NCBI GenBank assembly: GCA_038245785.1 | Contig: JBBRSB010000003.1 | Location: 96,001 to 160,000 of the forward strand | DNA from: Gloeobacterales cyanobacterium | Lineage (GTDB): Bacteria; Cyanobacteriota; Cyanobacteriia; Gloeobacterales; PMM-0068 | Direction of reading: 5' to 3' | DNA: 64,000 nt | Shown here: positions 1 through 64,000 of the stretch, piece after piece | Numbering within the stretch: position 1 is the first letter of the stretch | Layout: the number at the start of each line of letters is the position of its first letter | Program-made: the position numbers and the translations under genes | The notes under the pieces: model-generated | What the model saw: only the letters and a program-made list of their open reading frames with translations | The model's database searches: none | What the model was told of the DNA's origin: nothing

Positions 1-1
1 C

Positions 2-1132
2 GTTACGCCCTACGATGCTAGAAATGTAAGAAGTTGGTCAGGTATTCCGTACCATATGTCTCAGGCTTTCACCCATGGGGGCTCTGCCGTTGAATATATT
101 GGACCCTTGAAGAAAGAATTATTCTCGAAGCTTGCTCTTAGCTCTAAAAAGGCAGCCTATAAACTCTTAGGCAAAAAGTATCTCACTGATTGGGATAAGC
201 CAATTCTCAAAGGATATGCTCAACAGATATCAAAAATCCTTTCACAAAAAAAAGCAGATTTTATCTTAAGTACAATTAGCTATCCGTTTGCTTTCCTCGA
301 ATCTGATGCTCAATTTGGATTCTGGTGTGATGGAACCTATGCAGCTATGCTCGATTATTACCAGACTTATAAACACTGTTCTTCTGAAAGTATTGAAACA
401 GGTTTGGCTTTAGATAAGTCTATTTATCAGCGGTCAAAATTAGCTATATTTGCTTCTGATTGGGCTGCTAAGAGCGCCATTGATGATTATCAGCTAGATG
501 CGAGCAAAGTTCATGTTGTGCCTATGGGTGCAAATCTTGAATGTAATCGAAATACTCAAGACATAGAAGATATCATTAGGTCTCGGCCTCAAAATCAATG
601 TAATCTGCTATTTATTGGCATTGAATGGAATAGAAAAGGTGGCGCTGTAGCCTTTGAGGTTGCTCGAAAATTAAACGAATCAGGATTGAAAACCGAATTG
701 ACTATTGTTGGCTGTGAGCCAATAGTAGATGGCCCATTGCCAAACTATGTCAAGCCTTTAGGCTTTATTAGTAAGTCGACAGAAGAAGGTCGTAATCGCC
801 TTCATCAACTGTTTAAGGAATCACATTTTCTTATTGTTCCATCTAAAGCTGAGTGTTATGGAATCGTCTTTTGTGAGGCGAATTCCTATGGGTTGCCTTG
901 CCTTGCTACTACGACAGGAGGTATACCTACCATTATTAAAAATAATATCAATGGGCATACCTATGCTCTTGATGCCTCGATCGATGAATACTGCTCTTTT
1001 ATTACAGAGTTTTTTGGTAATAACAATAGATATACAAATCTAGCTTTATCTTCATTCAACGAGTATAAAACTCGCCTAAATTGGTCTGTAGCCACCAAAA
1101 CAGTTGAACGATTAATTCGAGCAGTGCGTTGA
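2..1132 (+). CDS. GT4 family glycosyltransferase, 5'-truncated by the window edge
   Basis: Frame is open from base 2 (VTPYDARNVRSWSGIPYHM...). GT4 motifs RKGG and PSKAECYGIVFCEA. Confidence 0.9.
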   Translation, partial: VTPYDARNVRSWSGIPYHMSQAFTHGGSAVEYIGPLKKELFSKLALSSKKAAYKLLGKKYLTDWDKPILKGYAQQISKILSQKKADFILSTISYPFAFLESDAQFGFWCDGTYAAMLDYYQTYKHCSSESIETGLALDKSIYQRSKLAIFASDWAAKSAIDDYQLDASKVHVVPMGANLECNRNTQDIEDIIRSRPQNQCNLLFIGIEWNRKGGAVAFEVARKLNESGLKTELTIVGCEPIVDGPLPNYVKPLGFISKSTEEGRNRLHQLFKESHFLIVPSKAECYGIVFCEANSYGLPCLATTTGGIPTIIKNNINGHTYALDASIDEYCSFITEFFGNNNRYTNLALSSFNEYKTRLNWSVATKTVERLIRAVR

Positions 1133-1180
1133 ACTAGCCTCCTACTTTCTATACAGATCAAATTCCCAATTGAAGTTTTC

Positions 1181-2611
1181 ATGACACGGATCGCCACATC
1201 AAAAATTGCTAGCAGCAGCCTATGGTTGGGTGGAAGCTTTGCCTTTGCCAAAGGATTCCAACTTATTTCTCAGGTTGTTCTTGCCCGCCTCCTCGCCCCC
1301 GAAGATTTCGGTATCTGGGCCATGGTTCTGATTTGGACGACTTTATCTGCCCTGTTCAAGGACACGTCTATCGCCCAAGTGTTGGTCCAAAGAGGGTTAG
1401 GTGACCAGAAGCGGGTGAATGCGGTCTATAGCCTGGGCGTTAACATCTCCGTTGGCATGTTTGTCCTGCAATCGCTGGCTGGATTTCCTCTATCCCAGTT
1501 TCTTGGGGTAGCTGTACTATGGCCTCTCACTGCTTGTACCGGCTTGGTTTTTCTGATCAGCGCTGGGACTGGCTCCCATGCAGCTGTCATGCAGCAGCAG
1601 ATGCGCTTCAAAGAGATTGCGATCTGTGATGCCATAGCCAGTTTGGCGAGACTGGCAGGTTCCCTCGCCTGTGCACTCTATGGTGGTGGAGTCTGGGCCT
1701 TTGCGGCGGGAGAACTGGCCGCTGCATTGACTGATTCCCTCCTCAAGCGTTGGCTGAGTGGCTACCGCTTTACTTATCACCTGATTCCAGATTCAGAGGC
1801 TCTTCGCGAGGTGCGGGGCTTTGTCAGCAGCATGGTGGGGATAAATCTGGCCGTTCAGGCCAATACAAACGGAGACAATTTAGTTATTGGTCGCTTGCTC
1901 GGAGCACAGGCACTCGGCTACTACAACCTTGCCTATCAACTAGCGATGCTACCTGTCTTTGCGCTATCGCAGATTAATCGGGTGAGCTTTTCCGTTCTAT
2001 CTTCTCTGGACAAGCCAGCCAAACAAGCGTACGTCTGTCAGGCCCTAGAGCTATACGCCATCTTGTCTGCTCCAATCTATGGAGTTGCCTTTGTGCTCTC
2101 TCCCTTACTTATTCCCTGGCTCTATGGACCTGCATGGACAGCAGCCGTATTAATTTTTCAGCTAGTACTGGTTTTTGCTTATGCACGGGGGTTTATGGGC
2201 ATTCTAGGAACAGCTTTGAATGCTCTGGATAGACCGGATACCAATGCGGCAATTAACTGGGCACTCGTGCCCCTTTCGATTCCTTCCTACCTGCTAGGAG
2301 CCTGGCTCGGGGGAACAACAGGAGTCGCCATTGCCGTAGCTATCGTTATGGGCATTGGAGCAACGATCTGGTTTTGGATAGCGACCTGTCGCGTGGCTGG
2401 CTGGAAACTGAGCACTTTCTTAGAGCCGGTTCTACTGCCCAGCTTAGTTGTGGTGATTGCGGTAGCGACGGTGACTATGACTTCCGTACCGATTATTTGG
2501 CAACCTCTGATTGTCCTCAGCATCTATGGGCTGAGCTTAGTTATATTTTCTTCCGGTCGGATTCCCCAGATGCTCTTCACCTTAGGGAGACGCGCTCTTG
2601 CAGACAAATAA
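1181..2611 (+). CDS. Polysaccharide flippase (Wzx/PST family)
   Basis: Multi-TM protein with VLARLLAPEDFG and IGRLLGAQALGYYNLAY motifs. Confidence 0.9.
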   Translation: MTRIATSKIASSSLWLGGSFAFAKGFQLISQVVLARLLAPEDFGIWAMVLIWTTLSALFKDTSIAQVLVQRGLGDQKRVNAVYSLGVNISVGMFVLQSLAGFPLSQFLGVAVLWPLTACTGLVFLISAGTGSHAAVMQQQMRFKEIAICDAIASLARLAGSLACALYGGGVWAFAAGELAAALTDSLLKRWLSGYRFTYHLIPDSEALREVRGFVSSMVGINLAVQANTNGDNLVIGRLLGAQALGYYNLAYQLAMLPVFALSQINRVSFSVLSSLDKPAKQAYVCQALELYAILSAPIYGVAFVLSPLLIPWLYGPAWTAAVLIFQLVLVFAYARGFMGILGTALNALDRPDTNAAINWALVPLSIPSYLLGAWLGGTTGVAIAVAIVMGIGATIWFWIATCRVAGWKLSTFLEPVLLPSLVVVIAVATVTMTSVPIIWQPLIVLSIYGLSLVIFSSGRIPQMLFTLGRRALADK

Positions 2612-3725
2612 AGACAATCAAGCTGTTGAGATAGGTTCAGTTGCAGTGCTTGAACAACCCTCTAGCCAAGCAAGCCGGAGGTTGTTCTTCCTGGATTTAC
2701 TTAAAGCAGTCTGTATCACAGCCGTGGTTTCGTACCATGCTGTCTTTGTTCCTCGGACAAGCTATACAGACAGTCTAAATCTGATGGAAGTACTCTTTGC
2801 ACCTTTACGATTCTGTGTGCCAGTTCTTCTCACCATTTCCTTTCTTCTATTCGAGCGGGGGATGGCACGTCAGGTTGGCCCTGTCTGGCCTTCCTTGCGT
2901 AAGCGCCTCATGCGGCTTGCCATTCCTACGGTCTTCTGGTTTAGCTTAGTGCTCTGTTTAAAGGCATTTAGGGGCAGCACCCCAGAAGAACTCATCGGTG
3001 AAGTATTGAGCGGAAACATTTTCCAGGGAGCCTACTATCTCTTAGTCCTGTTCCAGTTTGTACTGGTCTTTCCCTGGATAAGGAACTGGTTCGGTCAACT
3101 TAGAAATGTTGTGATTACGGTTTTTCTCCAATTTTCAGTCTTTCTCTCCATCTATGCGCTCCTTTTACAGGACAACGAATCACAGGTACTCATAGCACTC
3201 AAAAGTATCGGGCGACCCAATTTCATTTATTGGTTAGTTTACATGGCTCTGGGGGTATACTTTGCTAGGCATTTGCCTCAAGCTATAGACTTCTCTAGGC
3301 GTCTTTCCCAGAAGAGAAAAACACTTCTGCTGGGGGGTACCGCTGTGCTGATGGGCCTTGAGTATCACTGGTTACTATCGGCTACGAAGGGGTCCGTCCC
3401 ACCCTTCGACTATGTCCTAGTAACCTGTGTGCTGAGCGTTCTAGTCGCCTTTCTTTGCTTTGCCTGTGTAGAAGAAACGCAGCTACCCGCACCAGTGACT
3501 AAAGCGGTCTCACTACTCGCGAACTATAGCCTTGGGATCTTTTGCTGCAACGGGATCTTAAGTGAGGTTTTCCTTTCACTCGGGACTCACGCATTCGCTG
3601 GGGCAACATTCGATTTTCCTGTTATCTTCTTGCTGAAATTGGCAGGTTGGGGTTTCCTTCTTACTGTTTCACTCGGGCTATCCATACTGTTGGACCGCTT
3701 GGGTCTGGGTGTTTGCGTTCGTTAG
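2598..3725 (+). CDS. Membrane acyltransferase family 3 (OafA-like)
   Basis: LDLLKAVCITAVVSYH, RFCVPV, KRLMRLAIP and YSLGIF motifs; about 10 TM segments. Confidence 0.85.
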   Translation: MQTNKDNQAVEIGSVAVLEQPSSQASRRLFFLDLLKAVCITAVVSYHAVFVPRTSYTDSLNLMEVLFAPLRFCVPVLLTISFLLFERGMARQVGPVWPSLRKRLMRLAIPTVFWFSLVLCLKAFRGSTPEELIGEVLSGNIFQGAYYLLVLFQFVLVFPWIRNWFGQLRNVVITVFLQFSVFLSIYALLLQDNESQVLIALKSIGRPNFIYWLVYMALGVYFARHLPQAIDFSRRLSQKRKTLLLGGTAVLMGLEYHWLLSATKGSVPPFDYVLVTCVLSVLVAFLCFACVEETQLPAPVTKAVSLLANYSLGIFCCNGILSEVFLSLGTHAFAGATFDFPVIFLLKLAGWGFLLTVSLGLSILLDRLGLGVCVR

Positions 3726-3754
3726 TTTTTGTTCTTCATTAGAGATCAATTGTC

Positions 3755-4204
3755 ATGAAACTAGTACTGGTTTGCAATCCAGGGGGTCATTTTTCGACCA
3801 TGCTGGGGCTCGAAGAACTATGGTCTAAACATCAGCGTGAGTGGGTCACGTATTCCCGAGCTGATACAGAAAAACTTCGGGGTAAAGAAGTAGTCCACTG
3901 GGTCATCAAACAGGAAGCAAGAAAAACTGGCAGTACCCTAGTGAATTTTTGGAAAGCACTATGGATTCTGCACAAGAGTCGGCCAGATTTAGTCATTTCA
4001 ACAGGGTCGAGCTTAGCCGTTCCCTTTATATTTGCCAGCAAGTTATTCGGTATCAAGACTATTTTTGTGGAAAGTATCTCACGTTCCTATGACTTAAGTC
4101 TGGCAGGGAAACTAGTTTACAAAATAGTCGATGAAATTTATGTTCAATGGCCGGAGTGTTCTCAAAGTTATCCAAAAGCTCAATACAGGGGGATGGTTCT
4201 ATGA
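3755..4204 (+). CDS. Alg14/PssD(Cps14F)-like glycosyltransferase subunit
   Basis: NPGGH, PDLVISTG, FVESISR and VQWP motifs. Confidence 0.9.
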   Translation: MKLVLVCNPGGHFSTMLGLEELWSKHQREWVTYSRADTEKLRGKEVVHWVIKQEARKTGSTLVNFWKALWILHKSRPDLVISTGSSLAVPFIFASKLFGIKTIFVESISRSYDLSLAGKLVYKIVDEIYVQWPECSQSYPKAQYRGMVL

Positions 4205-4680
4205 TTTTCTTTACCTTGGGAACTGCTTCTTTCCCCTTTGATCGTTCTATTCTTTGGTTAGAAAAATTACTAACACAAGAAATTATTAAGGAGCCTGTAT
4301 TACTACAGCATGGAATAACTCCAGTTCGTTTACAACATCCTCTCTTGACTGCAGTGGCTTCCCTCAGTCCCGATGAGATGTATAAGGCTGTGAGCAAATC
4401 CTCTTTGGTCGTATCTCACGCGGGTCAGGGTTCAACGCGTATGTTAGCCCAAAGGGGGGCTAGTTTTGTACTTTTACCCCGACTGAAAAAATTTGGAGAA
4501 CACATAGATGACCATCAATTGCTGTTTGCTACGGCGGTAGAGAAACTGGGAGTGAACTACTGTATAAAAATTGAAGATCTGACCCGATATATACAACACC
4601 CACCCCGGCCTTTCAAAGGTGAATTATTACAGGCACCTTCTTTGGCTAGTTATCTTTCCTCACGCTTTGTGACTGCCTAA
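4201..4680 (+). CDS. Alg13/PssE(Cps14G)-like glycosyltransferase subunit (GT28 C-terminal type)
   Basis: MIFFTLGT, SHAGQGS and PRLKKFGEHIDDHQ motifs. The ATG at 4201 overlaps the upstream stop (ATGA). Confidence 0.9.
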   Translation: MIFFTLGTASFPFDRSILWLEKLLTQEIIKEPVLLQHGITPVRLQHPLLTAVASLSPDEMYKAVSKSSLVVSHAGQGSTRMLAQRGASFVLLPRLKKFGEHIDDHQLLFATAVEKLGVNYCIKIEDLTRYIQHPPRPFKGELLQAPSLASYLSSRFVTA

Positions 4681-4839
4681 GAAATTAGATCTAACTGGCT
4701 CAAGGGTAATAGCAAAGCAGATCATTCTTCTATCAGCAGTGAGCACTAGAATTTTCTTGGCAGGAGCCCGTTAAGGGCCTATTGAGTGACGGATCTTTGG
4801 AGATCTTTAATGTCCGTCCAATGTTCTTCTTATCCATAG

Positions 4840-5979
4840 GTGTTCAACATGCAAGTTGCAATCGTTCATGATTATCTGAATCAATTCGGAGGTGCCGAGC
4901 GGGTCGTTTGTGAACTAGCTAACCTTTACCAGGAAGCTCCTATCTACACTTCCCTCTACCACCCAGAGTTTACCTGGCCAGAATTAAAAGAGGCTTCCAT
5001 CCAGACTTCCTGGTTACAAAACTTGCCCCTTAGTCATAAGTATTTCAAGCTCCTCTTACCCCTATATCCATTCGTTTTCGATGGAATGAAGCTTTCTGGC
5101 TACGATGTCGTTCTCTCTTCCTCCAGTTCCTTCGCCAAAGGGGTTCAGTGTGATGAAGGAACGATTCACATTTGTTATTGTCATTCTCCAACCCGCTTTT
5201 TGTGGTTCTATGACGAATACGTGCGTTTGGAAAAGCATGTTTCTAGCATCAAACCATTGCTCATGCCTATAGTTGATCTTCTACGCAATTGGGACTTAGT
5301 GGCTTGCCATCGACCTGACTATTACATTGCCAACTCTTCAGCGGTACAAAAGCGCATCCGCAAAATCTATCACCGGGACTCCTGTGTTATTCATCCTCCT
5401 ATTGATGTAGAGCGGTTCCAAGTTAGTAAACGTGATGAGGGTTACTACTTGATTGTCTCTCGCTTGAATGCATACAAACGTATAGATCTGGTAGTACAGG
5501 CTTTTAACGAGTTAGATTTGCCCTTGGTGATTATCGGTGATGGTCCCCACCGTGGGGCCTTAGAGGCGATGGCAAAACCAAATATTCACTTTACGGGTCG
5601 TCTACCCGATCAGGAAGTCACTCAGTATTTTCAAGATTGCCGAGCATTTCTTTTCCCAGGAGAAGAAGACTTTGGGATCACGCCCTTAGAGGCTAACGCT
5701 TGTGGCAAACCTGTCATTGCATATGGCGCAGGAGGGGCTCTAGACAGCATCACAGAAGGGCTCAACGGTGTGTTTTTTCGCGATCAAACAGTACCAGCGC
5801 TTAAAGAGGCAGTACTGGCCAGTTTAGAGATAGTCTGGGACCCCAGAGCAATTCGCACACACGCTGAGCGTTTCAGTCCAGAGGTATTTCAAAAGAAGAT
5901 TGCGCAGTTTGTTTCTCAAATTGTGATGAATAGGGCAGTAGAATATGCACCGATTCCATCAGTTTTCAGGACCACTTAG
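4840..5979 (+). CDS. GT4 glycosyltransferase (mannosyltransferase-like)
   Basis: HDYLNQFGGAERV, YCHSPTR and EEDFGITPLEA motifs. Confidence 0.9.
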   Translation: MFNMQVAIVHDYLNQFGGAERVVCELANLYQEAPIYTSLYHPEFTWPELKEASIQTSWLQNLPLSHKYFKLLLPLYPFVFDGMKLSGYDVVLSSSSSFAKGVQCDEGTIHICYCHSPTRFLWFYDEYVRLEKHVSSIKPLLMPIVDLLRNWDLVACHRPDYYIANSSAVQKRIRKIYHRDSCVIHPPIDVERFQVSKRDEGYYLIVSRLNAYKRIDLVVQAFNELDLPLVIIGDGPHRGALEAMAKPNIHFTGRLPDQEVTQYFQDCRAFLFPGEEDFGITPLEANACGKPVIAYGAGGALDSITEGLNGVFFRDQTVPALKEAVLASLEIVWDPRAIRTHAERFSPEVFQKKIAQFVSQIVMNRAVEYAPIPSVFRTT

Positions 5980-6341
5980 TGCGCCTTCGAAAGCATTGAA
6001 CAAAATAGATTCACTGTCCTTATAGATAGTAATGACTATTAATGGACATTCCGCAGCTACCTGTTTTTACTGCCGTTTAGACACAAGCACCACGAGAAAT
6101 CACACATGTCCCCTAGAAAAGTTCTACTTGCCCTAGTTTGGGCCACAGGTACACTTTTATCCTCATCTTTATTCGCCCAGAAACCAAGGATCCCAAACAT
6201 GCCCAGCGCGTACAGCAAGCTGAACAAGAACAGTTAAAACATGCTCAGACGGGACGTTAAGCATACTCAAAGGATTGTCATGCAAAGCCTATCTGCTTCC
6301 GCAAGCGATTGGGCTTTCCTCGCCGGATATACAGTCGCTGC
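5977..6341 (+). repeat. Copy 1 of a dispersed mini-cassette (upstream region, DPNH-repeat gene, downstream hairpin)
   Basis: Aligns by eye with 12258-13012: tagtgcgc...ttgaacaa..agattcac.gtccttatagatag.aatgac; gagaaatcacacatgtc; ttgggctt.cctcgccgga. Confidence 0.85.
6106..6260 (+). pseudogene. Frameshifted single-repeat paralog of the secreted DPNH-repeat protein
   Basis: MSPRKVLLALVWATGTLLSSSLFAQ, then a 2-nt insertion (AA at 6181-6182). The shifted frame reads TKDPKHAQRVQQAEQEQLKHAQTGR*. Confidence 0.8.
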
Positions 6342-6380
6342 GTTGAATTGATATCTTGTCCGCTGTGCTACTTCAACAAA

Positions 6381-7802
6381 ATGGATAGACCCATGGTTAA
6401 TTCTTCGATTAATTCGTCGCCCATAGACGCACTTACAGATCTTCGTTCCCCAATGATTGCCCGCTTTCGGTCCGGAATGAGTGCTAGCGGCTTTAGAGTG
6501 ATGACGCTCATCGTGCTCGATAGTATCTTGCTTCTCACTGCTTGGGCTATGGTGAAAGGCTCACTCGGTATTATGTCGAGTCTCTTACTTGTTCTAAGTA
6601 TCAGCCTTCTCGCCGTCAGCGGACTTTACGAGTCAGGTAACGCTCGACGCAACTATTTCAGCCTTTTTAAGCCCTTGACCCTCGTACAACTGATTCACCT
6701 TTTTTATGCGCAAGCCCTGAACATACCGTTGGTAAGTTTGAGTCTTTGGGGCAGTTGGTTATTGGGCATTGTTTTTGTTTGTGCAGGTCGTCTTGGGCTA
6801 GATGCGATCGTCGGTAATCTGCGGAGTCAGGGTGAAGCTCGCTACCCTGCTTTTCTTATAGGAACATCGGCAGACCTTGCTCAGACGGCTAAACTACTGG
6901 AGCAGGATGGACGATATGTCTTACAGGGTCAAGCAGATGTTCTATATGTGGATCGAAACCGTTGGAATAGAACGCTCGAGAGAATCCAAAGCCTCGGTGT
7001 TACTGAAGTTTTTGTTTCCAATTGGAGTGCTATTAAAGACCCTCTATTTCTTTACTGGAACTTGCAAACTAGCGGTATTTCGCTAACCATTCTGCCGATT
7101 GGTCCTATCGGTTTAGAAGTGCCCCATCAACGTTCACAAATGCTTATGGTGGCAGGCTTACCAGCGCTGCGTTTTCGTCCACCTCTAATTACAGGGACCA
7201 ATTTTTGGGTAAAGCGCTGCTTTGATTTTTTTGTAGCTTCTCTTCTATTGCTGTTGATATCTCCATTGCTGATAGCAATTGCCCTATGTATTAAGCTGAA
7301 CTCAGCAGGACCAGTCTTCTTTAACCAGACTCGCATTGGGCTCCATGGTCAACCATTCAAGGTTTGGAAATTCCGTACCATGGTGAGTAATGCTGAACAA
7401 CTATTCAAGGAGCTTGAAGCCCAAAATCAGAGTAAAGATGGAGTACTTTTCAAGCTCAAGGAAGACCCGCGAGTAACTAAAGTAGGAAGTTTTTTGCGCC
7501 AATACAGTCTTGATGAACTACCCCAGCTCTTCAATATACTCTTTGGTCAGATGAGCTTAGTTGGTCCTCGTCCTTTTTCCACCCGTGATGCTGGAAAGTT
7601 GTCTGCTCATCACGCTGATCGGCATATAGTACTCCCTGGCATAACAGGTTTGTGGCAGGTTTCAGGTCGTTCTGACGCGATGGATATTGATCACGTCGTC
7701 CGTTTGGATGTTAGCTACATTCAGAATTGGTCTTTATGGTTAGATTTCAAAATACTGCTACGGACGATTCTTGTAGTGCTGCGGAAAGAGGGAGCTTATT
7801 AA
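6381..7802 (+). CDS. Priming sugar transferase (WcaJ/WbaP-like polyprenyl glycosylphosphotransferase)
   Basis: [31 protein letters not shown] and [10 protein letters not shown] motifs. Start placed at ATG 6381 (or 6393) rather than TTG 6309. Confidence 0.9.
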   Translation: MDRPMVNSSINSSPIDALTDLRSPMIARFRSGMSASGFRVMTLIVLDSILLLTAWAMVKGSLGIMSSLLLVLSISLLAVSGLYESGNARRNYFSLFKPLTLVQLIHLFYAQALNIPLVSLSLWGSWLLGIVFVCAGRLGLDAIVGNLRSQGEARYPAFLIGTSADLAQTAKLLEQDGRYVLQGQADVLYVDRNRWNRTLERIQSLGVTEVFVSNWSAIKDPLFLYWNLQTSGISLTILPIGPIGLEVPHQRSQMLMVAGLPALRFRPPLITGTNFWVKRCFDFFVASLLLLLISPLLIAIALCIKLNSAGPVFFNQTRIGLHGQPFKVWKFRTMVSNAEQLFKELEAQNQSKDGVLFKLKEDPRVTKVGSFLRQYSLDELPQLFNILFGQMSLVGPRPFSTRDAGKLSAHHADRHIVLPGITGLWQVSGRSDAMDIDHVVRLDVSYIQNWSLWLDFKILLRTILVVLRKEGAY

Positions 7803-7873
7803 ACTGATGGCTCCAGTCGAGCTTGGAAAAAACGGGGGACTACTGTGGAAGCATTTGGTTATAGTTATGCCCT

Positions 7874-9355
7874 ATGCAGGGCGCTCTTCGTTTCAAGGAA
7901 TTATCCCTGTTGAAATCTCCTCTTGCTGGATTATACTTTACGCTAGCGACCCTCGCTTGCCTTCATGCCACCCCACTACACGCTGCGATCCTGGTCGATG
8001 GGGCCCAAGTCCTGCGCTCCCGTCCTCTTACCATCGGTGGGGTTGGCATCAATGCCCACAGTCCTGACTTTGCCACTAACAGCAACGATATCAATTATCA
8101 GGGCGATCTCAAGGCCGCAGGCATTAAACTGGTCCGTTCGTTAAGCTATCCAGACAAGCGTAAGCCTGAACATGACTTGAGCTATTTCGACCGCAATGCC
8201 AAGGCAATCATCGCAGCAGGCGCTATTCCTCTATCTATTCAGTACATCAAGCCCGGCCTGCCCTACCTGACAGAGGATGGTTCGCCTGGAGGCACCGTCG
8301 AGTCGAATCTGGTTTTCCTAGTCAAGCACTACATGGAGCCGCCCTTCAATCTGAAGACTCAGTACTGGGAGATCGGCAATGAGCCAAATCTGGGAATCGA
8401 TTACAAAGTCTCAAATCCCCAAGAGTACTCCGATATTTTTAACCGCTGTCACGATGCCCTAGTCAAAGCAAAGGTACGCGAGAACGTAGTACTGGCTGGT
8501 CCGGTGGTGGCCTATCCCTATCGTTGGCCCCGAGCCGATAGCGATGGCACTCAGATTATGGACTACTTCCTCAGCCACAATAGCCGCAGCGTAGACGTTG
8601 TGACCTACCATAGCTATTCCGGGGGCCTGACAACGAACGCGCTACTGAATGTCCCGCACAAACTGGACAATTTAGAAAACAGTGCCCGACCTCTTACCAG
8701 CACGACCAACTATGGGATGGCAGCACTGCTAGCTCGTATGCAGCAGGAAAAGTTTGGTCGACCCCATGTTGGTGTCGGGGTTACGGAGCACAACGCCACT
8801 TCATTTCAGCACGAAATCAGCTCGGGTCTTTGGAACCTCGCGTTGATCCACTACTATCTCTACAATCCTTTGGGCCAGATAACTACAGCCTTCGTCTTCG
8901 ATGATTACGGTCGGCAACAGGGTGGGTTCGGTTTCTATGATACTAACAAGCAGAAGGACTACAACTATTGGGCCTTGTGGATAGCAAACCAACTGCATGG
9001 TTCCCAAGTACTCGCGCAGACGACTACAGACAACCTAAATATCAGTGGGCAGCCAAATCTACTGGTCACCGCAACTAAGGACAGCGACAAACTGTACCTC
9101 GAAGTGATTAATCGCAGCGACAAGCCAATTCAGGATCATGTGGAGATCAGGGATGCCAGTCTCGCTGGTCCTGCAACCCTATTCACAATGCGTGACGGCG
9201 TACAGCCCAACACCGGGCAGCCAACCAATCTGCGTGAACGTTTTGACTACCAGTTTCTCCCTCTTTCAGCGGTAGTCTTCAAGTATCCTCTCGCCATGCC
9301 GATTCCAAAGCAACGGGCGAAACCAGCCAAGGACCTCCGACTGAAACGCAGGTAA
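7874..9355 (+). CDS. Secreted clan GH-A glycoside hydrolase-like protein (GH39/GH51-like)
   Basis: Signal peptide ending ...PLHA; YWEIGNEPN acid/base motif; VTEHN nucleophile-like motif; C-terminal beta-sandwich. Confidence 0.7.
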   Translation: MQGALRFKELSLLKSPLAGLYFTLATLACLHATPLHAAILVDGAQVLRSRPLTIGGVGINAHSPDFATNSNDINYQGDLKAAGIKLVRSLSYPDKRKPEHDLSYFDRNAKAIIAAGAIPLSIQYIKPGLPYLTEDGSPGGTVESNLVFLVKHYMEPPFNLKTQYWEIGNEPNLGIDYKVSNPQEYSDIFNRCHDALVKAKVRENVVLAGPVVAYPYRWPRADSDGTQIMDYFLSHNSRSVDVVTYHSYSGGLTTNALLNVPHKLDNLENSARPLTSTTNYGMAALLARMQQEKFGRPHVGVGVTEHNATSFQHEISSGLWNLALIHYYLYNPLGQITTAFVFDDYGRQQGGFGFYDTNKQKDYNYWALWIANQLHGSQVLAQTTTDNLNISGQPNLLVTATKDSDKLYLEVINRSDKPIQDHVEIRDASLAGPATLFTMRDGVQPNTGQPTNLRERFDYQFLPLSAVVFKYPLAMPIPKQRAKPAKDLRLKRR

Positions 9356-9591
9356 TCCTGAGCTTCCCCTCAGCTGATCGGAATGTCCCGAGGAGGATCT
9401 CTCCACTCGTTCGAGTCGGGAGCGAAAGGTAGGTTATTCCCCAAGACTGAAACCGACATCTTTGGTCCGCATGTACCAAAGTTTCTACAGGTCTGTCATC
9501 TATGTTGCTGTAGGCTTGCTGCCTCATGTCGAGCAGTCTTGCTTTGTTGTAAATGGGTTCACTAGGCCTCTTTATTTAGGAAACGCAAAAG

Positions 9592-10734
9592 TTGCAAAAC
9601 CCCACAAAACCGCGCCAGTTTTTTAGTGCATTTGAATCGCTCAGAGGCATTGCAGCCCTTATCGTCGCTATGTACCACATCTCATGGATAAATCCGACCT
9701 ATACGTGGGGATTCATCCGACATGGGTATCTGATGGTAGATTTTTTCTTTGTACTGTCTGGTTTTGTGATTTGCCTGAATTACAGTAATACTCTGCAGAG
9801 TCTTTCAGACCTCAAGCGGTTCATCTGGCTGCGCGCCGGGAGACTTTATCCACTACACTTCGTCACTCTTCTTTTTGCATTAGGGATTGAAACTTTAACT
9901 TTTATTGCTGAAAAGACAATGTCTTTATCATCTCCCCAACCAGCATTTTCAGTTAATAATTTTGCAGCATTTCTTGGAAACTTAACCTTGACTCAGTCCT
10001 TGGGATTTTTCAATAAATACACATTCAATGAAACAAGTTGGAGTATCTCTACAGAATTTTACACATATTTAGTTTTCTCGCTCTTACTTCTACTGAATAG
10101 AAAACTATTTGTGCTTTCTTCTTTTTTGATGGTAGTAGCCACTGCACTATTTCTCTTCTCTATAAACCCGACTTCGATTAAACATGAATATGATTTTGGA
10201 TTTATAAGGTGTATATTTGGATTCTTCGTCGGAGTTGTCTGCTGCCTTGTTTATTCGAAATTTCCGACACTCTTGAAAAACAAATCTTTACTATATATAC
10301 TAATCGGATCAAGCTTAGGAGGCATCCTCACAACGGTAAGTATGGGAAACAATGACTATCTTTTTGTTGGTTTTTGCTTTCTTTTAGTTTTTTCAATTTC
10401 GGTAGGCACAAACACCAATCTGAAATTTCAATTTTTGGAACATCGTTATCTGCTCTTTCTAGGTAAGATTTCTTATTCGGTTTACATGTTAAGCTTCACA
10501 TTTCAGTGGTTTTTCAAAGCATTTTTGATCTTTGCACTTAAAGTGCCGAAGACAGTAAATCCATCAGGCGGTAGATGGATAGTGCAAACTGATTCTGTTA
10601 CAGGTACTGCCGCAACCATCATCTACTTAGTTTTGCTATTGCTTGCTGCCAAATTCTTGTTTGAATTGGTAGAAGATCCTTTCCGCAAGAAGTCAAAAGA
10701 GTTGGCAAACAAGTGGCTTCCTAAAGAAGCATAG
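9592..10734 (+). CDS. Membrane acyltransferase family 3
   Basis: ESLRGIAAL, VDFFFVLSGF, WSISTEFYTY and LGKISYSVY motifs. Confidence 0.9.
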   Translation: MQNPTKPRQFFSAFESLRGIAALIVAMYHISWINPTYTWGFIRHGYLMVDFFFVLSGFVICLNYSNTLQSLSDLKRFIWLRAGRLYPLHFVTLLFALGIETLTFIAEKTMSLSSPQPAFSVNNFAAFLGNLTLTQSLGFFNKYTFNETSWSISTEFYTYLVFSLLLLLNRKLFVLSSFLMVVATALFLFSINPTSIKHEYDFGFIRCIFGFFVGVVCCLVYSKFPTLLKNKSLLYILIGSSLGGILTTVSMGNNDYLFVGFCFLLVFSISVGTNTNLKFQFLEHRYLLFLGKISYSVYMLSFTFQWFFKAFLIFALKVPKTVNPSGGRWIVQTDSVTGTAATIIYLVLLLLAAKFLFELVEDPFRKKSKELANKWLPKEA

Positions 10735-10892
10735 CCTGTATTAGAGTCAGGACTTTACAATTGGATACGAACAATTTGCTGCTCTCGATCAGTGATGTGT
10801 GAATAACATTGGGACTTTGAGTCGGCGAGTCGGCATCCATGGGCTGAGGCGAAACTTGGACATTCTGAAAGCACTTCAGCCCATGGACACTT

Positions 10893-11035
10893 GTGTTTGT
10901 TCTTCTAGATTCAGCGTGGATTGAGTGTGAGCAGAGCAGCACTGGCAGCAGGAAGCGTCGTGACCAAGGACGTGCCTCCGCGCTCGCTTGTAGGAGCAAC
11001 TCAGCGGAGGTGCTCAGAAGCGATATCGAGGTTGG
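10893..11035 (+). pseudogene. Remnant of a hexapeptide-repeat O-acetyltransferase (C-terminal part)
   Basis: Fragments across frames: LDSAWIE / AALAAGSVVTKDVPPRSLVG / NSAEVLRSDIE, resembling ..VWIG..AAGSVVTKDVP..LVGGNPAKVIR. Confidence 0.6.
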
Positions 11036-11183
11036 TCCGTATGGTCGGTTTGCAGAAGATAGTTTGTCAGTATGTTACAAAAAAGGACTGGATAGGAATA
11101 ATGTGGATGCTCTTCTGTACATTTATGGGTCACATGTCTTGAGAAAACAAAGGGATGCTAGAGAGGACAGAACATATACCCAG

Positions 11184-11999
11184 ATGCAGTTGCTTGATCT
11201 GAGCCATTTTGTGGACAAGGGGCACCAGCTTAAAGCAGCTTACGCCGCCGCCGAACCTTTTCCCCATCTTGTCATTGATGATTTTCTGCCACCTGAGGTG
11301 CTGGATGGGATCCTTGAGGAGTTCCCCAATCCTGAGGAGATCGACTGGATCACTTACGACACTAGCGAAGAGAAAACACTACGCTCGAAGTCAGAACTTC
11401 AGATTAGTGAGGCGACCAGACTGCTTCTTTACCAGTTGAATTCCTCCACTTTTTTGAATTTTCTAGAGGAACTCACGGGGATCGAAGGATTAGTCCCAGA
11501 TCCTCACTTCCTAGGGAGTGGTCTGCACCAGACTCTACCAGATGGCTATATGAAGATCCATGTGGATTTCAATCATCACAAACGATTGCCCCTGGAACAT
11601 CGCCTCAATCTGCTGATCTACCTCAATAAGGACTGGCGCGAGGAATACGGCGGGCACCTCGAACTTTGGAATCGGGACATGTCTCAGTGTGTGCGACGTA
11701 TCCTACCTATCTTCAATCGCTGTTTGATCTTCACCTCGACCGAGACCTCCTACCATGGGCATCCTGATCCGCTTACCTGCCCGAAAGACCGTAGCCGCCG
11801 CTCGCTGGCGACGTACTACTACACAATTCCCTCTTCCGGCCTTAGTAGCAACCTTCATAGAACGCTTTGGAAATCTCGACCTGGGGAATCGATACGCTCC
11901 GATGGAACCCGCCGAATCATGAAACGCCTGACGCCACCTATCCTCATTGATGTTTGGCATGCCTTTAAGCGATTTCAGGAGAGGACTCCACAGAAATAG
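11184..11999 (+). CDS. 2OG-Fe(II) oxygenase family protein
   Basis: AEPFPHLVIDDFL, HVDFN, YGGHLELW, SYHGHP and RRSLA motifs. ATG 11184 is preferred because the upstream extension is the acetyltransferase remnant. Confidence 0.85.
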   Translation: MQLLDLSHFVDKGHQLKAAYAAAEPFPHLVIDDFLPPEVLDGILEEFPNPEEIDWITYDTSEEKTLRSKSELQISEATRLLLYQLNSSTFLNFLEELTGIEGLVPDPHFLGSGLHQTLPDGYMKIHVDFNHHKRLPLEHRLNLLIYLNKDWREEYGGHLELWNRDMSQCVRRILPIFNRCLIFTSTETSYHGHPDPLTCPKDRSRRSLATYYYTIPSSGLSSNLHRTLWKSRPGESIRSDGTRRIMKRLTPPILIDVWHAFKRFQERTPQK

Positions 12000-12257
12000 T
12001 ACGGTTCTCTGGCGGAAACTATCGTTTCGTGTTGCTAAAACAGTAGCCTAATAGGTAAACTTCTTCAGTTTTTAGTGCTATCTAACTAGCTAAAGACTTC
12101 CTGTTAAAGGCATTTTTTAGTCTGAACAAAAGTTATAAGATAAGGCTTTTGAGCTAGATTGCCCCTGGTGACAGGCAACTACCATATCTTCGCTAGCTCT
12201 ATGCCGATTTGGCTGACATAGTTCTCAGAATTTACAAGGACTGCTTGGTGCACTTTC

Positions 12258-13012
12258 TAGTGCGCATTTGGAAGCGTTGAACAACACAGATTCACCGTCC
12301 TTATAGATAGCAATGACATAGCAATGACTGTTAACTGACAATCCATCGCTATCTATTCCTACTACTGTTTAGACACACCAGGAGAAATCACACATGTCTT
12401 CTAGAAAAGTTCTTCTTGCTCTAGTTTTGTCCGTAGGTACACTTCTACCCCTGCCTGTACTAGCCCAGACCAAGGATCCCAACCATGCCCAGCGCCTACA
12501 GCAAGCTCAGCAGGACCGCTTAAAAAATGCCCAAGACCCAAATCACGCCCAGCGCGTGCAGCAAGCTAAACAAGATCGGTTAGGCAAAGCCGAGCAAGAC
12601 CGCTTACAAAATGCCAAAGACCCCAACCACGCCCAGCGTCTACAACAAGCAGAACAAGACCGCTTGCAAAATGCTAAAGACCCTAACCATGCCCAGCGCG
12701 TGCAGCAAGCAGAACAAGATCGCTTGCAAAATGCTAAAGACCCCAATCACGCCCAGCGCGTGCAGCAAGCTGAACAAGATCGGTTAGCCAAAGCTAAGCA
12801 AGACCGCTTGCAAAATGCCCAAGATCCTAACCATGCCCAGCGCGTGCTGCAAGCTCAGCAAGACCGATTGAAAAATGCTCAAGATCCCAACCATGCTCAG
12901 CGTCTTCAGCAAGCTGAACAAGATCGGTTAAAACATGCCCAAACGGGACATTAAGCCTGTCTGCTCCCTGTAGCGGTTGGGCTTCCCTCGCCGGAGCAAA
13001 TACAACCGCTAC
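12258..13012 (+). repeat. Copy 2 of the dispersed mini-cassette (intact, repeat-expanded)
   Basis: Shares upstream and downstream non-coding sequence with 5977-6341 and ends in the hairpin gtagcggttg...caaccgctac. Confidence 0.85.
12394..12954 (+). CDS. Secreted low-complexity tandem-repeat protein (7 x DPNHAQR(L/V)QQAxQDRLxNAx)
   Basis: AGGAG RBS; Sec signal ending VLA-Q; 60-nt repeats differing mostly at synonymous sites. Confidence 0.85.
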   Translation: MSSRKVLLALVLSVGTLLPLPVLAQTKDPNHAQRLQQAQQDRLKNAQDPNHAQRVQQAKQDRLGKAEQDRLQNAKDPNHAQRLQQAEQDRLQNAKDPNHAQRVQQAEQDRLQNAKDPNHAQRVQQAEQDRLAKAKQDRLQNAQDPNHAQRVLQAQQDRLKNAQDPNHAQRLQQAEQDRLKHAQTGH

Positions 13013-13071
13013 TGGAGCTAGGGCATGAGTAAAAAATCAACAGAGGTTACTCTACTGGGCCTCAAATCAGA

Positions 13072-14685
13072 TCAGAGGGGATTGAGTGTGAGCATGGCAG
13101 CATTAGCAGGAGGAAGCTCCAAGCTATAGCTGCCATTTTGAGGCATTATCTTTTCGTTGGTGTAGGTACCCAATGGGAGTCCATCCACGGTGCCATCGAA
13201 TGTCTGTCCAGCCAGGGTGACCCCGCTAGTAGCATTGACCGATGGAGCACGAAGGCGCGTTAAAACTCCAGCGGTGCGGGGGCTGGAGAGTTGAATACGA
13301 GCCTTGCCTCCTAGAGCTGTGTCCTTATTTAAGAGAACTACTCGGACCACGCGCTGGGCATCCAGGGTGGCCCATACTTTGATATTCCCCTGGGTAGTTG
13401 TGTTTACGGGCAGTAGACGGGCACTGTTAGCAGTAGCTTGGTTGAATAGGAGAATCCCGTAGTATAGGGGGTTAACTGTTGGAGTGAAGACTGTCTCCCA
13501 GCTATCGCCCGTGCCACTTCGAACGGGACGGGGCGAGAAACGGAACGGCGTATAGTACGCCCCAGTCCCAGAGTGAAAATTCACCCCCCCTACGCCAATC
13601 TGAGCCAAATTAAACATCACATCCGTAGCCCAAAGCGCACTAGCGAAAGAATTACTGACACCATCCTTGCCGCCACAGGCAACTGAGTTGATCTCTGTGA
13701 TGCGTAGAGGCTTTCCATAGCTGCTGGCCTGGGTTGCAAAGGGAGCCACTGCTTGCGCTAAGTCTTGTGCGCTTTTGTCCGCAAGCAAGTTAGCAATAGT
13801 AGGATATGTAGCTGAGCCGGGAGTGGACCAACTACAGGCAGACAGCGGATAGCGATGATAGGTGACAGTCTTGAGCCGAGGAGCCTGGGCTGCCAGAAAA
13901 GAAGGAAGGTATTGCATCCATCCATAAGCCGAGGTTGTGAAGACTGGTCCTCCCAGCGGGACTGGATGAGAGAGTCCTTGAAGGGTGGTGGCGAAGGTGT
14001 CAAACTCCTCCAAGTATTTGGCAAAAGAATAGCCTGCAGGACGGACAAATACAGTCTGACCTGTCAACGGAGATGAGTAATAAGCGTGAGAAGCAAAGAT
14101 ATCAGGCTCATTACCCACTTCAAATGAGTAGATTTTTCCGCTGGGTAGTGCAGCTAGAGCGGCCTGGGCAAACTCTTTGGCGAGGGCAGGATTATTCTGC
14201 CCCAGGTTTAGGCCCAACATCAGACGGCTGCCGTTGGGTGTACTGCCCACAAGGTTTTCTAGGGTGTCATTAGTAATGTCATTCTTAACCCCAACAGGAC
14301 GGGAGCGAAGGGTGGGGTTCCACCATGACTCATCTGTACTGTTGCCGCCAAGGCGCACCATCGGCCAGCCATTTTGGTATGCCCCAAGATTATTGAGCAG
14401 TTGGGTAAAGATAGGGTTGAACCCTGGGCTGCTAAGAACTTGGTTGAAGGTAGAACCCGTTGCCCGCTGACCTGTAAAGTTCTTCAAGTCAGGATATTCA
14501 AGAGAAAAGCCGCTGAATTCACGGGGAATCGACAGAGAAGGATGTTCCGTGTCAATACTCGCCGCTACTACCTCATCAGCACTGAGGGGCAGGGGGGTTT
14601 GAGCCTGCGCTCTATTGCTCCAAAAGCCCATAACGGCTAGCGCCAAGACGATACTTTGTCCCCACTGTTTTGAACGCTTCATCAT
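13072..14685 (-). CDS. Secreted GH79 family (beta-glucuronidase/heparanase-like) hydrolase
   Basis: Signal ending AQA; RLGGNSTD, FEVGNEPD, RITEINSVACGG and GVSNSFASALW motifs. Confidence 0.85.
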   Translation of the reverse strand: MMKRSKQWGQSIVLALAVMGFWSNRAQAQTPLPLSADEVVAASIDTEHPSLSIPREFSGFSLEYPDLKNFTGQRATGSTFNQVLSSPGFNPIFTQLLNNLGAYQNGWPMVRLGGNSTDESWWNPTLRSRPVGVKNDITNDTLENLVGSTPNGSRLMLGLNLGQNNPALAKEFAQAALAALPSGKIYSFEVGNEPDIFASHAYYSSPLTGQTVFVRPAGYSFAKYLEEFDTFATTLQGLSHPVPLGGPVFTTSAYGWMQYLPSFLAAQAPRLKTVTYHRYPLSACSWSTPGSATYPTIANLLADKSAQDLAQAVAPFATQASSYGKPLRITEINSVACGGKDGVSNSFASALWATDVMFNLAQIGVGGVNFHSGTGAYYTPFRFSPRPVRSGTGDSWETVFTPTVNPLYYGILLFNQATANSARLLPVNTTTQGNIKVWATLDAQRVVRVVLLNKDTALGGKARIQLSSPRTAGVLTRLRAPSVNATSGVTLAGQTFDGTVDGLPLGTYTNEKIMPQNGSYSLELPPANAAMLTLNPL

Positions 14686-14993
14686 GTCAATGCCCTGTAC
14701 CCTTGTGGGTATAGGGCACCCTTTTTTTTGCTAGCCTTTGTAAAGCTCTAATCAAGTTTGTATGAGGAAAATTAAGTTTTATAGTTGAATCTAAAAAATA
14801 ATTTTAGGTTCATGACGGTATGTTACAGGGGATAGCTACATGCCTTGTGTGCGTGATTTGGTACTCATGTATTTGCTATTTATACTAAGTAAATGTAGCC
14901 AGGGATACATACGTGGCTGCCCGCCTTCGATACGATAAATTGAGTTCTTCAGTATAATTACGTATAAGCTTGGCACAAAGCATCTATTGAGAA

Positions 14994-15024
14994 AGTATTT
15001 TCCGTATCTTTCACGGAAAATACT
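14994..15024. promoter_or_regulatory. Perfect 12-bp inverted repeat in a divergent intergenic region (possible operator)
   Basis: AGTATTTTCCGT-N7-ACGGAAAATACT, followed by ACTCAGT-N6-ACTGAGT. Confidence 0.4.
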
Positions 15025-15460
15025 CAGTGCTTTAACTGAGTTTGCATGGAAACAACAACTTCATAGCTGTAAAGCTTTTCAAGAAGGAGGAGCGGGCTTC
15101 GTAGGTTTTTTAATCTCGGTCTCTCTTCCACTAGCCTTTTGTCTGCTTGCAGAAGAATAAAGGCGATTGTACGGAGATGGTGTGTCCAAATTCAGACCTG
15201 AAGGCGCTTATTGCAAGAAAAGTAGATTCTAAGGAGTACAGGGAGAAACAAGAAACATCCTTTGTCTTCACTATTAATAAGCTTACCCTGACCCCATTCT
15301 CCACTAACATCTACGACCAGACAGAAGACCAATAGACACTTCTCTTGTAGTGTGCGGCCTGTACTCATGCACTCCTAACCAAAGTCAGTACCGAGCTCTA
15401 GTAGTTTTTCTCAGAGCTTTAAGGGAAACAGCTTGTGACTTCGCATAAAGCCAAAAATAG

Positions 15461-15781
15461 ATGAAAATATCTATCGCCCTAGCAGCCTATAACGGGGAAG
15501 CCTACATTTGGGACCAACTGAAATCCCTAGCAAATCAGACCTATCTTCCGCAAGAGTTAATTGTCTGTGACGAGGGCTCGGTAGACCGAACGCTGTACTG
15601 GGTGGAAAAGTTTGCCGAAATAGCACCCTTTCCTGTTTATATCTACCGTAACGAAAGACCCTTGGGATTGGCAGACAACTTTTTAAGGGCAGCCAGCTTA
15701 TGTGAGGGTGATCTGATTGCCTTTTGTAACCAAGATGAAATTGCCCTGGATTGGTCTATGCGATCAGGGCGGGAACAATGA
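15461..15781 (+). pseudogene. Truncated GT2 glycosyltransferase (N-terminal domain only)
   Basis: ISIALAAYNGEAYI; decayed DDGS (DEGS) and SDQDD (CNQDE); stops after 106 aa. Confidence 0.7.
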
Positions 15782-15930
15782 TAGAACCTGCACACTGTCC
15801 TCCGCAATCCCCTACAACTTGACAGCATAAATTTGATTATGAGCGATGCTTTAAAACTCTTAAATAAACTGTTGGCATGCAACATTGAGTCAAGAGCAAA
15901 GTAGGCAGCCTTGCATAGAGGATTCGGTGA

Positions 15931-16653
15931 ATGATTAAGAGAGTAATTCGAAGCTTTATCAGGAGCCTGGGTTTTGAGCTTTCCAGAGCGAATCTAATTA
16001 CGTCAGAAGTGCTGCAGACAAAACGCTTACTGGACCATCATGAGATTGATTTAGTATTCGATGTCGGGGCAAACTGCGGTCAGTACGCTAGCTTTCTTCG
16101 TGAATGTGGGTACTCTGGAAAAATTATTTCATTCGAGCCCCTTTCTAGTGTTTATACTCAGTTGCTTAATCTAAGTAAGAAAGATCCTCTATGGAATGTT
16201 GCTCCCCGCGTTGCTATTGGAGACCGCAATGATGAAATCACCATTAATATTGCAGGTAACAATAGCCAAAGTAGTTCTGCTTTGAAAATGTTAGAGGCAC
16301 ACTTGAAAGCCGCTCCTGAGTCAGCTTATTGTGGTTCAGAGAGAGTGAAACTCAACCGATTAGATGACATTGCCCAGAAATATATTGAGAAGGATAGTAA
16401 GGTTTTTCTAAAGATAGATGTACAAGGTCTTGAAAAACAAGTTATAGAGGGGACCAAGGGAATCTTGCCGATGATTCAGGGGATTCAAGTTGAATTGTCT
16501 TTAGTTCCTCTTTATCAGGACCAGTTACTTTTCCAGGATACAATAAATCTAATGGATAAGCTGGACTACGAATTGCATTCTGTAGTTCCTAACTTTATTG
16601 ATAATGCAACAGGCCGAGTCCTTCAAATGGATGGAATTTTCTTTAGAAGATGA
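15931..16653 (+). CDS. FkbM family methyltransferase
   Basis: VFDVGANCGQY, ISFEP and LKIDVQGLE motifs. Confidence 0.9.
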   Translation: MIKRVIRSFIRSLGFELSRANLITSEVLQTKRLLDHHEIDLVFDVGANCGQYASFLRECGYSGKIISFEPLSSVYTQLLNLSKKDPLWNVAPRVAIGDRNDEITINIAGNNSQSSSALKMLEAHLKAAPESAYCGSERVKLNRLDDIAQKYIEKDSKVFLKIDVQGLEKQVIEGTKGILPMIQGIQVELSLVPLYQDQLLFQDTINLMDKLDYELHSVVPNFIDNATGRVLQMDGIFFRR

Positions 16654-16873
16654 ATAGGTACATACTTAACAAAGCCCACTGGTTATTTGAGATTCCCCTG
16701 TCAGAAAAGTAACTTTGAACTGTAAGCAGCTTTGCCTCCTACCCTCCAGGAAGGCTGCACCAATATCAACGGGGGCGTAGGCGGAACTCTTATTCGAGTC
16801 ACAATTAAGTTCAGTCTTTTTGCAAAAGATCTAATACAAAGAATAATTTTTTATAGATTCTCAGGAGTTCTAC

Positions 16874-17680
16874 TTGACAGGAAAAATTAAAGAAGGAGGA
16901 ACTCGAAAATGGGATCTATATCAACCATCTTCTTCTCAACTTCCCTTAATCTCAATCATTATCGTAACCTACCAAGCAGCGAAGAGCTTACCCCAAACGC
17001 TGGATAGCGTTATAGCGCAGAACTATCCCTTGATTGAACTGATAATTATTGATGGGGCTTCTAAAGATGAGACCTTGAATGTTATCAAACAATATGAAGA
17101 TCGAATTGATTACTGGTGCAGTGAGTCAGATGAGGGGGTCTATCATGCCTTTAATAAAGGAATAAAGACTGCTAAAGGAGAATGGCTATACTTCTTAGGA
17201 GCTGGAGATGAGTTGGCTGGAATTAATAATTTAGCTCAAATATTTCCAGTTAACCATTTAACTCGATTGATATATGGCAATGTTGCACGAGGGAAAAGAA
17301 TATATGATGGCCCATTTACCCGTGCTAAACTTTGCCATCGAAATATCTGCCAACAAGCTATTTTTTATCATCGTGACTTGTTTGCAGAATTAGGACTTTT
17401 TGATACTCAATACCCTTGGTTGGCTGATTGGGCTTTTAATATCTATTGCTTTAGTCATCCTGAGACAAAACCACATTTTATTGATTTGATTGTCGCTAAC
17501 TATCCAAGCGGAGGAGTCAGTGATACAAGGTATGACTATAGTTTCTATCAAGATTTAGCACAATTGGTTAAAAGTTATGGCATTCAGTATTCTCTATTCA
17601 CCTGGATTTATTGGTGGTTGAAATCTTGGTTTGTCTCTAATAAGCTTCTCGCAAAATCTATGAGAGGAGAATATGTTTAG
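16874..17680 (+). CDS. GT2 glycosyltransferase (WcaE-like)
   Basis: IIIDGASKDET, SESDEGVYHAFNKG and FLGAGD motifs. Confidence 0.88.
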   Translation: MTGKIKEGGTRKWDLYQPSSSQLPLISIIIVTYQAAKSLPQTLDSVIAQNYPLIELIIIDGASKDETLNVIKQYEDRIDYWCSESDEGVYHAFNKGIKTAKGEWLYFLGAGDELAGINNLAQIFPVNHLTRLIYGNVARGKRIYDGPFTRAKLCHRNICQQAIFYHRDLFAELGLFDTQYPWLADWAFNIYCFSHPETKPHFIDLIVANYPSGGVSDTRYDYSFYQDLAQLVKSYGIQYSLFTWIYWWLKSWFVSNKLLAKSMRGEYV

Positions 17681-17807
17681 GGCTATTCAGATCAGTGATG
17701 GGATGGAGTTGCTTAAAGATTCCTGTTTTAAGATTTTCAATTCGTGCGTAGATTATTAGCTTTCCTCTGTGAACCGATGATGTCTTGTTCTTCTCTCCAA
17801 AGGTCTA

Positions 17808-19235
17808 TTGATGACAGTTACAACGCGTCCAAGAGCGATTGCACCTGTTGCAAGTATGTCTTATCCTCGTTGGCCTATGATTGGCCTGCTGATGGCTGCA
17901 GACATCCTGTCCCTCAGCTTCTCAGCAACTCTTGGGTTCTATGCCAGCCATATACTCAATCCAGGTCTTGAACCTGAGCGGTACTGGCAACTGCTACCAG
18001 CCCTCTTCCCTTTTATTCTTGCCTACGCTCTTAAGGGCCTCTACCCCGGAATAGCGCTATCAGGACCGGATGAACTGCGTCGACTCAGCCGTTCTACTAC
18101 CCTGATTTACCTGGCTTTGGGCGCTACAAGCTTTCTTTTTCAAGATGCCGGGACCTATTCCCGAGGTGCTTTTCTCCTTGCTTGGATTTGCTCTCTTGCT
18201 CTAATTCCCCTAAGTCGTGCAGCCGTTCGCTCCCTCTTTGCAGGCAAGCGCTGGTGGGGGTACCCCGTCATTATTTTTGGGTCTGGAAGAACTGCACAGA
18301 AGATAGTCCAGATTCTAAAACACAAACCAGAACTTGGTCTTAATCCTGTTGCTATTTTGAATGATGCCTCAAGAGACTCTGAGTCCTTTACCGTCCGAGA
18401 GGATATGCAATATGCTTCTGCCCTGGCGCAGCTCCATGGCATCCGCTATGCCATTGTTGCCATGCCTGCCATGCCTCGTGACAAATTCTCAGAACTTCTT
18501 GAGCGCTATAGTCAGACCTTTCCGAATCTACTCGTCATTCCTAACCTTTTCGATTTTTCTAGTCTGTGGGTAAGTGCTAAAGATTTAGATGGCTTTCTGG
18601 GGTTTGAGGTGCAACAGAGGCTCCTTATGCCTAGTTCTTTACTGGCCAAGCGTACTTTGGATTTGGCTATTGCTCTGACGGCAGGGTTTCTAAGTTTACC
18701 GCTCATTGCTATGGTGGCCCTCTTGACATGGCTAGATTCACCGGGACCGATTCTTTTTGCCCAGGATAGACCTGGTATGGGTGGTCAGCTCTTCAAAATT
18801 CTGAAGTTTAGAACGATGTATATAGACGCTGAAGAGCGATTTAATAACCTTTCCCCAGAGCTAAGAAAAGAGTTTAAAATCTACGGCAAGATAAAAAATG
18901 ACCCTAGGATTACCCGTGTGGGCAAATGGACTCGCAAACTCAGTCTTGATGAGCTTCCACAATTATGGAATGTCGTAAAAGGGGAAATGAGCTTGGTCGG
19001 TCCTAGACCTTATCTCAAAAGTCAGGTCGTTCAAATGGAAGGGACTGAAGACTTGATTCTAAGGGTTCCCCCAGGAATAACCGGTATCTGGCAAACGAGC
19101 GGACGTAGCACGGTAACCTTTGATGAACGATTGGGAATGGATACCTACTACGTGCGCAACTGGTCCGTTTGGCTGGATATTCATATATTGGCTCGGACCT
19201 TCAAAGTGCTTGTTTTTGGCGATGGAGCCTACTAG
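17808..19235 (+). CDS. wbaP: Undecaprenyl-phosphate galactose phosphotransferase (WbaP-like priming transferase)
   Basis: N-terminal TMs; [35 protein letters not shown] and [10 protein letters not shown] motifs. Confidence 0.85.
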
Positions 19236-19312
19236 TTATAAAGACTAAGCCCATGCCAGAATTATGCGGCTATTTCTAGAAGTTACACGTACTGTTTAGA
19301 TTGGGAGGTTAG

Positions 19313-20782
19313 ATGTTAAGAAATGGATTCTATAACATTGTAGGTGCAAGTATACGAATATTGCTTGCCCTCCTAACTATCCCTGGTCTAATACACCTCA
19401 TCGGGATGAAAGAGTATGGAATATGGACCTTAATTTCATCAACTATAGCTTTAGTTACTTTGGCAGAAGCAGGTCTCTCGATATCAACTACTTTTTTTGT
19501 ATCTTATGATTTAGCTAACAATGATTATGATGGTCTCTCTCAAACACTAACAGCAACTGCGGGTGCGATGTTGTTGATCTCAACCTTGGCTGGAATCGGT
19601 CTATGGCAGGGAGCATCTCTGCTAATGTATTTTTTTCCGACACTAGAAGCATCGCAGAAAATAGCTTGTGTGGAGGCTTTGCAGATTGGGGGGATAGTAG
19701 TATGGGGAAGATTAATTCAACAAGTTCTAGTTGGCATAGAACAGGCTTATCAACAATATGGTTTGATAAATATTCTAAATATAGTGCAGTCTGTATCAAC
19801 CAATTTAGGGATATTGATGGTTGCATGGTTTGGAGGGAAGACCTTAGCCATGATGCAGTTAACGGCACTAGCGACCATTATTTTACTAATTGCTCATATA
19901 GGGGCATGTAGTTGGCTACTTAAAAATATAAAATTGCAATTTGCTTGGAGCGCTAAAAAGAGCAGCGAAATAGTTCGCTACAGCCTGAATACATGGTTTA
20001 CTTCTCTTGGAGGTGCTCTTTTTGGCCAAGTTGATAAACTAATTGTAGGAACTCTATTAGGCGTAGAAAAGCTCGGGGTGTATGCCGCAATTACCAGTGT
20101 GGCGAATCAGATCAATGTAGTTTCATCCTTGCCTGTGCAGCCTCTCCTTCCAATCCTCAGTAATTACTCAAAAAGAGAAAAAGAAAAAGAAAAAAACATA
20201 GCTATGCTGCAAAAGATAAAGCAAGCACTTCAGCTCAATGCAGTAGTTGCTCTGGGCATGGGCATTGGCCTGTTTGCACTAAGTTCTTTGGTGATAACTA
20301 TCATAATTCCTGGTGAAGTAAACAATGACCACACAACGTTATTTCAAATTGCTGTCACAATTTATACCCTCTATTCACTGAATGCAGTTGGTTACTATAC
20401 TCTTTTAGGTGTAAATGCAGTCAAATTGTGTATGTTTACTCAACTAACTGCAGGGCTCTTATCTTTACTATTAATATACTTCGGAGCACAATTTTTTGGT
20501 TTGTATGGAGCAGTTTCAGGAAATGCAGGATACATAGGGACTTATTTATTAACTTTATTTGGAATGCGAAAATTGGGTATTCCCTTTCATGCCTGGGGAG
20601 CATGGACACAGTTCCCTCTCCTATGGTTTATTGTATCGACAATAATGCATATAGCTATTCCAAACATAATTGCCCTAAGAGCGTTTGTCCTGGCACTTCA
20701 AATTGCAGTTTTAGCTTTTTGGTTTATTACTGTGCAAGGTAAGAATATACGAGTCTTTAACTGGAGTATGGCTGAGAGATGA
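19313..20782 (+). CDS. Second polysaccharide flippase (Wzx)
   Basis: Many TM segments; YGIWTL and VDKLIVG..LG...LGVY motifs. Confidence 0.85.
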   Translation: MLRNGFYNIVGASIRILLALLTIPGLIHLIGMKEYGIWTLISSTIALVTLAEAGLSISTTFFVSYDLANNDYDGLSQTLTATAGAMLLISTLAGIGLWQGASLLMYFFPTLEASQKIACVEALQIGGIVVWGRLIQQVLVGIEQAYQQYGLINILNIVQSVSTNLGILMVAWFGGKTLAMMQLTALATIILLIAHIGACSWLLKNIKLQFAWSAKKSSEIVRYSLNTWFTSLGGALFGQVDKLIVGTLLGVEKLGVYAAITSVANQINVVSSLPVQPLLPILSNYSKREKEKEKNIAMLQKIKQALQLNAVVALGMGIGLFALSSLVITIIIPGEVNNDHTTLFQIAVTIYTLYSLNAVGYYTLLGVNAVKLCMFTQLTAGLLSLLLIYFGAQFFGLYGAVSGNAGYIGTYLLTLFGMRKLGIPFHAWGAWTQFPLLWFIVSTIMHIAIPNIIALRAFVLALQIAVLAFWFITVQGKNIRVFNWSMAER

Positions 20783-20785
20783 AAG

Positions 20786-22162
20786 ATGAGAAGCTTTATA
20801 AAAATTCTAATAAATTCTGAAAAATTGAACTTTCTCACTCTCGAGGAGTTGACATTGAAAAATCTTATACAGAAAATATCTGTTGCCTTTGCTTACATTA
20901 GTGTTTGGGAAATCATCCTTGGATTTGGCGGAGATTTTATCTCCTTTGGCCCAATAAAAATAAGAGCATTCTTGGCTGTCTTTAATGTGTTTTTGCTTAT
21001 TGTTAGCATTGTTATTGGAAGTGCAAAAGTTAAAATTCACTATTTAGTTCTAAGCTCTGTAATCTTGATTGCGTCTGTAAATTTTCTATGGACTTTCTAT
21101 GGCCTTGAGATGAACAATGAGTTTGCTATTGCCGATGGTGGCGGCTCACTCTTAAGCATTCTTTCCTGCCTTTCCATAATAATTTCAGTCCTCAATATTC
21201 AGTCGAGTAAAGATACGTTATTTAATCTGCTTCAGCTTCCTCTCCTTATATTCTTCTCATCACTATCTCTTCTATGGATTACGCAACCAATCCATCACAT
21301 AGATTTACCCTTGCTACTCGAACCTTACACTGCGGTAACTATTATTGGTGGGGGAGGTGACCTGGGGAGGTACTATTTTCCTAGTACAGTATTGCTCCCT
21401 CTCAGTGCTTTTATCTTTGCGATTTATTCTCCCAAATTTAGTGTATTAAAGTTCTATAGCTACATCACCCTCTATATCATTTCAGTTCTTGCTGTAGGTT
21501 CGCGTGGAGTTGCTCTTGGAACATTATCAATTATTGCGGCAGCTTTTATTATTAGGATTCTTTCTCTACAAAACAGACCAGCTAATCTAATGATTTTTCT
21601 TTCTCCTCTGCTTGTGGCTACTCTTATTCTTTCTCCAATACTAGCTGCAAGTTTAAAGAGCACTCGTTTCTTTGAACCAAATGCAGCGTATAGTCAACTT
21701 GCATCGGATGATACAAGATTTGAGCAGGCACCATTATTACTTGAGTCTTTCCTGGAGGAACCAATATTAGGTAGAGGTTCTGGTTATTATATTAACGGAT
21801 TTCTTAGATCTAATAATCAGCCATATCTTTATGAGCTATATTTTCTTACTCTTTTGATGAAAACAGGAATCTTAGGCTCATTCCTTTATTTCTCTGCTCT
21901 CATGGCAATTCTGATAACACCCTTTGTTAGTAAATTTAGTTATCTGCTAAGCGTTAAAATATTATATGTTATTGCATTTGTAACCACCATCTTGCAGGGT
22001 TCAAGTAATCCATTTCTGGACAGGCCATGTGGATTATTACTCCTATTTGGTCCCTGGTTAGCCATTGAACTTCTGAGAAAGTTGCCTGTAGATTATTCAA
22101 TTATTAGAAAACCAATCAGACCTAAATCACAGTCACAATTTGCAGCTCAAATTATGAGCTAA
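20786..22162 (+). CDS. Wzy-like polymerase / O-antigen ligase family membrane protein
   Basis: Multi-TM with GSRG, periplasmic loop SDDTRFEQ..PILGRG and YELYFL..LMKTGILG. Confidence 0.75.
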   Translation: MRSFIKILINSEKLNFLTLEELTLKNLIQKISVAFAYISVWEIILGFGGDFISFGPIKIRAFLAVFNVFLLIVSIVIGSAKVKIHYLVLSSVILIASVNFLWTFYGLEMNNEFAIADGGGSLLSILSCLSIIISVLNIQSSKDTLFNLLQLPLLIFFSSLSLLWITQPIHHIDLPLLLEPYTAVTIIGGGGDLGRYYFPSTVLLPLSAFIFAIYSPKFSVLKFYSYITLYIISVLAVGSRGVALGTLSIIAAAFIIRILSLQNRPANLMIFLSPLLVATLILSPILAASLKSTRFFEPNAAYSQLASDDTRFEQAPLLLESFLEEPILGRGSGYYINGFLRSNNQPYLYELYFLTLLMKTGILGSFLYFSALMAILITPFVSKFSYLLSVKILYVIAFVTTILQGSSNPFLDRPCGLLLLFGPWLAIELLRKLPVDYSIIRKPIRPKSQSQFAAQIMS

Positions 22163-22187
22163 TCATATAAAGCTCTTACGGAAGTTT

Positions 22188-24899
22188 GTGATGTTACATA
22201 ATCTATTCCGTAGCAGTGTTCTTCTATCAACACTCCTAGCTCTCCTCGTTCTTTTCCTTTATGGAAATATCGCCAGAGCGCAGACGCTTCCTGGTTTTGA
22301 CTTTAAGCAGGCTTCTGTTGTTCAATCGTGGCAACCAACGAGTGATATAGCGAATATTCAAGCAACATCACAAGGCATGCTCATTGAAATCAGCGGCAAT
22401 GATCCTTATACGTTAGGGCCTGCTCGTACGTATCCTCAAAATCTCACCCTTCGACTGCGTATCCGTCTTAAGTCCGATCAGAAGGGAGTAGGTAGAATAT
22501 TCTTCTTTACATCAGCTAAAGGGCCGAACGAAGAAGATTCAGTTTCCTTCTTGGTCCCAAAGGCAGGTGAATGGGTTGAAGCACTTGTGCCAATGCCTGC
22601 ACTTGGACCTGGGACTTCACTCCGCATTGACCCACCTGGCGTTGGAATAGGCAAGTGTCTCATTTCATCCCTAACCTTCGAGCCAAACGTTAAGTTGAAG
22701 GAACCGCAGTGGCCAAAACCAACTAAACCCCAACTAGATGACATATCCTATAGCGTCCATTCTGGCGATCTCTTACTCGTACACGAAAAGCAGAAACTTG
22801 GTAGCTTCCGAATCCAGGTCGCAAAGAAGGATATGGCTGTTGGTTTTAACCGCCCTTTAATTGGCTACATCCAAGCGGGTCAACAGCAATGGCTAAACCT
22901 AAATGAGAAGGCACAGATCAAAACTAGCCTCCAGGATAATGCCCTGGCCGTGAGAGCAGTTGTTACTGACGCTGGCGGCGCGCGTTGGGGAATTGAGCAG
23001 CGGTTCATGCAGGCAAAACTGCCCAATGCGATCGATGTGGTTACAACCGTTACAGTCAATCAGGATCGCATAGTTAGCTTTCTGCCGATGCTGGTCGTAT
23101 TGCCTGGTGTTGGGTCCTTTGGGGCAGAGAGAAACCATGGACTATTCGCTGGATTGGAGTACTTAGACAAGCCAGACATAAGTAGTTCGGATGCCGATAT
23201 CATTGGGCCGGGCAGCAAGCGTCAGTTCCCCAACACTGAGCTAATGACTTTCCCCTTAATGGCTATTCAGGCTAATGACCGTTACCTTGGCCTCATCTGG
23301 GACAAGTTCCCGAAGTTTAGTGCTGTTTTTGATTCACCTGACCGCATCTTCAAGTCCGGGGGACACCTAATGGGGGTGCTGTTTCCTGGCTCCCAGGGTA
23401 TGCACTTACGGGAGGGTAGTCTGAGTCCCTATGGCAGTGAAACGCTGGTCAAGGGAAAGCCATTAGTTTTGCGCGCGACCATTATCGGAAGTACTGGTAA
23501 GAGTGTAGTTCCCGCTGTGCAGCAGTACATTGCACTACGCGGATTGCCACGTATGCCTTCCTCGGGCATGGATAAACAAGGCTACATCTCTCTGGCCGCA
23601 GGCGGCTGGCTTGACTCGAAGATTCGAGTTGGCGATGAGTTTCGGCATGCCTACTGGCCAGAAGTAATTGATGCAAAAAGCAAGGTCGCAGATGCTCCTG
23701 TCTTTTTGAAATGGCTGGCACATGCAACAGAGGACGCGACCTTGCGCACACGCCTGCACACTCAAGAAAAGGCAACTATCGCGAAGGTTAGCCCAACAGA
23801 TTACAACACTGCAGGCATCTCGCACGTACGCTATCCTTTGCCCGCTCTCATCTATGGAAATGTTGCCGAAAATGCAGACCGCGCAGAGAAATCTGGGTGG
23901 TCTATATTAGGTCGCTTCGAACCAAATGGTACGCTCCTCTACAAACCTGGGCCTAAGGAGCAGGATTTTGGGAAGACACACTTCGCACCTGACGCAAACG
24001 GACTGACTGCCGGAGTAGTGGAAAGTCTGCTGCAAGACGCAATGTTTTCTGGTGACGAAAAACTGATCCGTGCAGGATTGCGTATGTTGCGCGCGCTCGA
24101 TAAGTTTCACGATAGTGCACCACGTGGCGCGCAGACATGGGAAGTTCCTCTTCACACACCTGATATCTTGGCTTCTGCTTACCTAGTTCGAGCCTACACG
24201 CTGGGGTATGAGCTGACAGGTGACCAACATTTCCTAAAGGAAGCGATCTATTGGGCTTGGACTGGTGTTCCCTTTATCTATCTAGATAAATTGACCTCAC
24301 AGCCTGTCGGCCCCTACTCCACCATAGCCGTCCTGGGGGCTTCTAGATGGAAGGCCCCGAATTGGATAGGTCTGCCGGTTCAGTGGTGTGGTTTAGTCTA
24401 TTCGGAAGCTCTCTACCGTCTACTTCGGTACGATTCCAAAGGTCCCTGGAAACAGATCGCAGATGGCATTACTACTTCAGGTATTCAGCAAAGCTGGCCC
24501 CACACGGAAAAAGATTTTCAGGGTCTCTTACCTGACTCCTTCAATCTACAATCCCAGAAACGCAATTTTCCAGTGATCAACCCTGGAACAGTGCAAGCGA
24601 ATGCCATTCATCTTTTGGGGGGACCAGAGATATATGACTATCGTGTATTGCGTAAAAACAGTCTAATCGTCCACGCACCAGGAACAATCTCAGAGATACA
24701 AGAGAACCCAGGCCAAGTCTCTTTTACCGTAAAAGGTGACTGGTTAGAACACTCATATAACATTCTTGTGAGCGGCTTCAAGGCTCCGCCACAGGCTCGT
24801 ACCAACGGGCAGGAAGTACAGAGTCAGTACATAGGAAAGAAGGGATATCTCATTCTCACAGCAAATAAAGATATGCGGATTGATATAAGCACAAAGTAG
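22188..24899 (+). CDS. Large secreted protein of unknown function (903 aa)
   Basis: Signal ending ARA-Q; N-terminal beta-rich module (LRIDPPG); C-terminal helical region with RGAQTWEVPLHTPDILASA. Confidence 0.8.
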   Translation: MMLHNLFRSSVLLSTLLALLVLFLYGNIARAQTLPGFDFKQASVVQSWQPTSDIANIQATSQGMLIEISGNDPYTLGPARTYPQNLTLRLRIRLKSDQKGVGRIFFFTSAKGPNEEDSVSFLVPKAGEWVEALVPMPALGPGTSLRIDPPGVGIGKCLISSLTFEPNVKLKEPQWPKPTKPQLDDISYSVHSGDLLLVHEKQKLGSFRIQVAKKDMAVGFNRPLIGYIQAGQQQWLNLNEKAQIKTSLQDNALAVRAVVTDAGGARWGIEQRFMQAKLPNAIDVVTTVTVNQDRIVSFLPMLVVLPGVGSFGAERNHGLFAGLEYLDKPDISSSDADIIGPGSKRQFPNTELMTFPLMAIQANDRYLGLIWDKFPKFSAVFDSPDRIFKSGGHLMGVLFPGSQGMHLREGSLSPYGSETLVKGKPLVLRATIIGSTGKSVVPAVQQYIALRGLPRMPSSGMDKQGYISLAAGGWLDSKIRVGDEFRHAYWPEVIDAKSKVADAPVFLKWLAHATEDATLRTRLHTQEKATIAKVSPTDYNTAGISHVRYPLPALIYGNVAENADRAEKSGWSILGRFEPNGTLLYKPGPKEQDFGKTHFAPDANGLTAGVVESLLQDAMFSGDEKLIRAGLRMLRALDKFHDSAPRGAQTWEVPLHTPDILASAYLVRAYTLGYELTGDQHFLKEAIYWAWTGVPFIYLDKLTSQPVGPYSTIAVLGASRWKAPNWIGLPVQWCGLVYSEALYRLLRYDSKGPWKQIADGITTSGIQQSWPHTEKDFQGLLPDSFNLQSQKRNFPVINPGTVQANAIHLLGGPEIYDYRVLRKNSLIVHAPGTISEIQENPGQVSFTVKGDWLEHSYNILVSGFKAPPQARTNGQEVQSQYIGKKGYLILTANKDMRIDISTK

Positions 24900-25012
24900 A
24901 GAAAAGTGCACTTCCTCAGGTTGCTTAGTATGTCTCATTGGGTATCGACAAGCTGTATTCAATGCCAATGAATATTTAATGCCTCGAATGGGGTTATTTT
25001 TAGGAAGGATAA

Positions 25013-25753
25013 ATGAAGTTTTCAGTGTGTATAGCTGTTTATAACGGTGAGGAGTATTTAAAGCAACAGCTTGTTTCCATTTTAGAGCAACTAAATATTG
25101 ATGACGAAGTTATAGTAGTTAACGATAAATCTTCAGACGACTCGATGAATATAATTAATTCGCTCTGCGATAAAAGAATTACAGTGATTAACAATGAAAC
25201 TAATCTCGGAGTGGTTCGCTCGTTCGAAAAAGCTCTTAACCAAACATCAGGTGACATTATATTTTTGTCAGATCAGGATGATATTTGGATGCCCGGAAAA
25301 ATAGAAGTGATTAGCAAGTATATGATGGAATCTCAATGCCGTGCTGTTGTATCTGATGCTTTGGTAATTGATGGGCAAGAAGAAGTCATATGCGATTCAT
25401 ATTTTACGCTGCGGCAATCTGGTCCTGGCATTTGGAAAAACTTTTATCGAAATAGTTATATTGGCTGCTGTATGGCTATCCGTTCAGATGTTAAACCTTT
25501 TATCTTACCTTTCCCTAAATCTATTCCCATGCATGATGCATGGATTGGAATGGTCTGTGACCTTCTTGGTGAAGTTAAATTTTTGCCTAAACAACTTGTT
25601 GCCTATCGAAGGCATTTAGCAAATCAGAGTGAACTACAGGGAAAAGACTGGAATAAGATGATACATAAAAGATTCATATGGCTTAGATTAATGGCTGTTG
25701 AATTGCCAAAGCTATGGTTGAAAATAATTTTAAACAAAATTATCTGTGCTTGA
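25013..25753 (+). CDS. GT2 glycosyltransferase (rhamnosyltransferase-like)
   Basis: YNGEEYL, FLSDQDDIW, MHDAW and YRRH motifs. Confidence 0.9.
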   Translation: MKFSVCIAVYNGEEYLKQQLVSILEQLNIDDEVIVVNDKSSDDSMNIINSLCDKRITVINNETNLGVVRSFEKALNQTSGDIIFLSDQDDIWMPGKIEVISKYMMESQCRAVVSDALVIDGQEEVICDSYFTLRQSGPGIWKNFYRNSYIGCCMAIRSDVKPFILPFPKSIPMHDAWIGMVCDLLGEVKFLPKQLVAYRRHLANQSELQGKDWNKMIHKRFIWLRLMAVELPKLWLKIILNKIICA

Positions 25754-25919
25754 CATGATGTCCAGCTATCTTTCATCTCTGAAGCTTATTTCTCCGAAAT
25801 AATGATTAGTTTTCTAATTCAAAATCAGATATGAAATCTAAGAATTCTTGCCTAAAAAGGTTCAGAAGTAATTTGCTGTTTGCCCTAAATAGTCTCTATC
25901 TCTAGCACTTCTAGGAGTC

Positions 25920-26831
25920 ATGATGCTTGATGTCGCCGTAATTATCCCTACTTTAAATGGTGTGCAAGATCTAGAACAAGTTTTACCCCGTTTGACAGAG
26001 GCAATAGATCCAAGCCGAATTTGGATTATTGATTCAGCTTCTAAAGATAAAACGGTTGAACTTAGCAAGCAGTACCGAGTTAATATATATCCCATTGAAC
26101 ATGGAAGTTTTAATCATGGAGGAACCCGCAATTTAGGGCGTTCTTTAGTTAATGCGGAGATCTTAATCTATTTAACCCAGGATGCAATTCCAGCAGGTCC
26201 GGATTTTTTAGAGAAGCTGGTCGAACCTTTTTCAGATTCCGCCGTAGCCTTGGCATACGGACGACAGCTACCCCGTATCGGGGCTGGTCCTCTTGAGGCA
26301 TTTCCCAGACTTTTTAACTACTCAGATACGAACTTAGTGAAAAGTAAAGCTGATATCGCTCAACTTGGTATTAAGACCTTCTTCTGCTCTGACTCTTTTT
26401 GTGCCTATCGGACCCATGCATGGGATGAAGTTGGAGGATTTCCTGAAAGAACTTTAACCTGGGAGGACCAGCATATTGCGGCACGCTTAATTGCTAAAGG
26501 GTACAAAATTGCCTACGTTCCTAATGCACAGGTCTACCATTCCCACAGTTATACATTGAAGGAAGAGTTTCAGAGATACTTTGATACAGGTTCCTTTTTG
26601 AAAAAAGAAACTTGGATACGCGAAATGGCAGGTAATGCAGAGGGGGAAGGAATGCGCTTTCTCAAAAAACAGATTGAGTACCTAATCACAGTACAGAAAA
26701 CTTATCTTATCCCCTACTCTCTTATTGCAACGATTGTAAAGTATATGGGATATAGAATGGGTTTGTTAGAACCTAACTTACCCATTCATTGGAAGCGGAA
26801 GTTAAGCCAGCAAAGTTATTATTGGCAATAA
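25920..26831 (+). CDS. GT2 glycosyltransferase (RfbN-like rhamnosyltransferase)
   Basis: FNHGGTRNLG, LTQDA, AYGRQLP and VYHSH motifs. Confidence 0.88.
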   Translation: MMLDVAVIIPTLNGVQDLEQVLPRLTEAIDPSRIWIIDSASKDKTVELSKQYRVNIYPIEHGSFNHGGTRNLGRSLVNAEILIYLTQDAIPAGPDFLEKLVEPFSDSAVALAYGRQLPRIGAGPLEAFPRLFNYSDTNLVKSKADIAQLGIKTFFCSDSFCAYRTHAWDEVGGFPERTLTWEDQHIAARLIAKGYKIAYVPNAQVYHSHSYTLKEEFQRYFDTGSFLKKETWIREMAGNAEGEGMRFLKKQIEYLITVQKTYLIPYSLIATIVKYMGYRMGLLEPNLPIHWKRKLSQQSYYWQ

Positions 26832-27000
26832 ATAGGTCTAGCTGGAAAAATAGTTAGGAGTATAGGGATTTCTTAACTATTAATGCCTTAGTAACTAATA
26901 GAAAAGGAGATGAACTACCGAGAGGCAAAAAATCAGTGTATTCTTCTCCCCTAAAGTTACAGAGTATAAGCATGTAACTACATTAAAGTGATAGAGTCTT

Positions 27001-29355
27001 TTAGAAAACCTTTACTTCGCCGACAAAGAAGTATTCACCTTTTGTTTTAGCAACTCGTACGTACCGATAAGAATTACCAGAAACGACATCAGCTGTCAGA
27101 GTAGTGTCAAACCTGAGAGGTGTGCTGCCTTGAGTATATATAACTTTGTAATTAGTAAATGTTGGATCATTTGAAACTCTAATTTCGAAATTTTGTCTTG
27201 TAACTGGTTGATCATAAAAGTGTCGAGTAGTCAATTCGATACTTCTGAGGTTTTTCATTTCACCCAAATCAACCTGCCACCAAGGTAGAGTATCCTCCTC
27301 AAGCGGAGACCATCCTCCATAGGCATCATTATTGATTGCATCATCATTTGCCGTTTCAGGAAGATATGCAGAATTAAAAGATGAAGAGGCGGTGGCAGAT
27401 TTTTTGAGCGCAAGGTTTGGGAAAATAGGTAATAAGCTATTCTTAATATCTTGCTGCGCTGTTGACTGTATGCCTGCGGTATCAATAATATCCTGTACTT
27501 CATGGGGAATAGATTGCAAAGATAAGGTGGTATTATTCTGCAATGTATTTCTCGAGATACTCTCACCTCCTGATCCTGTGTCAAACGAGTTATAATAGAG
27601 GTCTTCTCCATTAGAAAAATTGTTCTCTATAGTATTGCCAAATATGGCATCATTCCAAATAAAGAGCCAATTATGTTTGTAATTAATCACAACATTATTT
27701 GAGATAGTAAATTCGCTACTGCCTAGATCAGGATAGATTGCTCCTCCATTAGTGGGTGAATTATATTGATTATAAATATAGTTTTTACTTATGACCGATT
27801 CAGGTTGAAGACCTGTTGTAAAGATTGCTCCTCCATCATTAAGAAAATTCATGAAATTATGAATTTTATTGCCTTGAATGATGTTGTTTGTAGCAGGACT
27901 TAGAATAGTGCCATCAAAACTAATTCCTACAAAAATACCTGCGTAAGGTATATCGGTAATTTCGTTGTGGATTATACGTGTATGGTCAGCGTAGCCAACA
28001 AAAATGGCAGCAGCATCATGATATTCTTGAGCTATCTTGGTAATGTAGTTATCTACGACTAAATTATTACTGACATATTTTCTTGTATCCAAGTCTTGCA
28101 CAAATTTCCAATCTGAGTTGCCAAGCTGTATTGCGCTGCCTGATATATCATCAAATCTATTATTTTCAATTGTATTGTTTTGACTGCCATCATCAAAATC
28201 TAAGGCTGCACTGCTTAAATGGCTAAAGATATTATGTTTAAAACTAATGTTTTTTGCATAGATAAAAGATATATTTCCGGGTGATTTAGAACCTATGGTT
28301 CTCCCAGATGGCTCTGTTTGAACATAAAAGCCTGTTCCTAATGATGCATAGCCATCAGATGAGTTAGGGTAGTACCAAGTCCCATACTTGAAATTCAGAT
28401 CTTGAAAAACAATGTTGTGCACTGGATTATCTACTTGGCCAGAACCAACAATCAATTTATCTAATATTGGTACAACGGCTTCTGTTTTGGCTAAATTTTC
28501 ATAGGGATGGGGTTTGTAGTAAATACATTCGTCCTTTTTGTTGTAGTACCATTCGCCAGGAGTATCCAAAAGTTCATAAGCGTTCTCTAGCCATGAAGGA
28601 TTTAAGATAGGGCGATCTTTTTGCACTGAAAGATGGAGAGAGTTACTGAAACATTGCTGGTCCATTGTAATTACCCTACCTACAATGCTAGACACTCCAC
28701 AGCGGAACGATTTAAAGAAATCAGTAGATACTATTTCTACATCGCTGACATTTTTCCACTTTTGCAGGTTCAAATCCGTAGTTGTATATCCTGTCTCTGT
28801 TCTGGTAAACCCTGTTGGGTCATCAAGGCTTCTCGCTCGGGTAGCTCTTAGCTCTCCATTATAGAATTCGCGAGGATAAGTAGTTTTGCCAAACCAGACT
28901 CGATAAATGTTTTTACTTACATCAAACAAAGACCAACGTCCAAGTCTTCTACCTCCAGAGAGCGTAACTTTAGCTCCAGGTTCTGCCCTGTAGATAATGT
29001 TATAGCCATTACTTCCTGAATCTTCAGGGCCCAACGTTAAAGGTCGATTGAGTTGATAGGTTCCGCCTTTTAGAATAACAACAATGTCTCCTATCATATT
29101 GCTATTTACGCTGCGAACGGCTGTGGCGGCTTTTTGAATCGTTTTAAATGGTTTAGCACTCGTTCCGGGCGCGGTATCAGAACCATTGGTAGCAACATAA
29201 AAATAGGTGGTTTCTGCTGCAGATGCCTTGGAAATAAGACCTTGACAGAAGATTGGAAGTATACTCAAGGAGCCTGACAGTAAGAGTTTAAGAGATGTAG
29301 ATATTGTTTTAGAAATGGTACTTTGCTGATTATGCAATGTTGCTAATGAACCCAT
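27001..29355 (-). CDS. Secreted right-handed beta-helix protein with C-terminal F5/8 type C (discoidin) domain (GH141-like)
   Basis: YVATNGSD..PGT..PFKTIQKA, LENAYELLDTPGEWY, Asn-ladder repeats, DGGAI; C-terminal NLALKK..ASS and PWWQVDLG. Confidence 0.8.
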   Translation of the reverse strand: MGSLATLHNQQSTISKTISTSLKLLLSGSLSILPIFCQGLISKASAAETTYFYVATNGSDTAPGTSAKPFKTIQKAATAVRSVNSNMIGDIVVILKGGTYQLNRPLTLGPEDSGSNGYNIIYRAEPGAKVTLSGGRRLGRWSLFDVSKNIYRVWFGKTTYPREFYNGELRATRARSLDDPTGFTRTETGYTTTDLNLQKWKNVSDVEIVSTDFFKSFRCGVSSIVGRVITMDQQCFSNSLHLSVQKDRPILNPSWLENAYELLDTPGEWYYNKKDECIYYKPHPYENLAKTEAVVPILDKLIVGSGQVDNPVHNIVFQDLNFKYGTWYYPNSSDGYASLGTGFYVQTEPSGRTIGSKSPGNISFIYAKNISFKHNIFSHLSSAALDFDDGSQNNTIENNRFDDISGSAIQLGNSDWKFVQDLDTRKYVSNNLVVDNYITKIAQEYHDAAAIFVGYADHTRIIHNEITDIPYAGIFVGISFDGTILSPATNNIIQGNKIHNFMNFLNDGGAIFTTGLQPESVISKNYIYNQYNSPTNGGAIYPDLGSSEFTISNNVVINYKHNWLFIWNDAIFGNTIENNFSNGEDLYYNSFDTGSGGESISRNTLQNNTTLSLQSIPHEVQDIIDTAGIQSTAQQDIKNSLLPIFPNLALKKSATASSSFNSAYLPETANDDAINNDAYGGWSPLEEDTLPWWQVDLGEMKNLRSIELTTRHFYDQPVTRQNFEIRVSNDPTFTNYKVIYTQGSTPLRFDTTLTADVVSGNSYRYVRVAKTKGEYFFVGEVKVF

Positions 29356-29864
29356 TTACCTGCCCCTAAAAGTGCGTAGAGGAAGAGTACCCAGCGCTTT
29401 ATAGACAATGTAAATTTTCTATAAGTTAAAAGTAGGCTTTATGTTAGTTTTCCGTAAAGTCTAATGTGACAGCTAGTGTCAAATTTAGTTTTCTATAAGG
29501 TTGAGATATGGTTCTTTTCTGTGAGATTAAAGATTCTAAAGGCATTGCATTTATTGAAATTTACTAAAGCCTTACTGTGATTATTTTCAACCCTGACCAC
29601 TTGTGCAATAGCCTATTCACTCCTGCTTATGTCTCCCACTAGATTATCGCTTGCACAGAAATGGCTATAGTAGAGCAAACGCACAAGACTAAGTGCTGAT
29701 ACGTAGATTTTGTGGATGAAGCTTGTGATTTCTGGTGCTTTTTGCTACATTTATAAGTAATTCTACGGATATAATCGCCAAAAATCACGGTTTGGGTACT
29801 GGGTAGCAACAGGCTGAATGCCGGAAGGTATGAGTCTTGCCCTGCGGGCAATAAAGTCAAAGTT

Positions 29865-30197
29865 ATGTACGAGAATCTAGTTGGAATAGATATGCCTTCA
29901 AAATTTGCATTTTCCCTGTCTTCAACGGTGGTAGCTACTTCGGATCAAGTTTCCTCTGATTTAGCAGGAGAAGTAGTCATACTCGGTCTCAGTGCTGGTA
30001 TTTACTATGGTCTCAATGAAGTGGGAGCTAGCATCTGGAATTTGATTCAGCAGTCTAAGACCATCCAAGAAATTCAGGATGCTCTGCTGCAAGAATATGA
30101 CGTAGAAGCATCCCAATTAGAACAAGATATTTTCTCATTACTTTCAGAATTATCCGCTGTAGGACTGATCGAAATAAAAGATGAAGCTATTGTTTAA
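29865..30197 (+). CDS. Lasso peptide B1 / PqqD-family RiPP recognition element
   Basis: DLAGEVVIL...YYGLNEVGASIWNLI...L..EYDV...GLI. Alternative ATG at 29892. Confidence 0.92.
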   Translation: MYENLVGIDMPSKFAFSLSSTVVATSDQVSSDLAGEVVILGLSAGIYYGLNEVGASIWNLIQQSKTIQEIQDALLQEYDVEASQLEQDIFSLLSELSAVGLIEIKDEAIV

Positions 30198-30624
30198 GGT
30201 CCTGCACCTGCATAACAACGATCGCAACTTCCTTTTTAAAACTTTTATCTTGCTTAGCTTAGTGAGGTTGGGTCTGTGGCTGTTGCCCTTTCAAAAATTG
30301 CTGCACCTTTTAGGAAAGCTCGGTCACCCATCTCCTAAACAGCTGTTGAAATCCATTCCCTTAGATCGAATTGTTTGGGCCGTGAATCTGAATAGTTCTT
30401 ATACCCTGGGCAACGTCCAGTGTTTACCTCGGGCTTTGACAACGCAAGTACTCATGCGTAGCTATGGCTATGCGCCCCAACTGCGCATTGGAGTGACCAA
30501 GGGAGCACAAGGAAATCTAGAAGCCCATGCTTGGGTCGAGAACCAAGGACAGGTGGTGATTGGCTATCTCAGAGACTTTTCGCGATTTACGCCTCTGCCC
30601 TCTTTTAAAGGAAGCAAACTGTGA
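30181..30624 (+). CDS. Lasso peptide B2 leader peptidase (transglutaminase-like)
   Basis: CLPRAL, LRIGV and AHAWVE catalytic Cys/His motifs. Confidence 0.92.
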   Translation: MKLLFKVLHLHNNDRNFLFKTFILLSLVRLGLWLLPFQKLLHLLGKLGHPSPKQLLKSIPLDRIVWAVNLNSSYTLGNVQCLPRALTTQVLMRSYGYAPQLRIGVTKGAQGNLEAHAWVENQGQVVIGYLRDFSRFTPLPSFKGSKL

Positions 30625-32612
30625 GTGGCATTCTCGGTATTCGCTACCTGGATGGTCGTCCATTGGGCCGTGAGTACCTAGAACGCATGGTTGATATTCT
30701 TGCCCATCGTGGACCCGATGGAGCCGCTATTTGGTGTGAAGGTTCTATCGGTCTCGGGCATCGTATGCTCTGGACCACGCCTGAGTCTCTGTTGGAAAAA
30801 CAACCCTTGGCCGATCCGTCTAGCGAACTGACTATTACAGCAGACGCTCGTATTGATAACCGAGATGAACTAATCCATGACCTAAATCTTGATTCCTATC
30901 CGTCGGAAAAAATCACAGATAGCCAATTGATTTTGGCGGCTTACCATCAGTGGGGAGAAGACTGTCCCGATAAGCTTTTGGGTGATTTTGCCTTTGCTAT
31001 CTGGGATGGTCGCAAGCAACAGCTATTTTGTGCCAGAGATCATTTTGGCATTAAGCCTTTCTACTACTACGTGTCCAATCAAACCTTCGCTTTTGCCAGC
31101 GAAATTAAAGCCCTCTTTTGCCTGCCAGAAGTCCCGCAGCAGATCAGTGAGGTCAGGATTGGCGACTACTTAGCGTCCATGTTCCATGATGGGACGAGCA
31201 CCTCCTATCAGGATATCTTCCGACTTCCTCCCGCTCATCGCATGACCGTCCGTACTAGTGGCATCCAGCTACAACCTTATTGGGCTCTGAATCCCGATCG
31301 TGAAATACGTCTAAGCTCGGATGAAGCGTATGCAGTCAAGTTTCGAGAAATTTTTACAGAAGCCGTACGCTGTCGTCTGCGGAGTGCCTTTCCGATTGGT
31401 TCCACCTTAAGCGGCGGACTCGATTCTTCCTCCATTACCTGTGTGGCAAGAGGGCTCTTGTCCGAAAAGGGAGCGCAACCCCTACACACCTTCTCAGCCG
31501 TTTTTGACAAGCTCACGGAATGCGACGAACGCAGCTACATTAACGCTGTAGTTGCTCAGGGTGGGCTCGAACCACACTACATCCAGGCAGACCAGATCAG
31601 CCCTTTGAAAGATATAGAGCAAATGTTTTGGCATCAGGATGAAGCCTTTTATGCTCCTAACTGGTGTATGGGATGGGCCTTAAATAAGGCCGCGCATCAG
31701 CAAAAAGTTCGTGTTCTCTTAGATGGCTTCGATGGCGATACGACCGTTTCCCACGGGTATGGATACTTAAGTGAATTAGCCCGCGCCGGACGTTGGCTCA
31801 CTTTGATCAAGGAAGTCAAGGGCCTCGCTCATGCGCTGGATGAATCCTTCCCTCGGTGGCTTTGGAGCTATGTAAAGCACTTCGGCATCAAAACAACGGT
31901 CTCTAGATATCGGGTTCTTCGCCTACTTCATAGGATAGGATCTTTGCTAACGTCATTTTTCCGTCGCCCAAAGAGTCAACTTTCATCGTCAGCGGATTGG
32001 AGCGACCTTTTAGACCAAAAATTTGTTGCGCGGATCGGTATAGAGGAACGCCACCAGGCTTGGAAAAAAGTTCAAGGCCACTTAGGTTTGGACGAAAGAG
32101 AGCGCCACTATCGGAATATTGCGACCCAAGGCTTACCTCAATTTGCAGCCGAGACGATGGACAAGTCTATGGCAGCCTTTTCTCTTGAACCCCGTTATCC
32201 TTTTTGGGATAAGCGGTTGGTCGAGTTCTGCCTTGCTTTGCCCCCGGAACAAAAGCTGCACCTCGGATGGGACCGAGTCGTAATGCGCCGTGCGATGACC
32301 GATATTCTGCCTGTAGAAGTACAGTGGCGCAGAGGCAAAACAGACTTTTCATCGAATCTTGCTCATGGATTGCTGTTCTTTGAGAAAGAGTCTTTAGACC
32401 AGTTAATCCCGCATGGGTTAGGGAATCTTAAACAGTATCTAAATATCCCTGTCCTAGAGAAGATCTATCAACGATTTTTATCCTCAAAATCTCAGGAAGC
32501 AGGTATAGACGGGCGCAATATCTGGATAGTTGTTTCCCTTGCTTTGTGGCTGCAGCATAGAGCCCAAAGGAGACCTGAAAAAGTTAAGACAAAGGAGCTG
32601 AATCCAATGTGA
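30621..32612 (+). CDS. Lasso peptide cyclase (C protein, asparagine synthetase-like)
   Basis: SGGLDSS ATP motif, RDHFGIKP, DGFDGD. N-terminal Ser instead of the glutaminase Cys; flanked by B1/B2 and precursors. Confidence 0.92.
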   Translation: MSGILGIRYLDGRPLGREYLERMVDILAHRGPDGAAIWCEGSIGLGHRMLWTTPESLLEKQPLADPSSELTITADARIDNRDELIHDLNLDSYPSEKITDSQLILAAYHQWGEDCPDKLLGDFAFAIWDGRKQQLFCARDHFGIKPFYYYVSNQTFAFASEIKALFCLPEVPQQISEVRIGDYLASMFHDGTSTSYQDIFRLPPAHRMTVRTSGIQLQPYWALNPDREIRLSSDEAYAVKFREIFTEAVRCRLRSAFPIGSTLSGGLDSSSITCVARGLLSEKGAQPLHTFSAVFDKLTECDERSYINAVVAQGGLEPHYIQADQISPLKDIEQMFWHQDEAFYAPNWCMGWALNKAAHQQKVRVLLDGFDGDTTVSHGYGYLSELARAGRWLTLIKEVKGLAHALDESFPRWLWSYVKHFGIKTTVSRYRVLRLLHRIGSLLTSFFRRPKSQLSSSADWSDLLDQKFVARIGIEERHQAWKKVQGHLGLDERERHYRNIATQGLPQFAAETMDKSMAAFSLEPRYPFWDKRLVEFCLALPPEQKLHLGWDRVVMRRAMTDILPVEVQWRRGKTDFSSNLAHGLLFFEKESLDQLIPHGLGNLKQYLNIPVLEKIYQRFLSSKSQEAGIDGRNIWIVVSLALWLQHRAQRRPEKVKTKELNPM

Positions 32613-32642
32613 TAAGAAACTGAATACTTTTTCTGATAGTGA

Positions 32643-32697
32643 AGCTCATTGTCTTCTTGGCTGTTCTTTCAAGAGCATCTAAGAAAACAGCGAGCCT
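32643..32697 (+). promoter_or_regulatory. Conserved 5' stem-loop upstream of lasso precursor A1
   Basis: gctcattgtcttcttgg pairs with ctaagaaaacagcgagc (with G-U pairs); the same arms recur at 33015-33062. Confidence 0.6.
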
Positions 32698-32783
32698 AGT
32701 TGTCACCTATATTTAGGACCTTCTAGCTGGCTGTATCCCTGGCTCTCCACAGAGCTAATTAGCAAATCAATCAAGGAGAAACT

Positions 32784-32930
32784 ATGGCTTTTCAAAAGAA
32801 GTCTTACCTCAAACCTGAGCTAACCGTTCATGGTAATGTCGAAGTCCTAACCAAAGGAGGAAGTAGCGGTGGAAGCACAGACGCTTTCTTTCCGGTAGGC
32901 ACTCCGAAGGGTGGGGTGACCTTCTCCTAG
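32784..32930 (+). CDS. Lasso precursor A1: MAFQKKSYLKPELTVHGNVEVLTK|GGSSGGSTDAFFPVGTPKGGVTFS
   Basis: Manually translated (48 aa). AAGGAG RBS; leader YxxPxL..G and Thr(-2); core Gly1, Asp9, C-terminal Ser. Confidence 0.93.
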   Translation: MAFQKKSYLKPELTVHGNVEVLTKGGSSGGSTDAFFPVGTPKGGVTFS

Positions 32931-32954
32931 TGGAGTGAGCCAGACTAGATAAAT

Positions 32955-32991
32955 CAAGGATATCTAGAAGATAACAGTCTAGGTATCCTTG
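32955..32991 (+). terminator. 3' hairpin after precursor A1 (terminator or stabiliser)
   Basis: caaggatatctaga-N9-tctaggtatccttg; no clear U-tract. Confidence 0.5.
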
Positions 32992-33014
32992 CGAAATAGC
33001 TTGTCCTAATCATG

Positions 33015-33062
33015 AAGCTCCTTGTCTTCTTGGCTTGTTGCCGCTAAGAAAACAGCGAGCTT
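33015..33062 (+). promoter_or_regulatory. Conserved 5' stem-loop upstream of lasso precursor A2
   Basis: aagctccttgtcttcttggc...gctaagaaaacagcgagctt; same arms as copy 1 with a different loop. Confidence 0.6.
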
Positions 33063-33133
33063 AGTTGCCCCCGTATCCTGTGGCTTCTAGTTAACTGTAT
33101 CCACCCCCATATCAAATCGATCAAGGAAAAACC

Positions 33134-33280
33134 ATGGCTTTTCAAAAAAAGTCTTATCTCAAGCCTGAGTTAACCGTTCATGGCAATGTTGAAGTCCTGA
33201 CCAAGGGCTCATCCATTGGCAACTTTACGGATAGAGACTTTCCCACAGGGACTCCTCGAGGAGAGATAAGTTTCTCGTGA
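33134..33280 (+). CDS. Lasso precursor A2: MAFQKKSYLKPELTVHGNVEVLTK|GSSIGNFTDRDFPTGTPRGEISFS
   Basis: Manually translated (48 aa). AAGGA RBS; leader identical to A1; core Gly1, Asp9, C-terminal Ser. Confidence 0.93.
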   Translation: MAFQKKSYLKPELTVHGNVEVLTKGSSIGNFTDRDFPTGTPRGEISFS

Positions 33281-33322
33281 TAACTTTCTCCCTCTACGAG
33301 CCTAGCAATCCAAGCTAGGGAT

Positions 33323-33427
33323 ATTCTGGGGGTTCTGAGCTCAAAGTCCCCCAAAGTTGGGGGATTAGGGGGCGGTTCCAAGATCTGTATACCCCGTAGC
33401 CTTTTGAAGGGGGGAGCGGGGGGATCT
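33323..33427. repeat. Short dispersed GC-rich palindromic element (CCCCCAA..TGGGGG family)
   Basis: aaagtcccccaaagttgggggattagggggc; similar to 60245-60276. Confidence 0.65.
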
Positions 33428-33477
33428 TTGCAGGAAGTTTGGTCTAGTAAGTCTGGGTTTTAAGGAAAGTCGAAAGA

Positions 33478-34395
33478 ATGTACCACTACATCGCTTATGG
33501 TCTAAATATTTCCTCTGAGCTGTTGCTGCCAGAGTTAAAAATTTCATCAGTTGTGGAAGCAGATGTAGTTATCCAGTTGGGGAAAGTTAATTGGTTGCCA
33601 CCCGATCCTTGTCCCTCATGGAAGTACTTTCATTTTGACGGTGATACAGCTTACTTGTATTGGGATATTGTCGGCAAATTCCTAGTTCGTTCGGGTAGAG
33701 AGATTACTATCGAGCTGATTGAAGGAGTGGACGAAGGAGTCGTTCGTCTTCCCCTATTAGGGGCAGTCTTAGCGATGGTGCTTCATCAGCGCCAGTATTT
33801 GTTGCTCCATGGCAGTGCTGTTGCTATCAAAGAGCATGCCGTGATCTTTGCCGGAGCCTCAGGGCATGGTAAATCGACGATGGCCGCAACCCTCTATGGA
33901 CGGGGACATAGACTGATGGCTGATGATGTCTCTGCCATCAACCTTGAAAAGATAAGCAGACCGATGTTAATTCCAGGTTTTCCTCAAATTAAACTCTGGC
34001 CAGAAGCAGTCACGGCTGCCTTAGGGGATGATCCAGAAGCGCTTAAGAGAGTTCATCCAGACCTTGAAAAACGAGCCCGCCCCATGGCTAATGGTTTCTT
34101 GCAGGTACCGCTTCCCCTTGAGCGAATCTATCTACTCAGTGAAGGGCCAAGCGTGCATATCAAACCGTTGAAACCGCAAGAGGCGATCGCTAAACTAATT
34201 GGCAATTCTTTTATTCCAATGCTAGTGGGAGAAAAATTTATTCAAAGTAAGGGCACGGGTCTGCACATTTCCCAATGTGCGAATCTTGTCAAAAATGTTC
34301 CTATTTATACACTTGAGCGACCCTGTTCTCTTGAGCTGTTGTCAGATATAGCGCACTTGATAGAAGAAGATTTAGCGGCTCCCGTACAAATTTAA
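33478..34395 (+). CDS. HPr kinase-like lasso peptide kinase
   Basis: LHGSAV, Walker A GASGHGKST and LMADD motifs. Confidence 0.88.
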   Translation: MYHYIAYGLNISSELLLPELKISSVVEADVVIQLGKVNWLPPDPCPSWKYFHFDGDTAYLYWDIVGKFLVRSGREITIELIEGVDEGVVRLPLLGAVLAMVLHQRQYLLLHGSAVAIKEHAVIFAGASGHGKSTMAATLYGRGHRLMADDVSAINLEKISRPMLIPGFPQIKLWPEAVTAALGDDPEALKRVHPDLEKRARPMANGFLQVPLPLERIYLLSEGPSVHIKPLKPQEAIAKLIGNSFIPMLVGEKFIQSKGTGLHISQCANLVKNVPIYTLERPCSLELLSDIAHLIEEDLAAPVQI

Positions 34396-34398
34396 ACT

Positions 34399-36216
34399 AT
34401 GCGCCTAGACCAATTCTTAAAAAGTAAAATTCAAAAAGCTTCACGCTTTCTGCCTGCGCTCCGCTTAGTTTGGCAAAGCAGCCCTGGCTGGACGATCGCA
34501 CGCGTCATAATTTTAATCATTCTGGGAATCTTGCCTCTAATTTCGATTTATCTGGCCAAACTTATCGTAGATACGGTAACTATGGGTCTGATGGCGACGG
34601 ACAAAGCAGCTACTTTTTCTGAAATTTTAAAGTTACTGCTGTTAGCAGGAGTTGTCACAGTTATTAATGGTCTCTGTACATCCCTAAGCGAATTTGTGAA
34701 TACAGCCCATTCCCTACGGGTGACTGACTACATGCAGGGCATTATGCATGCTAAGTCAATTGAAGCAGACCTCGAATACTATGAGAATGCTAAATACTTC
34801 GATGCCCTACAGCGAGCGCAACAAGAAGCTCCCTACCGCCCGCCCCAAATTCTGAATCGTTTGGCCCAGGTTGGCCAGAACGGTATTTCTCTAATCACGA
34901 TGGTGGGTTTATTAAGCTCACTCCATTGGGGCATTATCGGGGTGCTCATAGTTGCGGCCCTGCCTGCTGTTTTTGTGCGCGTACATCAGTCTCGGATTAT
35001 GTATCAGTGGCAGCGGAAAAGAACGGGGATGGATCGGCAATCCATGTATTTAGGTTTTATGCTGACCGGAGACCTGTTTGCCAAAGAAATTCGACTATTT
35101 GGTCTAGGCTCTTTCTTTAGTGCATGGTATCTCCGTATTCGCCAACAGCTCTACGAAGAAAGATTAGACATTTCTAAAAGAAAAGCACTCGCAAATTTTC
35201 TAGCTCAGGGCTTTGCGGGCATTTTAATCTTTGCTATCTATAGCTTCATCATCTATCAAACGCTGCAAGGGGTTCTCCGTTTAGGAGATCTTGTTCTTTA
35301 TTACCAGGCTTTGCAACGAGGCCAGCTCAATATCAATGGACTTCTGACGGGCGTATCAGGTCTTTATGAAGATAATCTGTTCCTGACAAATCTATACGAG
35401 TTTCTAGACCTCAAGCCCACTATTGTGGATCCTACAGTTTCCAAGCCATTTCCCGAAACTATAAAGACAGGTATTGTCTTTAATCAGGTTAGTTTTCAAT
35501 ATTCCAACAGCACTCGTCAAGCACTCAGCAATATCAATCTTTGCATTGAACCAGGAAAAACTATTGCTTTGGTGGGAGAAAATGGCTGTGGAAAAACAAC
35601 CTTAATTAAACTTCTTTGCCGTCTGTACGACCCAACTTCTGGCAGTATCACCATTGATGGAATTGATATCCGTGAGTTCAAAATAGCCGATTTGCGTCGT
35701 CAAGTGGGTGTGATTTTTCAAGACTATGCGAAGTATAACCTCACTGCTTTTGAGAATATCTGGCTAGGGAACGTTGAGGTTCCGCGAGAGGACGAAAAAA
35801 TCATAGCAGCGGCCTATCGTTCTGGAGCGAATGAAGTGATTCAGCAGTTACCGCAAGGTTATGACACCGTGTTGGGTAAGTTATTCGACCAGGGAGAAGA
35901 GCTCAGCATCGGTCAGTGGCAAAAAATAGCTTTGGCCAGGGCCTTTCTGCGCTCCTCACAGCTAATTATTTTAGATGAGCCAACCAGCGCCATGGATCCA
36001 AAGGCGGAATACGAAGTCTTCAACCAATTTCACCAGTTGATTAAAGACCAGGCGGCTATTCTGATTACCCATCGTTTATCAACAGTAAAAATGGCAGACT
36101 GCATTTATGTCATGGATCAAGGTTCCATCGTCGAATCGGGCACCCATGATCAACTGATGCAGCAAAGAGGCTCCTATGCCCATTTGTTTGAAACCCAAGC
36201 CCAAAACTATCGGTGA
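34399..36216 (+). CDS. ABC exporter (TMD + NBD)
   Basis: AKEIRLF, GENGCGKTT, LSIGQWQK and LILDEPT motifs. Confidence 0.92.
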   Translation: MRLDQFLKSKIQKASRFLPALRLVWQSSPGWTIARVIILIILGILPLISIYLAKLIVDTVTMGLMATDKAATFSEILKLLLLAGVVTVINGLCTSLSEFVNTAHSLRVTDYMQGIMHAKSIEADLEYYENAKYFDALQRAQQEAPYRPPQILNRLAQVGQNGISLITMVGLLSSLHWGIIGVLIVAALPAVFVRVHQSRIMYQWQRKRTGMDRQSMYLGFMLTGDLFAKEIRLFGLGSFFSAWYLRIRQQLYEERLDISKRKALANFLAQGFAGILIFAIYSFIIYQTLQGVLRLGDLVLYYQALQRGQLNINGLLTGVSGLYEDNLFLTNLYEFLDLKPTIVDPTVSKPFPETIKTGIVFNQVSFQYSNSTRQALSNINLCIEPGKTIALVGENGCGKTTLIKLLCRLYDPTSGSITIDGIDIREFKIADLRRQVGVIFQDYAKYNLTAFENIWLGNVEVPREDEKIIAAAYRSGANEVIQQLPQGYDTVLGKLFDQGEELSIGQWQKIALARAFLRSSQLIILDEPTSAMDPKAEYEVFNQFHQLIKDQAAILITHRLSTVKMADCIYVMDQGSIVESGTHDQLMQQRGSYAHLFETQAQNYR

Positions 36217-37418
36217 GTAGTCTGATGAGCTCCCTAACCCAGTCTCCGCCTAAAGTCTCCGCGACGGCTATGCGTCCAGAAATCGAGCTGTTGCTCTGCG
36301 CGGCCCGCACCTACCTCGATTCTGCAACCGCTCAATGTATGAGCACGCTGCTCCAGGAAGATATGGATTGGACCTATCTAATCCACCTTGCAACCTGTCA
36401 CAAAGTGATGCCGCTCCTGTACCAGAGTTTAAGCATCATCGGTCTAGAAGCTGTCCCTCCAGCTATTCTCGCTCAACTGCACGCCCACTTCCGTCGCAAT
36501 ACGATGCAGAACCTGTTCTTAACCCAAGAACTAATCAAGCTCTTGGATCAGTTCAAGGAAAAGGACATCCCTGTTATTCCCTACAAAGGCCCCGTTCTAG
36601 CAGCTTTTGCCTACGGCAAGCTGTCCCTTCGTCAGAGTGGGGACTTAGACCTCCTCGTTTCTGCCGAAAATTATCCGCAGGCGAAGGCATTGCTCCTCGA
36701 ACGCGGTTATCAAATGCTGCTCGACAGCAAACATGAGAAGGCTCATCTGCAAGCTCAGCTATGGAATGACAAGCTGAGGGTCAGCGTAGACCTGCATTAT
36801 GGAATTCCGCCCAAGGAACTTCGACTCAACCCGGAGCGATTCTGGGAAAGCCTGCAGACCTTTTCTTTGAATGACAAAAAAATAGAAGTGCTCTCTCCGG
36901 AAGCCCACCTGCTGCTCCTGTGCGTGGATGGACACAAGGAAAGTTGGAATCAGTTGTTTAAACTCTGCGGTGTGGCCGCCATCATTCACGCCTATCCCAC
37001 GATGGATTGGGAAAAGCTCATCGCTTGGGCTGAACAGTTGAGGATGAAGCACATTCTCTGTATGGCTCTATTGCTCGCGAACGACTTGTTAGGCACCACC
37101 CTCCCTGAAGAAGTCTTGCAAAACGCCAAAGCCAGCTCTGTGAGGAGATTCCTGGTCAAGCATTGGCGTGAATATCTCTTCTCTGAGCCAGAGAGTCAGA
37201 CGGATGTTGCTCAAAAGAAACTTTTCCACCCGCAGACCATAGCACCCCTCTACCGCCTGTCTATGGCTGACCTCAAGAATATGATGATGCCAACGGAGGT
37301 CGACCAAGCATGGCTTCCCCTCCCGCCTGCTATCTCTTTTCTCTACTATCTGCTGCGACCGATCCGCTTAGTTTGGAAGTATGGACCCGTGTTTATCGAC
37401 CGTTCGGCGGCATCTTAG
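36213..37418 (+). CDS. Nucleotidyltransferase family protein (lasso-cluster type)
   Basis: YKGPVLA..AYG...R.SGDLDLLV and VDLH motifs; start overlaps the ABC stop (GTGA). Confidence 0.85.
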   Translation: MSSLMSSLTQSPPKVSATAMRPEIELLLCAARTYLDSATAQCMSTLLQEDMDWTYLIHLATCHKVMPLLYQSLSIIGLEAVPPAILAQLHAHFRRNTMQNLFLTQELIKLLDQFKEKDIPVIPYKGPVLAAFAYGKLSLRQSGDLDLLVSAENYPQAKALLLERGYQMLLDSKHEKAHLQAQLWNDKLRVSVDLHYGIPPKELRLNPERFWESLQTFSLNDKKIEVLSPEAHLLLLCVDGHKESWNQLFKLCGVAAIIHAYPTMDWEKLIAWAEQLRMKHILCMALLLANDLLGTTLPEEVLQNAKASSVRRFLVKHWREYLFSEPESQTDVAQKKLFHPQTIAPLYRLSMADLKNMMMPTEVDQAWLPLPPAISFLYYLLRPIRLVWKYGPVFIDRSAAS

Positions 37419-37434
37419 CTCGGTAGCTTTGTTC

Positions 37435-38136
37435 CTATTTTCTGGGTGCGAACAGCTTTTTGAGGGTTTCTAGATTTTTCCCCTGGATGGTGTAGCCAAC
37501 AAAGGGAAACGCGCAATCTTTTACGTCCAGAACCCCTTGCGTATCGTCCTTACAATAATTCGAATTCGCAATCCGGTCCGTGCGCAGTTGGGCTTTCACG
37601 GCTACTTTTTTGCTTGCTCGCTGGATCAGGTCGGCCACTTCTGGCGTGAGGGTCAGGCGGGCGGTGTCACCCTTGGGACTGCGGGACACTTCTGCTTTGA
37701 CAACGGACGGCGGCAACGTATCCCCATCGACTTCCAGAAATACCGTGGGCAGGTTTTGGCTAAAGGTATGGGTGCCATCAGCTGTGCCTTCTAGCCCGAT
37801 ATTCACATAGTAGGCACTCACTTTATTAGCTGGGTTAAAAGACCGACGAGCGGTGACCAGCAGCTTAGTCGTGTAGTCTTTGCCATCCTGCTTCAGGTTG
37901 ATTTCTCCTAAGGAGGCCCCCCCTGAGGTGTAGTAGGGCGTGCCATCGGACCGCAGCAGGAAATAGTCTCCTGGGGCTCCCTTGGGCAAGGGGAACGTCT
38001 GTATATTCGGATCTTCCTTGAGTGGGGTAGAAGCTATAGGCTCTGGCTTTTCTAAAGACACTAGAGGCGGTTCGCTTTGACAGGACGCAATCAAAGTTAA
38101 AAGAATACAAGCCAGGACAGATCTGTAGGTAAACAT
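37435..38136 (-). CDS. Hypothetical lipoprotein
   Basis: ATG 38136 gives MFTYRSVLACILLTLIASC with a lipobox-like Cys. Confidence 0.7.
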   Translation of the reverse strand: MFTYRSVLACILLTLIASCQSEPPLVSLEKPEPIASTPLKEDPNIQTFPLPKGAPGDYFLLRSDGTPYYTSGGASLGEINLKQDGKDYTTKLLVTARRSFNPANKVSAYYVNIGLEGTADGTHTFSQNLPTVFLEVDGDTLPPSVVKAEVSRSPKGDTARLTLTPEVADLIQRASKKVAVKAQLRTDRIANSNYCKDDTQGVLDVKDCAFPFVGYTIQGKNLETLKKLFAPRK

Positions 38137-38211
38137 AGTTCTAGCTTCCCATAGGAAAGGACACTCTAGTAAGCCTGTAAGCCAGATGCCGACCAAAATC
38201 CAGGCATTTCC

Positions 38212-38225
38212 GTAGTAGTTGTTAC
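38212..38225. promoter_or_regulatory. Second NtcA-box match
   Basis: GTA-gtagttgt-TAC. Confidence 0.5.
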
Positions 38226-38289
38226 AGACAGAGCGGACCACACTGGTAGGAAAACGTAACCTTGTTTGCAGGGCTTCATGCCTATTTCT

Positions 38290-38332
38290 GTATCAAAAAA
38301 TACAAAACTGGGGTTCACAACTTCACTAGACT
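38290..38332 (+). promoter_or_regulatory. NtcA-activated glnA promoter (GTA-N8-TAC plus -10 TAN3T)
   Basis: GTAtcaaaaaaTAC at 38290-38303 and TAGACT at 38327-38332 (23-nt spacer). Confidence 0.8.
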
Positions 38333-38418
38333 GTTCCATCCTTGTTTCTGTTCACAGTGGGTCAAAGCCTATCTAGGGGCAAGGTTTTTAAATTTAGACT
38401 TCAAGGAGCACACGGAGT

Positions 38419-39840
38419 ATGTCGAAGACCCCCAAAGACGTCATGCAATTGATAAAAGACAAGGGCGTCAAAATTGTTGATCTGAAATTTATTGACCTGC
38501 CTGGAATTTGGCAACACTGTTCTTTTTACATTGACGAAATTAGTGAACAAACCATCACCGAAGGCTTAGCCTTTGATGGTTCCAGTATTCGCGGATGGAA
38601 AGCGATCAATGAATCCGACATGCTCATGGTCCCCGACCCCAATTCAGCCTTTATTGACCCGTTCATGGAAGGTCCAACCCTGAGCATGACCTGTAGCATC
38701 CGTGAGCCTCGGACGGGAGAACCCTACAGCCGTTGCCCTCGGGTCATTGCCAGCAAAGCCCTAGAGTACGTCAAAAATTCTGGAGTGGCAGACACCATCT
38801 ACGTCGGGCCTGAAGCTGAGTTCTTCATCTTTGATGATGTGCGCTTTGACCAGACCGTAAACTCTGGCTACTACTATGTGGATTCTGTAGAAGGTCGCTG
38901 GAATTCTGGTCGCAAAGAAGACGGCGGAAACCTAGGCTATAAGCCCCGCTACAAAGAAGGCTATTTCCCTGTGCCTCCCACCGACACGTTGCAGGATATC
39001 CGGACGGAAATGCTGCTGACCATGGGTGAATTGGGCGTTCCTATCGAAAAGCATCACCATGAAGTAGCAACGGGTGGACAGAATGAACTCGGTATCCGCT
39101 TCCTGCCTATTGTTCAGGCAGGGGATGCCCTGATGATCTACAAGTACGTCATTAAAAACGTGGCCCGCAAGCATGGCAAGACCGTTACCTTTATGCCCAA
39201 ACCCTTGTTTAACGACAATGGCAGTGGGATGCATACCCACCAGTCTCTATGGAAAGATGGTCAGCCTCTCTTTGCGGGTGATAAGTACGCAGGCTTAAGC
39301 CAAATGGCTCTCTGGTATATCGGCGGCATCCTCAAGCATGCTCCGGCTCTGTTGGCGATTACCAATCCATCCACCAATTCCTACAAGCGTTTGGTGCCTG
39401 GTTTCGAAGCTCCGGTCAACCTGGCCTACTCCCAGGGCAACCGTTCTGCCTCGGTCCGTATCCCTCTTTCTGGGGATAGTCCAAAAGCCAAGCGTTTGGA
39501 ATTCCGCTGCCCCGATGCCTCTAGCAATCCTTACTTGGCCTTCGCCGCGATGACAATGGCTGGGATGGATGGTATCAAGAACCAAATTGATCCTGGTGAG
39601 CCTCTGGATGTGGATATCTATGAACTCTCTCCAGAAGAATTGGCGAAGGTTCCCTCCACGCCTGGTTCTCTGGCAGAAGCCTTGGAAGCCCTGAAAGCCG
39701 ACCATGCGTTCTTAACTGCCGGTGAAGTGTTCAGCGAAGAACTGATTTCCACCTGGATTGAGTACAAGTTGAGCAATGAAGTGATCCCAATGAGTCTGCG
39801 TCCTCATCCCCATGAATTTGCTTTGTACTATGACTGTTAA
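38419..39840 (+). CDS. glnA: Glutamine synthetase type I
   Basis: [27 protein letters not shown] and NRSASVRIP motifs. Confidence 0.98.
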
Positions 39841-39861
39841 TTCATCGATCTAATGAGCAGC

Positions 39862-39889
39862 AACCGCTTCCTTCGGGAGGCGGTTTTTT
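39862..39889 (+). terminator. Intrinsic terminator of glnA
   Basis: aaccgcttcc-ttcg-ggaggcggtt followed by a T-run. Confidence 0.85.
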
Positions 39890-39915
39890 GTGGCTTGGTG
39901 TTGGGGAATTTTCGA

Positions 39916-40107
39916 TGGTTATCCGAACATTATCTATATATGGATTTGGATGAATGGATGATTATGCCCAAACATGTGCACCGGATTTTGATATGAAACG
40001 AACATCCGGTAGGGGCGATTTGCAAATCGCCCCTACGCACCCCAAAAATGCCACCACACAATCCGGAAACCCATTTTGGCGCAATTATGATGAATGAATC
40101 ATCCGAT
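39916..40107 (+). pseudogene. Remnant of a REP-associated tyrosine transposase (RAYT/IS200-like TnpA)
   Basis: WLSEHYLYMDLDEWMIMPKHVHRILI* (MPNHxH HUH-like) and FWRNYDE*IIR (WQRNYYEHIIR-like); internally deleted. Confidence 0.75.
40009..40036. repeat. GTAG-type REP palindrome
   Basis: gtaggggcgatttgcaaatcgcccctac, a perfect palindrome. Confidence 0.85.
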
Positions 40108-41326
40108 CCGTAATCCGTTTCATCGCCTCATTCACATTTTCCCGACTATTAAAGGCAGAAATGCGGAAATACCCTTCGCCTGCAGCACCAAAACCAGAAC
40201 CGGGTGTACCGACAACATTGCAGGTGTGCAGCAACTTGTCGAAGAAATCCCAACTGGAAAGACCATTGGGGGTCTTCACCCAAACGTAGGGTGCATTGGT
40301 CCCACCATAGACCTGTAAGCCAGCAGCAGTTAATTGTTCACGGATGATTTTGGCATTGTCCATGTAGAAACTGACTAACTCCTTGATTTGGGTCTGTCCT
40401 TCTGGGGAATAAACCGCTTCGGCTCCGCGTTGGACGATGTAGGATACGCCATTGAATTTGGTGGATTGGCGGCGATTCCATAGCTTCCACAGTTCTACAT
40501 CGGAACCATCCGCAGCTTTGGCCGTGAGGCTTTTCGGCACCACGGTCAGTGCACAGCGTGTTCCGGTAAAGCCTGCATTTTTGGAGAACGAGCGAAATTC
40601 AATTGCACACTCCCGTGCTCCTTCAATCTCATAGATGGAATGAGGCAGGTTTGGATCGGTGATAAACGCTTCATAGGCGGCATCAAAGAAAATGATCGAA
40701 CCATGGGCTCTGGCATAGTCTACCCAAGCCTTTAGGTGTTCCTTGGTGGCGGTAGCGCCCGTAGGGTTATTTGGGAAGCAGAGATAAATTAAATCGACTT
40801 TCTGGGAAGGAATCTGAGCCGTAAAATTATTCTCAGCGGTAATTGGCAGGTAGACGAAACCCTCATATTCTCCTTTCTCATTGGCCGCTCCTGTATGCCC
40901 TGCCATCACATTGGTGTCTACATAGACAGGATAAACGGGGTCGGTGACGGCGATGGTGTTATCGTTCCCAAAGATATCTAAGATATTCCCAGAATCGCAC
41001 TTCGAGCCATCGGAGACAAAGATTTCAGAAGCGTCAATCTGACAACCACGTGCTTGGAAGTCATAGGCCGCAATTTTTTCCCGTAACCAAGCGTAGCCCT
41101 GCTCTGGACCATACCCTTTAAAGGAACTACGGTCTCCCATATCTTCCACTGCTTGGATCATCGCATCGCGGCAGGCTTGGGGCAGCGGTTCGGTCACATC
41201 CCCAATGCCCAGCCGAATAATTTTTGCATCAGGATGAGCCTCTGCAAAGGCCGTGACCCTGCGGGCAATTTCAGGAAATAGGTAGCCTGCTTTGAGCTTG
41301 AGGTAATTGTCGTTAATGGTTGCCAT
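40085..41326 (-). CDS. dapL: LL-diaminopimelate aminotransferase
   Basis: [35 protein letters not shown] and [10 protein letters not shown] motifs. Confidence 0.96.
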
Positions 41327-41388
41327 AATCAATCGCTACGAAACAAACGCCGTACGCCAGTTTACTGCTTAGCATTGCCCTATGACAC

Positions 41389-42384
41389 CTATACCAATGC
41401 CGGTCCCGCAATGTATTGCTCCGCCAAGGCTACTTCGTGGGGGCTACCCATAATCACAGGTACCCTTTGGTGCAGCTGGGTTGGGACGATATCTAGAATG
41501 CGCTCTGTGCCTGTAGTTGCTTTCCCGCCCGCCTTCTCAAGGATAAAAGCCAGAGGATTGGCTTCGTAGAGGAGACGGAGCTTACCTTCCGGATTTTTTT
41601 CCGTTCCTGGATAGAGGAACACGCCGCCATGAAGGAGCGTACGGTGGATATCTGCCACGAGGGAGCCGACATAGCGGCCACTGTAGCCCTTGGTGTTTTT
41701 AATTTGGTCTACGTAGGCTTGAATTTGGGGAGACCAGCTCTGGTAGTTGGCCTCATTTACGCTGTAATACTTGCCCTTTTCTGGGATGCGCATATGAGGA
41801 TGAGAAAGCAAAAATTCGCCAATCCCCGCATCCAGAGTGAAGCCATTCACTTCCTCTCCGGTGCTATAGACCATCATTGTGCTCGGTCCATAGAGGATAT
41901 AGCCCGCCGCCACTTGCTGGACTCCTGGCTGCAGTAAACTTTCTTCTGGTGAATTGGCACTGCGTTGCCGAAGCACCGCAAAACTAGAGCCTACGGTAAC
42001 GTCGCAGTCCAGATTGGAAGATCCATCTAAGGGGTCAATTAAAAGCGAATAGCCGCCGATGGGACAGGTTTGGATCAGATGTTCTGGACCTTCTAGCTCT
42101 TCAGAAACCAAGACGCAGACTAAACCGGTGTCTCGGAAAGCCCGAATAAACGTTTCGTTGGCATACTCATCCAACTTGCGCACTTCTTCGCCCTGGACAT
42201 TAATCTCACCCGTAAAGCCAAGGGCTTCTTCAATCAATCCTGCCCGGCTCAGTTCACGACTGATCACCCGTGCGGCCAGACTAATTTGAATCAGCAAGGC
42301 ACTAAACTCTCCGGTTGCCCCTTTTTGTTTGCGTTGGTTTTGGAGAATGAAATTGTGTAGGGTAATTCCTCGGGTGGGCTCCAT
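41389..42384 (-). CDS. fbp: Class 1 fructose-1,6-bisphosphatase
   Basis: [22 protein letters not shown] and [11 protein letters not shown] motifs. Confidence 0.95.
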
Positions 42385-42413
42385 GACGTTCTCCTCACTA
42401 GTTTTCTAGTGAA

Positions 42414-44396
42414 TTACATAACCTCTGCAGGAACGGCCTGAACATCTAGGCTCGTGCCTCGGAGACACGCCCCTTCCAGGTCTGTGCCCGTCAACATCGT
42501 TGATTCCAGATTGGCACAGAGTAAATTGCTATTGCGCAGACTGGCACCCACCAAACAGGCTCCAGTCAGATTGGCTCCTTCCAAATTGGCTCCTTCCAGA
42601 TTGGCCCCTGTTAAATTAGCCCCGCTGAGGTCGGCCCCTTCCAAATTACTCCCAGATAGGTCACTGCCTCTGAGGTCACTGCCGCGCAGGTCCGTCTCCA
42701 GCATAGACATGCCGCTGAGATTGGCTCCTCCAAGGAACGACCCTGCCAGTGAAGCCTGGTCTAGCTGAGCGCCTACTAAAACAGCGCCCCGCAAATCGGC
42801 ATTGCGTAGGTCGGCCTTATTCATGTGTGCGCCCGTGAGGTCTGCCCCGCGTAGCGAAGCCCGCAAATTAGCTTGGAAGGCACGAATACCTGTTAAATCG
42901 GCTCCTGCCAGCTGTGCCTGTTCTAAATTGGCTCCCGTAAAGTCGGCCCCGCTCAGATCTTTGCCTTCCAGACGACTTTCGCGCAAATCGGCACCCTGAA
43001 ATTGCTTGGTGCTTGCTGTTTCTGTATATCCAGACAGCCAGCTAGAAGGGATGGCTTGCGGACGGGTGGGCATATTCAAAAATCCCATTTCCGCCAGACG
43101 AACTACATGGCCCAGGGTCTCTACTAATTTGGGGTCCCAAAGACGGCCTGCGTCTTCTTGACAACGGGCAAAAGCCTCTCCCAGAGAAAGAGCCGGACGT
43201 GTGCCCCGAGGGTGTGTCATCTTTTGGAAGCGAATCACAAGGCGCAGAATTCTAGACCCCAGAGGAATTTCCTCCCCCTTCAGTCCGTCCGGCTTGCCAG
43301 AGCCATCCCAAGCTTCTTTTTCACGGGCAATAATCTGCGTGACTGCATTTAGCTCCGGCATAGCGCCCAGGAGTTTCACGCCGTGCATCGGATGATTATC
43401 TAGGATCTCTTGTTCCTGTTCCGTGCGGTCTTCCTCTGCTTTGAGGAATATAGTCTGAGAAGCCTGGGCTAGTCCTACGCGATGGAGGAGCGCTGCTAAG
43501 CGCAAGCGACGGATAGCTAGGGGAGGCAGTTGGAGCATTTGTCCTAAGGTTTCCGCCAAAGCTGCCACCTGCAAGGAAGCCATTGGGTTATAGGGGTCTT
43601 TCGCATCTACCTGCTGGGCAATACGCAAGAACGCCTGCAGCTTATTGGCTGTCAGGTTGCGTCCTGCAGGCGTCGGCTGCAGTAAACGCTCGGTCTCTGC
43701 ACTGTAGGCAAATAATTTGTCTTCAGTCTCTTGGAGATTGGCGACTATTTGGGCAATGACGCTGCTTAAGTCTTCTTGCTTTGTGGTATCTATCTTGTGG
43801 ATCGCTTCGATCCTCTCCCGCATAGATTTTTCGAGCTGTGGATCATAAACGCCAATCCGGTCCAAAGCGATATGCGCCGATTGATAGACCAAGGCTTCAT
43901 CAAAGGTCCAAAGACCATAGAATTTGCGTTCTAAGTCTTCCTCTGGACGTCCTTCTGGGCCATAGTCTTCATCGGTTAATTCTTGACAGAGGCAAGCGGC
44001 AGCATAGTCTGGAGCCAGAATGATCAAATTCCATTCTTCAGCTACTGGGTCATCGGTAGCGAGGCGGAGCAGGTGAACGTTTTCGAGACTGCCTGTGGGA
44101 TGCTGGGCAAAACCACTGTCTTCCACCGCCATAATCACGATATCTTGAGCGTGCTGAGCCAGTTCTTGATAGCGCTCAGCCTCTTCGAGATACCACTTAC
44201 CCTTTTGGAAGGTCGTAATCAGCAAGGGCAGGTCTTTTGCTTTGGCCCCCGTACGCAGTATGTGGTCTTCCATCGCATGGCAGATAGCTACCAGCGTGTT
44301 TTTGAAATATACGCGGAAGGTCTCGGGCAGGTTGCCGCCGACAGAATCCTGCTCAAGCTTTTCTCTCAAATTATAAAGAATCGAGTTTTTACGCAC
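42414..44396 (-). CDS. DICT sensory domain + degenerate HD-GYP-like domain + C-terminal pentapeptide repeats
   Basis: YFKNTLVAICHAMED..FQKGKWY (DICT); LLHRVG and WDGSGKPDGLKGEEIP; long A(D/N)Lxx array. Confidence 0.85.
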   Translation of the reverse strand: MRKNSILYNLREKLEQDSVGGNLPETFRVYFKNTLVAICHAMEDHILRTGAKAKDLPLLITTFQKGKWYLEEAERYQELAQHAQDIVIMAVEDSGFAQHPTGSLENVHLLRLATDDPVAEEWNLIILAPDYAAACLCQELTDEDYGPEGRPEEDLERKFYGLWTFDEALVYQSAHIALDRIGVYDPQLEKSMRERIEAIHKIDTTKQEDLSSVIAQIVANLQETEDKLFAYSAETERLLQPTPAGRNLTANKLQAFLRIAQQVDAKDPYNPMASLQVAALAETLGQMLQLPPLAIRRLRLAALLHRVGLAQASQTIFLKAEEDRTEQEQEILDNHPMHGVKLLGAMPELNAVTQIIAREKEAWDGSGKPDGLKGEEIPLGSRILRLVIRFQKMTHPRGTRPALSLGEAFARCQEDAGRLWDPKLVETLGHVVRLAEMGFLNMPTRPQAIPSSWLSGYTETASTKQFQGADLRESRLEGKDLSGADFTGANLEQAQLAGADLTGIRAFQANLRASLRGADLTGAHMNKADLRNADLRGAVLVGAQLDQASLAGSFLGGANLSGMSMLETDLRGSDLRGSDLSGSNLEGADLSGANLTGANLEGANLEGANLTGACLVGASLRNSNLLCANLESTMLTGTDLEGACLRGTSLDVQAVPAEVM

Positions 44397-45155
44397 CTAC
44401 GCCCCCATTCCCGGAAAATGACGAATCTTGGCAGAACCATCCATTGTGAGTTGTCCTCGACGGATATCACAGCGATGCATTCGCAATGCAACCCCGTCTA
44501 ACTTGAATTTATCGAGGTCCATCAGGCTATTGATGTGATCCAAGATAGCTCTTGCTACTGCCTGGGATCGCTCACTGCCTTCTATTATGGGGTCGCTGAA
44601 CAAAATGCGACGGTCTTCTTCCAAAGTAATCTTGGTACACAGGCGAACATCCAGCGGTTCAGTCTCTTTTCCGACGGAAATTTGGCTATAGAGCAGCAAA
44701 ATTCCTCCATCCTGGAGTTCTACGCCCGTATTGGAAAAATTCAAGGATTGTCCTTCAAAAGTCAGCAGCTGGAGTTTCTCGACAATGAAGGGTGTGTTGA
44801 AAGAACGGCTGAGGTCTTTTTCACTGAGCACCACACTCAAGGTGCCACTGGTTGACTGACGGAGCTTGATTTTTCCGCCCATCAGACTACTCAAATCGAT
44901 GGCCACCGCCTGCACCCGGAGGTCCATGCGGGCCACCCGCAATCCATTGCGCATTTCCAAGCCGCGACCAACCAAATCAAAACCATCCAGACTCCCCTGG
45001 AGGATCTTGCTGACAGGATTGGCCCGGACTTTAGCATTCAGGCTGTCGGTGGTTTTGAATAGAGCGGCAATAGCTGCAGTAGCTACCGACCCGACCCATT
45101 CATCCCCCCCTTTATTCTGGAATGGAGAGAATATTGAACTGAGCATGTACAGCAT
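44397..45155 (-). CDS. DUF2993 / LmeA-like protein
   Basis: Cyanobacterial-type sequence with KILQGSLDGF..GRGL.M.NGLRV and SFNTPF; exact start uncertain. Confidence 0.7.
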   Translation of the reverse strand: MLYMLSSIFSPFQNKGGDEWVGSVATAAIAALFKTTDSLNAKVRANPVSKILQGSLDGFDLVGRGLEMRNGLRVARMDLRVQAVAIDLSSLMGGKIKLRQSTSGTLSVVLSEKDLSRSFNTPFIVEKLQLLTFEGQSLNFSNTGVELQDGGILLLYSQISVGKETEPLDVRLCTKITLEEDRRILFSDPIIEGSERSQAVARAILDHINSLMDLDKFKLDGVALRMHRCDIRRGQLTMDGSAKIRHFPGMGA

Positions 45156-45259
45156 CCCAAACGCAGCAGTAGTAAAGAGCCGCAGAAGGACCCGGCGCTT
45201 TCTTCATCCTATAGGAGGTTTCCGAATTTTAGAGAGCAAAGTGTAGGCTGCTGAAAGAT

Positions 45260-45490
45260 TTAAGCTTGCTTGTCGGCTATAGAAGAATCCTTAGACTCCA
45301 GAGGTTTAGCCTCTTGATTTTTTTCATCCCCGCCTCTTTTCAATTCTTCTTCAAACTCGGTAGTAGCTTTTCTAAAACTCTTCGTTGCTTGCCCTAAGGT
45401 TTTTCCCAGCTCTGGAATTTTCTTAGGGCCAAAAACCAGTAGAGCGACTACTGCAATTGCGCCTAATTCTAAAGGACCCAAGCCAAACAT
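45260..45490 (-). CDS. tatA: Twin-arginine translocase subunit TatA
   Basis: MFGLG..EL...VALLVFGPKKIPELGKTLG. Confidence 0.93.
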   Translation of the reverse strand: MFGLGPLELGAIAVVALLVFGPKKIPELGKTLGQATKSFRKATTEFEEELKRGGDEKNQEAKPLESKDSSIADKQA

Positions 45491-45567
45491 ATGGATACCA
45501 AGACTTCAGTAGCCTCAGTATAGCGAAAGGCTGTGTAGAGCCAATGCAATCACCACTATTCTGCGCT

Positions 45568-45894
45568 TTAAGATACGGGGAACAAGAGACGATAGAAGCA
45601 GAGGCCATTGAGGGCAAGCAAGGTCAAGCTGGCAGAGTGGATTTGCCAGCTCAGGGGAGAGGGAGCTACTTTTTCACTCACCATCGCCAGAAGTGCGGCA
45701 TTGATCGAATAGGCCAGGGCAAGCGTCTGGAATGCCCACCAGTCATAGCCAAAACCGATAGCCCCGCAGCAAAAAGCCAGTCCGAATATCACGAGGGCTA
45801 TGGCCCGAGGCGGATCTACTTCGGTCCAGTGGCGTATCCTCTCGATACGGCAGATCCAGGCAGAACGAAGATTTTGCGGAAAAAACGCGCGCAT
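45568..45894 (-). CDS. Small hypothetical membrane protein
   Basis: Three hydrophobic segments; co-oriented between the GT4 gene and tatA; ATG 45894 avoids overlap. Confidence 0.55.
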   Translation of the reverse strand: MRAFFPQNLRSAWICRIERIRHWTEVDPPRAIALVIFGLAFCCGAIGFGYDWWAFQTLALAYSINAALLAMVSEKVAPSPLSWQIHSASLTLLALNGLCFYRLLFPVS

Positions 45895-45923
45895 AACCAA
45901 GATATGGATATTGTTCCGAAAGA

Positions 45924-47105
45924 TTAGCAAACTCTTGCCTGTTGTTGCCACCATTGCACCGTCTGTTCGGTGATGATCTCCCAGGCAAACCTCTGCTGGA
46001 CAGCTTGTTGGGCATTGTTGGCCAGTTTTTGGGCTAGGTCCTGATGAGTCAAAAGACGCAGAATCGCCCAGGCCAGATGGGCGCCACTCTTGGCCGGGAC
46101 TTTCAGCCCACTGTATTCGTCGGCAACAATTTCAGCCAGCCCGCCCACATCCGACACAACCACAGGCACGCCAGACGCCATCGCTTCTAAGGCGACAATG
46201 CCGAACGGCTCGTAGAGACTGGGAAAGGCACCTATATCTGCAACTCGAATCAGGTCCTGAAGTTCTTCCTCGGGAAGATAGCCTGTAAAGTGCACGTGCT
46301 GATCTACTCTTAATTTCTGGCTACGACGCTGGACCTCTTCTAGATAAGGGCCACGACCGACGAGTACGGCCTTGGCATTGGGCATATTGCCCAGTAGATG
46401 GGGCATGGCCTCTACTAGGTAGCGCGCCCCTTTTTCATGGACCATCCGCCCGACAAAAAGGATCAGTTTCTGGTCTTCGGTGACATAGCGCTTGCGCACT
46501 TGGGCTCTTTCTTCTGGGCTCAAGGGAGGACGGGTATCTGGCTGGATACCATTTGGGAAAATGCCGATTTTGGAGTCAGGAACTTGAAATAGCGTCTGGA
46601 GTTCTGCTTTCATCGCTTTCGAACAAACGATAACGTTATCGGCTTTATGGACCAACCATTCTTCCATCTTGTGAATATGACGTTGGAGAGCATGGTGTAT
46701 CCCATCCATCCGGCCAGATTCTGTGGCATGCAGGGTAGCGCTCAGAGGAATCTTCCACTTTTCCTGGAGGGCAATGCCTGCTTCTGCCGTAAGCCAATCG
46801 TGACAGTGGATCAGGTCAAAGGGTTGTTCTTGATGGAAGACCGGCGCTATTTCCCGCAGCTGCTGGTTAAATCTACGGACCCATCCCAGGAAATCTTCCG
46901 TAGGGACGGGTGGGTGCAAAACATAATCGACTTGGACGCCCTTTAGGATTTGGGTCTTGCCTTTGCTTTCTTCCTCAGGCGCAACGGTCAGGACATGGAC
47001 TTGATGACCTTGCGCGACGAAGGATTCACAGAGTCCTTCGCAGTGTCGTGCCAACCCACCCACAATCCGTGGAGGATATTCCCAAGTAAGTTCAAGAATC
47101 CGCAT
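45924..47105 (-). CDS. GT4 glycosyltransferase (glycogen/alpha-glucan-related)
   Basis: WEYPPRIVGGL, HCHDWL and PSLYEPFGIVALEAM motifs. Confidence 0.9.
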   Translation of the reverse strand: MRILELTWEYPPRIVGGLARHCEGLCESFVAQGHQVHVLTVAPEEESKGKTQILKGVQVDYVLHPPVPTEDFLGWVRRFNQQLREIAPVFHQEQPFDLIHCHDWLTAEAGIALQEKWKIPLSATLHATESGRMDGIHHALQRHIHKMEEWLVHKADNVIVCSKAMKAELQTLFQVPDSKIGIFPNGIQPDTRPPLSPEERAQVRKRYVTEDQKLILFVGRMVHEKGARYLVEAMPHLLGNMPNAKAVLVGRGPYLEEVQRRSQKLRVDQHVHFTGYLPEEELQDLIRVADIGAFPSLYEPFGIVALEAMASGVPVVVSDVGGLAEIVADEYSGLKVPAKSGAHLAWAILRLLTHQDLAQKLANNAQQAVQQRFAWEIITEQTVQWWQQQARVC

Positions 47106-47407
47106 ATCCCAGGCGCAAAAAGTATCTTATTGTGCCATGAGCGTTGTGTTAAAAAATGTATCGTCATGCTTTTGGGACCCATCGGTTCGGATCTAGTTCT
47201 GGCAGGCCCGAGCAGCAAGAACTCAAAATTTATCCAAGTTGACCGCAAAATTAGTGCTTGAAAATCATAATCGTACTGAGTATGCTTTAGGCACGGATTT
47301 GTAATGGCTTCTGAGAATTCTTTGGTTTATATCCGTTAGTAGGTGGTGGAGAGAAGTGAAGTTAGTGGACACCTAGGAACTCAAAATTATTGGAGGAAAT
47401 GCACATC

Positions 47408-47598
47408 ATGACTGACGAGAAAATATTGACCACGGCCGATGATTGCCCGTGAACAAGCCCCGTTGGCCGGTAATGAACTATCAGCGCGATAGTTCAATGT
47501 CGTTTGGGCAAGGGGATGATATGCCTAACTATGAGCCGAATAGCTACGATACAGCTCCCAAAGAAGCTCCGGAATATGCTGAGCCCCCGTTCGGCTGA
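47408..47598 (+). pseudogene. Internally deleted monofunctional heme catalase remnant
   Basis: GGAGG RBS and MTDEKILTTAD, joined out of frame to LPVNKPRWPVMNYQRDSSM...PNYEPNSY..PKE.PEYAEPP. Confidence 0.75.
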
Positions 47599-47750
47599 CG
47601 CTCAGGGAAGCCAAAATTCCCCAATTCTGGGGAATTTTGGGCTAGAACCGCGCTTAGCTTGCTTCCCATTGGCGTTCGCGTAGCGTCTCTGCAAGAGACA
47701 GCTTGCCGGAGGCATAGGCACAGGGTGAGTTGGAGGGCAGGGGGGAGGAC
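47590..47750. repeat. Cluster of nested short palindromic repeats at the scy-island edge
   Basis: ttcggctgacgctcaggg; ccaaaattccccaattctggggaattttgg (47611-47640); gcgttcgcgtagcgtctctgcaagagac. Confidence 0.6.
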
Positions 47751-49907
47751 TTAAGGATGCTCTTCTTCTCTGTCTCCCTCACGCTGACGCAAGGCGGCAT
47801 TCTTGACCTTCAGGACTTGAATGCGACTGTTGAAGAAATCGCCGACGTACAGCTTACCTTTGTAGTAGTGAGCACCAGCGGTCCAGTTGAAGAGTCCCGG
47901 TTCAGGCAGAGGTTGTCCTGGTTGGAGAATGTTCTGGGGACCCGCATTGGGGACGGGTTTACCAAAGCTCGTCAGGAATTTTCCCTCCTTATTGAAGACT
48001 TGGATGCGGCTGTTGATCGAGTCTGCTACATAAACATTGTCGAACTCATCCACCTCCACCCCGATCGGCTGATTGAGCTGTCCAGGTCCAACACCCGGCT
48101 CCCCAAACGCAAACAGGGGCTGACCTACAGGACTAAGCACTTGGATGCGGTTGTTTAATTGGTCTCCTACATAAATTTTGCCTGTTGTTGGGGAAACGGA
48201 AATCCCAGAGGGTCCTTGAAACTGTCCAAGTTCTTTACCCGGTGAGCCGATCTTATTGATCAGGTCGCCATTGCGATTAAAGACCTGGATAAAGTCGCTG
48301 CTAAAATCGGTCACGTACAGTTTGCCGCTCTTGTCGAAGGTTAAACCCCCTGGACCAGAGAAAGCCCGCCCTTCAACCGGAGCTCCAAAACTCCCAAAAG
48401 ACTTGATCGGGTTACCCTCACGGTCATAAACATTAATCCGGTTGTTAAAGACATCGCCTACATAGAGGTTGCCTGTTTCGTCGTCGAATTTCAGATCGGC
48501 GGGTTCATTGAGCTGTCCTAGACCCGTTCCACTGCTACCCACCGTTTTGACAAAGTTGCCGCGCTCATCGAAGACTTGCAGTCGGTCCCCTTCACCATCG
48601 CTTACCCAGACCTGTCCGGTGCTGGGCTGCACGGTAATACCCTGAGGAAGGAAAATATTCGCAGGTCCAAAGCCGGGGCTGCTAATCGTCGATTCGTACT
48701 TCAATTTGACCGATTCACTCTTTTTCACCTTGTCAATCTTCACCTGTAGCACCTGTCCAAGACCGGGACTGGCTCCTTTGTTGGTGATGTAGATGGTGTC
48801 ATCGGCCGCAATCGCCAGGGCTGTCGGAGCATCCAGTCCATTGCCACTCAGCAACACCGTTCGCTTACCGTTCGGGGCGATTTTGATCAGCGAACCTTCC
48901 ATCGCTCCTGGCGTCATTTTCCAGGAAGCTTCGTTATAGATCTGAAGCACGTACAGATTGCCCTTGCTGTCGAACTCTAAGTCGCCAAGCTGAGTAAAAC
49001 CGGTTGCAAAGACTTCCGACTTCCCATCTCTGCCAACGCGGAGGATTCTGGCTGCACCTTCGGGATAAGGGAATCCTGTAAATTCGCTGGTGTAAACTGC
49101 GCCATCAGGGCCGACGGCAACCCCCGTGGGTACTGATTGCACTTCCTTGGGACCAGGAGGAGGAGCACCGCCGGGAGGAGCTGGTTGGTTAGGGTCAGGT
49201 GGGGGGAAAACAGGGTTATCAATGAACTGCGTGGGGAGCCCAAATCCTTCTGCCTTACCGTCTGTCAAGCGCACCGAGTAAAGCGAGTTACCCCCTGCAT
49301 CCACAATGTACGCCTCACGGCCCTTGATCGCCACCGCATAGGGATTGGTGATTTTGCAGCCTAGAAAGTCAACTGCAGTGCACTTATCGGGATCATTATC
49401 TAGCTCGTATTGAGCGATGTCCAACAGACTTGTCAACTGGCCTGAACCTAAGTCGAATTTGTAAAACTGTCCAAAGGTCGGTTCTTGAAAAACGGCTTCG
49501 CGGTTTGCTGGGTCTCCTGCAAATCCATAAACTAGGTAGGCATTCCCTTCGGCATCAAACTGTATGTCCTGGGGACCCGCTCCTTCATTACCACTGGGCT
49601 GCAAGGCAAGAGAGGGCAGATTAGAAAAAATCCGCTCTTGCTTACCGTCTTTAATGCGGGTAATCGCCCCTGTATTGCCTACACAGAGAGGCAAACCTTG
49701 GACGCTTGGGGAAGGAATACAAGCGCCGCCGCCGCCAATGCCTGCTTCCGTTACATAGACGCTGCCGTCGGGACCGATGCCCAAGCCACGAGCGTTGTCT
49801 AGCTTGTCAGCAATGACTTTGTAGGTTGCGACTTCCTGCGCCGCGACAGGATAGGTCGTTGCTAAGCCGAGAGCAAGCAGGGCAACGATTGAGTTCTTGA
49901 ATTTCAT
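47751..49907 (-). CDS. Secreted ScyD/ScyE-family beta-propeller fused to a ScyF-like NHL-repeat domain
   Basis: Sec signal; N-half with LDNARGL..GPDGSVYVTEAG, CIPSPS and QSVPTGVAVGPDGA; C-half with SPGFGP...PQGI, NHL repeats and FNWTAG. Confidence 0.85.
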   Translation of the reverse strand: MKFKNSIVALLALGLATTYPVAAQEVATYKVIADKLDNARGLGIGPDGSVYVTEAGIGGGGACIPSPSVQGLPLCVGNTGAITRIKDGKQERIFSNLPSLALQPSGNEGAGPQDIQFDAEGNAYLVYGFAGDPANREAVFQEPTFGQFYKFDLGSGQLTSLLDIAQYELDNDPDKCTAVDFLGCKITNPYAVAIKGREAYIVDAGGNSLYSVRLTDGKAEGFGLPTQFIDNPVFPPPDPNQPAPPGGAPPPGPKEVQSVPTGVAVGPDGAVYTSEFTGFPYPEGAARILRVGRDGKSEVFATGFTQLGDLEFDSKGNLYVLQIYNEASWKMTPGAMEGSLIKIAPNGKRTVLLSGNGLDAPTALAIAADDTIYITNKGASPGLGQVLQVKIDKVKKSESVKLKYESTISSPGFGPANIFLPQGITVQPSTGQVWVSDGEGDRLQVFDERGNFVKTVGSSGTGLGQLNEPADLKFDDETGNLYVGDVFNNRINVYDREGNPIKSFGSFGAPVEGRAFSGPGGLTFDKSGKLYVTDFSSDFIQVFNRNGDLINKIGSPGKELGQFQGPSGISVSPTTGKIYVGDQLNNRIQVLSPVGQPLFAFGEPGVGPGQLNQPIGVEVDEFDNVYVADSINSRIQVFNKEGKFLTSFGKPVPNAGPQNILQPGQPLPEPGLFNWTAGAHYYKGKLYVGDFFNSRIQVLKVKNAALRQREGDREEEHP

Positions 49908-50053
49908 AATTCTCCATAATTGACACTACATGAACGTGTTGGTTGATTGAGGCCATGGGCAATCCAGTACTCCAGCAACACCACGGGAGTACTCGTTGCG
50001 GGAGAGAAGACGATCCCGCCGATCCAAACGGAACGAGCAAACACTGCTGCTCT

Positions 50054-51013
50054 TTAGGCAACGGGGAGATAGCTCATTCCCCGTTCAAACGTGGCAAGAT
50101 TGCCCGCTTTTGCTTCCAGCAAGCGCTTGATATTCATACTTTCAGCGCCGTAGTCCTCGATTTGAAGTCTGCCGTGGGGCATAGGCTTCTGGAGGTCCCA
50201 AAAGGTAATACGGTGCTGAATAAGACCCTGCGCAGCATCATCCCCAAAGGCATAGGAGCAGGGTACGAGCAGCGTTGGGCAGCGCTGCATAAATTGATAG
50301 TCAGGATAGAAATAGTCCTGTTCGATCAGGGAGTACTTACCGAGCGAGTGGACTCGGAATGTCACCTGCACGGTGCGATTGTACTCGTCCAAAAACTCGC
50401 CCGACTGAGCGTTTTTCTCTGAGGTCACATCACCTTGTGGCCGAAGCAAGTGACACCACTCTTTGTGATTATCTAGATTGCCGATATAGTCGACGGCAAG
50501 GTCTAAGGGAGCATCCACGTAGATTGAATCTGTGTCAATCTTGTAGCGGCCGACGGCAGCAGCGGTATTCCCCTGCTTGCGCTCTAAAATTGCTTTCAGG
50601 GAGCGACATTCGGCGGTATGCACCGTGTGCACACCCTCCATAATCATCGGCGTGCGGCGGCGCGGATCGATAAAGCTGAGCCAATGGAAGTAAACGCCCG
50701 CCTCGTCTAGTCCTGGGTGGACATAGCCCGGCGGAAACAGCAGTACGGGATAAACCTGAAAGTATTTGTTGTATTCGAAGCCGCAGTGCCACTCGATTCC
50801 ATAAAAGAGTGGATTTTCAATTTTGCGAACGTGGTAGTAAAGATCGTTTTGGTAGCCGGAAGCTGTGCCCCGCCAGGTCTGCTCATCAATCTGTTCAATC
50901 ATGTTGCTGAACAGCGTCCACTCATCCAGGTTCTGCAGTTCGTACAGATAGTCGAAGGCTGTTTTGGGATCTGTGGCAATGTAGGCAGAGGTAGCAAATG
51001 TATTTTTTTCCAT
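50054..51013 (-). CDS. scyC: Scytonemin biosynthesis cyclase/decarboxylase
   Basis: MEKNTFATSAYI, TASGYQ..LYYH and GIEWHCG motifs; downstream of scyB. Confidence 0.92.
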   Translation of the reverse strand: MEKNTFATSAYIATDPKTAFDYLYELQNLDEWTLFSNMIEQIDEQTWRGTASGYQNDLYYHVRKIENPLFYGIEWHCGFEYNKYFQVYPVLLFPPGYVHPGLDEAGVYFHWLSFIDPRRRTPMIMEGVHTVHTAECRSLKAILERKQGNTAAAVGRYKIDTDSIYVDAPLDLAVDYIGNLDNHKEWCHLLRPQGDVTSEKNAQSGEFLDEYNRTVQVTFRVHSLGKYSLIEQDYFYPDYQFMQRCPTLLVPCSYAFGDDAAQGLIQHRITFWDLQKPMPHGRLQIEDYGAESMNIKRLLEAKAGNLATFERGMSYLPVA

Positions 51014-51027
51014 CGGTTACTTCTTGG

Positions 51028-52137
51028 TTACTCCTGCACAAGTTGTCTACGTTCAAGGTTGGGAAGGGCATACGAGGGCAGCAGATGCCGTCCAATTCCT
51101 TCGCTTTTTGATTTTTCAATCAGCTTTTTAGCCAAGTGTTGTGCAGCCTCCTGGGTAGTTATTTCAGCTTGTTCGGCGTGCTCAAAGATCTCTAGCAAGG
51201 TGCCGTAGATATTGCTTAGCTGCGTTTGGACGCGCCCTTCGTGGTAGCCAATCATTTCGTTGTAGACATTGATCAAACCGCCCGCATTAATCACATAGTC
51301 TGGGCAGTAGAGAATATTCCTAGCCGTGAGCAGCCGACTGTGTTTTTGCTCATCATCCAGTTGGTTGTTGGCAGCACCGGCGACGATAGAAGCTTGCAGG
51401 CGCGGAATTGTCGTATCGTTCAGCACCCCTCCCATTGCACAAGGAGAGAAGACATCAACAGATAGGTCATAGATGGCATCAGGATCGATGATGGTGGCTC
51501 CATAGAGGTCAGCCATTTCCTGCGCTCGTTCCTGTCGCACATCGCTGACAAAAAGCTCGGCTCCCCGCTCTGAGAGAAGTTGGCACAGGACTTGACCGAC
51601 ATTGCCCAACCCCTGCACCGCCACTTTTAACCCTTCAAAGCTTTGCCGCTGCAGACGGAATTCGACAGCGGCCTGCATGCCGAGCAGCACTCCTGCCGCC
51701 GTTAAGGGAACAGGACCGCCAGATTCTGCCTTCACGCCCATTACATAACTGGTTTCACGGTGAATTTGATGGACGTCACGCAGCGAAATATTGACATCCT
51801 GGCCCGTAATAAACTGCCCTTTGAGCCGCTCTATAAATCGGCCATAGGCTCTAAGTAGGCGGTCATTTTTTTGTTTTGGATCGGCAATGATCACGCCTTT
51901 GCCACCGCCCACCGGAATACGGGCACAGGCCGCTTTGTAGGTCATACCCCGACTAAGGCGCAGGGCATCACGCAGGGCAGCATCCTCGCTGGCATAGGGG
52001 AAAAGGCGCGTGGCGCCCATCGCTGAACCGAAGTCTGTGTTGTGCAGCGCAATGATCGCTTTGAGACCAGTCGCTGGGTCGTGGCAAAAGAGAACCTGCT
52101 GATGCTCTGTTTCTCTGGTCGTTTCAAACAGTTTCAC
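51028..52137 (-). CDS. scyB: Tryptophan dehydrogenase (Leu/Phe/Val dehydrogenase family)
   Basis: LRLSRGMTYK, GGGKGVI, QGLGNVG and PDYVINAGG motifs; between scyA and scyC. Confidence 0.92.
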   Translation of the reverse strand: MKLFETTRETEHQQVLFCHDPATGLKAIIALHNTDFGSAMGATRLFPYASEDAALRDALRLSRGMTYKAACARIPVGGGKGVIIADPKQKNDRLLRAYGRFIERLKGQFITGQDVNISLRDVHQIHRETSYVMGVKAESGGPVPLTAAGVLLGMQAAVEFRLQRQSFEGLKVAVQGLGNVGQVLCQLLSERGAELFVSDVRQERAQEMADLYGATIIDPDAIYDLSVDVFSPCAMGGVLNDTTIPRLQASIVAGAANNQLDDEQKHSRLLTARNILYCPDYVINAGGLINVYNEMIGYHEGRVQTQLSNIYGTLLEIFEHAEQAEITTQEAAQHLAKKLIEKSKSEGIGRHLLPSYALPNLERRQLVQE

Positions 52138-52222
52138 GTGTACGATCTCCTCTTTGTTTTGCTGCTGGTTGTGACTTAAGCCCTTATTTAGCAGGGGGTT
52201 TAGCGTTTACTGCTGCCTGAAA

Positions 52223-54121
52223 TTATTCTGTAAGCGGAAAAGAAACCTGTTTAGCCGAACTTGTAGGTTCTCTAAGCTGGATGAGGCTATCGTTCCGGCC
52301 TCGGGACGGGGCAGGTCGATCGGGGTCGATCAGCACATCTATAACAAAGGGTCCCGTCGCTGACATGGCCTGCGTGAGCGCCTGCTCCAAGTCACTTTCC
52401 TGATGAACCCGAATACCGTTCGCGCCCATACCTTGGGCAATCGCCACAAAATCAGTGTCTGGAATCATCGCATCAGCACCCTTGAGTCCAAGCATGGCCA
52501 TCCCTTGAACGCACATGTTGTAGCGAGCATCATTGAGAACAATCCAAACGGCTGGGACTTGATGCTTGACAGCGGTGCTAATTTCGTTGTTCATCAGCAT
52601 TGAGCCATCCCCTGTAATCACTACTGCCTTACGTTTAGCAGCTTGAGCGAGACCGACCACGCCTGTAACCATATGACCCATGGCGCCGAGCCCGGTACTG
52701 ACGCGATAGCGCCGTGGGTGAGAGAAGCGGAGTCGATGGGTCGCCCAAGTAAAGGAGTTGCCCGACTCCGCTAGCACAATCGCATTACTGCGGTCGATAA
52801 CGAGTCGCTGGATCACATCCATCAATACTTCTGGGCGGACTAAGGAGCTATGGGAGCCATTGCTGCTGGGCAGGGTGGCGACATGAGGACGGGGAAATGT
52901 CGGTGCTGGTTGGCTCGCTGGATCAGGGAAATGCTGCAGCAGCTCTGTCATAAACAAATTAATCTCAGCCTGGATTGGCAGGGTCGGGGCCAGCGGATAG
53001 GCCACCCCTGGCACATTGGGGTCAATATCGACATGCAGAAAGCCGCCCGACGGAACCATGGCGGCACTCCAAAAAGAGGTGGGCTCACCCAAGCGGGTAC
53101 CAAGAACAAGAATGTGCGCTGGAGGCTGTTCGCGCATGTAGGTCAGAACGGACTCATGCCCTCCCACTCCAGTCACGCCAACAAACTGAGGATGGTCTTC
53201 TGGGAAAATGCCTTTGCCACGCGGAGAACACATGACCGCCGCCCCAGTCCGTGCTGCCAGCTGGCGAATTGGTTCTGCGGCTAGCCGTGCACCAAAGCCG
53301 AGCCAGATAGCAAAGGGGGCAGAGGCTAAAATCTGCGCACAGTGGGCGATGGTTGACGCACTGGGTATGATTTGAAACTGATGAGGCTGAGCAGTCTCAA
53401 GGGTTGGGAAGGTTGGGACGTGAGCAGGGGAAACCAGACTCGACTGCACCCCGGTTGGAATGCTGATGTGCGCGACAAAACTTCCTGGTTGAGCCAGACC
53501 CAGTGCCAACCGGCGGGCAACTTGGGGCAACTCTTCTGGCGATTCTAAGGTCATGGCATAGTCAAAAAGCGCACCAGCGGTGAAGATGCCGCTATGAGGC
53601 ATGCTGTGAATACTGGTTTCCTGGATCGCACCTCGTCCTCGTTGAGCGGCTGAAGTACAGGCCGACAGGAGAATTACTTTTGCGCCTTCCCCCCGCGCCG
53701 CTAGCAATCCCGTAAGCGCATTGGTAATTCCTGGACCGGCTGTGGTGAATACGACCGTAGGTAAATCGCTGGCAAAATGGGCTTCGGTGGCAGCAAAGGC
53801 CGCACCCCCTTCATGGCGACAGTGAATGACAGAAATCTTTTGACTGTGAGAGAGGGAAAGCCAGAGAGAGGCGACGGCTCCCCCAGCGACCCCAAAGGCC
53901 GACTGAACACCCAAGTTCTCCAGCACGTTTACCAGTGCATTAGTGACTGTTAAAGGAGCAGCTAGCGGTGTGAAGCCAACTGCCATTTCGTCGGATTGAG
54001 ACTGATGACTGTTATCTCTTTCGGAAATAATGCGATCGGCCACTACGGATGGGACGGGCGCAGCAGCAATGTCAAGTCTGGGAACAGCTTCAGCGAATTT
54101 GTGAGATTTTTGAGTACTCAT
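52223..54121 (-). CDS. scyA: ThDP-dependent acyloin synthase
   Basis: RHEGGAAFAA, GPGITNAL and TGDGSMLMNNE ThDP motif. ATG 54121 has an AGGAG RBS. Confidence 0.92.
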   Translation of the reverse strand: MSTQKSHKFAEAVPRLDIAAAPVPSVVADRIISERDNSHQSQSDEMAVGFTPLAAPLTVTNALVNVLENLGVQSAFGVAGGAVASLWLSLSHSQKISVIHCRHEGGAAFAATEAHFASDLPTVVFTTAGPGITNALTGLLAARGEGAKVILLSACTSAAQRGRGAIQETSIHSMPHSGIFTAGALFDYAMTLESPEELPQVARRLALGLAQPGSFVAHISIPTGVQSSLVSPAHVPTFPTLETAQPHQFQIIPSASTIAHCAQILASAPFAIWLGFGARLAAEPIRQLAARTGAAVMCSPRGKGIFPEDHPQFVGVTGVGGHESVLTYMREQPPAHILVLGTRLGEPTSFWSAAMVPSGGFLHVDIDPNVPGVAYPLAPTLPIQAEINLFMTELLQHFPDPASQPAPTFPRPHVATLPSSNGSHSSLVRPEVLMDVIQRLVIDRSNAIVLAESGNSFTWATHRLRFSHPRRYRVSTGLGAMGHMVTGVVGLAQAAKRKAVVITGDGSMLMNNEISTAVKHQVPAVWIVLNDARYNMCVQGMAMLGLKGADAMIPDTDFVAIAQGMGANGIRVHQESDLEQALTQAMSATGPFVIDVLIDPDRPAPSRGRNDSLIQLREPTSSAKQVSFPLTE

Positions 54122-54845
54122 CCTTGCTTTTCTCCTGATGAAATCTGGACTGCAATAAACTTTGAGAGGCACTAAAACAGCCAGTCTTTTAAACTTGATG
54201 AGTCAACAAAAATAGTCATCAAATACCGATAGAAATCAGTTTAAAACACATAAATAATGCATTGAGATTCACAGAGTGACTATGCAAAGCAAAACATTCT
54301 GTATCATCTTTTTTCATCTGTAGAGCTCAATCACAACTCAGTAACAGTAGCAATTGAAGTTTAATCAGACTTACAAAGCAGCACAAGGACATTTTTTTTG
54401 ACATCTCTAAAAAAATGTCCATTCTTTCGATAAGGTCGCGCGTTATACAAGAGTTCCACGACACGAAAATCACCATCAATTTATATACTAAGATCTTGGC
54501 ATCAAAGCTTTTATACCCAAAGAGTGAAGACAATTTTTTCTCATGCTGAAGTAATTCACAAGCTAAGCTACTGCTCTACCATTGCGAATGAGAACCAACT
54601 GGAGATACTAAAGAATAGACACTTACCCTATCGAGTTGGAAAAGCATCAAAAAATTTGTCCTTGCCCATCAATAATTGCAAGTGCCAGTATTGAGACTCG
54701 TAAAGGCAATTGCTAGTAGCAACCCAAACGAACTGTTTACTTTATCGACTGGTTGCAGTGAAGCTTGAGCTGATGCACAACTTCCAGTTATTCACTCTAT
54801 CTAGCTAGCGACTCGATCACGAGAACAACCCCAAGGGAATTCTTA

Positions 54846-57086
54846 ATGAATTTTGACTTCCATCGCTATAAGACTTACGGAGGGATCCGCATATCGCGCT
54901 CCGTTTCCAAGGTCGATCAAGACACGGCAATTGACCACGTGCGGTCGCAGCTCAATGTCCAGCGGGGAGCCTTGCTGTCTAGCAGCTATGAGTATCCAGG
55001 ACGGTATAAGCGCTGGGCAATCGGTTTTATCAACCCGCCTCTGGAGCTGTCTACGCGCGGAAACACCTTTAAGCTGACGGCCCACAACGAGCGCGGGGCA
55101 TTACTGCTCCCTTTGTTGGCAGAGCGACTACAGGCGCAGGCGCAAATCCAGCACGTGCAGAGGGCGCAGTACACGATTGAAGGCGCGATTGTCCCTGTCA
55201 CAGAACCCTTTGCCGAAGAGGAACGCAGTCAGCAGCCATCCGCGTTCAGCGTCATTCGCGCGCTGCTGGATTTGTTCGCCAGTCCGGAAGATGAACACTT
55301 GGGGCTCTATGGTGCCTTTGGCTATGATTTGGTCTTTCAATTTGAACCGATTCAACAAGCGCTGCAACGTCCAGCGGATCAGCGCGACTTGGTACTGTAC
55401 CTACCCGATGAGCTAATCGTTGTCGACTACTACCTGCAGCAGACTTTACGCTACACCTATGATTTTGAGACTGCCCATGGCAGCACCTCTGGTTTGGCGC
55501 GCACGGGCGAGGTGATCGACTACCGAGGCACCAGTGTTATCGATCAGCAAAGCGTGCCCTCGACACCTTCGACACCCGTATCTGGAGCCTATGCTGCCCA
55601 AGTTGAAGAAGCCAAGAAGTATTTCTGTCGGGGCGACCTCTTCGAAGTCGTGCTCAGTCAACAATTCTCCACTGCTTGTCAAGCATCCCCCGTCCAACTC
55701 TTCCAGACGCTTCAGCAAATCAACCCCAGCCCCTATGGTTTTCTACTCAACCTCGGCGGTGAGTATCTGATTGGAGCCTCGCCTGAGATGTTTGTGCGCG
55801 TGGAAGGCAAGCGCGTGGAGACCTGCCCGATTAGCGGCACGATTCTGCGCGGGCAAGACGCCATGGGAGATGCCGAGCAAATTCGTCAGCTGCTCAACTC
55901 CTATAAGGACGAGACGGAACTAACGATGTGTACGGATGTCGACCGCAACGACAAATCGCGCGTCTGTATTCCTGGCAGCGTGAAGGTGATTGGTCGTCGT
56001 CAAATTGAGCTATACAGCCATGTGATTCACACGGTCGATCATGTGGAAGGCATTCTGCGACCGGAATTTGATGCCCTGGATGCTTTTTTGTCCCATACCT
56101 GGGCCGTCACGGTCACAGGTGCTCCGAAGCGGGCGGCGATGCAGTTTATCGAACGTCATGAAGACAGTGCGCGGCGATGGTATGGCGGTGCCGTCGGACG
56201 CCTTACGTTTAATGGCGATATGAATACGGGCTTAACGCTGCGCACCATCCGCTTTCAGAATGCGGTCGCAGAAGTTCGGGTCGGTGCTACTCTACTCTAC
56301 GATTCCGTTCCCGAGGATGAAGCGCAAGAGACCTTGACCAAGGCAGCAGCTTTATTTGAGACCTTGAATAAAGCTGCCACCGGGGCTTTCGTTCCGCCAA
56401 AAGTCCGTCGAGGCGTTCCCATCGCAAGCAGTGAGGCGCAAGCCAGAGCCAGTTCAGGCAAGCGCGTTCTTTTGATTGACTACGAGGATTCTTTTGTCCA
56501 TACCCTGGCGAATTACATCCGCCAAACCGGGGCGACGGTCACTACTTTACGTCATGGTTTCTCCGTAGAGACCTTTGAGCGTGAACGTCCCGATCTAGTT
56601 GTGCTCTCTCCAGGACCGGGCAGACCGAACGACTTTCATGTTCCGCAAACGGTCCGAGATTGCATCCAGCGGCAAATCCCTCTATTTGGCGTGTGCCTAG
56701 GTCTGCAGGGAATTGTCGAAGCCTTGGGTGGAACGCTGGGCGTTCTGAACCCACCGCAGCACGGCAAGTCCTCTGAATTAAGGGTTACGGACCAAGAGTC
56801 TGCCCTGTTCCAAGGATTGCCTGAAGTATTTCCAATCGGGCGCTACCACTCGCTCTATGCCCTGCCTGAGCGGCTCCCTGGGGATCTTAAGGTCACGGCG
56901 CTATCTCAGGACAACGTAATCATGGCCGTTGAGCATCGTCATCTACCAATTGCGGCAGTGCAGTTCCATCCTGAATCGATCATGACTTTAGCCGGAGATG
57001 TGGGTTTGGCCATTATCCAGAACGTGCTCCAGACCTATGCCACAGCGTCTACGACCATAGAGGCAAGGCCAACTCCTGTGCGCTGA
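54846..57086 (+). CDS. trpE: Fused anthranilate synthase TrpE(G)
   Basis: SSYEYPGRY, NPSPY, GASPEMFVRV; C-terminal GATase with DYEDSFVHTL, GVCLG and QFHPES. Confidence 0.95.
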   Translation: MNFDFHRYKTYGGIRISRSVSKVDQDTAIDHVRSQLNVQRGALLSSSYEYPGRYKRWAIGFINPPLELSTRGNTFKLTAHNERGALLLPLLAERLQAQAQIQHVQRAQYTIEGAIVPVTEPFAEEERSQQPSAFSVIRALLDLFASPEDEHLGLYGAFGYDLVFQFEPIQQALQRPADQRDLVLYLPDELIVVDYYLQQTLRYTYDFETAHGSTSGLARTGEVIDYRGTSVIDQQSVPSTPSTPVSGAYAAQVEEAKKYFCRGDLFEVVLSQQFSTACQASPVQLFQTLQQINPSPYGFLLNLGGEYLIGASPEMFVRVEGKRVETCPISGTILRGQDAMGDAEQIRQLLNSYKDETELTMCTDVDRNDKSRVCIPGSVKVIGRRQIELYSHVIHTVDHVEGILRPEFDALDAFLSHTWAVTVTGAPKRAAMQFIERHEDSARRWYGGAVGRLTFNGDMNTGLTLRTIRFQNAVAEVRVGATLLYDSVPEDEAQETLTKAAALFETLNKAATGAFVPPKVRRGVPIASSEAQARASSGKRVLLIDYEDSFVHTLANYIRQTGATVTTLRHGFSVETFERERPDLVVLSPGPGRPNDFHVPQTVRDCIQRQIPLFGVCLGLQGIVEALGGTLGVLNPPQHGKSSELRVTDQESALFQGLPEVFPIGRYHSLYALPERLPGDLKVTALSQDNVIMAVEHRHLPIAAVQFHPESIMTLAGDVGLAIIQNVLQTYATASTTIEARPTPVR

Positions 57087-57174
57087 GTTTAATAAGTCCT
57101 CTGTCTCTGAAAGAAAGAGCGCTCTAATCTTCTTCCCGTCATCCTCCTTCCTCTCTCCTTGCTGAGGTGCAGCC

Positions 57175-58026
57175 ATGCCCATTCCTTCCATGCCTACAAC
57201 CAGCGCAGCGCCCCAGATCCTGAAAACCATCGTGCGCCATAAACGAGAGGAGGTTCAGCAACAGCAGGCTCAACTTCCTCTCGTTCAGCTGCAGCAAGTA
57301 AGCAGTACGCCCAGAGGCAAAATCAGCTTTCTCAACGCGCTGCAAAACAGCCAGCGTTCGCCCAGCTTGATTGCTGAGGTTAAAAAAGCATCCCCTAGTA
57401 AAGGCTTAATTCGTGACGATTTTGATCCCGTAGCCATCGCTCAGGCCTATGAGCGCGCCGGGGCTGCCTGCATTTCGGTCCTGACCGATCAGCAGTTCTT
57501 TCAGGGTAGCTTTGACGATTTGCAGGCGGTGCGTCAGCAGGTGTCTCTGCCGCTGCTATGCAAAGAGTTTGTAGTGGATGCTTATCAGATTTACAAAGCG
57601 CGAGCAGCAGGAGCCGATGCGGTGCTGCTGATTGCAGCCGTCTTGTCGGACCAAGAACTGCGAGACTTCCTGCGGCTGGCTCATGACTTGGGTATGGAAG
57701 CGTTGGTGGAGGTACATACCCTGGCAGAGCTTGAGCGGGTTATTCCCCTGCCAGAAATAGCTTTAATCGGTATCAACAACCGCAATCTGAACGATTTTAC
57801 GGTTGACCTGGGTACCACCCGGCAGTTGATGACTGCCTACCGCCAGCAATTCAGCGATCTGGGGATCGTCACGGTCAGCGAGTCGGGATTGCATACGGTT
57901 GCCGACCTCGCCTTCGTCACGGCTATGGGTGTCCGGGCCGTGCTCATCGGTGAAGCGCTGCTCAAACAACCCGACGTAGAGCGAGCTATCCGCAACTTGT
58001 TCTATACCCAACTTGATAACGGTTAA
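57175..58026 (+). CDS. trpC: Indole-3-glycerol phosphate synthase
   Basis: [24 protein letters not shown] and SESG motifs. Confidence 0.95.
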
Positions 58027-58045
58027 CCCTTACGGTCTCACTTCT

Positions 58046-58891
58046 ATGACAACCACCACAGCGCACTCCCTAACCATTACTCAAGGATTCCAGGCACTCC
58101 GTGAGCGCCAGCACTGCGCCCTGATTCCGTTTATTACGGCAGGAGATCCTGATCTGGCAACAACGGCGGCGGCTCTGCAAATCCTCGATCGCAACGGGGC
58201 TGACTTTATTGAACTAGGGGTCCCTTATTCTGATCCTTTGGCCGACGGTCCCGTGATTCAAGCGGCGGCTACGCGGGCGCTACAGCGAGGCACCCGTCTA
58301 GAGTCTGTGCTCGGGATGCTCAAGTCCATTGGCCCCCGGTTAAAAGCGCCGATTATTCTCTTCACCTACTACAACCCAATCTTGAATTGCGGTGTTGCAA
58401 CATTTCTGCAGAGAATCGCTGAGGTAGGCGTGAAAGGATTGGTGGTGCCTGATTTACCGATTGAGGAGGCCGCCGAACTGCTGAGGCTGGCAACTGATTT
58501 GGGTATTGAAGTCATTCTGCTTGTGGCACCCAACAGCTCAAAAGAGCGCATTACTACGATTGCGCAGCAGTCTCAGGGCTTTATCTATCTCGTCAGCGTG
58601 ACGGGGGTGACGGGAACACGCTCAAGCATCGAATCTCGTGTAGAAACGCTACTGCAAAATCTGCGGAGCATTACCGATAAGCCGATTGGGGTAGGCTTTG
58701 GAATTTCCAGCCCAGACCAGGCACGTCAGGCGCGCGTCTGGGGAGCAGATGCCGTGATTGTGGGCAGTGCCTTCGTCAAGCACCTGGCGTCAGACTCTCC
58801 AACGGAAGGATTGCAGGCTATAGCCACGCTCTGTCGTGATTTGAAAGCGGCCATCGGTAATGAGAGCGCCAAGAGTCTATCGAAAACATAA
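58046..58891 (+). CDS. trpA: Tryptophan synthase alpha chain
   Basis: [21 protein letters not shown] and VGFGIS motifs; ATG 58046 preferred. Confidence 0.95.
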
Positions 58892-58917
58892 ATGACCCAA
58901 TTCGGGAGGATCTTACC

Positions 58918-60159
58918 TTGACCAGTATTCTAACTAACAGTACGCACCCAACCGCTCAGACTCAACGTCCTGATGCCCTCGGTCGATTCGGACCGTTTGG
59001 CGGCAAATACGTCCCAGAGACGCTGATGCCTGCCCTGGCCGAACTTGAAGACGCCGTTCAGCAATGCCGCGCCGACGCTACTTTTCAAGCAGAACTGCAT
59101 CAGCTTCTACATGACTATGTGGGCCGACCCAGCCCGCTCTATTTTGCCGAACGCCTAACGGCGCACTACGCCCGCCCTGATGGCACAGGCCCGCAAATCT
59201 ATCTCAAACGAGAGGACCTAAATCATACGGGGGCGCACAAAATTAATAACGCCGTCGCCCAAGCGCTGCTGGCAAAGCGGATGGGAAAACAGCGCGTCAT
59301 TGCTGAAACGGGAGCAGGCCAACATGGGGTTGCAACGGCAACCGCCTGTGCTCGTTTTGGACTCAGCTGCGTGATTTACATGGGCATCCACGACATGAAG
59401 CGACAGGAGCTGAACGTGTTTCGGATGCGCTTGCTCGGGGCGGAAGTACGACCTGTTGAGGCCGGTACCGGTACGCTCAAGGATGCAACCTCCGAAGCGA
59501 TCCGCGATTGGGTCACAAACGTGGAAACGACTCACTATATCCTCGGGTCGGTAGCAGGGCCTCATCCTTACCCGATGATTGTGCGTGACTTTCATGCCGT
59601 GATTGGGAAAGAAACCCGTGTTCAATGCCAGGAGCATTGGGGAGGACTGCCGGATATTCTGCTGGCCTGCGTCGGCGGCGGCTCAAATGCGATCGGCCTG
59701 TTTCATGAGTTCATCGACGAACCGACCGTGCGGCTGATCGGGGTAGAAGCAGCGGGAGAGGGCATCGACACGCAGAAGCACGCTGCCACCTTGACCCTGG
59801 GACGCGTCGGCGTACTGCACGGAGCGATGAGCTACCTGCTGCAAGATGAAGACGGTCAAATCATCGAACCCCATTCAATTAGCGCTGGACTCGACTATCC
59901 CGGTGTCGGGCCAGAGCATAGCTATCTCAAGGACGCACGCCGCGCCGAATATTACAGCGTTACGGATACTCAGGCACTCGCTGCTTTCCAGCAGCTTGCG
60001 CAACTTGAAGGCATCATTCCAGCGTTAGAAACTGCCCATGCCGTCGCCTATTTGGAAACGCTCTGCCCTCAGATGAGAGACAGTCCTCGGATTGTGCTCA
60101 ACTGCTCTGGGCGAGGCGATAAGGATGTGCAAACCGTGATTAACACGCTGGATCTCTAA
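58918..60159 (+). CDS. trpB: Tryptophan synthase beta chain
   Basis: [24 protein letters not shown] and [13 protein letters not shown] motifs. Confidence 0.97.
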
Positions 60160-60160
60160 A

Positions 60161-60276
60161 GCCCCCCGGCCCCCCAATTCTGGGGGGAGAAGCATCCTTC
60201 GCTTCAGACCCTATTTTCAATTCTTCGAACGGCCAACGGCATACAAAGCCCCCCAATTCTGGGGGATTTGGGGGGC
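60161..60276. repeat. MITE-like short element with two CCCCCAATTCTGGGGG hairpins
   Basis: gccccccggccccccaattctgggggg ... aaagccccccaattctgggggatttggggggc; ends are inverted (gcccccc/ggggggc). Confidence 0.7.
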
Positions 60277-60326
60277 AAGCATCTCCATATGCTCCAAAAT
60301 CAACAACCTAACAGAGGATAAAAGTC

Positions 60327-61391
60327 ATGATCATAGTCGTAAAGACAGGGGCACCAGAGGCTGAAATTACCCGTATTGGAAAAGACCTGTACCGTGAGTA
60401 TGGCGTTACTTCTGAAAAGCTCGCTGGACAGAGCAAGGTCGTCATTGGCCTGATTGGTGAAACAGCTACGCTCAATCGTCAGCAAATACAGGCCATCAGT
60501 CCCTGGATTGAGCAAGTTTTACGGATCGAGCAACCATTCAAGCGCGTAAGCCGAGAATATCGACAGGGCATAGCGAGTGAAGTCGTGGTTTCTACGCCAA
60601 ATGGCCCCGTTGCTTTCGGAGAGCAGCATCCACTGGTGCTAACCGCTGGCCCTTGCTCCGTTGAAAACGAGGCGATGATTGTAGAAACGGCAAAGCGTGT
60701 CAAAGCGGCAGGGGCACAATTTTTGCGTGGTGGAGCCTTTAAGCCTCGCTCATCACCCTACGCCTTCCAAGGCCATGGCGAAAGTGCTTTAGAATTGCTG
60801 GCGGCAGCCCGTAGCGCTACCGGGCTGGGAATTATCACCGAACTGATGGACGCTGCGGATCTGGAACAGGTGGCAGCCGTGGCTGATGTGATCCAAATCG
60901 GTGCCCGCAATATGCAAAATTTCTCGCTGCTCAAGAAGGTGGGTGCTCAAGATAAGCCTGTGCTGCTCAAGCGTGGTCCATCGGCCAACATTGATGAGTG
61001 GCTCCTAGCAGCGGAGTATCTGCTCGCTGCCGGAAATCCGAATGTGATTCTCTGTGAGCGCGGCATTCGCACGTTTGATTCTAAATACGCACGCAATACT
61101 TTAGATTTATCAGTTATTCCCGTGCTCAGGCTGTTGACCCATCTGCCGATCATGATTGATCCGAGTCATGGCACAGGGCGCTCCCAGTATGTCCCGGCGA
61201 TGGCGATGGCAGCCATCGCTGCTGGTACCGATGCTTTGATGATCGAAGTCCATCCCGACCCCGCAAAAGCGCTCTCCGATGGCCCACAGTCGCTGACTCC
61301 TCAGCAATTTGATGAGCTCACCGTACAAATGGCGGTGATTAGCAAAGCTGTGGGGCGCTGGTCACAGCCTGCTGTTGCCGCAATCGCCTAA
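60327..61391 (+). CDS. aroF: DAHP synthase (class I-beta)
   Basis: AGPCSVE, RGGAFKPRSSPY, IGARNMQN and DPSHGTG motifs. Confidence 0.93.
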   Translation: MIIVVKTGAPEAEITRIGKDLYREYGVTSEKLAGQSKVVIGLIGETATLNRQQIQAISPWIEQVLRIEQPFKRVSREYRQGIASEVVVSTPNGPVAFGEQHPLVLTAGPCSVENEAMIVETAKRVKAAGAQFLRGGAFKPRSSPYAFQGHGESALELLAAARSATGLGIITELMDAADLEQVAAVADVIQIGARNMQNFSLLKKVGAQDKPVLLKRGPSANIDEWLLAAEYLLAAGNPNVILCERGIRTFDSKYARNTLDLSVIPVLRLLTHLPIMIDPSHGTGRSQYVPAMAMAAIAAGTDALMIEVHPDPAKALSDGPQSLTPQQFDELTVQMAVISKAVGRWSQPAVAAIA

Positions 61392-61422
61392 TCTGCCATC
61401 TGTTTCACAGGAGCGCACAAGG

Positions 61423-62526
61423 ATGAAGACCCTGCAACAGCTTGACCATGACTTGATTCAATTACTGAATCAGCGAGCTGCCCTTCTAGGAAAAGCGTAT
61501 GATTCCAGTTTGCCTGCTGAAACCTCTCAACACTTGGCCCAGACGGGTTTACCGGAGTTTGTCTGGGAAAGTCTCGCCACCTGTTGCGCAGCAGCAACAA
61601 CAGTGGCCCCAGCCGCATTGAGTTCTCCTAAGCAGATCACTATCATTGGCGGTGCGGGACAGATGGGCCGCTTTTTTACTCGGCAGTTTGCTGCCGCTGG
61701 TCATAGCGTCCGGCAACTAAGGCGACATGACTGGGAGAAGGCCGATCAGTACTTGAGTGATGCAGACTTAGTCCTTGTCTCTGTGCCGATGCAACAAACA
61801 GTAGAAGTAATTCAGCGGGCGTCACCCTACCTATCGCCAACATCGGCCATTGCAGATGTCAACAGCCTCAAAGCGCCCGTTGTCAAAGCGATGTTAGAAC
61901 ATCACCCTGGCCCGGTGCTCGGAATGCATCCAATGTTTGGGCCAGGGCTATCATCGTTCCTCGCGCAGAATGTGGTGGTTTGCCCAGGGCGGGACCTGAG
62001 AGCCTTCAAATGGCTACTGGATTTAATCCGCAGTCAAGGAGGAAAACTGCTGGTCTGCGCGCCAGAAGAACACGACCGGATGATGGTGACGGTTCAGGCT
62101 ATCCGCCATTTCTCTGCCTTTGGCCTGGGAGTCTTCCTCGCAGAAGCGGGCATCGACCTTGACCGGAGCTTGGACTTTTCCAGTGCTCCCTATCGCCTAC
62201 AGCTCAATTTAGTCAGTCGGTTATTCGCTCAGGATGCCGCGTTGCCTCTAGATCTGATGCTGAGTTCACCAGATCATCGTCAAGCTATTTGCACCTTAGC
62301 AGACACCTACAGCCGCCTCGCCCAGTTGATTGTACAAGAGGATCAAGCCACCCTGGAGCAAGCGTTTGAGTCCACTAAACAGGTTTTTCAAATGCACGTT
62401 CCTCAAGCCCACCAGGAAAGCCAACATATCGTTCAAAGCCTAAGCGTACACTTGGCAGCCAACAGCAAAATGCCCCTTGCATTGCCTAAAGCGGGTGAAG
62501 GGCCGAGGGCTAAGCTTCTCAGATAA
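61423..62526 (+). CDS. tyrA: Prephenate dehydrogenase with a short chorismate-mutase-like N-terminus
   Basis: IIGGAGQMG, DVNSLK, HPMFGP and EHDRMM..VQAIRHF motifs; ATG 61423 follows AGGAG. Confidence 0.88.
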   Translation: MKTLQQLDHDLIQLLNQRAALLGKAYDSSLPAETSQHLAQTGLPEFVWESLATCCAAATTVAPAALSSPKQITIIGGAGQMGRFFTRQFAAAGHSVRQLRRHDWEKADQYLSDADLVLVSVPMQQTVEVIQRASPYLSPTSAIADVNSLKAPVVKAMLEHHPGPVLGMHPMFGPGLSSFLAQNVVVCPGRDLRAFKWLLDLIRSQGGKLLVCAPEEHDRMMVTVQAIRHFSAFGLGVFLAEAGIDLDRSLDFSSAPYRLQLNLVSRLFAQDAALPLDLMLSSPDHRQAICTLADTYSRLAQLIVQEDQATLEQAFESTKQVFQMHVPQAHQESQHIVQSLSVHLAANSKMPLALPKAGEGPRAKLLR

Positions 62527-62532
62527 ACAGGC

Positions 62533-62661
62533 ATGGGCAGCACTTTTGGACATTTGTTTCGGGTATCTACCTTTGGAAAGTCTCACGGCGACGAGGTGGG
62601 GGCGATTGTCGAAGGCTGTCCACCCTGTAGACGAACTCTTCAATTTGCGACCAAGAGCTGA
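62533..62661 (+). pseudogene. aroC: Truncated chorismate synthase N-terminal fragment
   Basis: [31 protein letters not shown] (consensus TFGESHG..VG..IDGCPP), then runs into the convergent regulator and stops. Confidence 0.85.
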
Positions 62662-63437
62662 TGTTCCTTGCGCCAAACTTGAGGAGGAATGCCATGGTAC
62701 TGGAGGAACTGCCGGAAGAAGTGGCGGGAATTGACGTACCCGACCGTTCGTGCTACTTGTTCGACGGACTGATCACTATTCTCAAGGATTTGGCGTGCCT
62801 CGGCCATGCGTCGCTCAATAATCCAACGAGCAACCGTGCGTCCTGTTTGCCTGCCTACCAGTGTTGTCAGATAAGCAGGCGAATAGCCAGCAGCCTGAGC
62901 CACATCAGATAGCGTAATGGGCAAATGGTAATTTGCCTCAATAAAGTCGAAGACTGCCTGGAGTTGCGTACTCGTGGGAAAGAGTGACTTGGAAGTTCCT
63001 GACGCTGTAAGGACGCTCACAGCCTGTTTTCCTAAGCCCATTTCACTAACTTGAATATCTTGACGAGCGACTTGTTTTTTCAATTGAGCCGAGATTGCTT
63101 CCAGCAATTGAGCGACGGTTAAGGGTTTGATTAGATAGCTGTCTTTGTCCACATCCATGTCTGGCAGAAACTTTGGACCAATTACACCACTGGTGATGAA
63201 TATAAATGGAATAGTGGCTGTCGCCGGAAGCTTGCGCAGCCTAGTCAATACATCATGCCCATCTAGCTCTGGCATCCAGGTATTGCAGATGATTACATCG
63301 GGTAAACGCCGTTGCGCTTGATGGATACCGATAGCACCATTTTCCGCCCCAATCGCGTGAAAACCCTCGGTCTTTAAACAGACGGTGAAAAGATTTCGCG
63401 TACATTCATCGGCTTCTATGACTAAAACTTTTTTCAT
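62640..63437 (-). CDS. Response regulator, receiver + AraC HTH (scytonemin-regulator type)
   Basis: N-terminal receiver fold; [26 protein letters not shown] and FFRQF AraC domain. Confidence 0.9.
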
Positions 63438-63539
63438 ATGCTTCCTGTTGCGAGGATTAAAAATTCACTACAAGCATTTGAAATGTTGGGCATGATTGGC
63501 AGCAGCTAACATGCCAATCCCGTTGTCTAAAATCCAATT

Positions 63540-64000
63540 TCAGTTGATCGCTAGTCGGATAGTCACTACCGTTCCAACACCAATCTGACTAACCCAATCA
63601 ATTTCCCCACCGTGCATATCTACAAGATTTTTAGCAATGGACAGTCCCAGCCCAAGTCCTGGAACTTTTTCAATGTTGCTACCCCGAAAAAAAGGCTCAA
63701 ATAGATGTTCCTGATCGACTTCTGACATTCCAATGCCAAAATCCTGAATTTGGATACTGACCAACTGATTATGGCAAGCAAGATTAAAGTAAATAGTGCT
63801 GCCCATGGGTGAATACTTGATTGCATTATCAAGTACATTCTCCAGCGCTATATAAAACAGCTCTGGGTCGAAGTTGAACATCAACCTGTCTTCTAGCAAG
63901 CCATTGGATTGGCATTCAAACTCAATTGTCTGTTGACTATCAGCAATCGCTGCCTGCTTCTCAGCGATTAAATCACGGCAGAAGCCAACTATGTCTAGAG
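63540..64000 (-). CDS. Sensor histidine kinase, HATPase C-terminus (5' part beyond the window)
   Basis: NVLDNAIKYS, DFGIG, FEPFFRG and GLGLGL boxes; frame is open to the window end. Confidence 0.9.
   Translation of the reverse strand, partial: LDIVGFCRDLIAEKQAAIADSQQTIEFECQSNGLLEDRLMFNFDPELFYIALENVLDNAIKYSPMGSTIYFNLACHNQLVSIQIQDFGIGMSEVDQEHLFEPFFRGSNIEKVPGLGLGLSIAKNLVDMHGGEIDWVSQIGVGTVVTIRLAIN

Follow-up and report, generated by a model that had tools for sequence, protein, structure and literature searches.

A predicted lasso peptide operon with kinase and nucleotidyltransferase genes, adjoining a polysaccharide locus in a Gloeobacterales cyanobacterium

Gene content of the cluster

We analyzed a 64,000-nucleotide stretch of DNA from a Gloeobacterales cyanobacterium, hereafter the window. 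According to its ORF list, positions 29865-37418 hold eight plus-strand genes in the order B1-B2-C-A1-A2-K-D-N. The Pfam assignments used for these genes (PqqD, Transglut_core3, Asn_synthase, GATase, Hpr_kinase_C, ABC_tran, and NTP_transf_5) all exceed the curated cut-offs. B1 (29865..30197, +; 110 aa) is a PqqD-type RiPP recognition element (RRE; Pfam PqqD, 67.7 bits, cutoff 23.4) that falls slightly short of the NCBIfam model lasso_PqqD_Bac (74.7 bits, cutoff 80) and lies upstream of B2 in related loci too. B2 (30181..30624, +; 147 aa) is a lasso leader peptidase (NCBIfam lasso_biosyn_B2, 111.5 bits, cutoff 33; Pfam Transglut_core3) in which the motif residues Cys81 and His116 are present. 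C (30621..32612, +; 663 aa) is an ATP-dependent lasso cyclase (NCBIfam model for cyanobacterial lasso cyclases, NF033535 lass_lactam_cya; 949.3 bits against a cutoff of 525) composed of Asn_synthase and GATase domains (Pfam), with the PP-loop SGGLDS at residues 264-269. An RRE, a transglutaminase-fold peptidase, and an Asn-synthetase-like cyclase together mark a lasso cluster with a split B protein.

Two precursor genes, A1 (32784..32930, +) and A2 (33134..33280, +), separate this biosynthetic core from three further genes. K (33478..34395, +; 305 aa) is an HprK-like peptide kinase (Pfam Hpr_kinase_C, 37.4 bits, cutoff 33.3) with the P-loop GASGHGKS at residues 126-133 and an Asp149-Asp150 pair. 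D (34399..36216, +; 605 aa) is an ABC exporter with fused permease and ATPase (Pfam ABC_tran; Walker A at residues 393-400), whose top NCBIfam matches are MsbA-type exporters, every one under its cutoff. N (36213..37418, +; 401 aa) is a nucleotidyltransferase of family PF14907 (NTP_transf_5; Pfam, 199.7 bits, cutoff 31.2). The catalytic motifs are intact in all core enzymes of the cluster.

The preliminary description of this DNA had reported a complete, co-oriented lasso cluster with a kinase and a nucleotidyltransferase, and the eight ORFs and their above-cutoff family matches bear this out. It had also described overlapping start and stop codons. We found these at B1/B2 (17 nt), B2/C (4 nt), and D/N (4 nt), but not at K/D, where a 3-nt gap intervenes, nor around A1 and A2, which are flanked by gaps of 171, 203, and 197 nt. 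Over 29300-38500, neither promoter-like sites (7 versus 11.5 in shuffles) nor terminator-like sites (9 versus 9.2) gave a signal.

Precursors and predicted products

A1 (48 aa; lasso leader domain NF033521, 19.9 bits, cutoff 19) reads MAFQKKSYLKPELTVHGNVEVLTKGGSSGGSTDAFFPVGTPKGGVTFS, with a leader at residues 1-24 (Thr at -2) and a core at residues 25-48, in which the Asp at core position 9 is the sole acidic residue. A2 (48 aa; NF033521, 20.6 bits, same cutoff) reads MAFQKKSYLKPELTVHGNVEVLTKGSSIGNFTDRDFPTGTPRGEISFS; its leader is identical to that of A1, its core has diverged, and it too is Ser-terminated. Both carry Thr23-Lys24 followed by Gly25, which gives core residues Gly1, Asp9, and Ser24; the features looked for in a lasso precursor are Thr at -2, Gly or another small residue at the start of the core, and Asp or Glu at core position 7-9. 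A Shine-Dalgarno sequence, AAGGAG, lies upstream of A1. A2 sits in a tandem duplicate of the A1 unit of about 350 nt, in which the leader DNA is conserved and the core DNA diverged.

The precursor family comprises nine clusters among 5.8 billion proteins. All nine relatives are 48 aa long, and 9/9 have Asp at position 9 and a (T/S)FS ending, so that the C-terminal Ser, which the preliminary description had pointed out for both precursors, recurs in the 11 closest sequences (the nine relatives plus A1 and A2). The lasso_cyano subfamily model NF033528 (cutoff 33 bits) was not reached by either precursor (A1, 26 bits; A2, 24 bits); A1 and A2 belong to a family of their own that is small and sharply conserved. 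A C-terminal Ser is also found in the precursors of two loci from the clade of the window's N (L050 and L095; see below). Farther afield the picture is mixed: of the 26 candidates from loci that bear N, only 8 are Ser-terminated, and many kinase-bearing cyanobacterial lasso precursors end otherwise. Two of three precursors of the closest relative examined (G162) end TFSGTF, with residues beyond TFS, and a Calothrix precursor (L062) continues for six residues past it. Because TFS is not always terminal in the closest relatives, K may be able to do without a free Ser at the C-terminus.

From the protein families and motifs we infer a macrolactam, a threaded tail, a phosphate, and a further adduct. 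By homology, B1 would bind the 24-residue leader common to A1 and A2, and B2 would cleave after Lys24, with Thr at -2. C would then activate the Asp9 side chain and join it to the core Gly1 amine, giving a 9-residue ring through which the 15-residue tail is threaded. K would phosphorylate the C-terminal Ser (core position 24), probably at the precursor stage; N, which has a predicted Pol-beta fold and is translationally coupled to D, may further modify the phospho-Ser, as with the hexoses of pseudomycoidin; and D would export the product.

These steps are modeled on two known systems. In the paeninodin cluster (pade) of Paenibacillus dendritiformis C454, which bears a kinase as the window's does, that enzyme phosphorylates the precursor at its C-terminal Ser (PMC6993621, PMC7533575, PMC9266682). 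The window has the corresponding HprK-like kinase, with P-loop and Asp-Asp pair, and a C-terminal Ser in 2/2 precursors; PsmK D158A/D159A served as an inactive control (PMC6993621). As described in PMC6993621, pade has no nucleotidyltransferase gene, whereas the window has N. The pseudomycoidin cluster (psm) of Bacillus pseudomycoides DSM 12442 is described with split B1/B2, a cyclase, an HprK-type kinase, and an ABC exporter, as here, and likewise with an "uncharacterized NTP transferase" bearing a catalytic DxD; its precursor is phosphorylated on the C-terminal residue and then hexosylated with one or two hexoses (PMC6993621). The two clusters differ in phylum, in gene order (psmN lies between psmB2 and psmD, versus B1-B2-C-A-A-K-D-N here), and in ring closure: pseudomycoidin closes Ala1 to Glu (PMC6993621), whereas Gly1-Asp9 closure is predicted for the two precursors of the window. 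Kinases of the HprK type and NTP transferases are called typical of clusters of this kind in the literature (PMC6993621, PMC13381572).

Two other systems share part of the logic. Clusters for linear polyphosphorylated peptides (LPP) are described with an RRE, a kinase resembling HprK, an NTP_transf_5 enzyme, and an MsbA-like exporter, as here, but with a signal-peptidase-like protease and no cyclase (PMC13381572), where the window has B2 and C. Davasins are lasso peptides glycosylated on Ser by a dedicated enzyme, IgtG, reported as a true in-cluster glycosyltransferase whose direct target is Ser in the mature lasso (PMC11912497); the window's operon instead has a kinase/nucleotidyltransferase pair and no glycosyltransferase.

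The nucleotidyltransferase and its genomic neighborhoods

Supplementary file 2 of PMC13381572 assigns PF14907 to the NTP transferase found in paeninodin-like clusters and in those for LPP. In N, Asp144 and Asp146 (DxD) are invariant across 17/17 aligned homologues, and they match the PsmN residues altered in the D134A/D136A mutant, in which hexosylation was abolished (PMC6993621). The AlphaFold model of N has a mean pLDDT of 81.7, and its fold search matched the Pol-beta nucleotidyltransferases MenT1, LnuA, and ANT(2'')-Ia, including entries 5cfs and 4xje, the same ANT(2'')-Ia structures reported as fold matches of PsmN (PMC6993621). We base the putative pseudomycoidin-type membership of N on this Pfam family and on the predicted fold in common with PsmN; an NTP_transf_5 enzyme with DxD is what that type carries in its operon. 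PF14907 genes also occur in phosphonate neighborhoods (PMC8942020), which has no bearing on the question of N and sugars.

A B1-B2-C-A-K-D core was present in 10/10 related cyanobacterial loci, with the kinase after the precursors in 10/10. N is missing from six related lasso loci, G162 among them, and is therefore an optional module. A database search returned relatives of N at 86-91% identity, and a tree from a quick IQ-TREE search grouped the window's N with three loci (L050, L095, and L057) in a clade that has support. The window's genome carries another N-like gene (26% identity, contig C11), around which no glycosyltransferase (GT)-type gene occurs within 40 kb.

One finding came as a surprise: cyanobacterial PF14907 genes neighbor glycosyltransferase loci far more frequently than the background would predict. 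Of 63 loci, 23 have a GT-type gene in the 10 kb downstream of N (17 have two or more, 10 have three or more), versus 3 of 120 background windows with at least one and 0 of 120 with at least two on three 6-6.8-Mb chromosomes; the background in the window's own genome is 4.3%. When N was collapsed at 60% identity, adjacency stood at 11/34. The co-location takes three forms: (i) beside lasso clusters; (ii) inside cyclase-less peptide operons; and (iii) N alone, in Wzc/GT/Wzy loci without lasso genes (L070-L073, L081, and L123). One Nostoc locus (L104) has K and N in one operon with GT2, GT4, and an NAD-epimerase. Among lasso loci, GT-type genes flank 3/8 that bear N and 0/6 that lack it, a contrast not significant alone. 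Where GT genes accompany N elsewhere, they are not orthologous to those of the window (GT4s, 23-29% identity; any probe, at most 44%). Two N clusters have one orthologous GT4 in common (62-85% identity) and so represent a single inherited arrangement, not independent events. We considered a conserved, dedicated GT partner of N and rejected it: the N-adjacent GT4 is orthologous only within Nostocales (62-85%), with Elainellales at 32% or less and the window's GT4s at 23-29%.

The adjoining polysaccharide locus and what it may mean

Outside the cluster, a Wzx/Wzy-type polysaccharide gene locus occupies 56..26831 (+; Pfam) and ends in a gene for a beta-helix/F5_F8 type C protein (27001..29355, -; Pfam). 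The 29-kb locus reported in the preliminary description is real: 18/22 ORFs of at least 100 aa in 56-29355 have carbohydrate-type Pfam domains (GT4 x2, Wzx-type x2, Acyl_transf_3 x2, Alg14, GT28_C, Bac_transf x2, GH79_C, GT2 x4, FkbM, Wzy_C, and the beta-helix/F5_F8 protein), and it holds 13/33 GT-type gene segments of the entire 5.0-Mb genome. The locus does adjoin the lasso cluster, but "directly beside" overstated the contact: the last plus-strand GT2 ends at 26831, and the gene that meets the cluster is the minus-strand beta-helix gene, divergent from B1 across 509 nt. Homologues of the beta-helix gene were found beside none of the related lasso clusters examined.

We surveyed related lasso loci for the same linkage. 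The metagenome scan yielded four loci, of which the G162 contig was best, and the genome scan may omit records very near the window. G162, the closest relative examined (cyclase 64% identical), has no GT-type homologues in the flanks examined. The nearest named locus, in Calothrix sp. PCC 7716 (L062; AP025018.1, 7059608-7080783; NF033535/NF033528 family), has the same gene set (cyclase 66% identical, kinase 67%, B1 57%, B2 51%, exporter 39%, N 38%) and a precursor of the same family (core ...DRDFPDGTPRGDLTFS, with six extra C-terminal residues compared with the window's). Its N lies 2 kb beyond D, whereas the window's overlaps D by 4 nt, and no GT-type homologues lie alongside it. None lie alongside L050, L095, or L057 either, so the proposed linkage of homologous clusters to exopolysaccharide genes did not hold in any of these five loci. 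Contigs from three other studies keep the window's adjacency, bridging beta-helix/B1 (X2 record 20) and GT2/beta-helix (X4 record 27); at about 88-97% identity they come from close kin, and hence show common descent only, not independent support for a functional link.

The reading we favor, at a probability of roughly 0.8, is that the operon is self-contained and makes two lasso peptides, class-II-type and of the paeninodin/pseudomycoidin kind, predicted to be tailored by K and N, with the polysaccharide locus separate. By its layout that locus is a separate transcription unit, because an opposite-strand gene and a 509-nt gap lie between and the closest relatives examined lack the adjacency; peptide production most likely does not depend on a position beside it. 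The opposing view, that the neighborhood is functional, holds that glycosyltransferases of the Wzx/Wzy locus add sugars to the phospho-Ser made by K, which N may have activated with a nucleotide, or that the peptide is attached to exported polysaccharide. The GT-type genes downstream of N, the N-only and Nostoc loci, and the flanks of N-bearing lasso loci all lean that way. So does PsmN, which as described in PMC6993621 has no glycosyltransferase motif; its authors left hexose addition by a host glycosyltransferase open, undecided between a new kind of glycosyltransferase and a supplier to another enzyme. A randomly chosen position in this genome is expected to have a GT-type gene no farther than 5 kb away on one side in only 2.3% of cases, which together with the general enrichment weighs against mere coincidence. 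Yet the polysaccharide genes flank B1 rather than N, and do so from behind an opposite-strand gene; the window's N clade and closest cyclase relatives have no such neighbor; the GTs beside N elsewhere are not orthologues, and two N clusters reduce to one inheritance; by itself, the flank contrast is not significant; the contigs of close kin add no independent case; and the cluster carries its own ABC exporter. We consider a functional neighborhood unlikely; a working tie between this cluster and the locus found no backing, nor did attachment to a sheath, as first proposed.

By analogy with CDP-alcohol donors, the K/N pair could make Ser24 an activated phospho-handle, for instance an NDP-peptide, to which outside enzymes, here those of the Wzx/Wzy locus, add sugars or which they couple by a phosphodiester to exported polysaccharide; we regard this more specific scheme as quite improbable. 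Because PF14907 genes are enriched beside GT loci, modification of phospho-Ser with sugar by enzymes encoded outside the operon is possible; the enrichment keeps such decoration plausible and does not speak for polymer attachment. Tailoring might also depart from the paeninodin model, with K acting on another Ser/Thr or an internal TFS and N, as a plain nucleotidyltransferase, leaving NMP on the peptide or on a non-peptide substrate, or with the cluster silent. Residues after TFS in the G162 and Calothrix precursors fit this idea, as do LppK, reported to phosphorylate an internal Ser3 (PMC13381572), N homologues without any peptide genes, and the small-molecule and tRNA nucleotidyltransferases that are the closest solved folds to N. 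Against it stand the C-terminal Ser kept in the 11 closest precursors and in those of L050 and L095, and K and N in one operon with motifs intact, and we think it very unlikely.

The cluster is of a kind already known from Bacillus relatives, and to a specialist it is ordinary, with an architecture that the literature treats as typical (PMC6993621, PMC13381572). What the preliminary description took it for, an uncharacterized cyanobacterial member of the kinase/nucleotidyltransferase lasso type, agrees with the intact motifs, the Ser of 9/9 relatives, and an N of the NTP_transf_5 family; this member is new, and the literature searched yielded no characterized cyanobacterial lasso product. Since no lasso peptide isolated from a cyanobacterium was found there, the two predicted 24-residue peptides would be the first examples for the phylum. 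If the neighborhood were functional, they would be surface components linked to glycan rather than free compounds; if Ser24 were an activated handle, they would belong to the envelope as glycan-linked parts instead of being free antibiotics, and PF14907 enzymes would more generally link phospho-peptides to glycan assembly. The role of PsmN-type enzymes is the wider question: the strong co-location of their cyanobacterial homologues with GT loci favors cooperation with true glycosyltransferases and points to genomes suited to testing it.

Architecture and likely product of the lasso-peptide cluster

Our ORF reading of the window placed eight genes on one strand (29865-37418, plus strand), in the order B1, B2, C, A1, A2, K, D and N. 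B1 and B2 overlap by 17 nt, B2/C and D/N by 4 nt each, and K and D are separated by 3 nt; the ORFs match exactly the eight co-oriented genes of the preliminary description. Pfam assignments, all above curated cut-offs, were PqqD for B1 (an RRE protein), Transglut_core3 for B2 (leader peptidase), Asn_synthase and GATase for C (lasso cyclase), Hpr_kinase_C for K (HprK-like kinase), ABC_tran for D (exporter) and NTP_transf_5, the Pfam name of PF14907, for N (nucleotidyltransferase). B2 scored 111.5 bits against the NCBIfam lasso B2 model (cutoff 33), and C scored 949 bits against NF033535, a cyanobacterium-specific lasso cyclase model (cutoff 525). Catalytic Cys81 and His116 are intact in B2, and motifs are retained in C (SGGLDS), K (GASGHGKS and Asp149-Asp150), D (Walker A) and N (GDLD, Asp144/Asp146). 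We regard the cluster as sound and apparently intact. A 268-aa ORF lies directly 3' of N on the minus strand (37435-38241); it matches no Pfam or NCBIfam model, and homologues beside any of the related clusters were not found.

The cluster is a further member of a kinase/nucleotidyltransferase lasso type that is already known. The pseudomycoidin (psm) cluster comprises C, A, an HprK-family kinase, B1, B2, an "uncharacterized NTP transferase" (PsmN) and an exporter (PMC6993621), and thus shares with ours the split B1/B2, C, A, kinase, exporter and NTP transferase. In the absence of the kinase PsmK just the unmodified lasso builds up, addition of one or two hexoses to the phosphorylated form depends on PsmN, and PsmN D134A/D136A is inactive (PMC6993621); a review restating these findings leaves open whether PsmN itself is a glycosyltransferase (PMC9266682). 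Supplementary file 2 of PMC13381572 gives NTP_transf_5 as the domain of the NTP transferase in paeninodin-like and LPP (linear polyphosphorylated peptide) clusters. Among lasso clusters of rumen Firmicutes, 85% carry kinases and 36% glycosyltransferases; the same paper, citing Tietz et al. 2017, calls Cyanobacteria an under-explored source (PMC7533575). One cyanobacterial lasso cluster was described in silico from a MAG, with kinase and nucleotidyltransferase unmentioned in the available part of that report (PMC9332814), and the literature searched, whose coverage stops short of subscription journals, yielded no characterised lasso peptide from a cyanobacterium. Family calls, intact motifs and the psm literature together bear out the earlier view of an uncharacterised cyanobacterial kinase/nucleotidyltransferase lasso type.

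The two 48-aa precursors, A1 and A2, have an identical 24-residue leader with Thr at -2, and 24-residue cores that start with Gly and, as first described, end in Ser. The sole acidic residue of the A1 core, Asp at position 9, defines a Gly1-Asp9 ring. The most likely product, as predicted from these sequences, would be a pair of 24-residue Gly1-Asp9 lasso peptides with phospho-Ser24, further modified through N. The precursors scored 19.9 and 20.6 bits against the lasso leader domain model NF033521 (cutoff 19), and 26 and 24 bits, under the cutoff of 33, against the cyanobacterial precursor model NF033528. A tandem duplication of ~350 nt (32613-33312) holds A1 and A2; its upstream region and leader codons are conserved and its core codons strongly diverged.

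Only nine precursor relatives were found in a search of 5.8 billion proteins. All nine are of 48 aa, with Asp at core position 9 and a (T/S)FS ending, so the C-terminal Ser is conserved in this precursor family. It is not always C-terminal in the closest relatives, as residues follow the motif in two of them: of the three precursors in G162, the nearest fetchable relative (cyclase 64% identical), one stops at TFS and the other two run on to TFSGTF, three residues past the motif (L030:16575-17308), and Calothrix sp. PCC 7716 (L062; cyclase 66%, kinase 67%) has the same core plus six extra residues. Elsewhere, the precursors of kinase-bearing cyanobacterial lasso loci often end in a residue other than Ser. 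Candidate precursors were Ser-terminal in 8 of 26 cases from 20 N-bearing loci, including both L050 and L095, from the window's own N clade.

N as an optional module

The cyclase family is patchy: of 401 genomes sampled across the phylum, 23 carry it (the window's own included). Searches of the two genomes of the same genus (94% and 97% complete) and of eleven from the same order did not detect it. All ten best loci contain B1-B2-C-A-K-D. N was present in G002, G284, G116, G250, G242, G302 and G344, and weakly in G194:C144, and the flanks retrieved for G162, G144 (two loci), G044, G035 and G306 did not contain it; this scoring omits G032 and G194:C49, where contigs end. N is therefore an optional module of related lasso loci. 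The exporter D falls into two identity classes relative to the window's D, at about 64-72% or about 39-42%. These classes do not track cyclase similarity (G044, G035, G032 and G306 have D at 67-69% and C at 47-50%), which suggests that modules may have been exchanged between clusters.

An AlphaFold model of N (17-sequence input, mean pLDDT 81.7) matches Pol-beta-fold nucleotidyltransferases, among them MenT1, LnuA and ANT(2'')-Ia (5cfs, 4xje); 5cfs and 4xje are also fold matches of PsmN. FKRP, a phospho-alditol transferase of the same fold, stands lower in the match list. The matches are weak (E about 5e-4 at best, 13-21% identity), and they support a Pol-beta fold and metal-binding DxD, not a substrate. 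A PqqD-like RRE gene lies immediately 5' of N in Nitrospirota, Planctomycetota and a deltaproteobacterial MAG (L056:8051-9560, L090:7812-9265, L112:5787-7240, L097:9690-10879, L084:65-1652), and one cyanobacterial lasso cluster has a second RRE ahead of N (L037:7260-8480, G284). This placement suggests that N is directed towards peptides with a leader.

N and glycosyltransferase loci in Cyanobacteria

N has homologues in 746 clusters at E <=1e-10, named just "nucleotidyltransferase family protein" in Microcystis, Nostoc, Cylindrospermum, Okeania and others; near relatives have an N 86-91% identical to the window's. We fetched 80 named loci (the best 80 of 127 confirmed), probed them by tblastn (E <1e-8) with the window's 14 glycosyltransferase (GT)-type proteins, and counted the 63 that extended 8 kb or more downstream of N, dropping 17 shorter loci. 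Backgrounds were random 10-kb stretches of the window's genome and 120 evenly spaced windows from G144, G306 and G242, three 6-6.8-Mb chromosomes of the family with most hits. At least one GT-type gene lay within 10 kb downstream of N in 23/63 loci (10/20 cyclase-bearing), against 4.3% and 3/120 in the two backgrounds; at least two in 17/63 (7/20), against 1.5% and 0/120; and at least three in 10/63 (4/20), against 0.8% and 0/120. Collapsing N by single linkage left the feature in 11 of 34 clusters at 60% identity and 7 of 20 at 50%. These probe counts are underestimates: L120 gave one probe match versus six GT genes plus an FkbM methyltransferase by Pfam. N genes are associated with GT loci in Cyanobacteria, although accessory loci may also just gather in flexible parts of a genome. 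Among lasso loci from the sampled phylum, GT-type genes lay in the flank in 0/6 N-less versus 3/8 N-bearing cases, a contrast whose direction fits and whose numbers are too few to test.

Pfam annotation of representative N loci revealed three arrangements: (i) a lasso cluster with N, then a convergent Wzy-type GT4/GT2 locus (L066 and L116, Nostocales; L120, Elainellales); (ii) N alone, with Wzc-like genes (Wzz plus P-loop domains) on one side and a GT2/GT4/Wzy locus on the other (L071, with N at 10004-11143 and neighbours at 6936-9155 and 11204-20763; by probes also L070, L072, L073, L081 and L123); and (iii) a cyclase-less operon of B1, GT4, two to three precursors, K, GT2, NAD-epimerase, B2, D and N (L104:2262-11236, Nostoc linckia z4), with about a dozen relatives (L058, L083, L098, L099, L102, L103, L106-L108, L113, L124). 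No RRE, kinase, peptidase, cyclase or other lasso gene was detected in L071-type Nostocales loci, and N standing alone there suggests a peptide-independent role of PF14907 in glycan assembly. L104-type precursors combine a lasso-type leader with a Ser/Thr/Gly-rich core that lacks Asp and Glu, so no macrolactam is possible and a linear phospho-glyco peptide is the probable product. Two Nostocales N clades share a single orthologous GT4 beside N (62-85% identity) and therefore count as one inherited arrangement. This GT4 is unrelated to the Elainellales GT4 (<=32% identity) and the window's GT4s (23-29%).

The adjoining polysaccharide locus

The preliminary description placed the cluster directly beside exopolysaccharide genes. 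The locus is real (56-29355): 18 of its 22 ORFs have carbohydrate-type domains, among them eight GT-type proteins, two Wzx-type flippases, two priming transferases and one Wzy. Of the 33 GT-type gene segments detected across the 5.0-Mb genome, 13 lie in this locus. It is nevertheless a unit separate from the lasso cluster: the last of its plus-strand genes stops at 26831, and next comes a beta-helix gene on the minus strand (27001-29355), whose start is 509 nt away from B1. Nothing in the locus identifies the polymer as sheath material. A 106-aa ORF at 15461-15781 matches just the N-terminal 90 positions of the GT2 profile and is probably a truncated glycosyltransferase gene.

It had been proposed that the phospho-Ser tail could serve as a handle for this neighbouring machinery. 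The family-wide co-location of N with GT loci fits sugar transfer to that tail, and adjacency to the genome's largest GT locus has a chance expectation of a few per cent. Near relatives in three other metagenome studies retain the arrangement, which shows descent, not function. The geometry is unfavourable, however, since the polysaccharide locus is a divergent unit at the wrong end of the operon, and the lasso cluster has a dedicated exporter. The adjacency is also missing from the closest independent relatives: no homologues of the window's polysaccharide genes were found in the fetched G162 flanks or beside L062, L050, L095 and L057. GT genes beside N elsewhere are not orthologous to the window's, with no orthologue-level probe match bar a priming transferase at 44% identity. 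These points argue against a working link to the adjoining locus, and we find no evidence for attachment to its polymer; both are unsupported and look unlikely. Because N genes associate with GT loci in the phylum, sugar decoration of Ser24 by enzymes encoded outside the operon stays conceivable. The cluster itself is of modest interest; the co-location of N and glycosyltransferases at the family level is the part worth following.

What the first reader, a model, noticed from the sequence alone, without database searches (positions are those of the whole stretch)
32784..33280. Two unannotated tandem lasso precursors with an invariant leader and diversified core
Both 48-aa ORFs fall below the ORF-track cut-off, and their ATGs are 350 nt apart. 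The 24-aa leaders are identical in protein yet differ at 8 synonymous codons, a direct sign of purifying selection on a real RRE-binding leader (YxxPxL, Thr-2). The cores share 13 of 24 residues (consensus G-x-S-x-G-x-x-T-D-x-x-F-P-x-G-T-P-K/R-G-x-V/I-T/S-F-S), predicting a 9-residue Gly1-Asp9 ring and a long tail. Variation concentrates in the ring and loop, suggesting one enzyme set makes two functionally distinct lasso products.
Basis: partly seen in the sequence, partly recalled or inferred. Interest (0 to 1): 0.85.

Follow-up and report, generated by a model that had tools for sequence, protein, structure and literature searches.

The report
Two tandem cyanobacterial lasso-peptide precursors
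Two small neighbouring genes in a cyanobacterium encode precursors with the same leader and different cores. One shared enzyme set is predicted to turn them into two different knotted "lasso" peptides, which makes this a well-supported but ordinary new member of a known kind.

Summary
Two 48-aa ORFs lie at 32784-32930 and 33134-33280. Their 24-aa leaders are identical with 8 synonymous differences, and their cores share 13 of 24 residues.

They sit in a complete cluster, B1-B2-C-A1-A2-K-D-N. The cyclase scores 949 bits on NCBIfam lass_lactam_cya. Both ORFs pass the lasso_leader_L3 cut-off.

Public collections hold 19 distinct 48-aa relatives that fall into an A1-like and an A2-like group. Cores are 17-24 of 24 identical within a group (20-24 for close members) and 12-14 of 24 between groups. 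Both genes are therefore maintained.

Asp9 and the C-terminal Ser are invariant. Asp9 is the only acidic residue in the A1 core, so a Gly1-Asp9 ring is the only option there.

They point to the paeninodin/pseudomycoidin type, with likely C-terminal Ser phosphorylation.

Tandem precursors are ordinary: 5 of 29 other cyanobacterial cyclase loci have 2-3.

One unlisted feature is new. A covarying hairpin with no Rfam match lies 70-90 nt upstream of each precursor.

The parts
29865..30197 (+). B1, a PqqD-like leader-recognition (RRE) protein, 110 aa
   Evidence: Pfam PqqD E 1.1e-18. NCBIfam lasso_PqqD_Bac scores 74.7 bits, below its cut-off of 80.
30181..30624 (+). B2, the leader peptidase (transglutaminase-like), 147 aa; overlaps B1 by 17 nt
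   Evidence: Pfam Transglut_core3 E 1.5e-22. NCBIfam lasso_biosyn_B2 scores 111.5 bits against a cut-off of 33.
30621..32612 (+). C, the lasso isopeptide-bond-forming cyclase, 663 aa; overlaps B2 by 4 nt
   Evidence: NCBIfam NF033535 lass_lactam_cya scores 949.3 bits against a cut-off of 525. Pfam Asn_synthase plus GATase_7.
32643..32698 (+). Conserved hairpin, copy 1, ending 85 nt upstream of the A1 ATG
   Evidence: Folds at -23.9 kcal/mol, z -4.6. Model R1 scores 59.6 bits. Covariation shown.
32784..32930 (+). A1 precursor, 48 aa: leader residues 1-24, core GGSSGGSTDAFFPVGTPKGGVTFS
   Evidence: NF033521 scores 19.9 bits against a cut-off of 19. Orthologues P0001 and P0010-P0014.
32955..32991 (+). 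14-bp hairpin just after the A1 stop codon; possible attenuator, function untested
   Evidence: strand folding centroid structure, z -2.8 for the 82-nt stretch.
33015..33063 (+). Conserved hairpin, copy 2, ending 70 nt upstream of the A2 ATG
   Evidence: Folds at -21.6 kcal/mol, z -4.5. Model R1 scores 55.5 bits.
33134..33280 (+). A2 precursor, 48 aa: the same leader, core GSSIGNFTDRDFPTGTPRGEISFS
   Evidence: NF033521 scores 20.6 bits against a cut-off of 19. Orthologues P0004, P0005 and P0015-P0017.
33328..33378 (.). One copy of a short dispersed genomic repeat, inserted between A2 and K; not part of the lasso system
   Evidence: 46 matches in the window's own genome. Depth spikes in three DNA runs.
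33478..34395 (+). K, an HPr-kinase-like protein, 305 aa; predicted precursor kinase
   Evidence: Pfam Hpr_kinase_C E 2.4e-9. Aligns to the HPrK/P structure 1ko7 across the P-loop and the ADD motif. H111, K132, D149 and D150 are invariant in 31 aligned sequences.
34399..36216 (+). D, an ABC exporter (fused permease and ATPase), 605 aa
   Evidence: Pfam ABC_tran E 2.8e-35. MsbA-like NCBIfam hits, all below their cut-offs.
36213..37418 (+). N, an NTP_transf_5 'uncharacterised nucleotidyltransferase', 401 aa; overlaps D by 4 nt
   Evidence: Pfam PF14907 E 7.6e-59. Syntenic homologues in L007, L013, L014 and L015.

Best explanation
A1 (32784-32930) and A2 (33134-33280) are two intact paralogous precursor genes inside a complete lasso-peptide cluster. 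Each is predicted to be cut after Lys24 and closed into a Gly1-Asp9 ring by the shared B1/B2/C enzymes, likely after the adjacent HPr-kinase-like protein phosphorylates the invariant C-terminal Ser.

**Shown here**
- Both ORFs are intact and have ribosome-binding sites.
- Their leaders match a curated lasso leader model.
- The cluster encodes B1, B2, C, K, D and N.
- Both paralogues have conserved orthologues in other strains.
- Asp9, Phe12, Gly15, Thr16, Phe23 and Ser24 of the core are invariant.

**Inferred from known lasso biochemistry**
- B1 binds the YxxPxL leader.
- B2 cuts after the residue that follows Thr-2.
- C forms the isopeptide bond and traps the 15-residue tail.
- D exports the product.
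- K phosphorylates the linear precursor on Ser24, and N may add a hexose to that phosphate. This step is inferred by analogy with paeninodin and pseudomycoidin.

The duplicated unit runs from a conserved upstream hairpin to the stop codon, so each precursor carries its own copy of that element. The function of the hairpin is open.
For: **Cluster.** Pfam and NCBIfam assign B1, B2, C (949 bits against a cut-off of 525), K, D and N.

**Leader.** NF033521 is passed by both ORFs. Y8, P11, L13 and T23 are invariant in 19 distinct 48-aa relatives.

**Selection.**
- Leader: 8 synonymous and 0 non-synonymous differences, P about 1e-5 to 6e-5.
- Eleven of the 12 strain differences listed inside the two ORFs are synonymous. 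The list is partial, with 89 rows not shown.
- Cores are 21-24 of 24 identical among close A1-type proteins (17 of 24 for P0002 and P0003) and 20-24 of 24 within the A2 group, against 12-14 of 24 between groups.

**Tandem pair in other strains.**
- One DNA contig of run X2 spans both genes with 70 differing letters and 4 gaps over 927 nt, about 92% identity.
- P0011 with P0017, and P0003 with P0005, share contig lengths of 190129 and 3594. That each pair lies on one contig is an inference.

**Ring.** Asp9 is the only acidic residue in the A1 core and is invariant in all relatives.

**Synteny.** C-A-K with D and N recurs in L007, L008 and L013-L015.

**Kinase.** H111, K132, D149 and D150 are invariant in 31 sequences. 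This fits the His-Lys-Asp-Asp motif reported for lasso kinases (review PMC9266682, passages).

**C-terminal Ser.** It is present in all 19 distinct 48-aa proteins and in all 6 locus relatives.

**Literature.** PadeK and PsmK phosphorylate the C-terminal Ser of the precursor, and PsmN is needed for hexose on the phosphate (PMC6993621 and PMC9266682, passages).
Against: - There is no direct evidence of translation, cleavage, ring closure or threading.
- NF033528 lasso_cyano is not passed: 26 and 24 bits against a cut-off of 33.
- B1 scores below the cut-off of its lasso-specific NCBIfam model, 74.7 against 80.
- Kinase homologues flank at least 24 of 29 other cyanobacterial cyclase loci, yet precursors end in Ser in only 8 of the 25 loci where a precursor was found. 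The rule 'kinase means C-terminal Ser' therefore does not hold across cyanobacteria, and the target site here is less certain.
- Homology of N to PsmN was not tested by sequence; only the family description matches.
- The leader's synonymous divergence is lower than the core's (pS 0.50 against 0.87), so some of the leader identity may come from gene conversion.
- RNA evidence is weak. Three short contigs at depth 2-3.5 from one metatranscriptome of a relative cover A1, A2 and the start of K. DNA carry-over cannot be excluded.
Confidence: 0.8

Rival explanations
1. Only one of the two genes is productive. The other would be a redundant or decaying duplicate that gives no distinct product.
For: In the more distant syntenic loci (L007, L008, L012-L015) only one precursor was found between C and K, so one copy suffices for the system. 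Nothing shows translation of either copy.
Against: Both ORFs are intact and have ribosome-binding sites. Each has its own orthologues with 20-24 of 24 core residues conserved. The listed between-strain differences are synonymous in both: 5 of 6 in A1 and 6 of 6 in A2. With synonymous sites at pS 0.5 to saturation, the duplication is old, and an unselected copy would have lost its frame.
Confidence: 0.06
2. The identical leaders reflect gene conversion that homogenises the hairpin-to-leader part of the repeat unit, not purifying selection on an RRE-binding leader.
For: Synonymous divergence is lower in the leader (8 of 16.0 sites) than in the core (16 of 18.3 sites). The upstream hairpin is also highly similar between the two copies.
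Against: Eight differences have accumulated in the leader and none changes the protein, and conversion alone does not explain that. Across 19 distinct relatives the leader varies only at positions 2, 3, 4, 9, 14, 15 and 18, and never in Y8, P11, L13 or T23. In pairs inferred to share a contig (P0011/P0017 and P0003/P0005) the two leaders differ at 2 residues, so homogenisation is not continuous. The two processes are not exclusive.
Confidence: 0.12
3. The peptides are made as lasso peptides, but the kinase does not act on the C-terminal Ser. It would act on another residue or another substrate, and the mature products would be unphosphorylated or modified differently.
For: Kinase homologues accompany many cyanobacterial lasso cyclases whose precursors do not end in Ser. 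Many of those precursors carry an internal Gly-Ser-x-Asp instead. K scores far below the cut-offs of all NCBIfam HPrK-related models.
Against: In this clade the last residue is Ser in 25 of 25 sequences. The catalytic His, Lys and Asp-Asp residues are invariant. K and N are syntenic with the precursor in all longer related loci. The two characterised kinase-bearing clusters phosphorylate the C-terminal Ser.
Confidence: 0.3

Closest known systems
Paeninodin (Paenibacillus dendritiformis C454) and pseudomycoidin (Bacillus pseudomycoides DSM 12442): phosphorylated lasso peptides, glycosylated as well in pseudomycoidin
   Same: Both have a split B1/B2, a C cyclase, an ABC exporter and an HPr-kinase-family kinase in the cluster. 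The precursor ends in Ser and the ring has 9 residues: position 1 to an inner Asp in paeninodin, and Ala1-Glu9 in pseudomycoidin. The psm cluster also has an uncharacterised NTP transferase, PsmN (passages of PMC6993621 and PMC9266682).
   Different: The phylum is Cyanobacteria, not Bacillota. Residue 1 is Gly in most members here and Ala in two relatives. The gene order is B1-B2-C-A-A-K-D-N with two precursors. Nothing here is shown experimentally.
NCBIfam NF033528 'lasso_cyano' precursor subfamily, NF033521 'lasso_leader_L3' and NF033535 'lass_lactam_cya' cyclase
   Same: The cyclase is a clear member (949 bits). Both precursors pass the leader domain model. Cyclases of this family are over the cut-off in 54 of 401 sampled genomes of the class, the window's own genome included.
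   Different: Both precursors fall below the lasso_cyano cut-off, 26 and 24 bits against 33. Their cores are short at 24 residues, end in Thr/Ser-Phe-Ser, and are unlike most other cyanobacterial cores seen.
Lasso clusters with several precursors (caulonodins, caulosegnins, xanthomonins, astexins-2/-3)
   Same: One enzyme set serves two or three tandem precursor genes that have different cores (review PMC7549694, passage).
   Different: Those are proteobacterial clusters with a fused B protein and no kinase. Here 5 of 29 other cyanobacterial loci also carry 2-3 tandem precursors.

Membership tests
Lasso peptide precursor (class II, split-B type) | Leader with the Y-x-x-P-x-L recognition motif and Thr at position -2 | tested here: met
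   Y8, P11, L13 and T23 are present in both ORFs and invariant in 19 distinct relatives. NF033521 lasso_leader_L3 scores 19.9 and 20.6 bits against a cut-off of 19.
Lasso peptide precursor (class II, split-B type) | Small residue at core position 1 and Asp or Glu at position 7-9 for the isopeptide ring | tested here: met
   Gly1 and Asp9 are present in both ORFs. Asp9 is invariant in all relatives and is the only acidic residue in the A1 core.
Lasso peptide precursor (class II, split-B type) | Encoded next to B1 (RRE), B2 (peptidase) and C (cyclase) | tested here: met
   B1, B2 and C lie directly upstream on the same strand. The same order occurs in related loci.
Lasso peptide precursor (class II, split-B type) | Mature product has a threaded (lariat-knot) topology | not testable with these tools
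   Needs MS/MS, NMR, and carboxypeptidase or heat tests.
Lasso peptide precursor (class II, split-B type) | Leader physically binds B1 | not tested
NCBIfam NF033528 lasso_cyano precursor subfamily | Score at or above the curated cut-off of 33 bits | tested here: not met
   26.0 and 24.0 bits, matching the leader part only.
Paeninodin/pseudomycoidin-type phosphorylated lasso peptides | HPr-kinase-family kinase in the cluster with conserved His, Lys and Asp-Asp | tested here: met
   Pfam Hpr_kinase_C. Alignment to HPrK/P structure 1ko7. H111, K132, D149 and D150 are invariant in 31 sequences. The motif is as named in the review passage.
Paeninodin/pseudomycoidin-type phosphorylated lasso peptides | Precursor ends in Ser, the phospho-acceptor | tested here: met
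   Ser48 is present in both ORFs, in 19 of 19 distinct 48-aa relatives and in 6 of 6 locus relatives.
Paeninodin/pseudomycoidin-type phosphorylated lasso peptides | Phosphate (with or without hexose) actually present on the product | not testable with these tools
   Predicted monoisotopic masses are given.
Paeninodin/pseudomycoidin-type phosphorylated lasso peptides | N protein homologous to PsmN | not tested
   N is Pfam PF14907 'uncharacterised nucleotidyltransferase'. The paper describes PsmN only as belonging to a family of uncharacterised nucleotidyltransferases. No PsmN sequence was at hand.

The most novel reading that the evidence does not exclude
Each precursor gene carries its own copy of an undescribed structured RNA element: a hairpin with an invariant base (UUGU...ACAG, followed by CGA in the eight training copies) and a freely covarying tip, with no Rfam family. 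The element was found only in front of lasso precursor genes of this clade. It would be a dedicated post-transcriptional control or processing signal that sets precursor supply independently of the enzyme genes. The 'hairpin-leader-core' cassette would then be the unit that duplicates and diversifies. The two products would be the first phospho- or phosphoglyco-lasso peptides from a cyanobacterium.
Probability: 0.25. Interest if true: 0.6.

Novelty: new member of a known kind. Interest (0 to 1): 0.4.

Why it matters
- In the full-text library searched, no paper uses 'cyanobacterial lasso peptide' or the similar phrases tried, and none contains these core sequences. This library lacks most subscription journals. 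These peptides would therefore be among the first cyanobacterial lasso peptides to be made.
- The cluster offers a natural two-substrate test of how tolerant one B1/B2/C/K set is to changes in the ring and loop.
- The invariant scaffold (G1, D9, F12, P13, G15, T16, F23, S24) against the variable positions gives a ready map for engineering.
- The kinase and nucleotidyltransferase would extend C-terminal phospho(glyco)sylation of lasso peptides from Bacillota to Cyanobacteria.
- The upstream hairpin is a candidate new cis-element for RiPP precursor expression.
- None of this changes how lasso biosynthesis is understood.

Tried and rejected
- **Binding of the leader to B1.** Complex prediction never ran. 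The queue was full or the retry was not yet open, so no binding test exists.
- **Full list of strain differences.** Only the partial list was used.
- **Whole-genome searches with hairpin model R1.** A search in 54 cyclase-bearing genomes and one in 5 chosen genomes found nothing useful. Both missed the known positives of L043 and L039 (34 and 24 bits). They say nothing about distribution.
- **Rfam.** No family matched at E up to 1 in 32400-33700.
- **Promoter and terminator consensus scan, 29500-33600.** It found fewer sites than in shuffled sequence and none near the precursors, so no start site can be named.
- **RNA evidence.** One metatranscriptome (X6) has three short contigs of a relative over A1, part of A2 and the start of K, at depth 2-3.5. 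This is only a hint, because DNA can be present in such a library. The parts without cover are not evidence of anything.
- **PDB profile search with the precursor alignment.** Only chance-level hits were returned. Chains under 20 residues are not in that set, so many solved lasso peptides could not appear.
- **False hits.** L009-L011 from the genome scan lie inside large unrelated ORFs. L003 in the window's own genome is noise, E 0.55 with a stop inside.
- **L007.** It lies in a 1.1-Mb MAG labelled Alphaproteobacteria. No phycobilisome gene was found there, which is inconclusive for so small a bin.
- **HIP1 motif.** It is not enriched in the window: 1 copy.
- **Papers not held.** Zhu et al. 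2016 (PMC4919450) and Tietz et al. 2017 (PMC5391289). They are known here only through passages and reference lists of other papers.
Full report
**1. The observation**

The window holds two 48-codon ORFs on the + strand, at 32784-32930 and 33134-33280. A codon-by-codon comparison gives these figures:
- The first 24 codons encode the same peptide, MAFQKKSYLKPELTVHGNVEVLTK, and differ at 8 single bases, all synonymous.
- The last 24 codons share 13 residues and differ at 37 bases in 21 codons.

In this leader only 24-30% of random single-base changes would be synonymous. Eight of eight therefore has a chance of about 1e-5 to 6e-5. AAGGAG and AAGGAA lie a few bases before the two ATGs.

The repeat is longer than the ORFs. 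The two units also align upstream of the ATGs, with 99 of 131 aligned upstream bases identical plus 46 gap columns. Similarity stops near the stop codons. No further copy exists in the 5.0-Mb genome.

**2. Context**

The two ORFs lie inside one same-strand gene row.

| Gene | Coordinates | Assignment | Key score |
|---|---|---|---|
| B1 | 29865-30197 | PqqD-like | Pfam PqqD E 1.1e-18 |
| B2 | 30181-30624 | lasso_biosyn_B2 | 111.5 bits, cut-off 33 |
| C | 30621-32612 | lass_lactam_cya cyclase | 949 bits, cut-off 525 |
| A1, A2 | 32784-32930, 33134-33280 | precursors | NF033521 19.9 and 20.6 bits, cut-off 19 |
| K | 33478-34395 | Hpr_kinase_C | E 2.4e-9 |
| D | 34399-36216 | ABC exporter | ABC_tran E 2.8e-35 |
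| N | 36213-37418 | NTP_transf_5 | E 7.6e-59 |

B1/B2, B2/C and D/N overlap by a few bases, and K and D are 3 nt apart. Both small ORFs pass NCBIfam's lasso_leader_L3 domain model. Both fall below the lasso_cyano subfamily cut-off, 26 and 24 bits against 33.

The genome is cyanobacterial, with 13 phycobilisome-family matches. This agrees with earlier notes of the scan on this genome.

**3. Relatives**

A word-indexed search of 5.8 billion proteins gave 9 clusters of 48-aa proteins. Their listed members bring the total to 19 distinct sequences, counting the window's two.

They fall into two main groups:
- An A1-like group: P0001 and P0010-P0014 have 21-24 of 24 core residues identical to A1, and P0002 and P0003 have 17.
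- An A2-like group: P0004, P0005 and P0015-P0017 have 20-24 of 24 identical to A2.
- Identity between the groups is 12-14 of 24.
- P0006-P0009, P0018 and P0019 are further relatives.

Each core type is thus conserved among orthologues although the paralogues have diverged. That is the pattern expected for two maintained products.

Evidence for the tandem pair in other strains:
- P0014 and P0015 are identical to A1 and A2 and have NCBI among their sources.
- P0011 with P0017, and P0003 with P0005, have the same longest-contig lengths, 190129 and 3594. This suggests the pair recurs in other assemblies. It is an inference, because the contigs could not be fetched.
- Directly, a 1344-nt DNA contig of run X2, from a different study than the likely source run X1, covers 32400-33326 with 70 differing letters and 4 gaps. 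It carries both genes.
- Of the 12 strain differences listed inside the two ORFs, 11 are synonymous.

More distant relatives came from genome and metagenome scans: L007, L008 and L012-L015. All keep the order C-A-K with D and N where the contig is long enough. Each shows one precursor.

**4. Distribution across the class**

- The cyclase family is over its cut-off in 54 of 401 sampled genomes of the class, counting the window's own.
- At E up to 1e-100 it is found in 29 of 169 genera.
- It was found in none of the 13 other sampled genomes of the same order, including 2 of the same genus.
- The precursor was likewise not found in those two congeners.
- The cluster is therefore patchily distributed. 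Horizontal acquisition is a reasonable inference.

**5. What the sequences say about the product**

- In the 19 distinct proteins the leader varies only at positions 2, 3, 4, 9, 14, 15 and 18. Y8, P11, L13, T23 and K24 never vary. In the more distant loci position -1 is Gln and position -2 is still Thr.
- Invariant core positions are D9, F12, G15, T16, F23 and S24. G1, P13 and G19 are nearly invariant. Two relatives have Ala1.
- A1's core has no acidic residue other than Asp9, so a Gly1-Asp9 nine-membered ring is the only possibility there. A2 also has Asp11 and Glu20, but these are not conserved.
- The characterised kinase-associated lasso peptides also have nine-membered rings: position 1 to an inner Asp in paeninodin, and Ala1-Glu9 in pseudomycoidin (PMC6993621, passages).
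- Differences between A1 and A2 are spread over the ring (4 of 9 positions), positions 10-15 (3 of 6) and positions 16-24 (4 of 9). Three of the last four are conservative. Only the radical changes concentrate in the ring and loop.

**6.

- K aligns to HPr kinase/phosphorylase structures over the P-loop and the following ADD (1ko7, E 6.7e-5).
- In an alignment of K with 30 homologues from the fetched loci, H111, G129, G131, K132, S133, D149 and D150 are invariant.
[quoted passage not shown] It also reports that PadeK acts on the linear precursor at the C-terminal Ser (PMC9266682, passages).
- In pseudomycoidin, PsmK (poly)phosphorylates the C-terminal Ser. PsmN, an uncharacterised NTP transferase, is required for one or two hexoses on the phosphate (PMC6993621, passages).
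- In this clade the last residue is Ser in 25 of 25 sequences, and K and N are syntenic.

I therefore predict C-terminal Ser phosphorylation, possibly followed by hexosylation.

Counter-evidence must be stated. Kinase homologues flank at least 24 of the 29 other cyanobacterial cyclase loci. Only 8 of the 25 loci with a detected precursor have one ending in Ser. Many others carry an internal Gly-Ser-x-Asp near the C-terminus. The paeninodin rule thus cannot be transferred wholesale, and I put this step at about 0.55-0.6. Homology of N to PsmN rests only on the family description.

**7. How unusual is a tandem pair?**

Not very. Among the 29 other highest-scoring cyclase loci (1.5 kb either side), 25 had at least one precursor detectable with a profile built from this clade. 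Five had two or three in tandem: L019, L025, L026, L034 and L036. These are lower bounds.

In L034 and L036 the cores are nearly the same and the leaders differ more, so the window's pattern is not universal. Multi-precursor lasso clusters are also well known in Proteobacteria, for example the caulonodins, caulosegnins, xanthomonins and astexins (PMC7549694, passage).

**8. Selection or conversion?**

| Region | Synonymous | Non-synonymous |
|---|---|---|
| Leader | pS 0.50 (8 of 16.0 sites) | dN 0 |
| Core | pS 0.87 (16 of 18.3 sites) | pN 0.39 |

The duplication is old. The lower synonymous divergence of the leader, together with the well-kept upstream hairpin, leaves room for some gene conversion. 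Eight silent changes with no replacement, and the invariance of the motif residues across the family, still require purifying selection.

**9. A conserved hairpin in front of every precursor**

- Position: 70-90 nt upstream of each ATG, in the window (32643-32698 and 33015-33063) and in all six related loci.
- Anatomy: an invariant base (5' UUGU paired with ACAG 3', flanked by a short outer stem) with a tip whose sequence differs completely between lineages while staying paired.
- Structure I proposed: 95.3% of cells pair against 39-51% when the partner is slid, and 6 of 16 pairs show changes on both sides.
- RNAalifold on ten sequences independently finds the same helix, 14 pairs with 8 showing compensatory changes.
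- The two window copies fold with z -4.6 and -4.5.
- A covariance model finds exactly two matches in the window's own genome, both here.
- The model also finds two new instances, in L043 (34 bits) and L039 (24 bits), each again just upstream of the precursor.
- Rfam has no match.
- Only about five lineages are sampled, so the covariation counts few events.

Its role is open. It could be:
- a processed or protective 5' end of the precursor transcript;
- a terminator-like insulator after C;
- a recognition site for a regulator.

No consensus promoter or terminator was found nearby. The metatranscriptome contigs of a relative are too few to decide.

**10. Novelty**

Full-text searches found no paper with the phrases tried for cyanobacterial lasso peptides and none with these core or leader strings. 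A profile search of PDB chains gave only chance hits. One paper describes a predicted, uncharacterised lasso cluster in a Cyanocohniella MAG (PMC9332814, passages). The pseudomycoidin paper mentions a Stanieria cluster with a PsmK homologue. The library lacks most subscription journals, so absence in print is not established.

**11. Verdict**

The finding is real and correctly read: a new member of a known kind. Added value comes from the predicted phospho(glyco)sylation, the demonstration that both paralogues are kept in related strains, and the undescribed upstream hairpin.

Noticed in passing
window 32643-32698 and 33015-33063; L007 5866-5923; L008 2390-2446; L012 1067-1124; L013 250-307; L014 3596-3666; L015 1047-1117; L043 1380-1427 (-); L039 1351-1406 (-): A conserved, covarying hairpin lies 70-100 nt upstream of lasso precursor genes of this clade. 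Its base is invariant (UUGU/ACAG) and its tip varies while staying paired. It has no Rfam match, and its only two copies in the window's genome are these. Function unknown.
   Followed up: partly
window 33328-33378 (between A2 and K): A short dispersed repeat containing a CCCCCAAAGTTGGGGG palindrome. The 85-nt query around it has 46 matches in the window's own genome, and depth spikes there in three DNA runs. It looks like a small mobile or REP-like element inserted in the A2-K spacer.
   Followed up: partly
L018-L040 (precursors listed): Most other cyanobacterial lasso precursors next to a kinase homologue do not end in Ser. They share a Gly-Ser-x-Asp motif some 5-10 residues before the C-terminus. 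The window's clade ends at a Ser. The kinase target in those clusters may be an internal Ser, or a C-terminal follower may be removed.
   Followed up: no
L034 709-1192 and L036 700-1192: These tandem precursor pairs show the opposite pattern to the window: nearly identical cores with more diverged leaders.
   Followed up: no
L007 (contig of a MAG labelled Alphaproteobacteria): A full D-B1-B2-C-A-K-N cluster with the same hairpin, 56-71% identical in C, K and D to the window's proteins (B1 and B2 about 50%, N about 32%), sits in a 1.1-Mb bin labelled Alphaproteobacteria. The K match there is in two reading frames, residues 1-176 and 183-304, suggesting a frameshift. Mis-binning or transfer was not resolved.
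   Followed up: partly
window 32955-32991: A 14-bp hairpin lies directly after the A1 stop codon. Related loci have two strong hairpins after their single precursor. These may be attenuators that set the ratio of precursor to downstream genes.
   Followed up: no
window 37435-38241 (-): A 268-aa ORF directly after N on the opposite strand has no Pfam or NCBIfam match.
   Followed up: no
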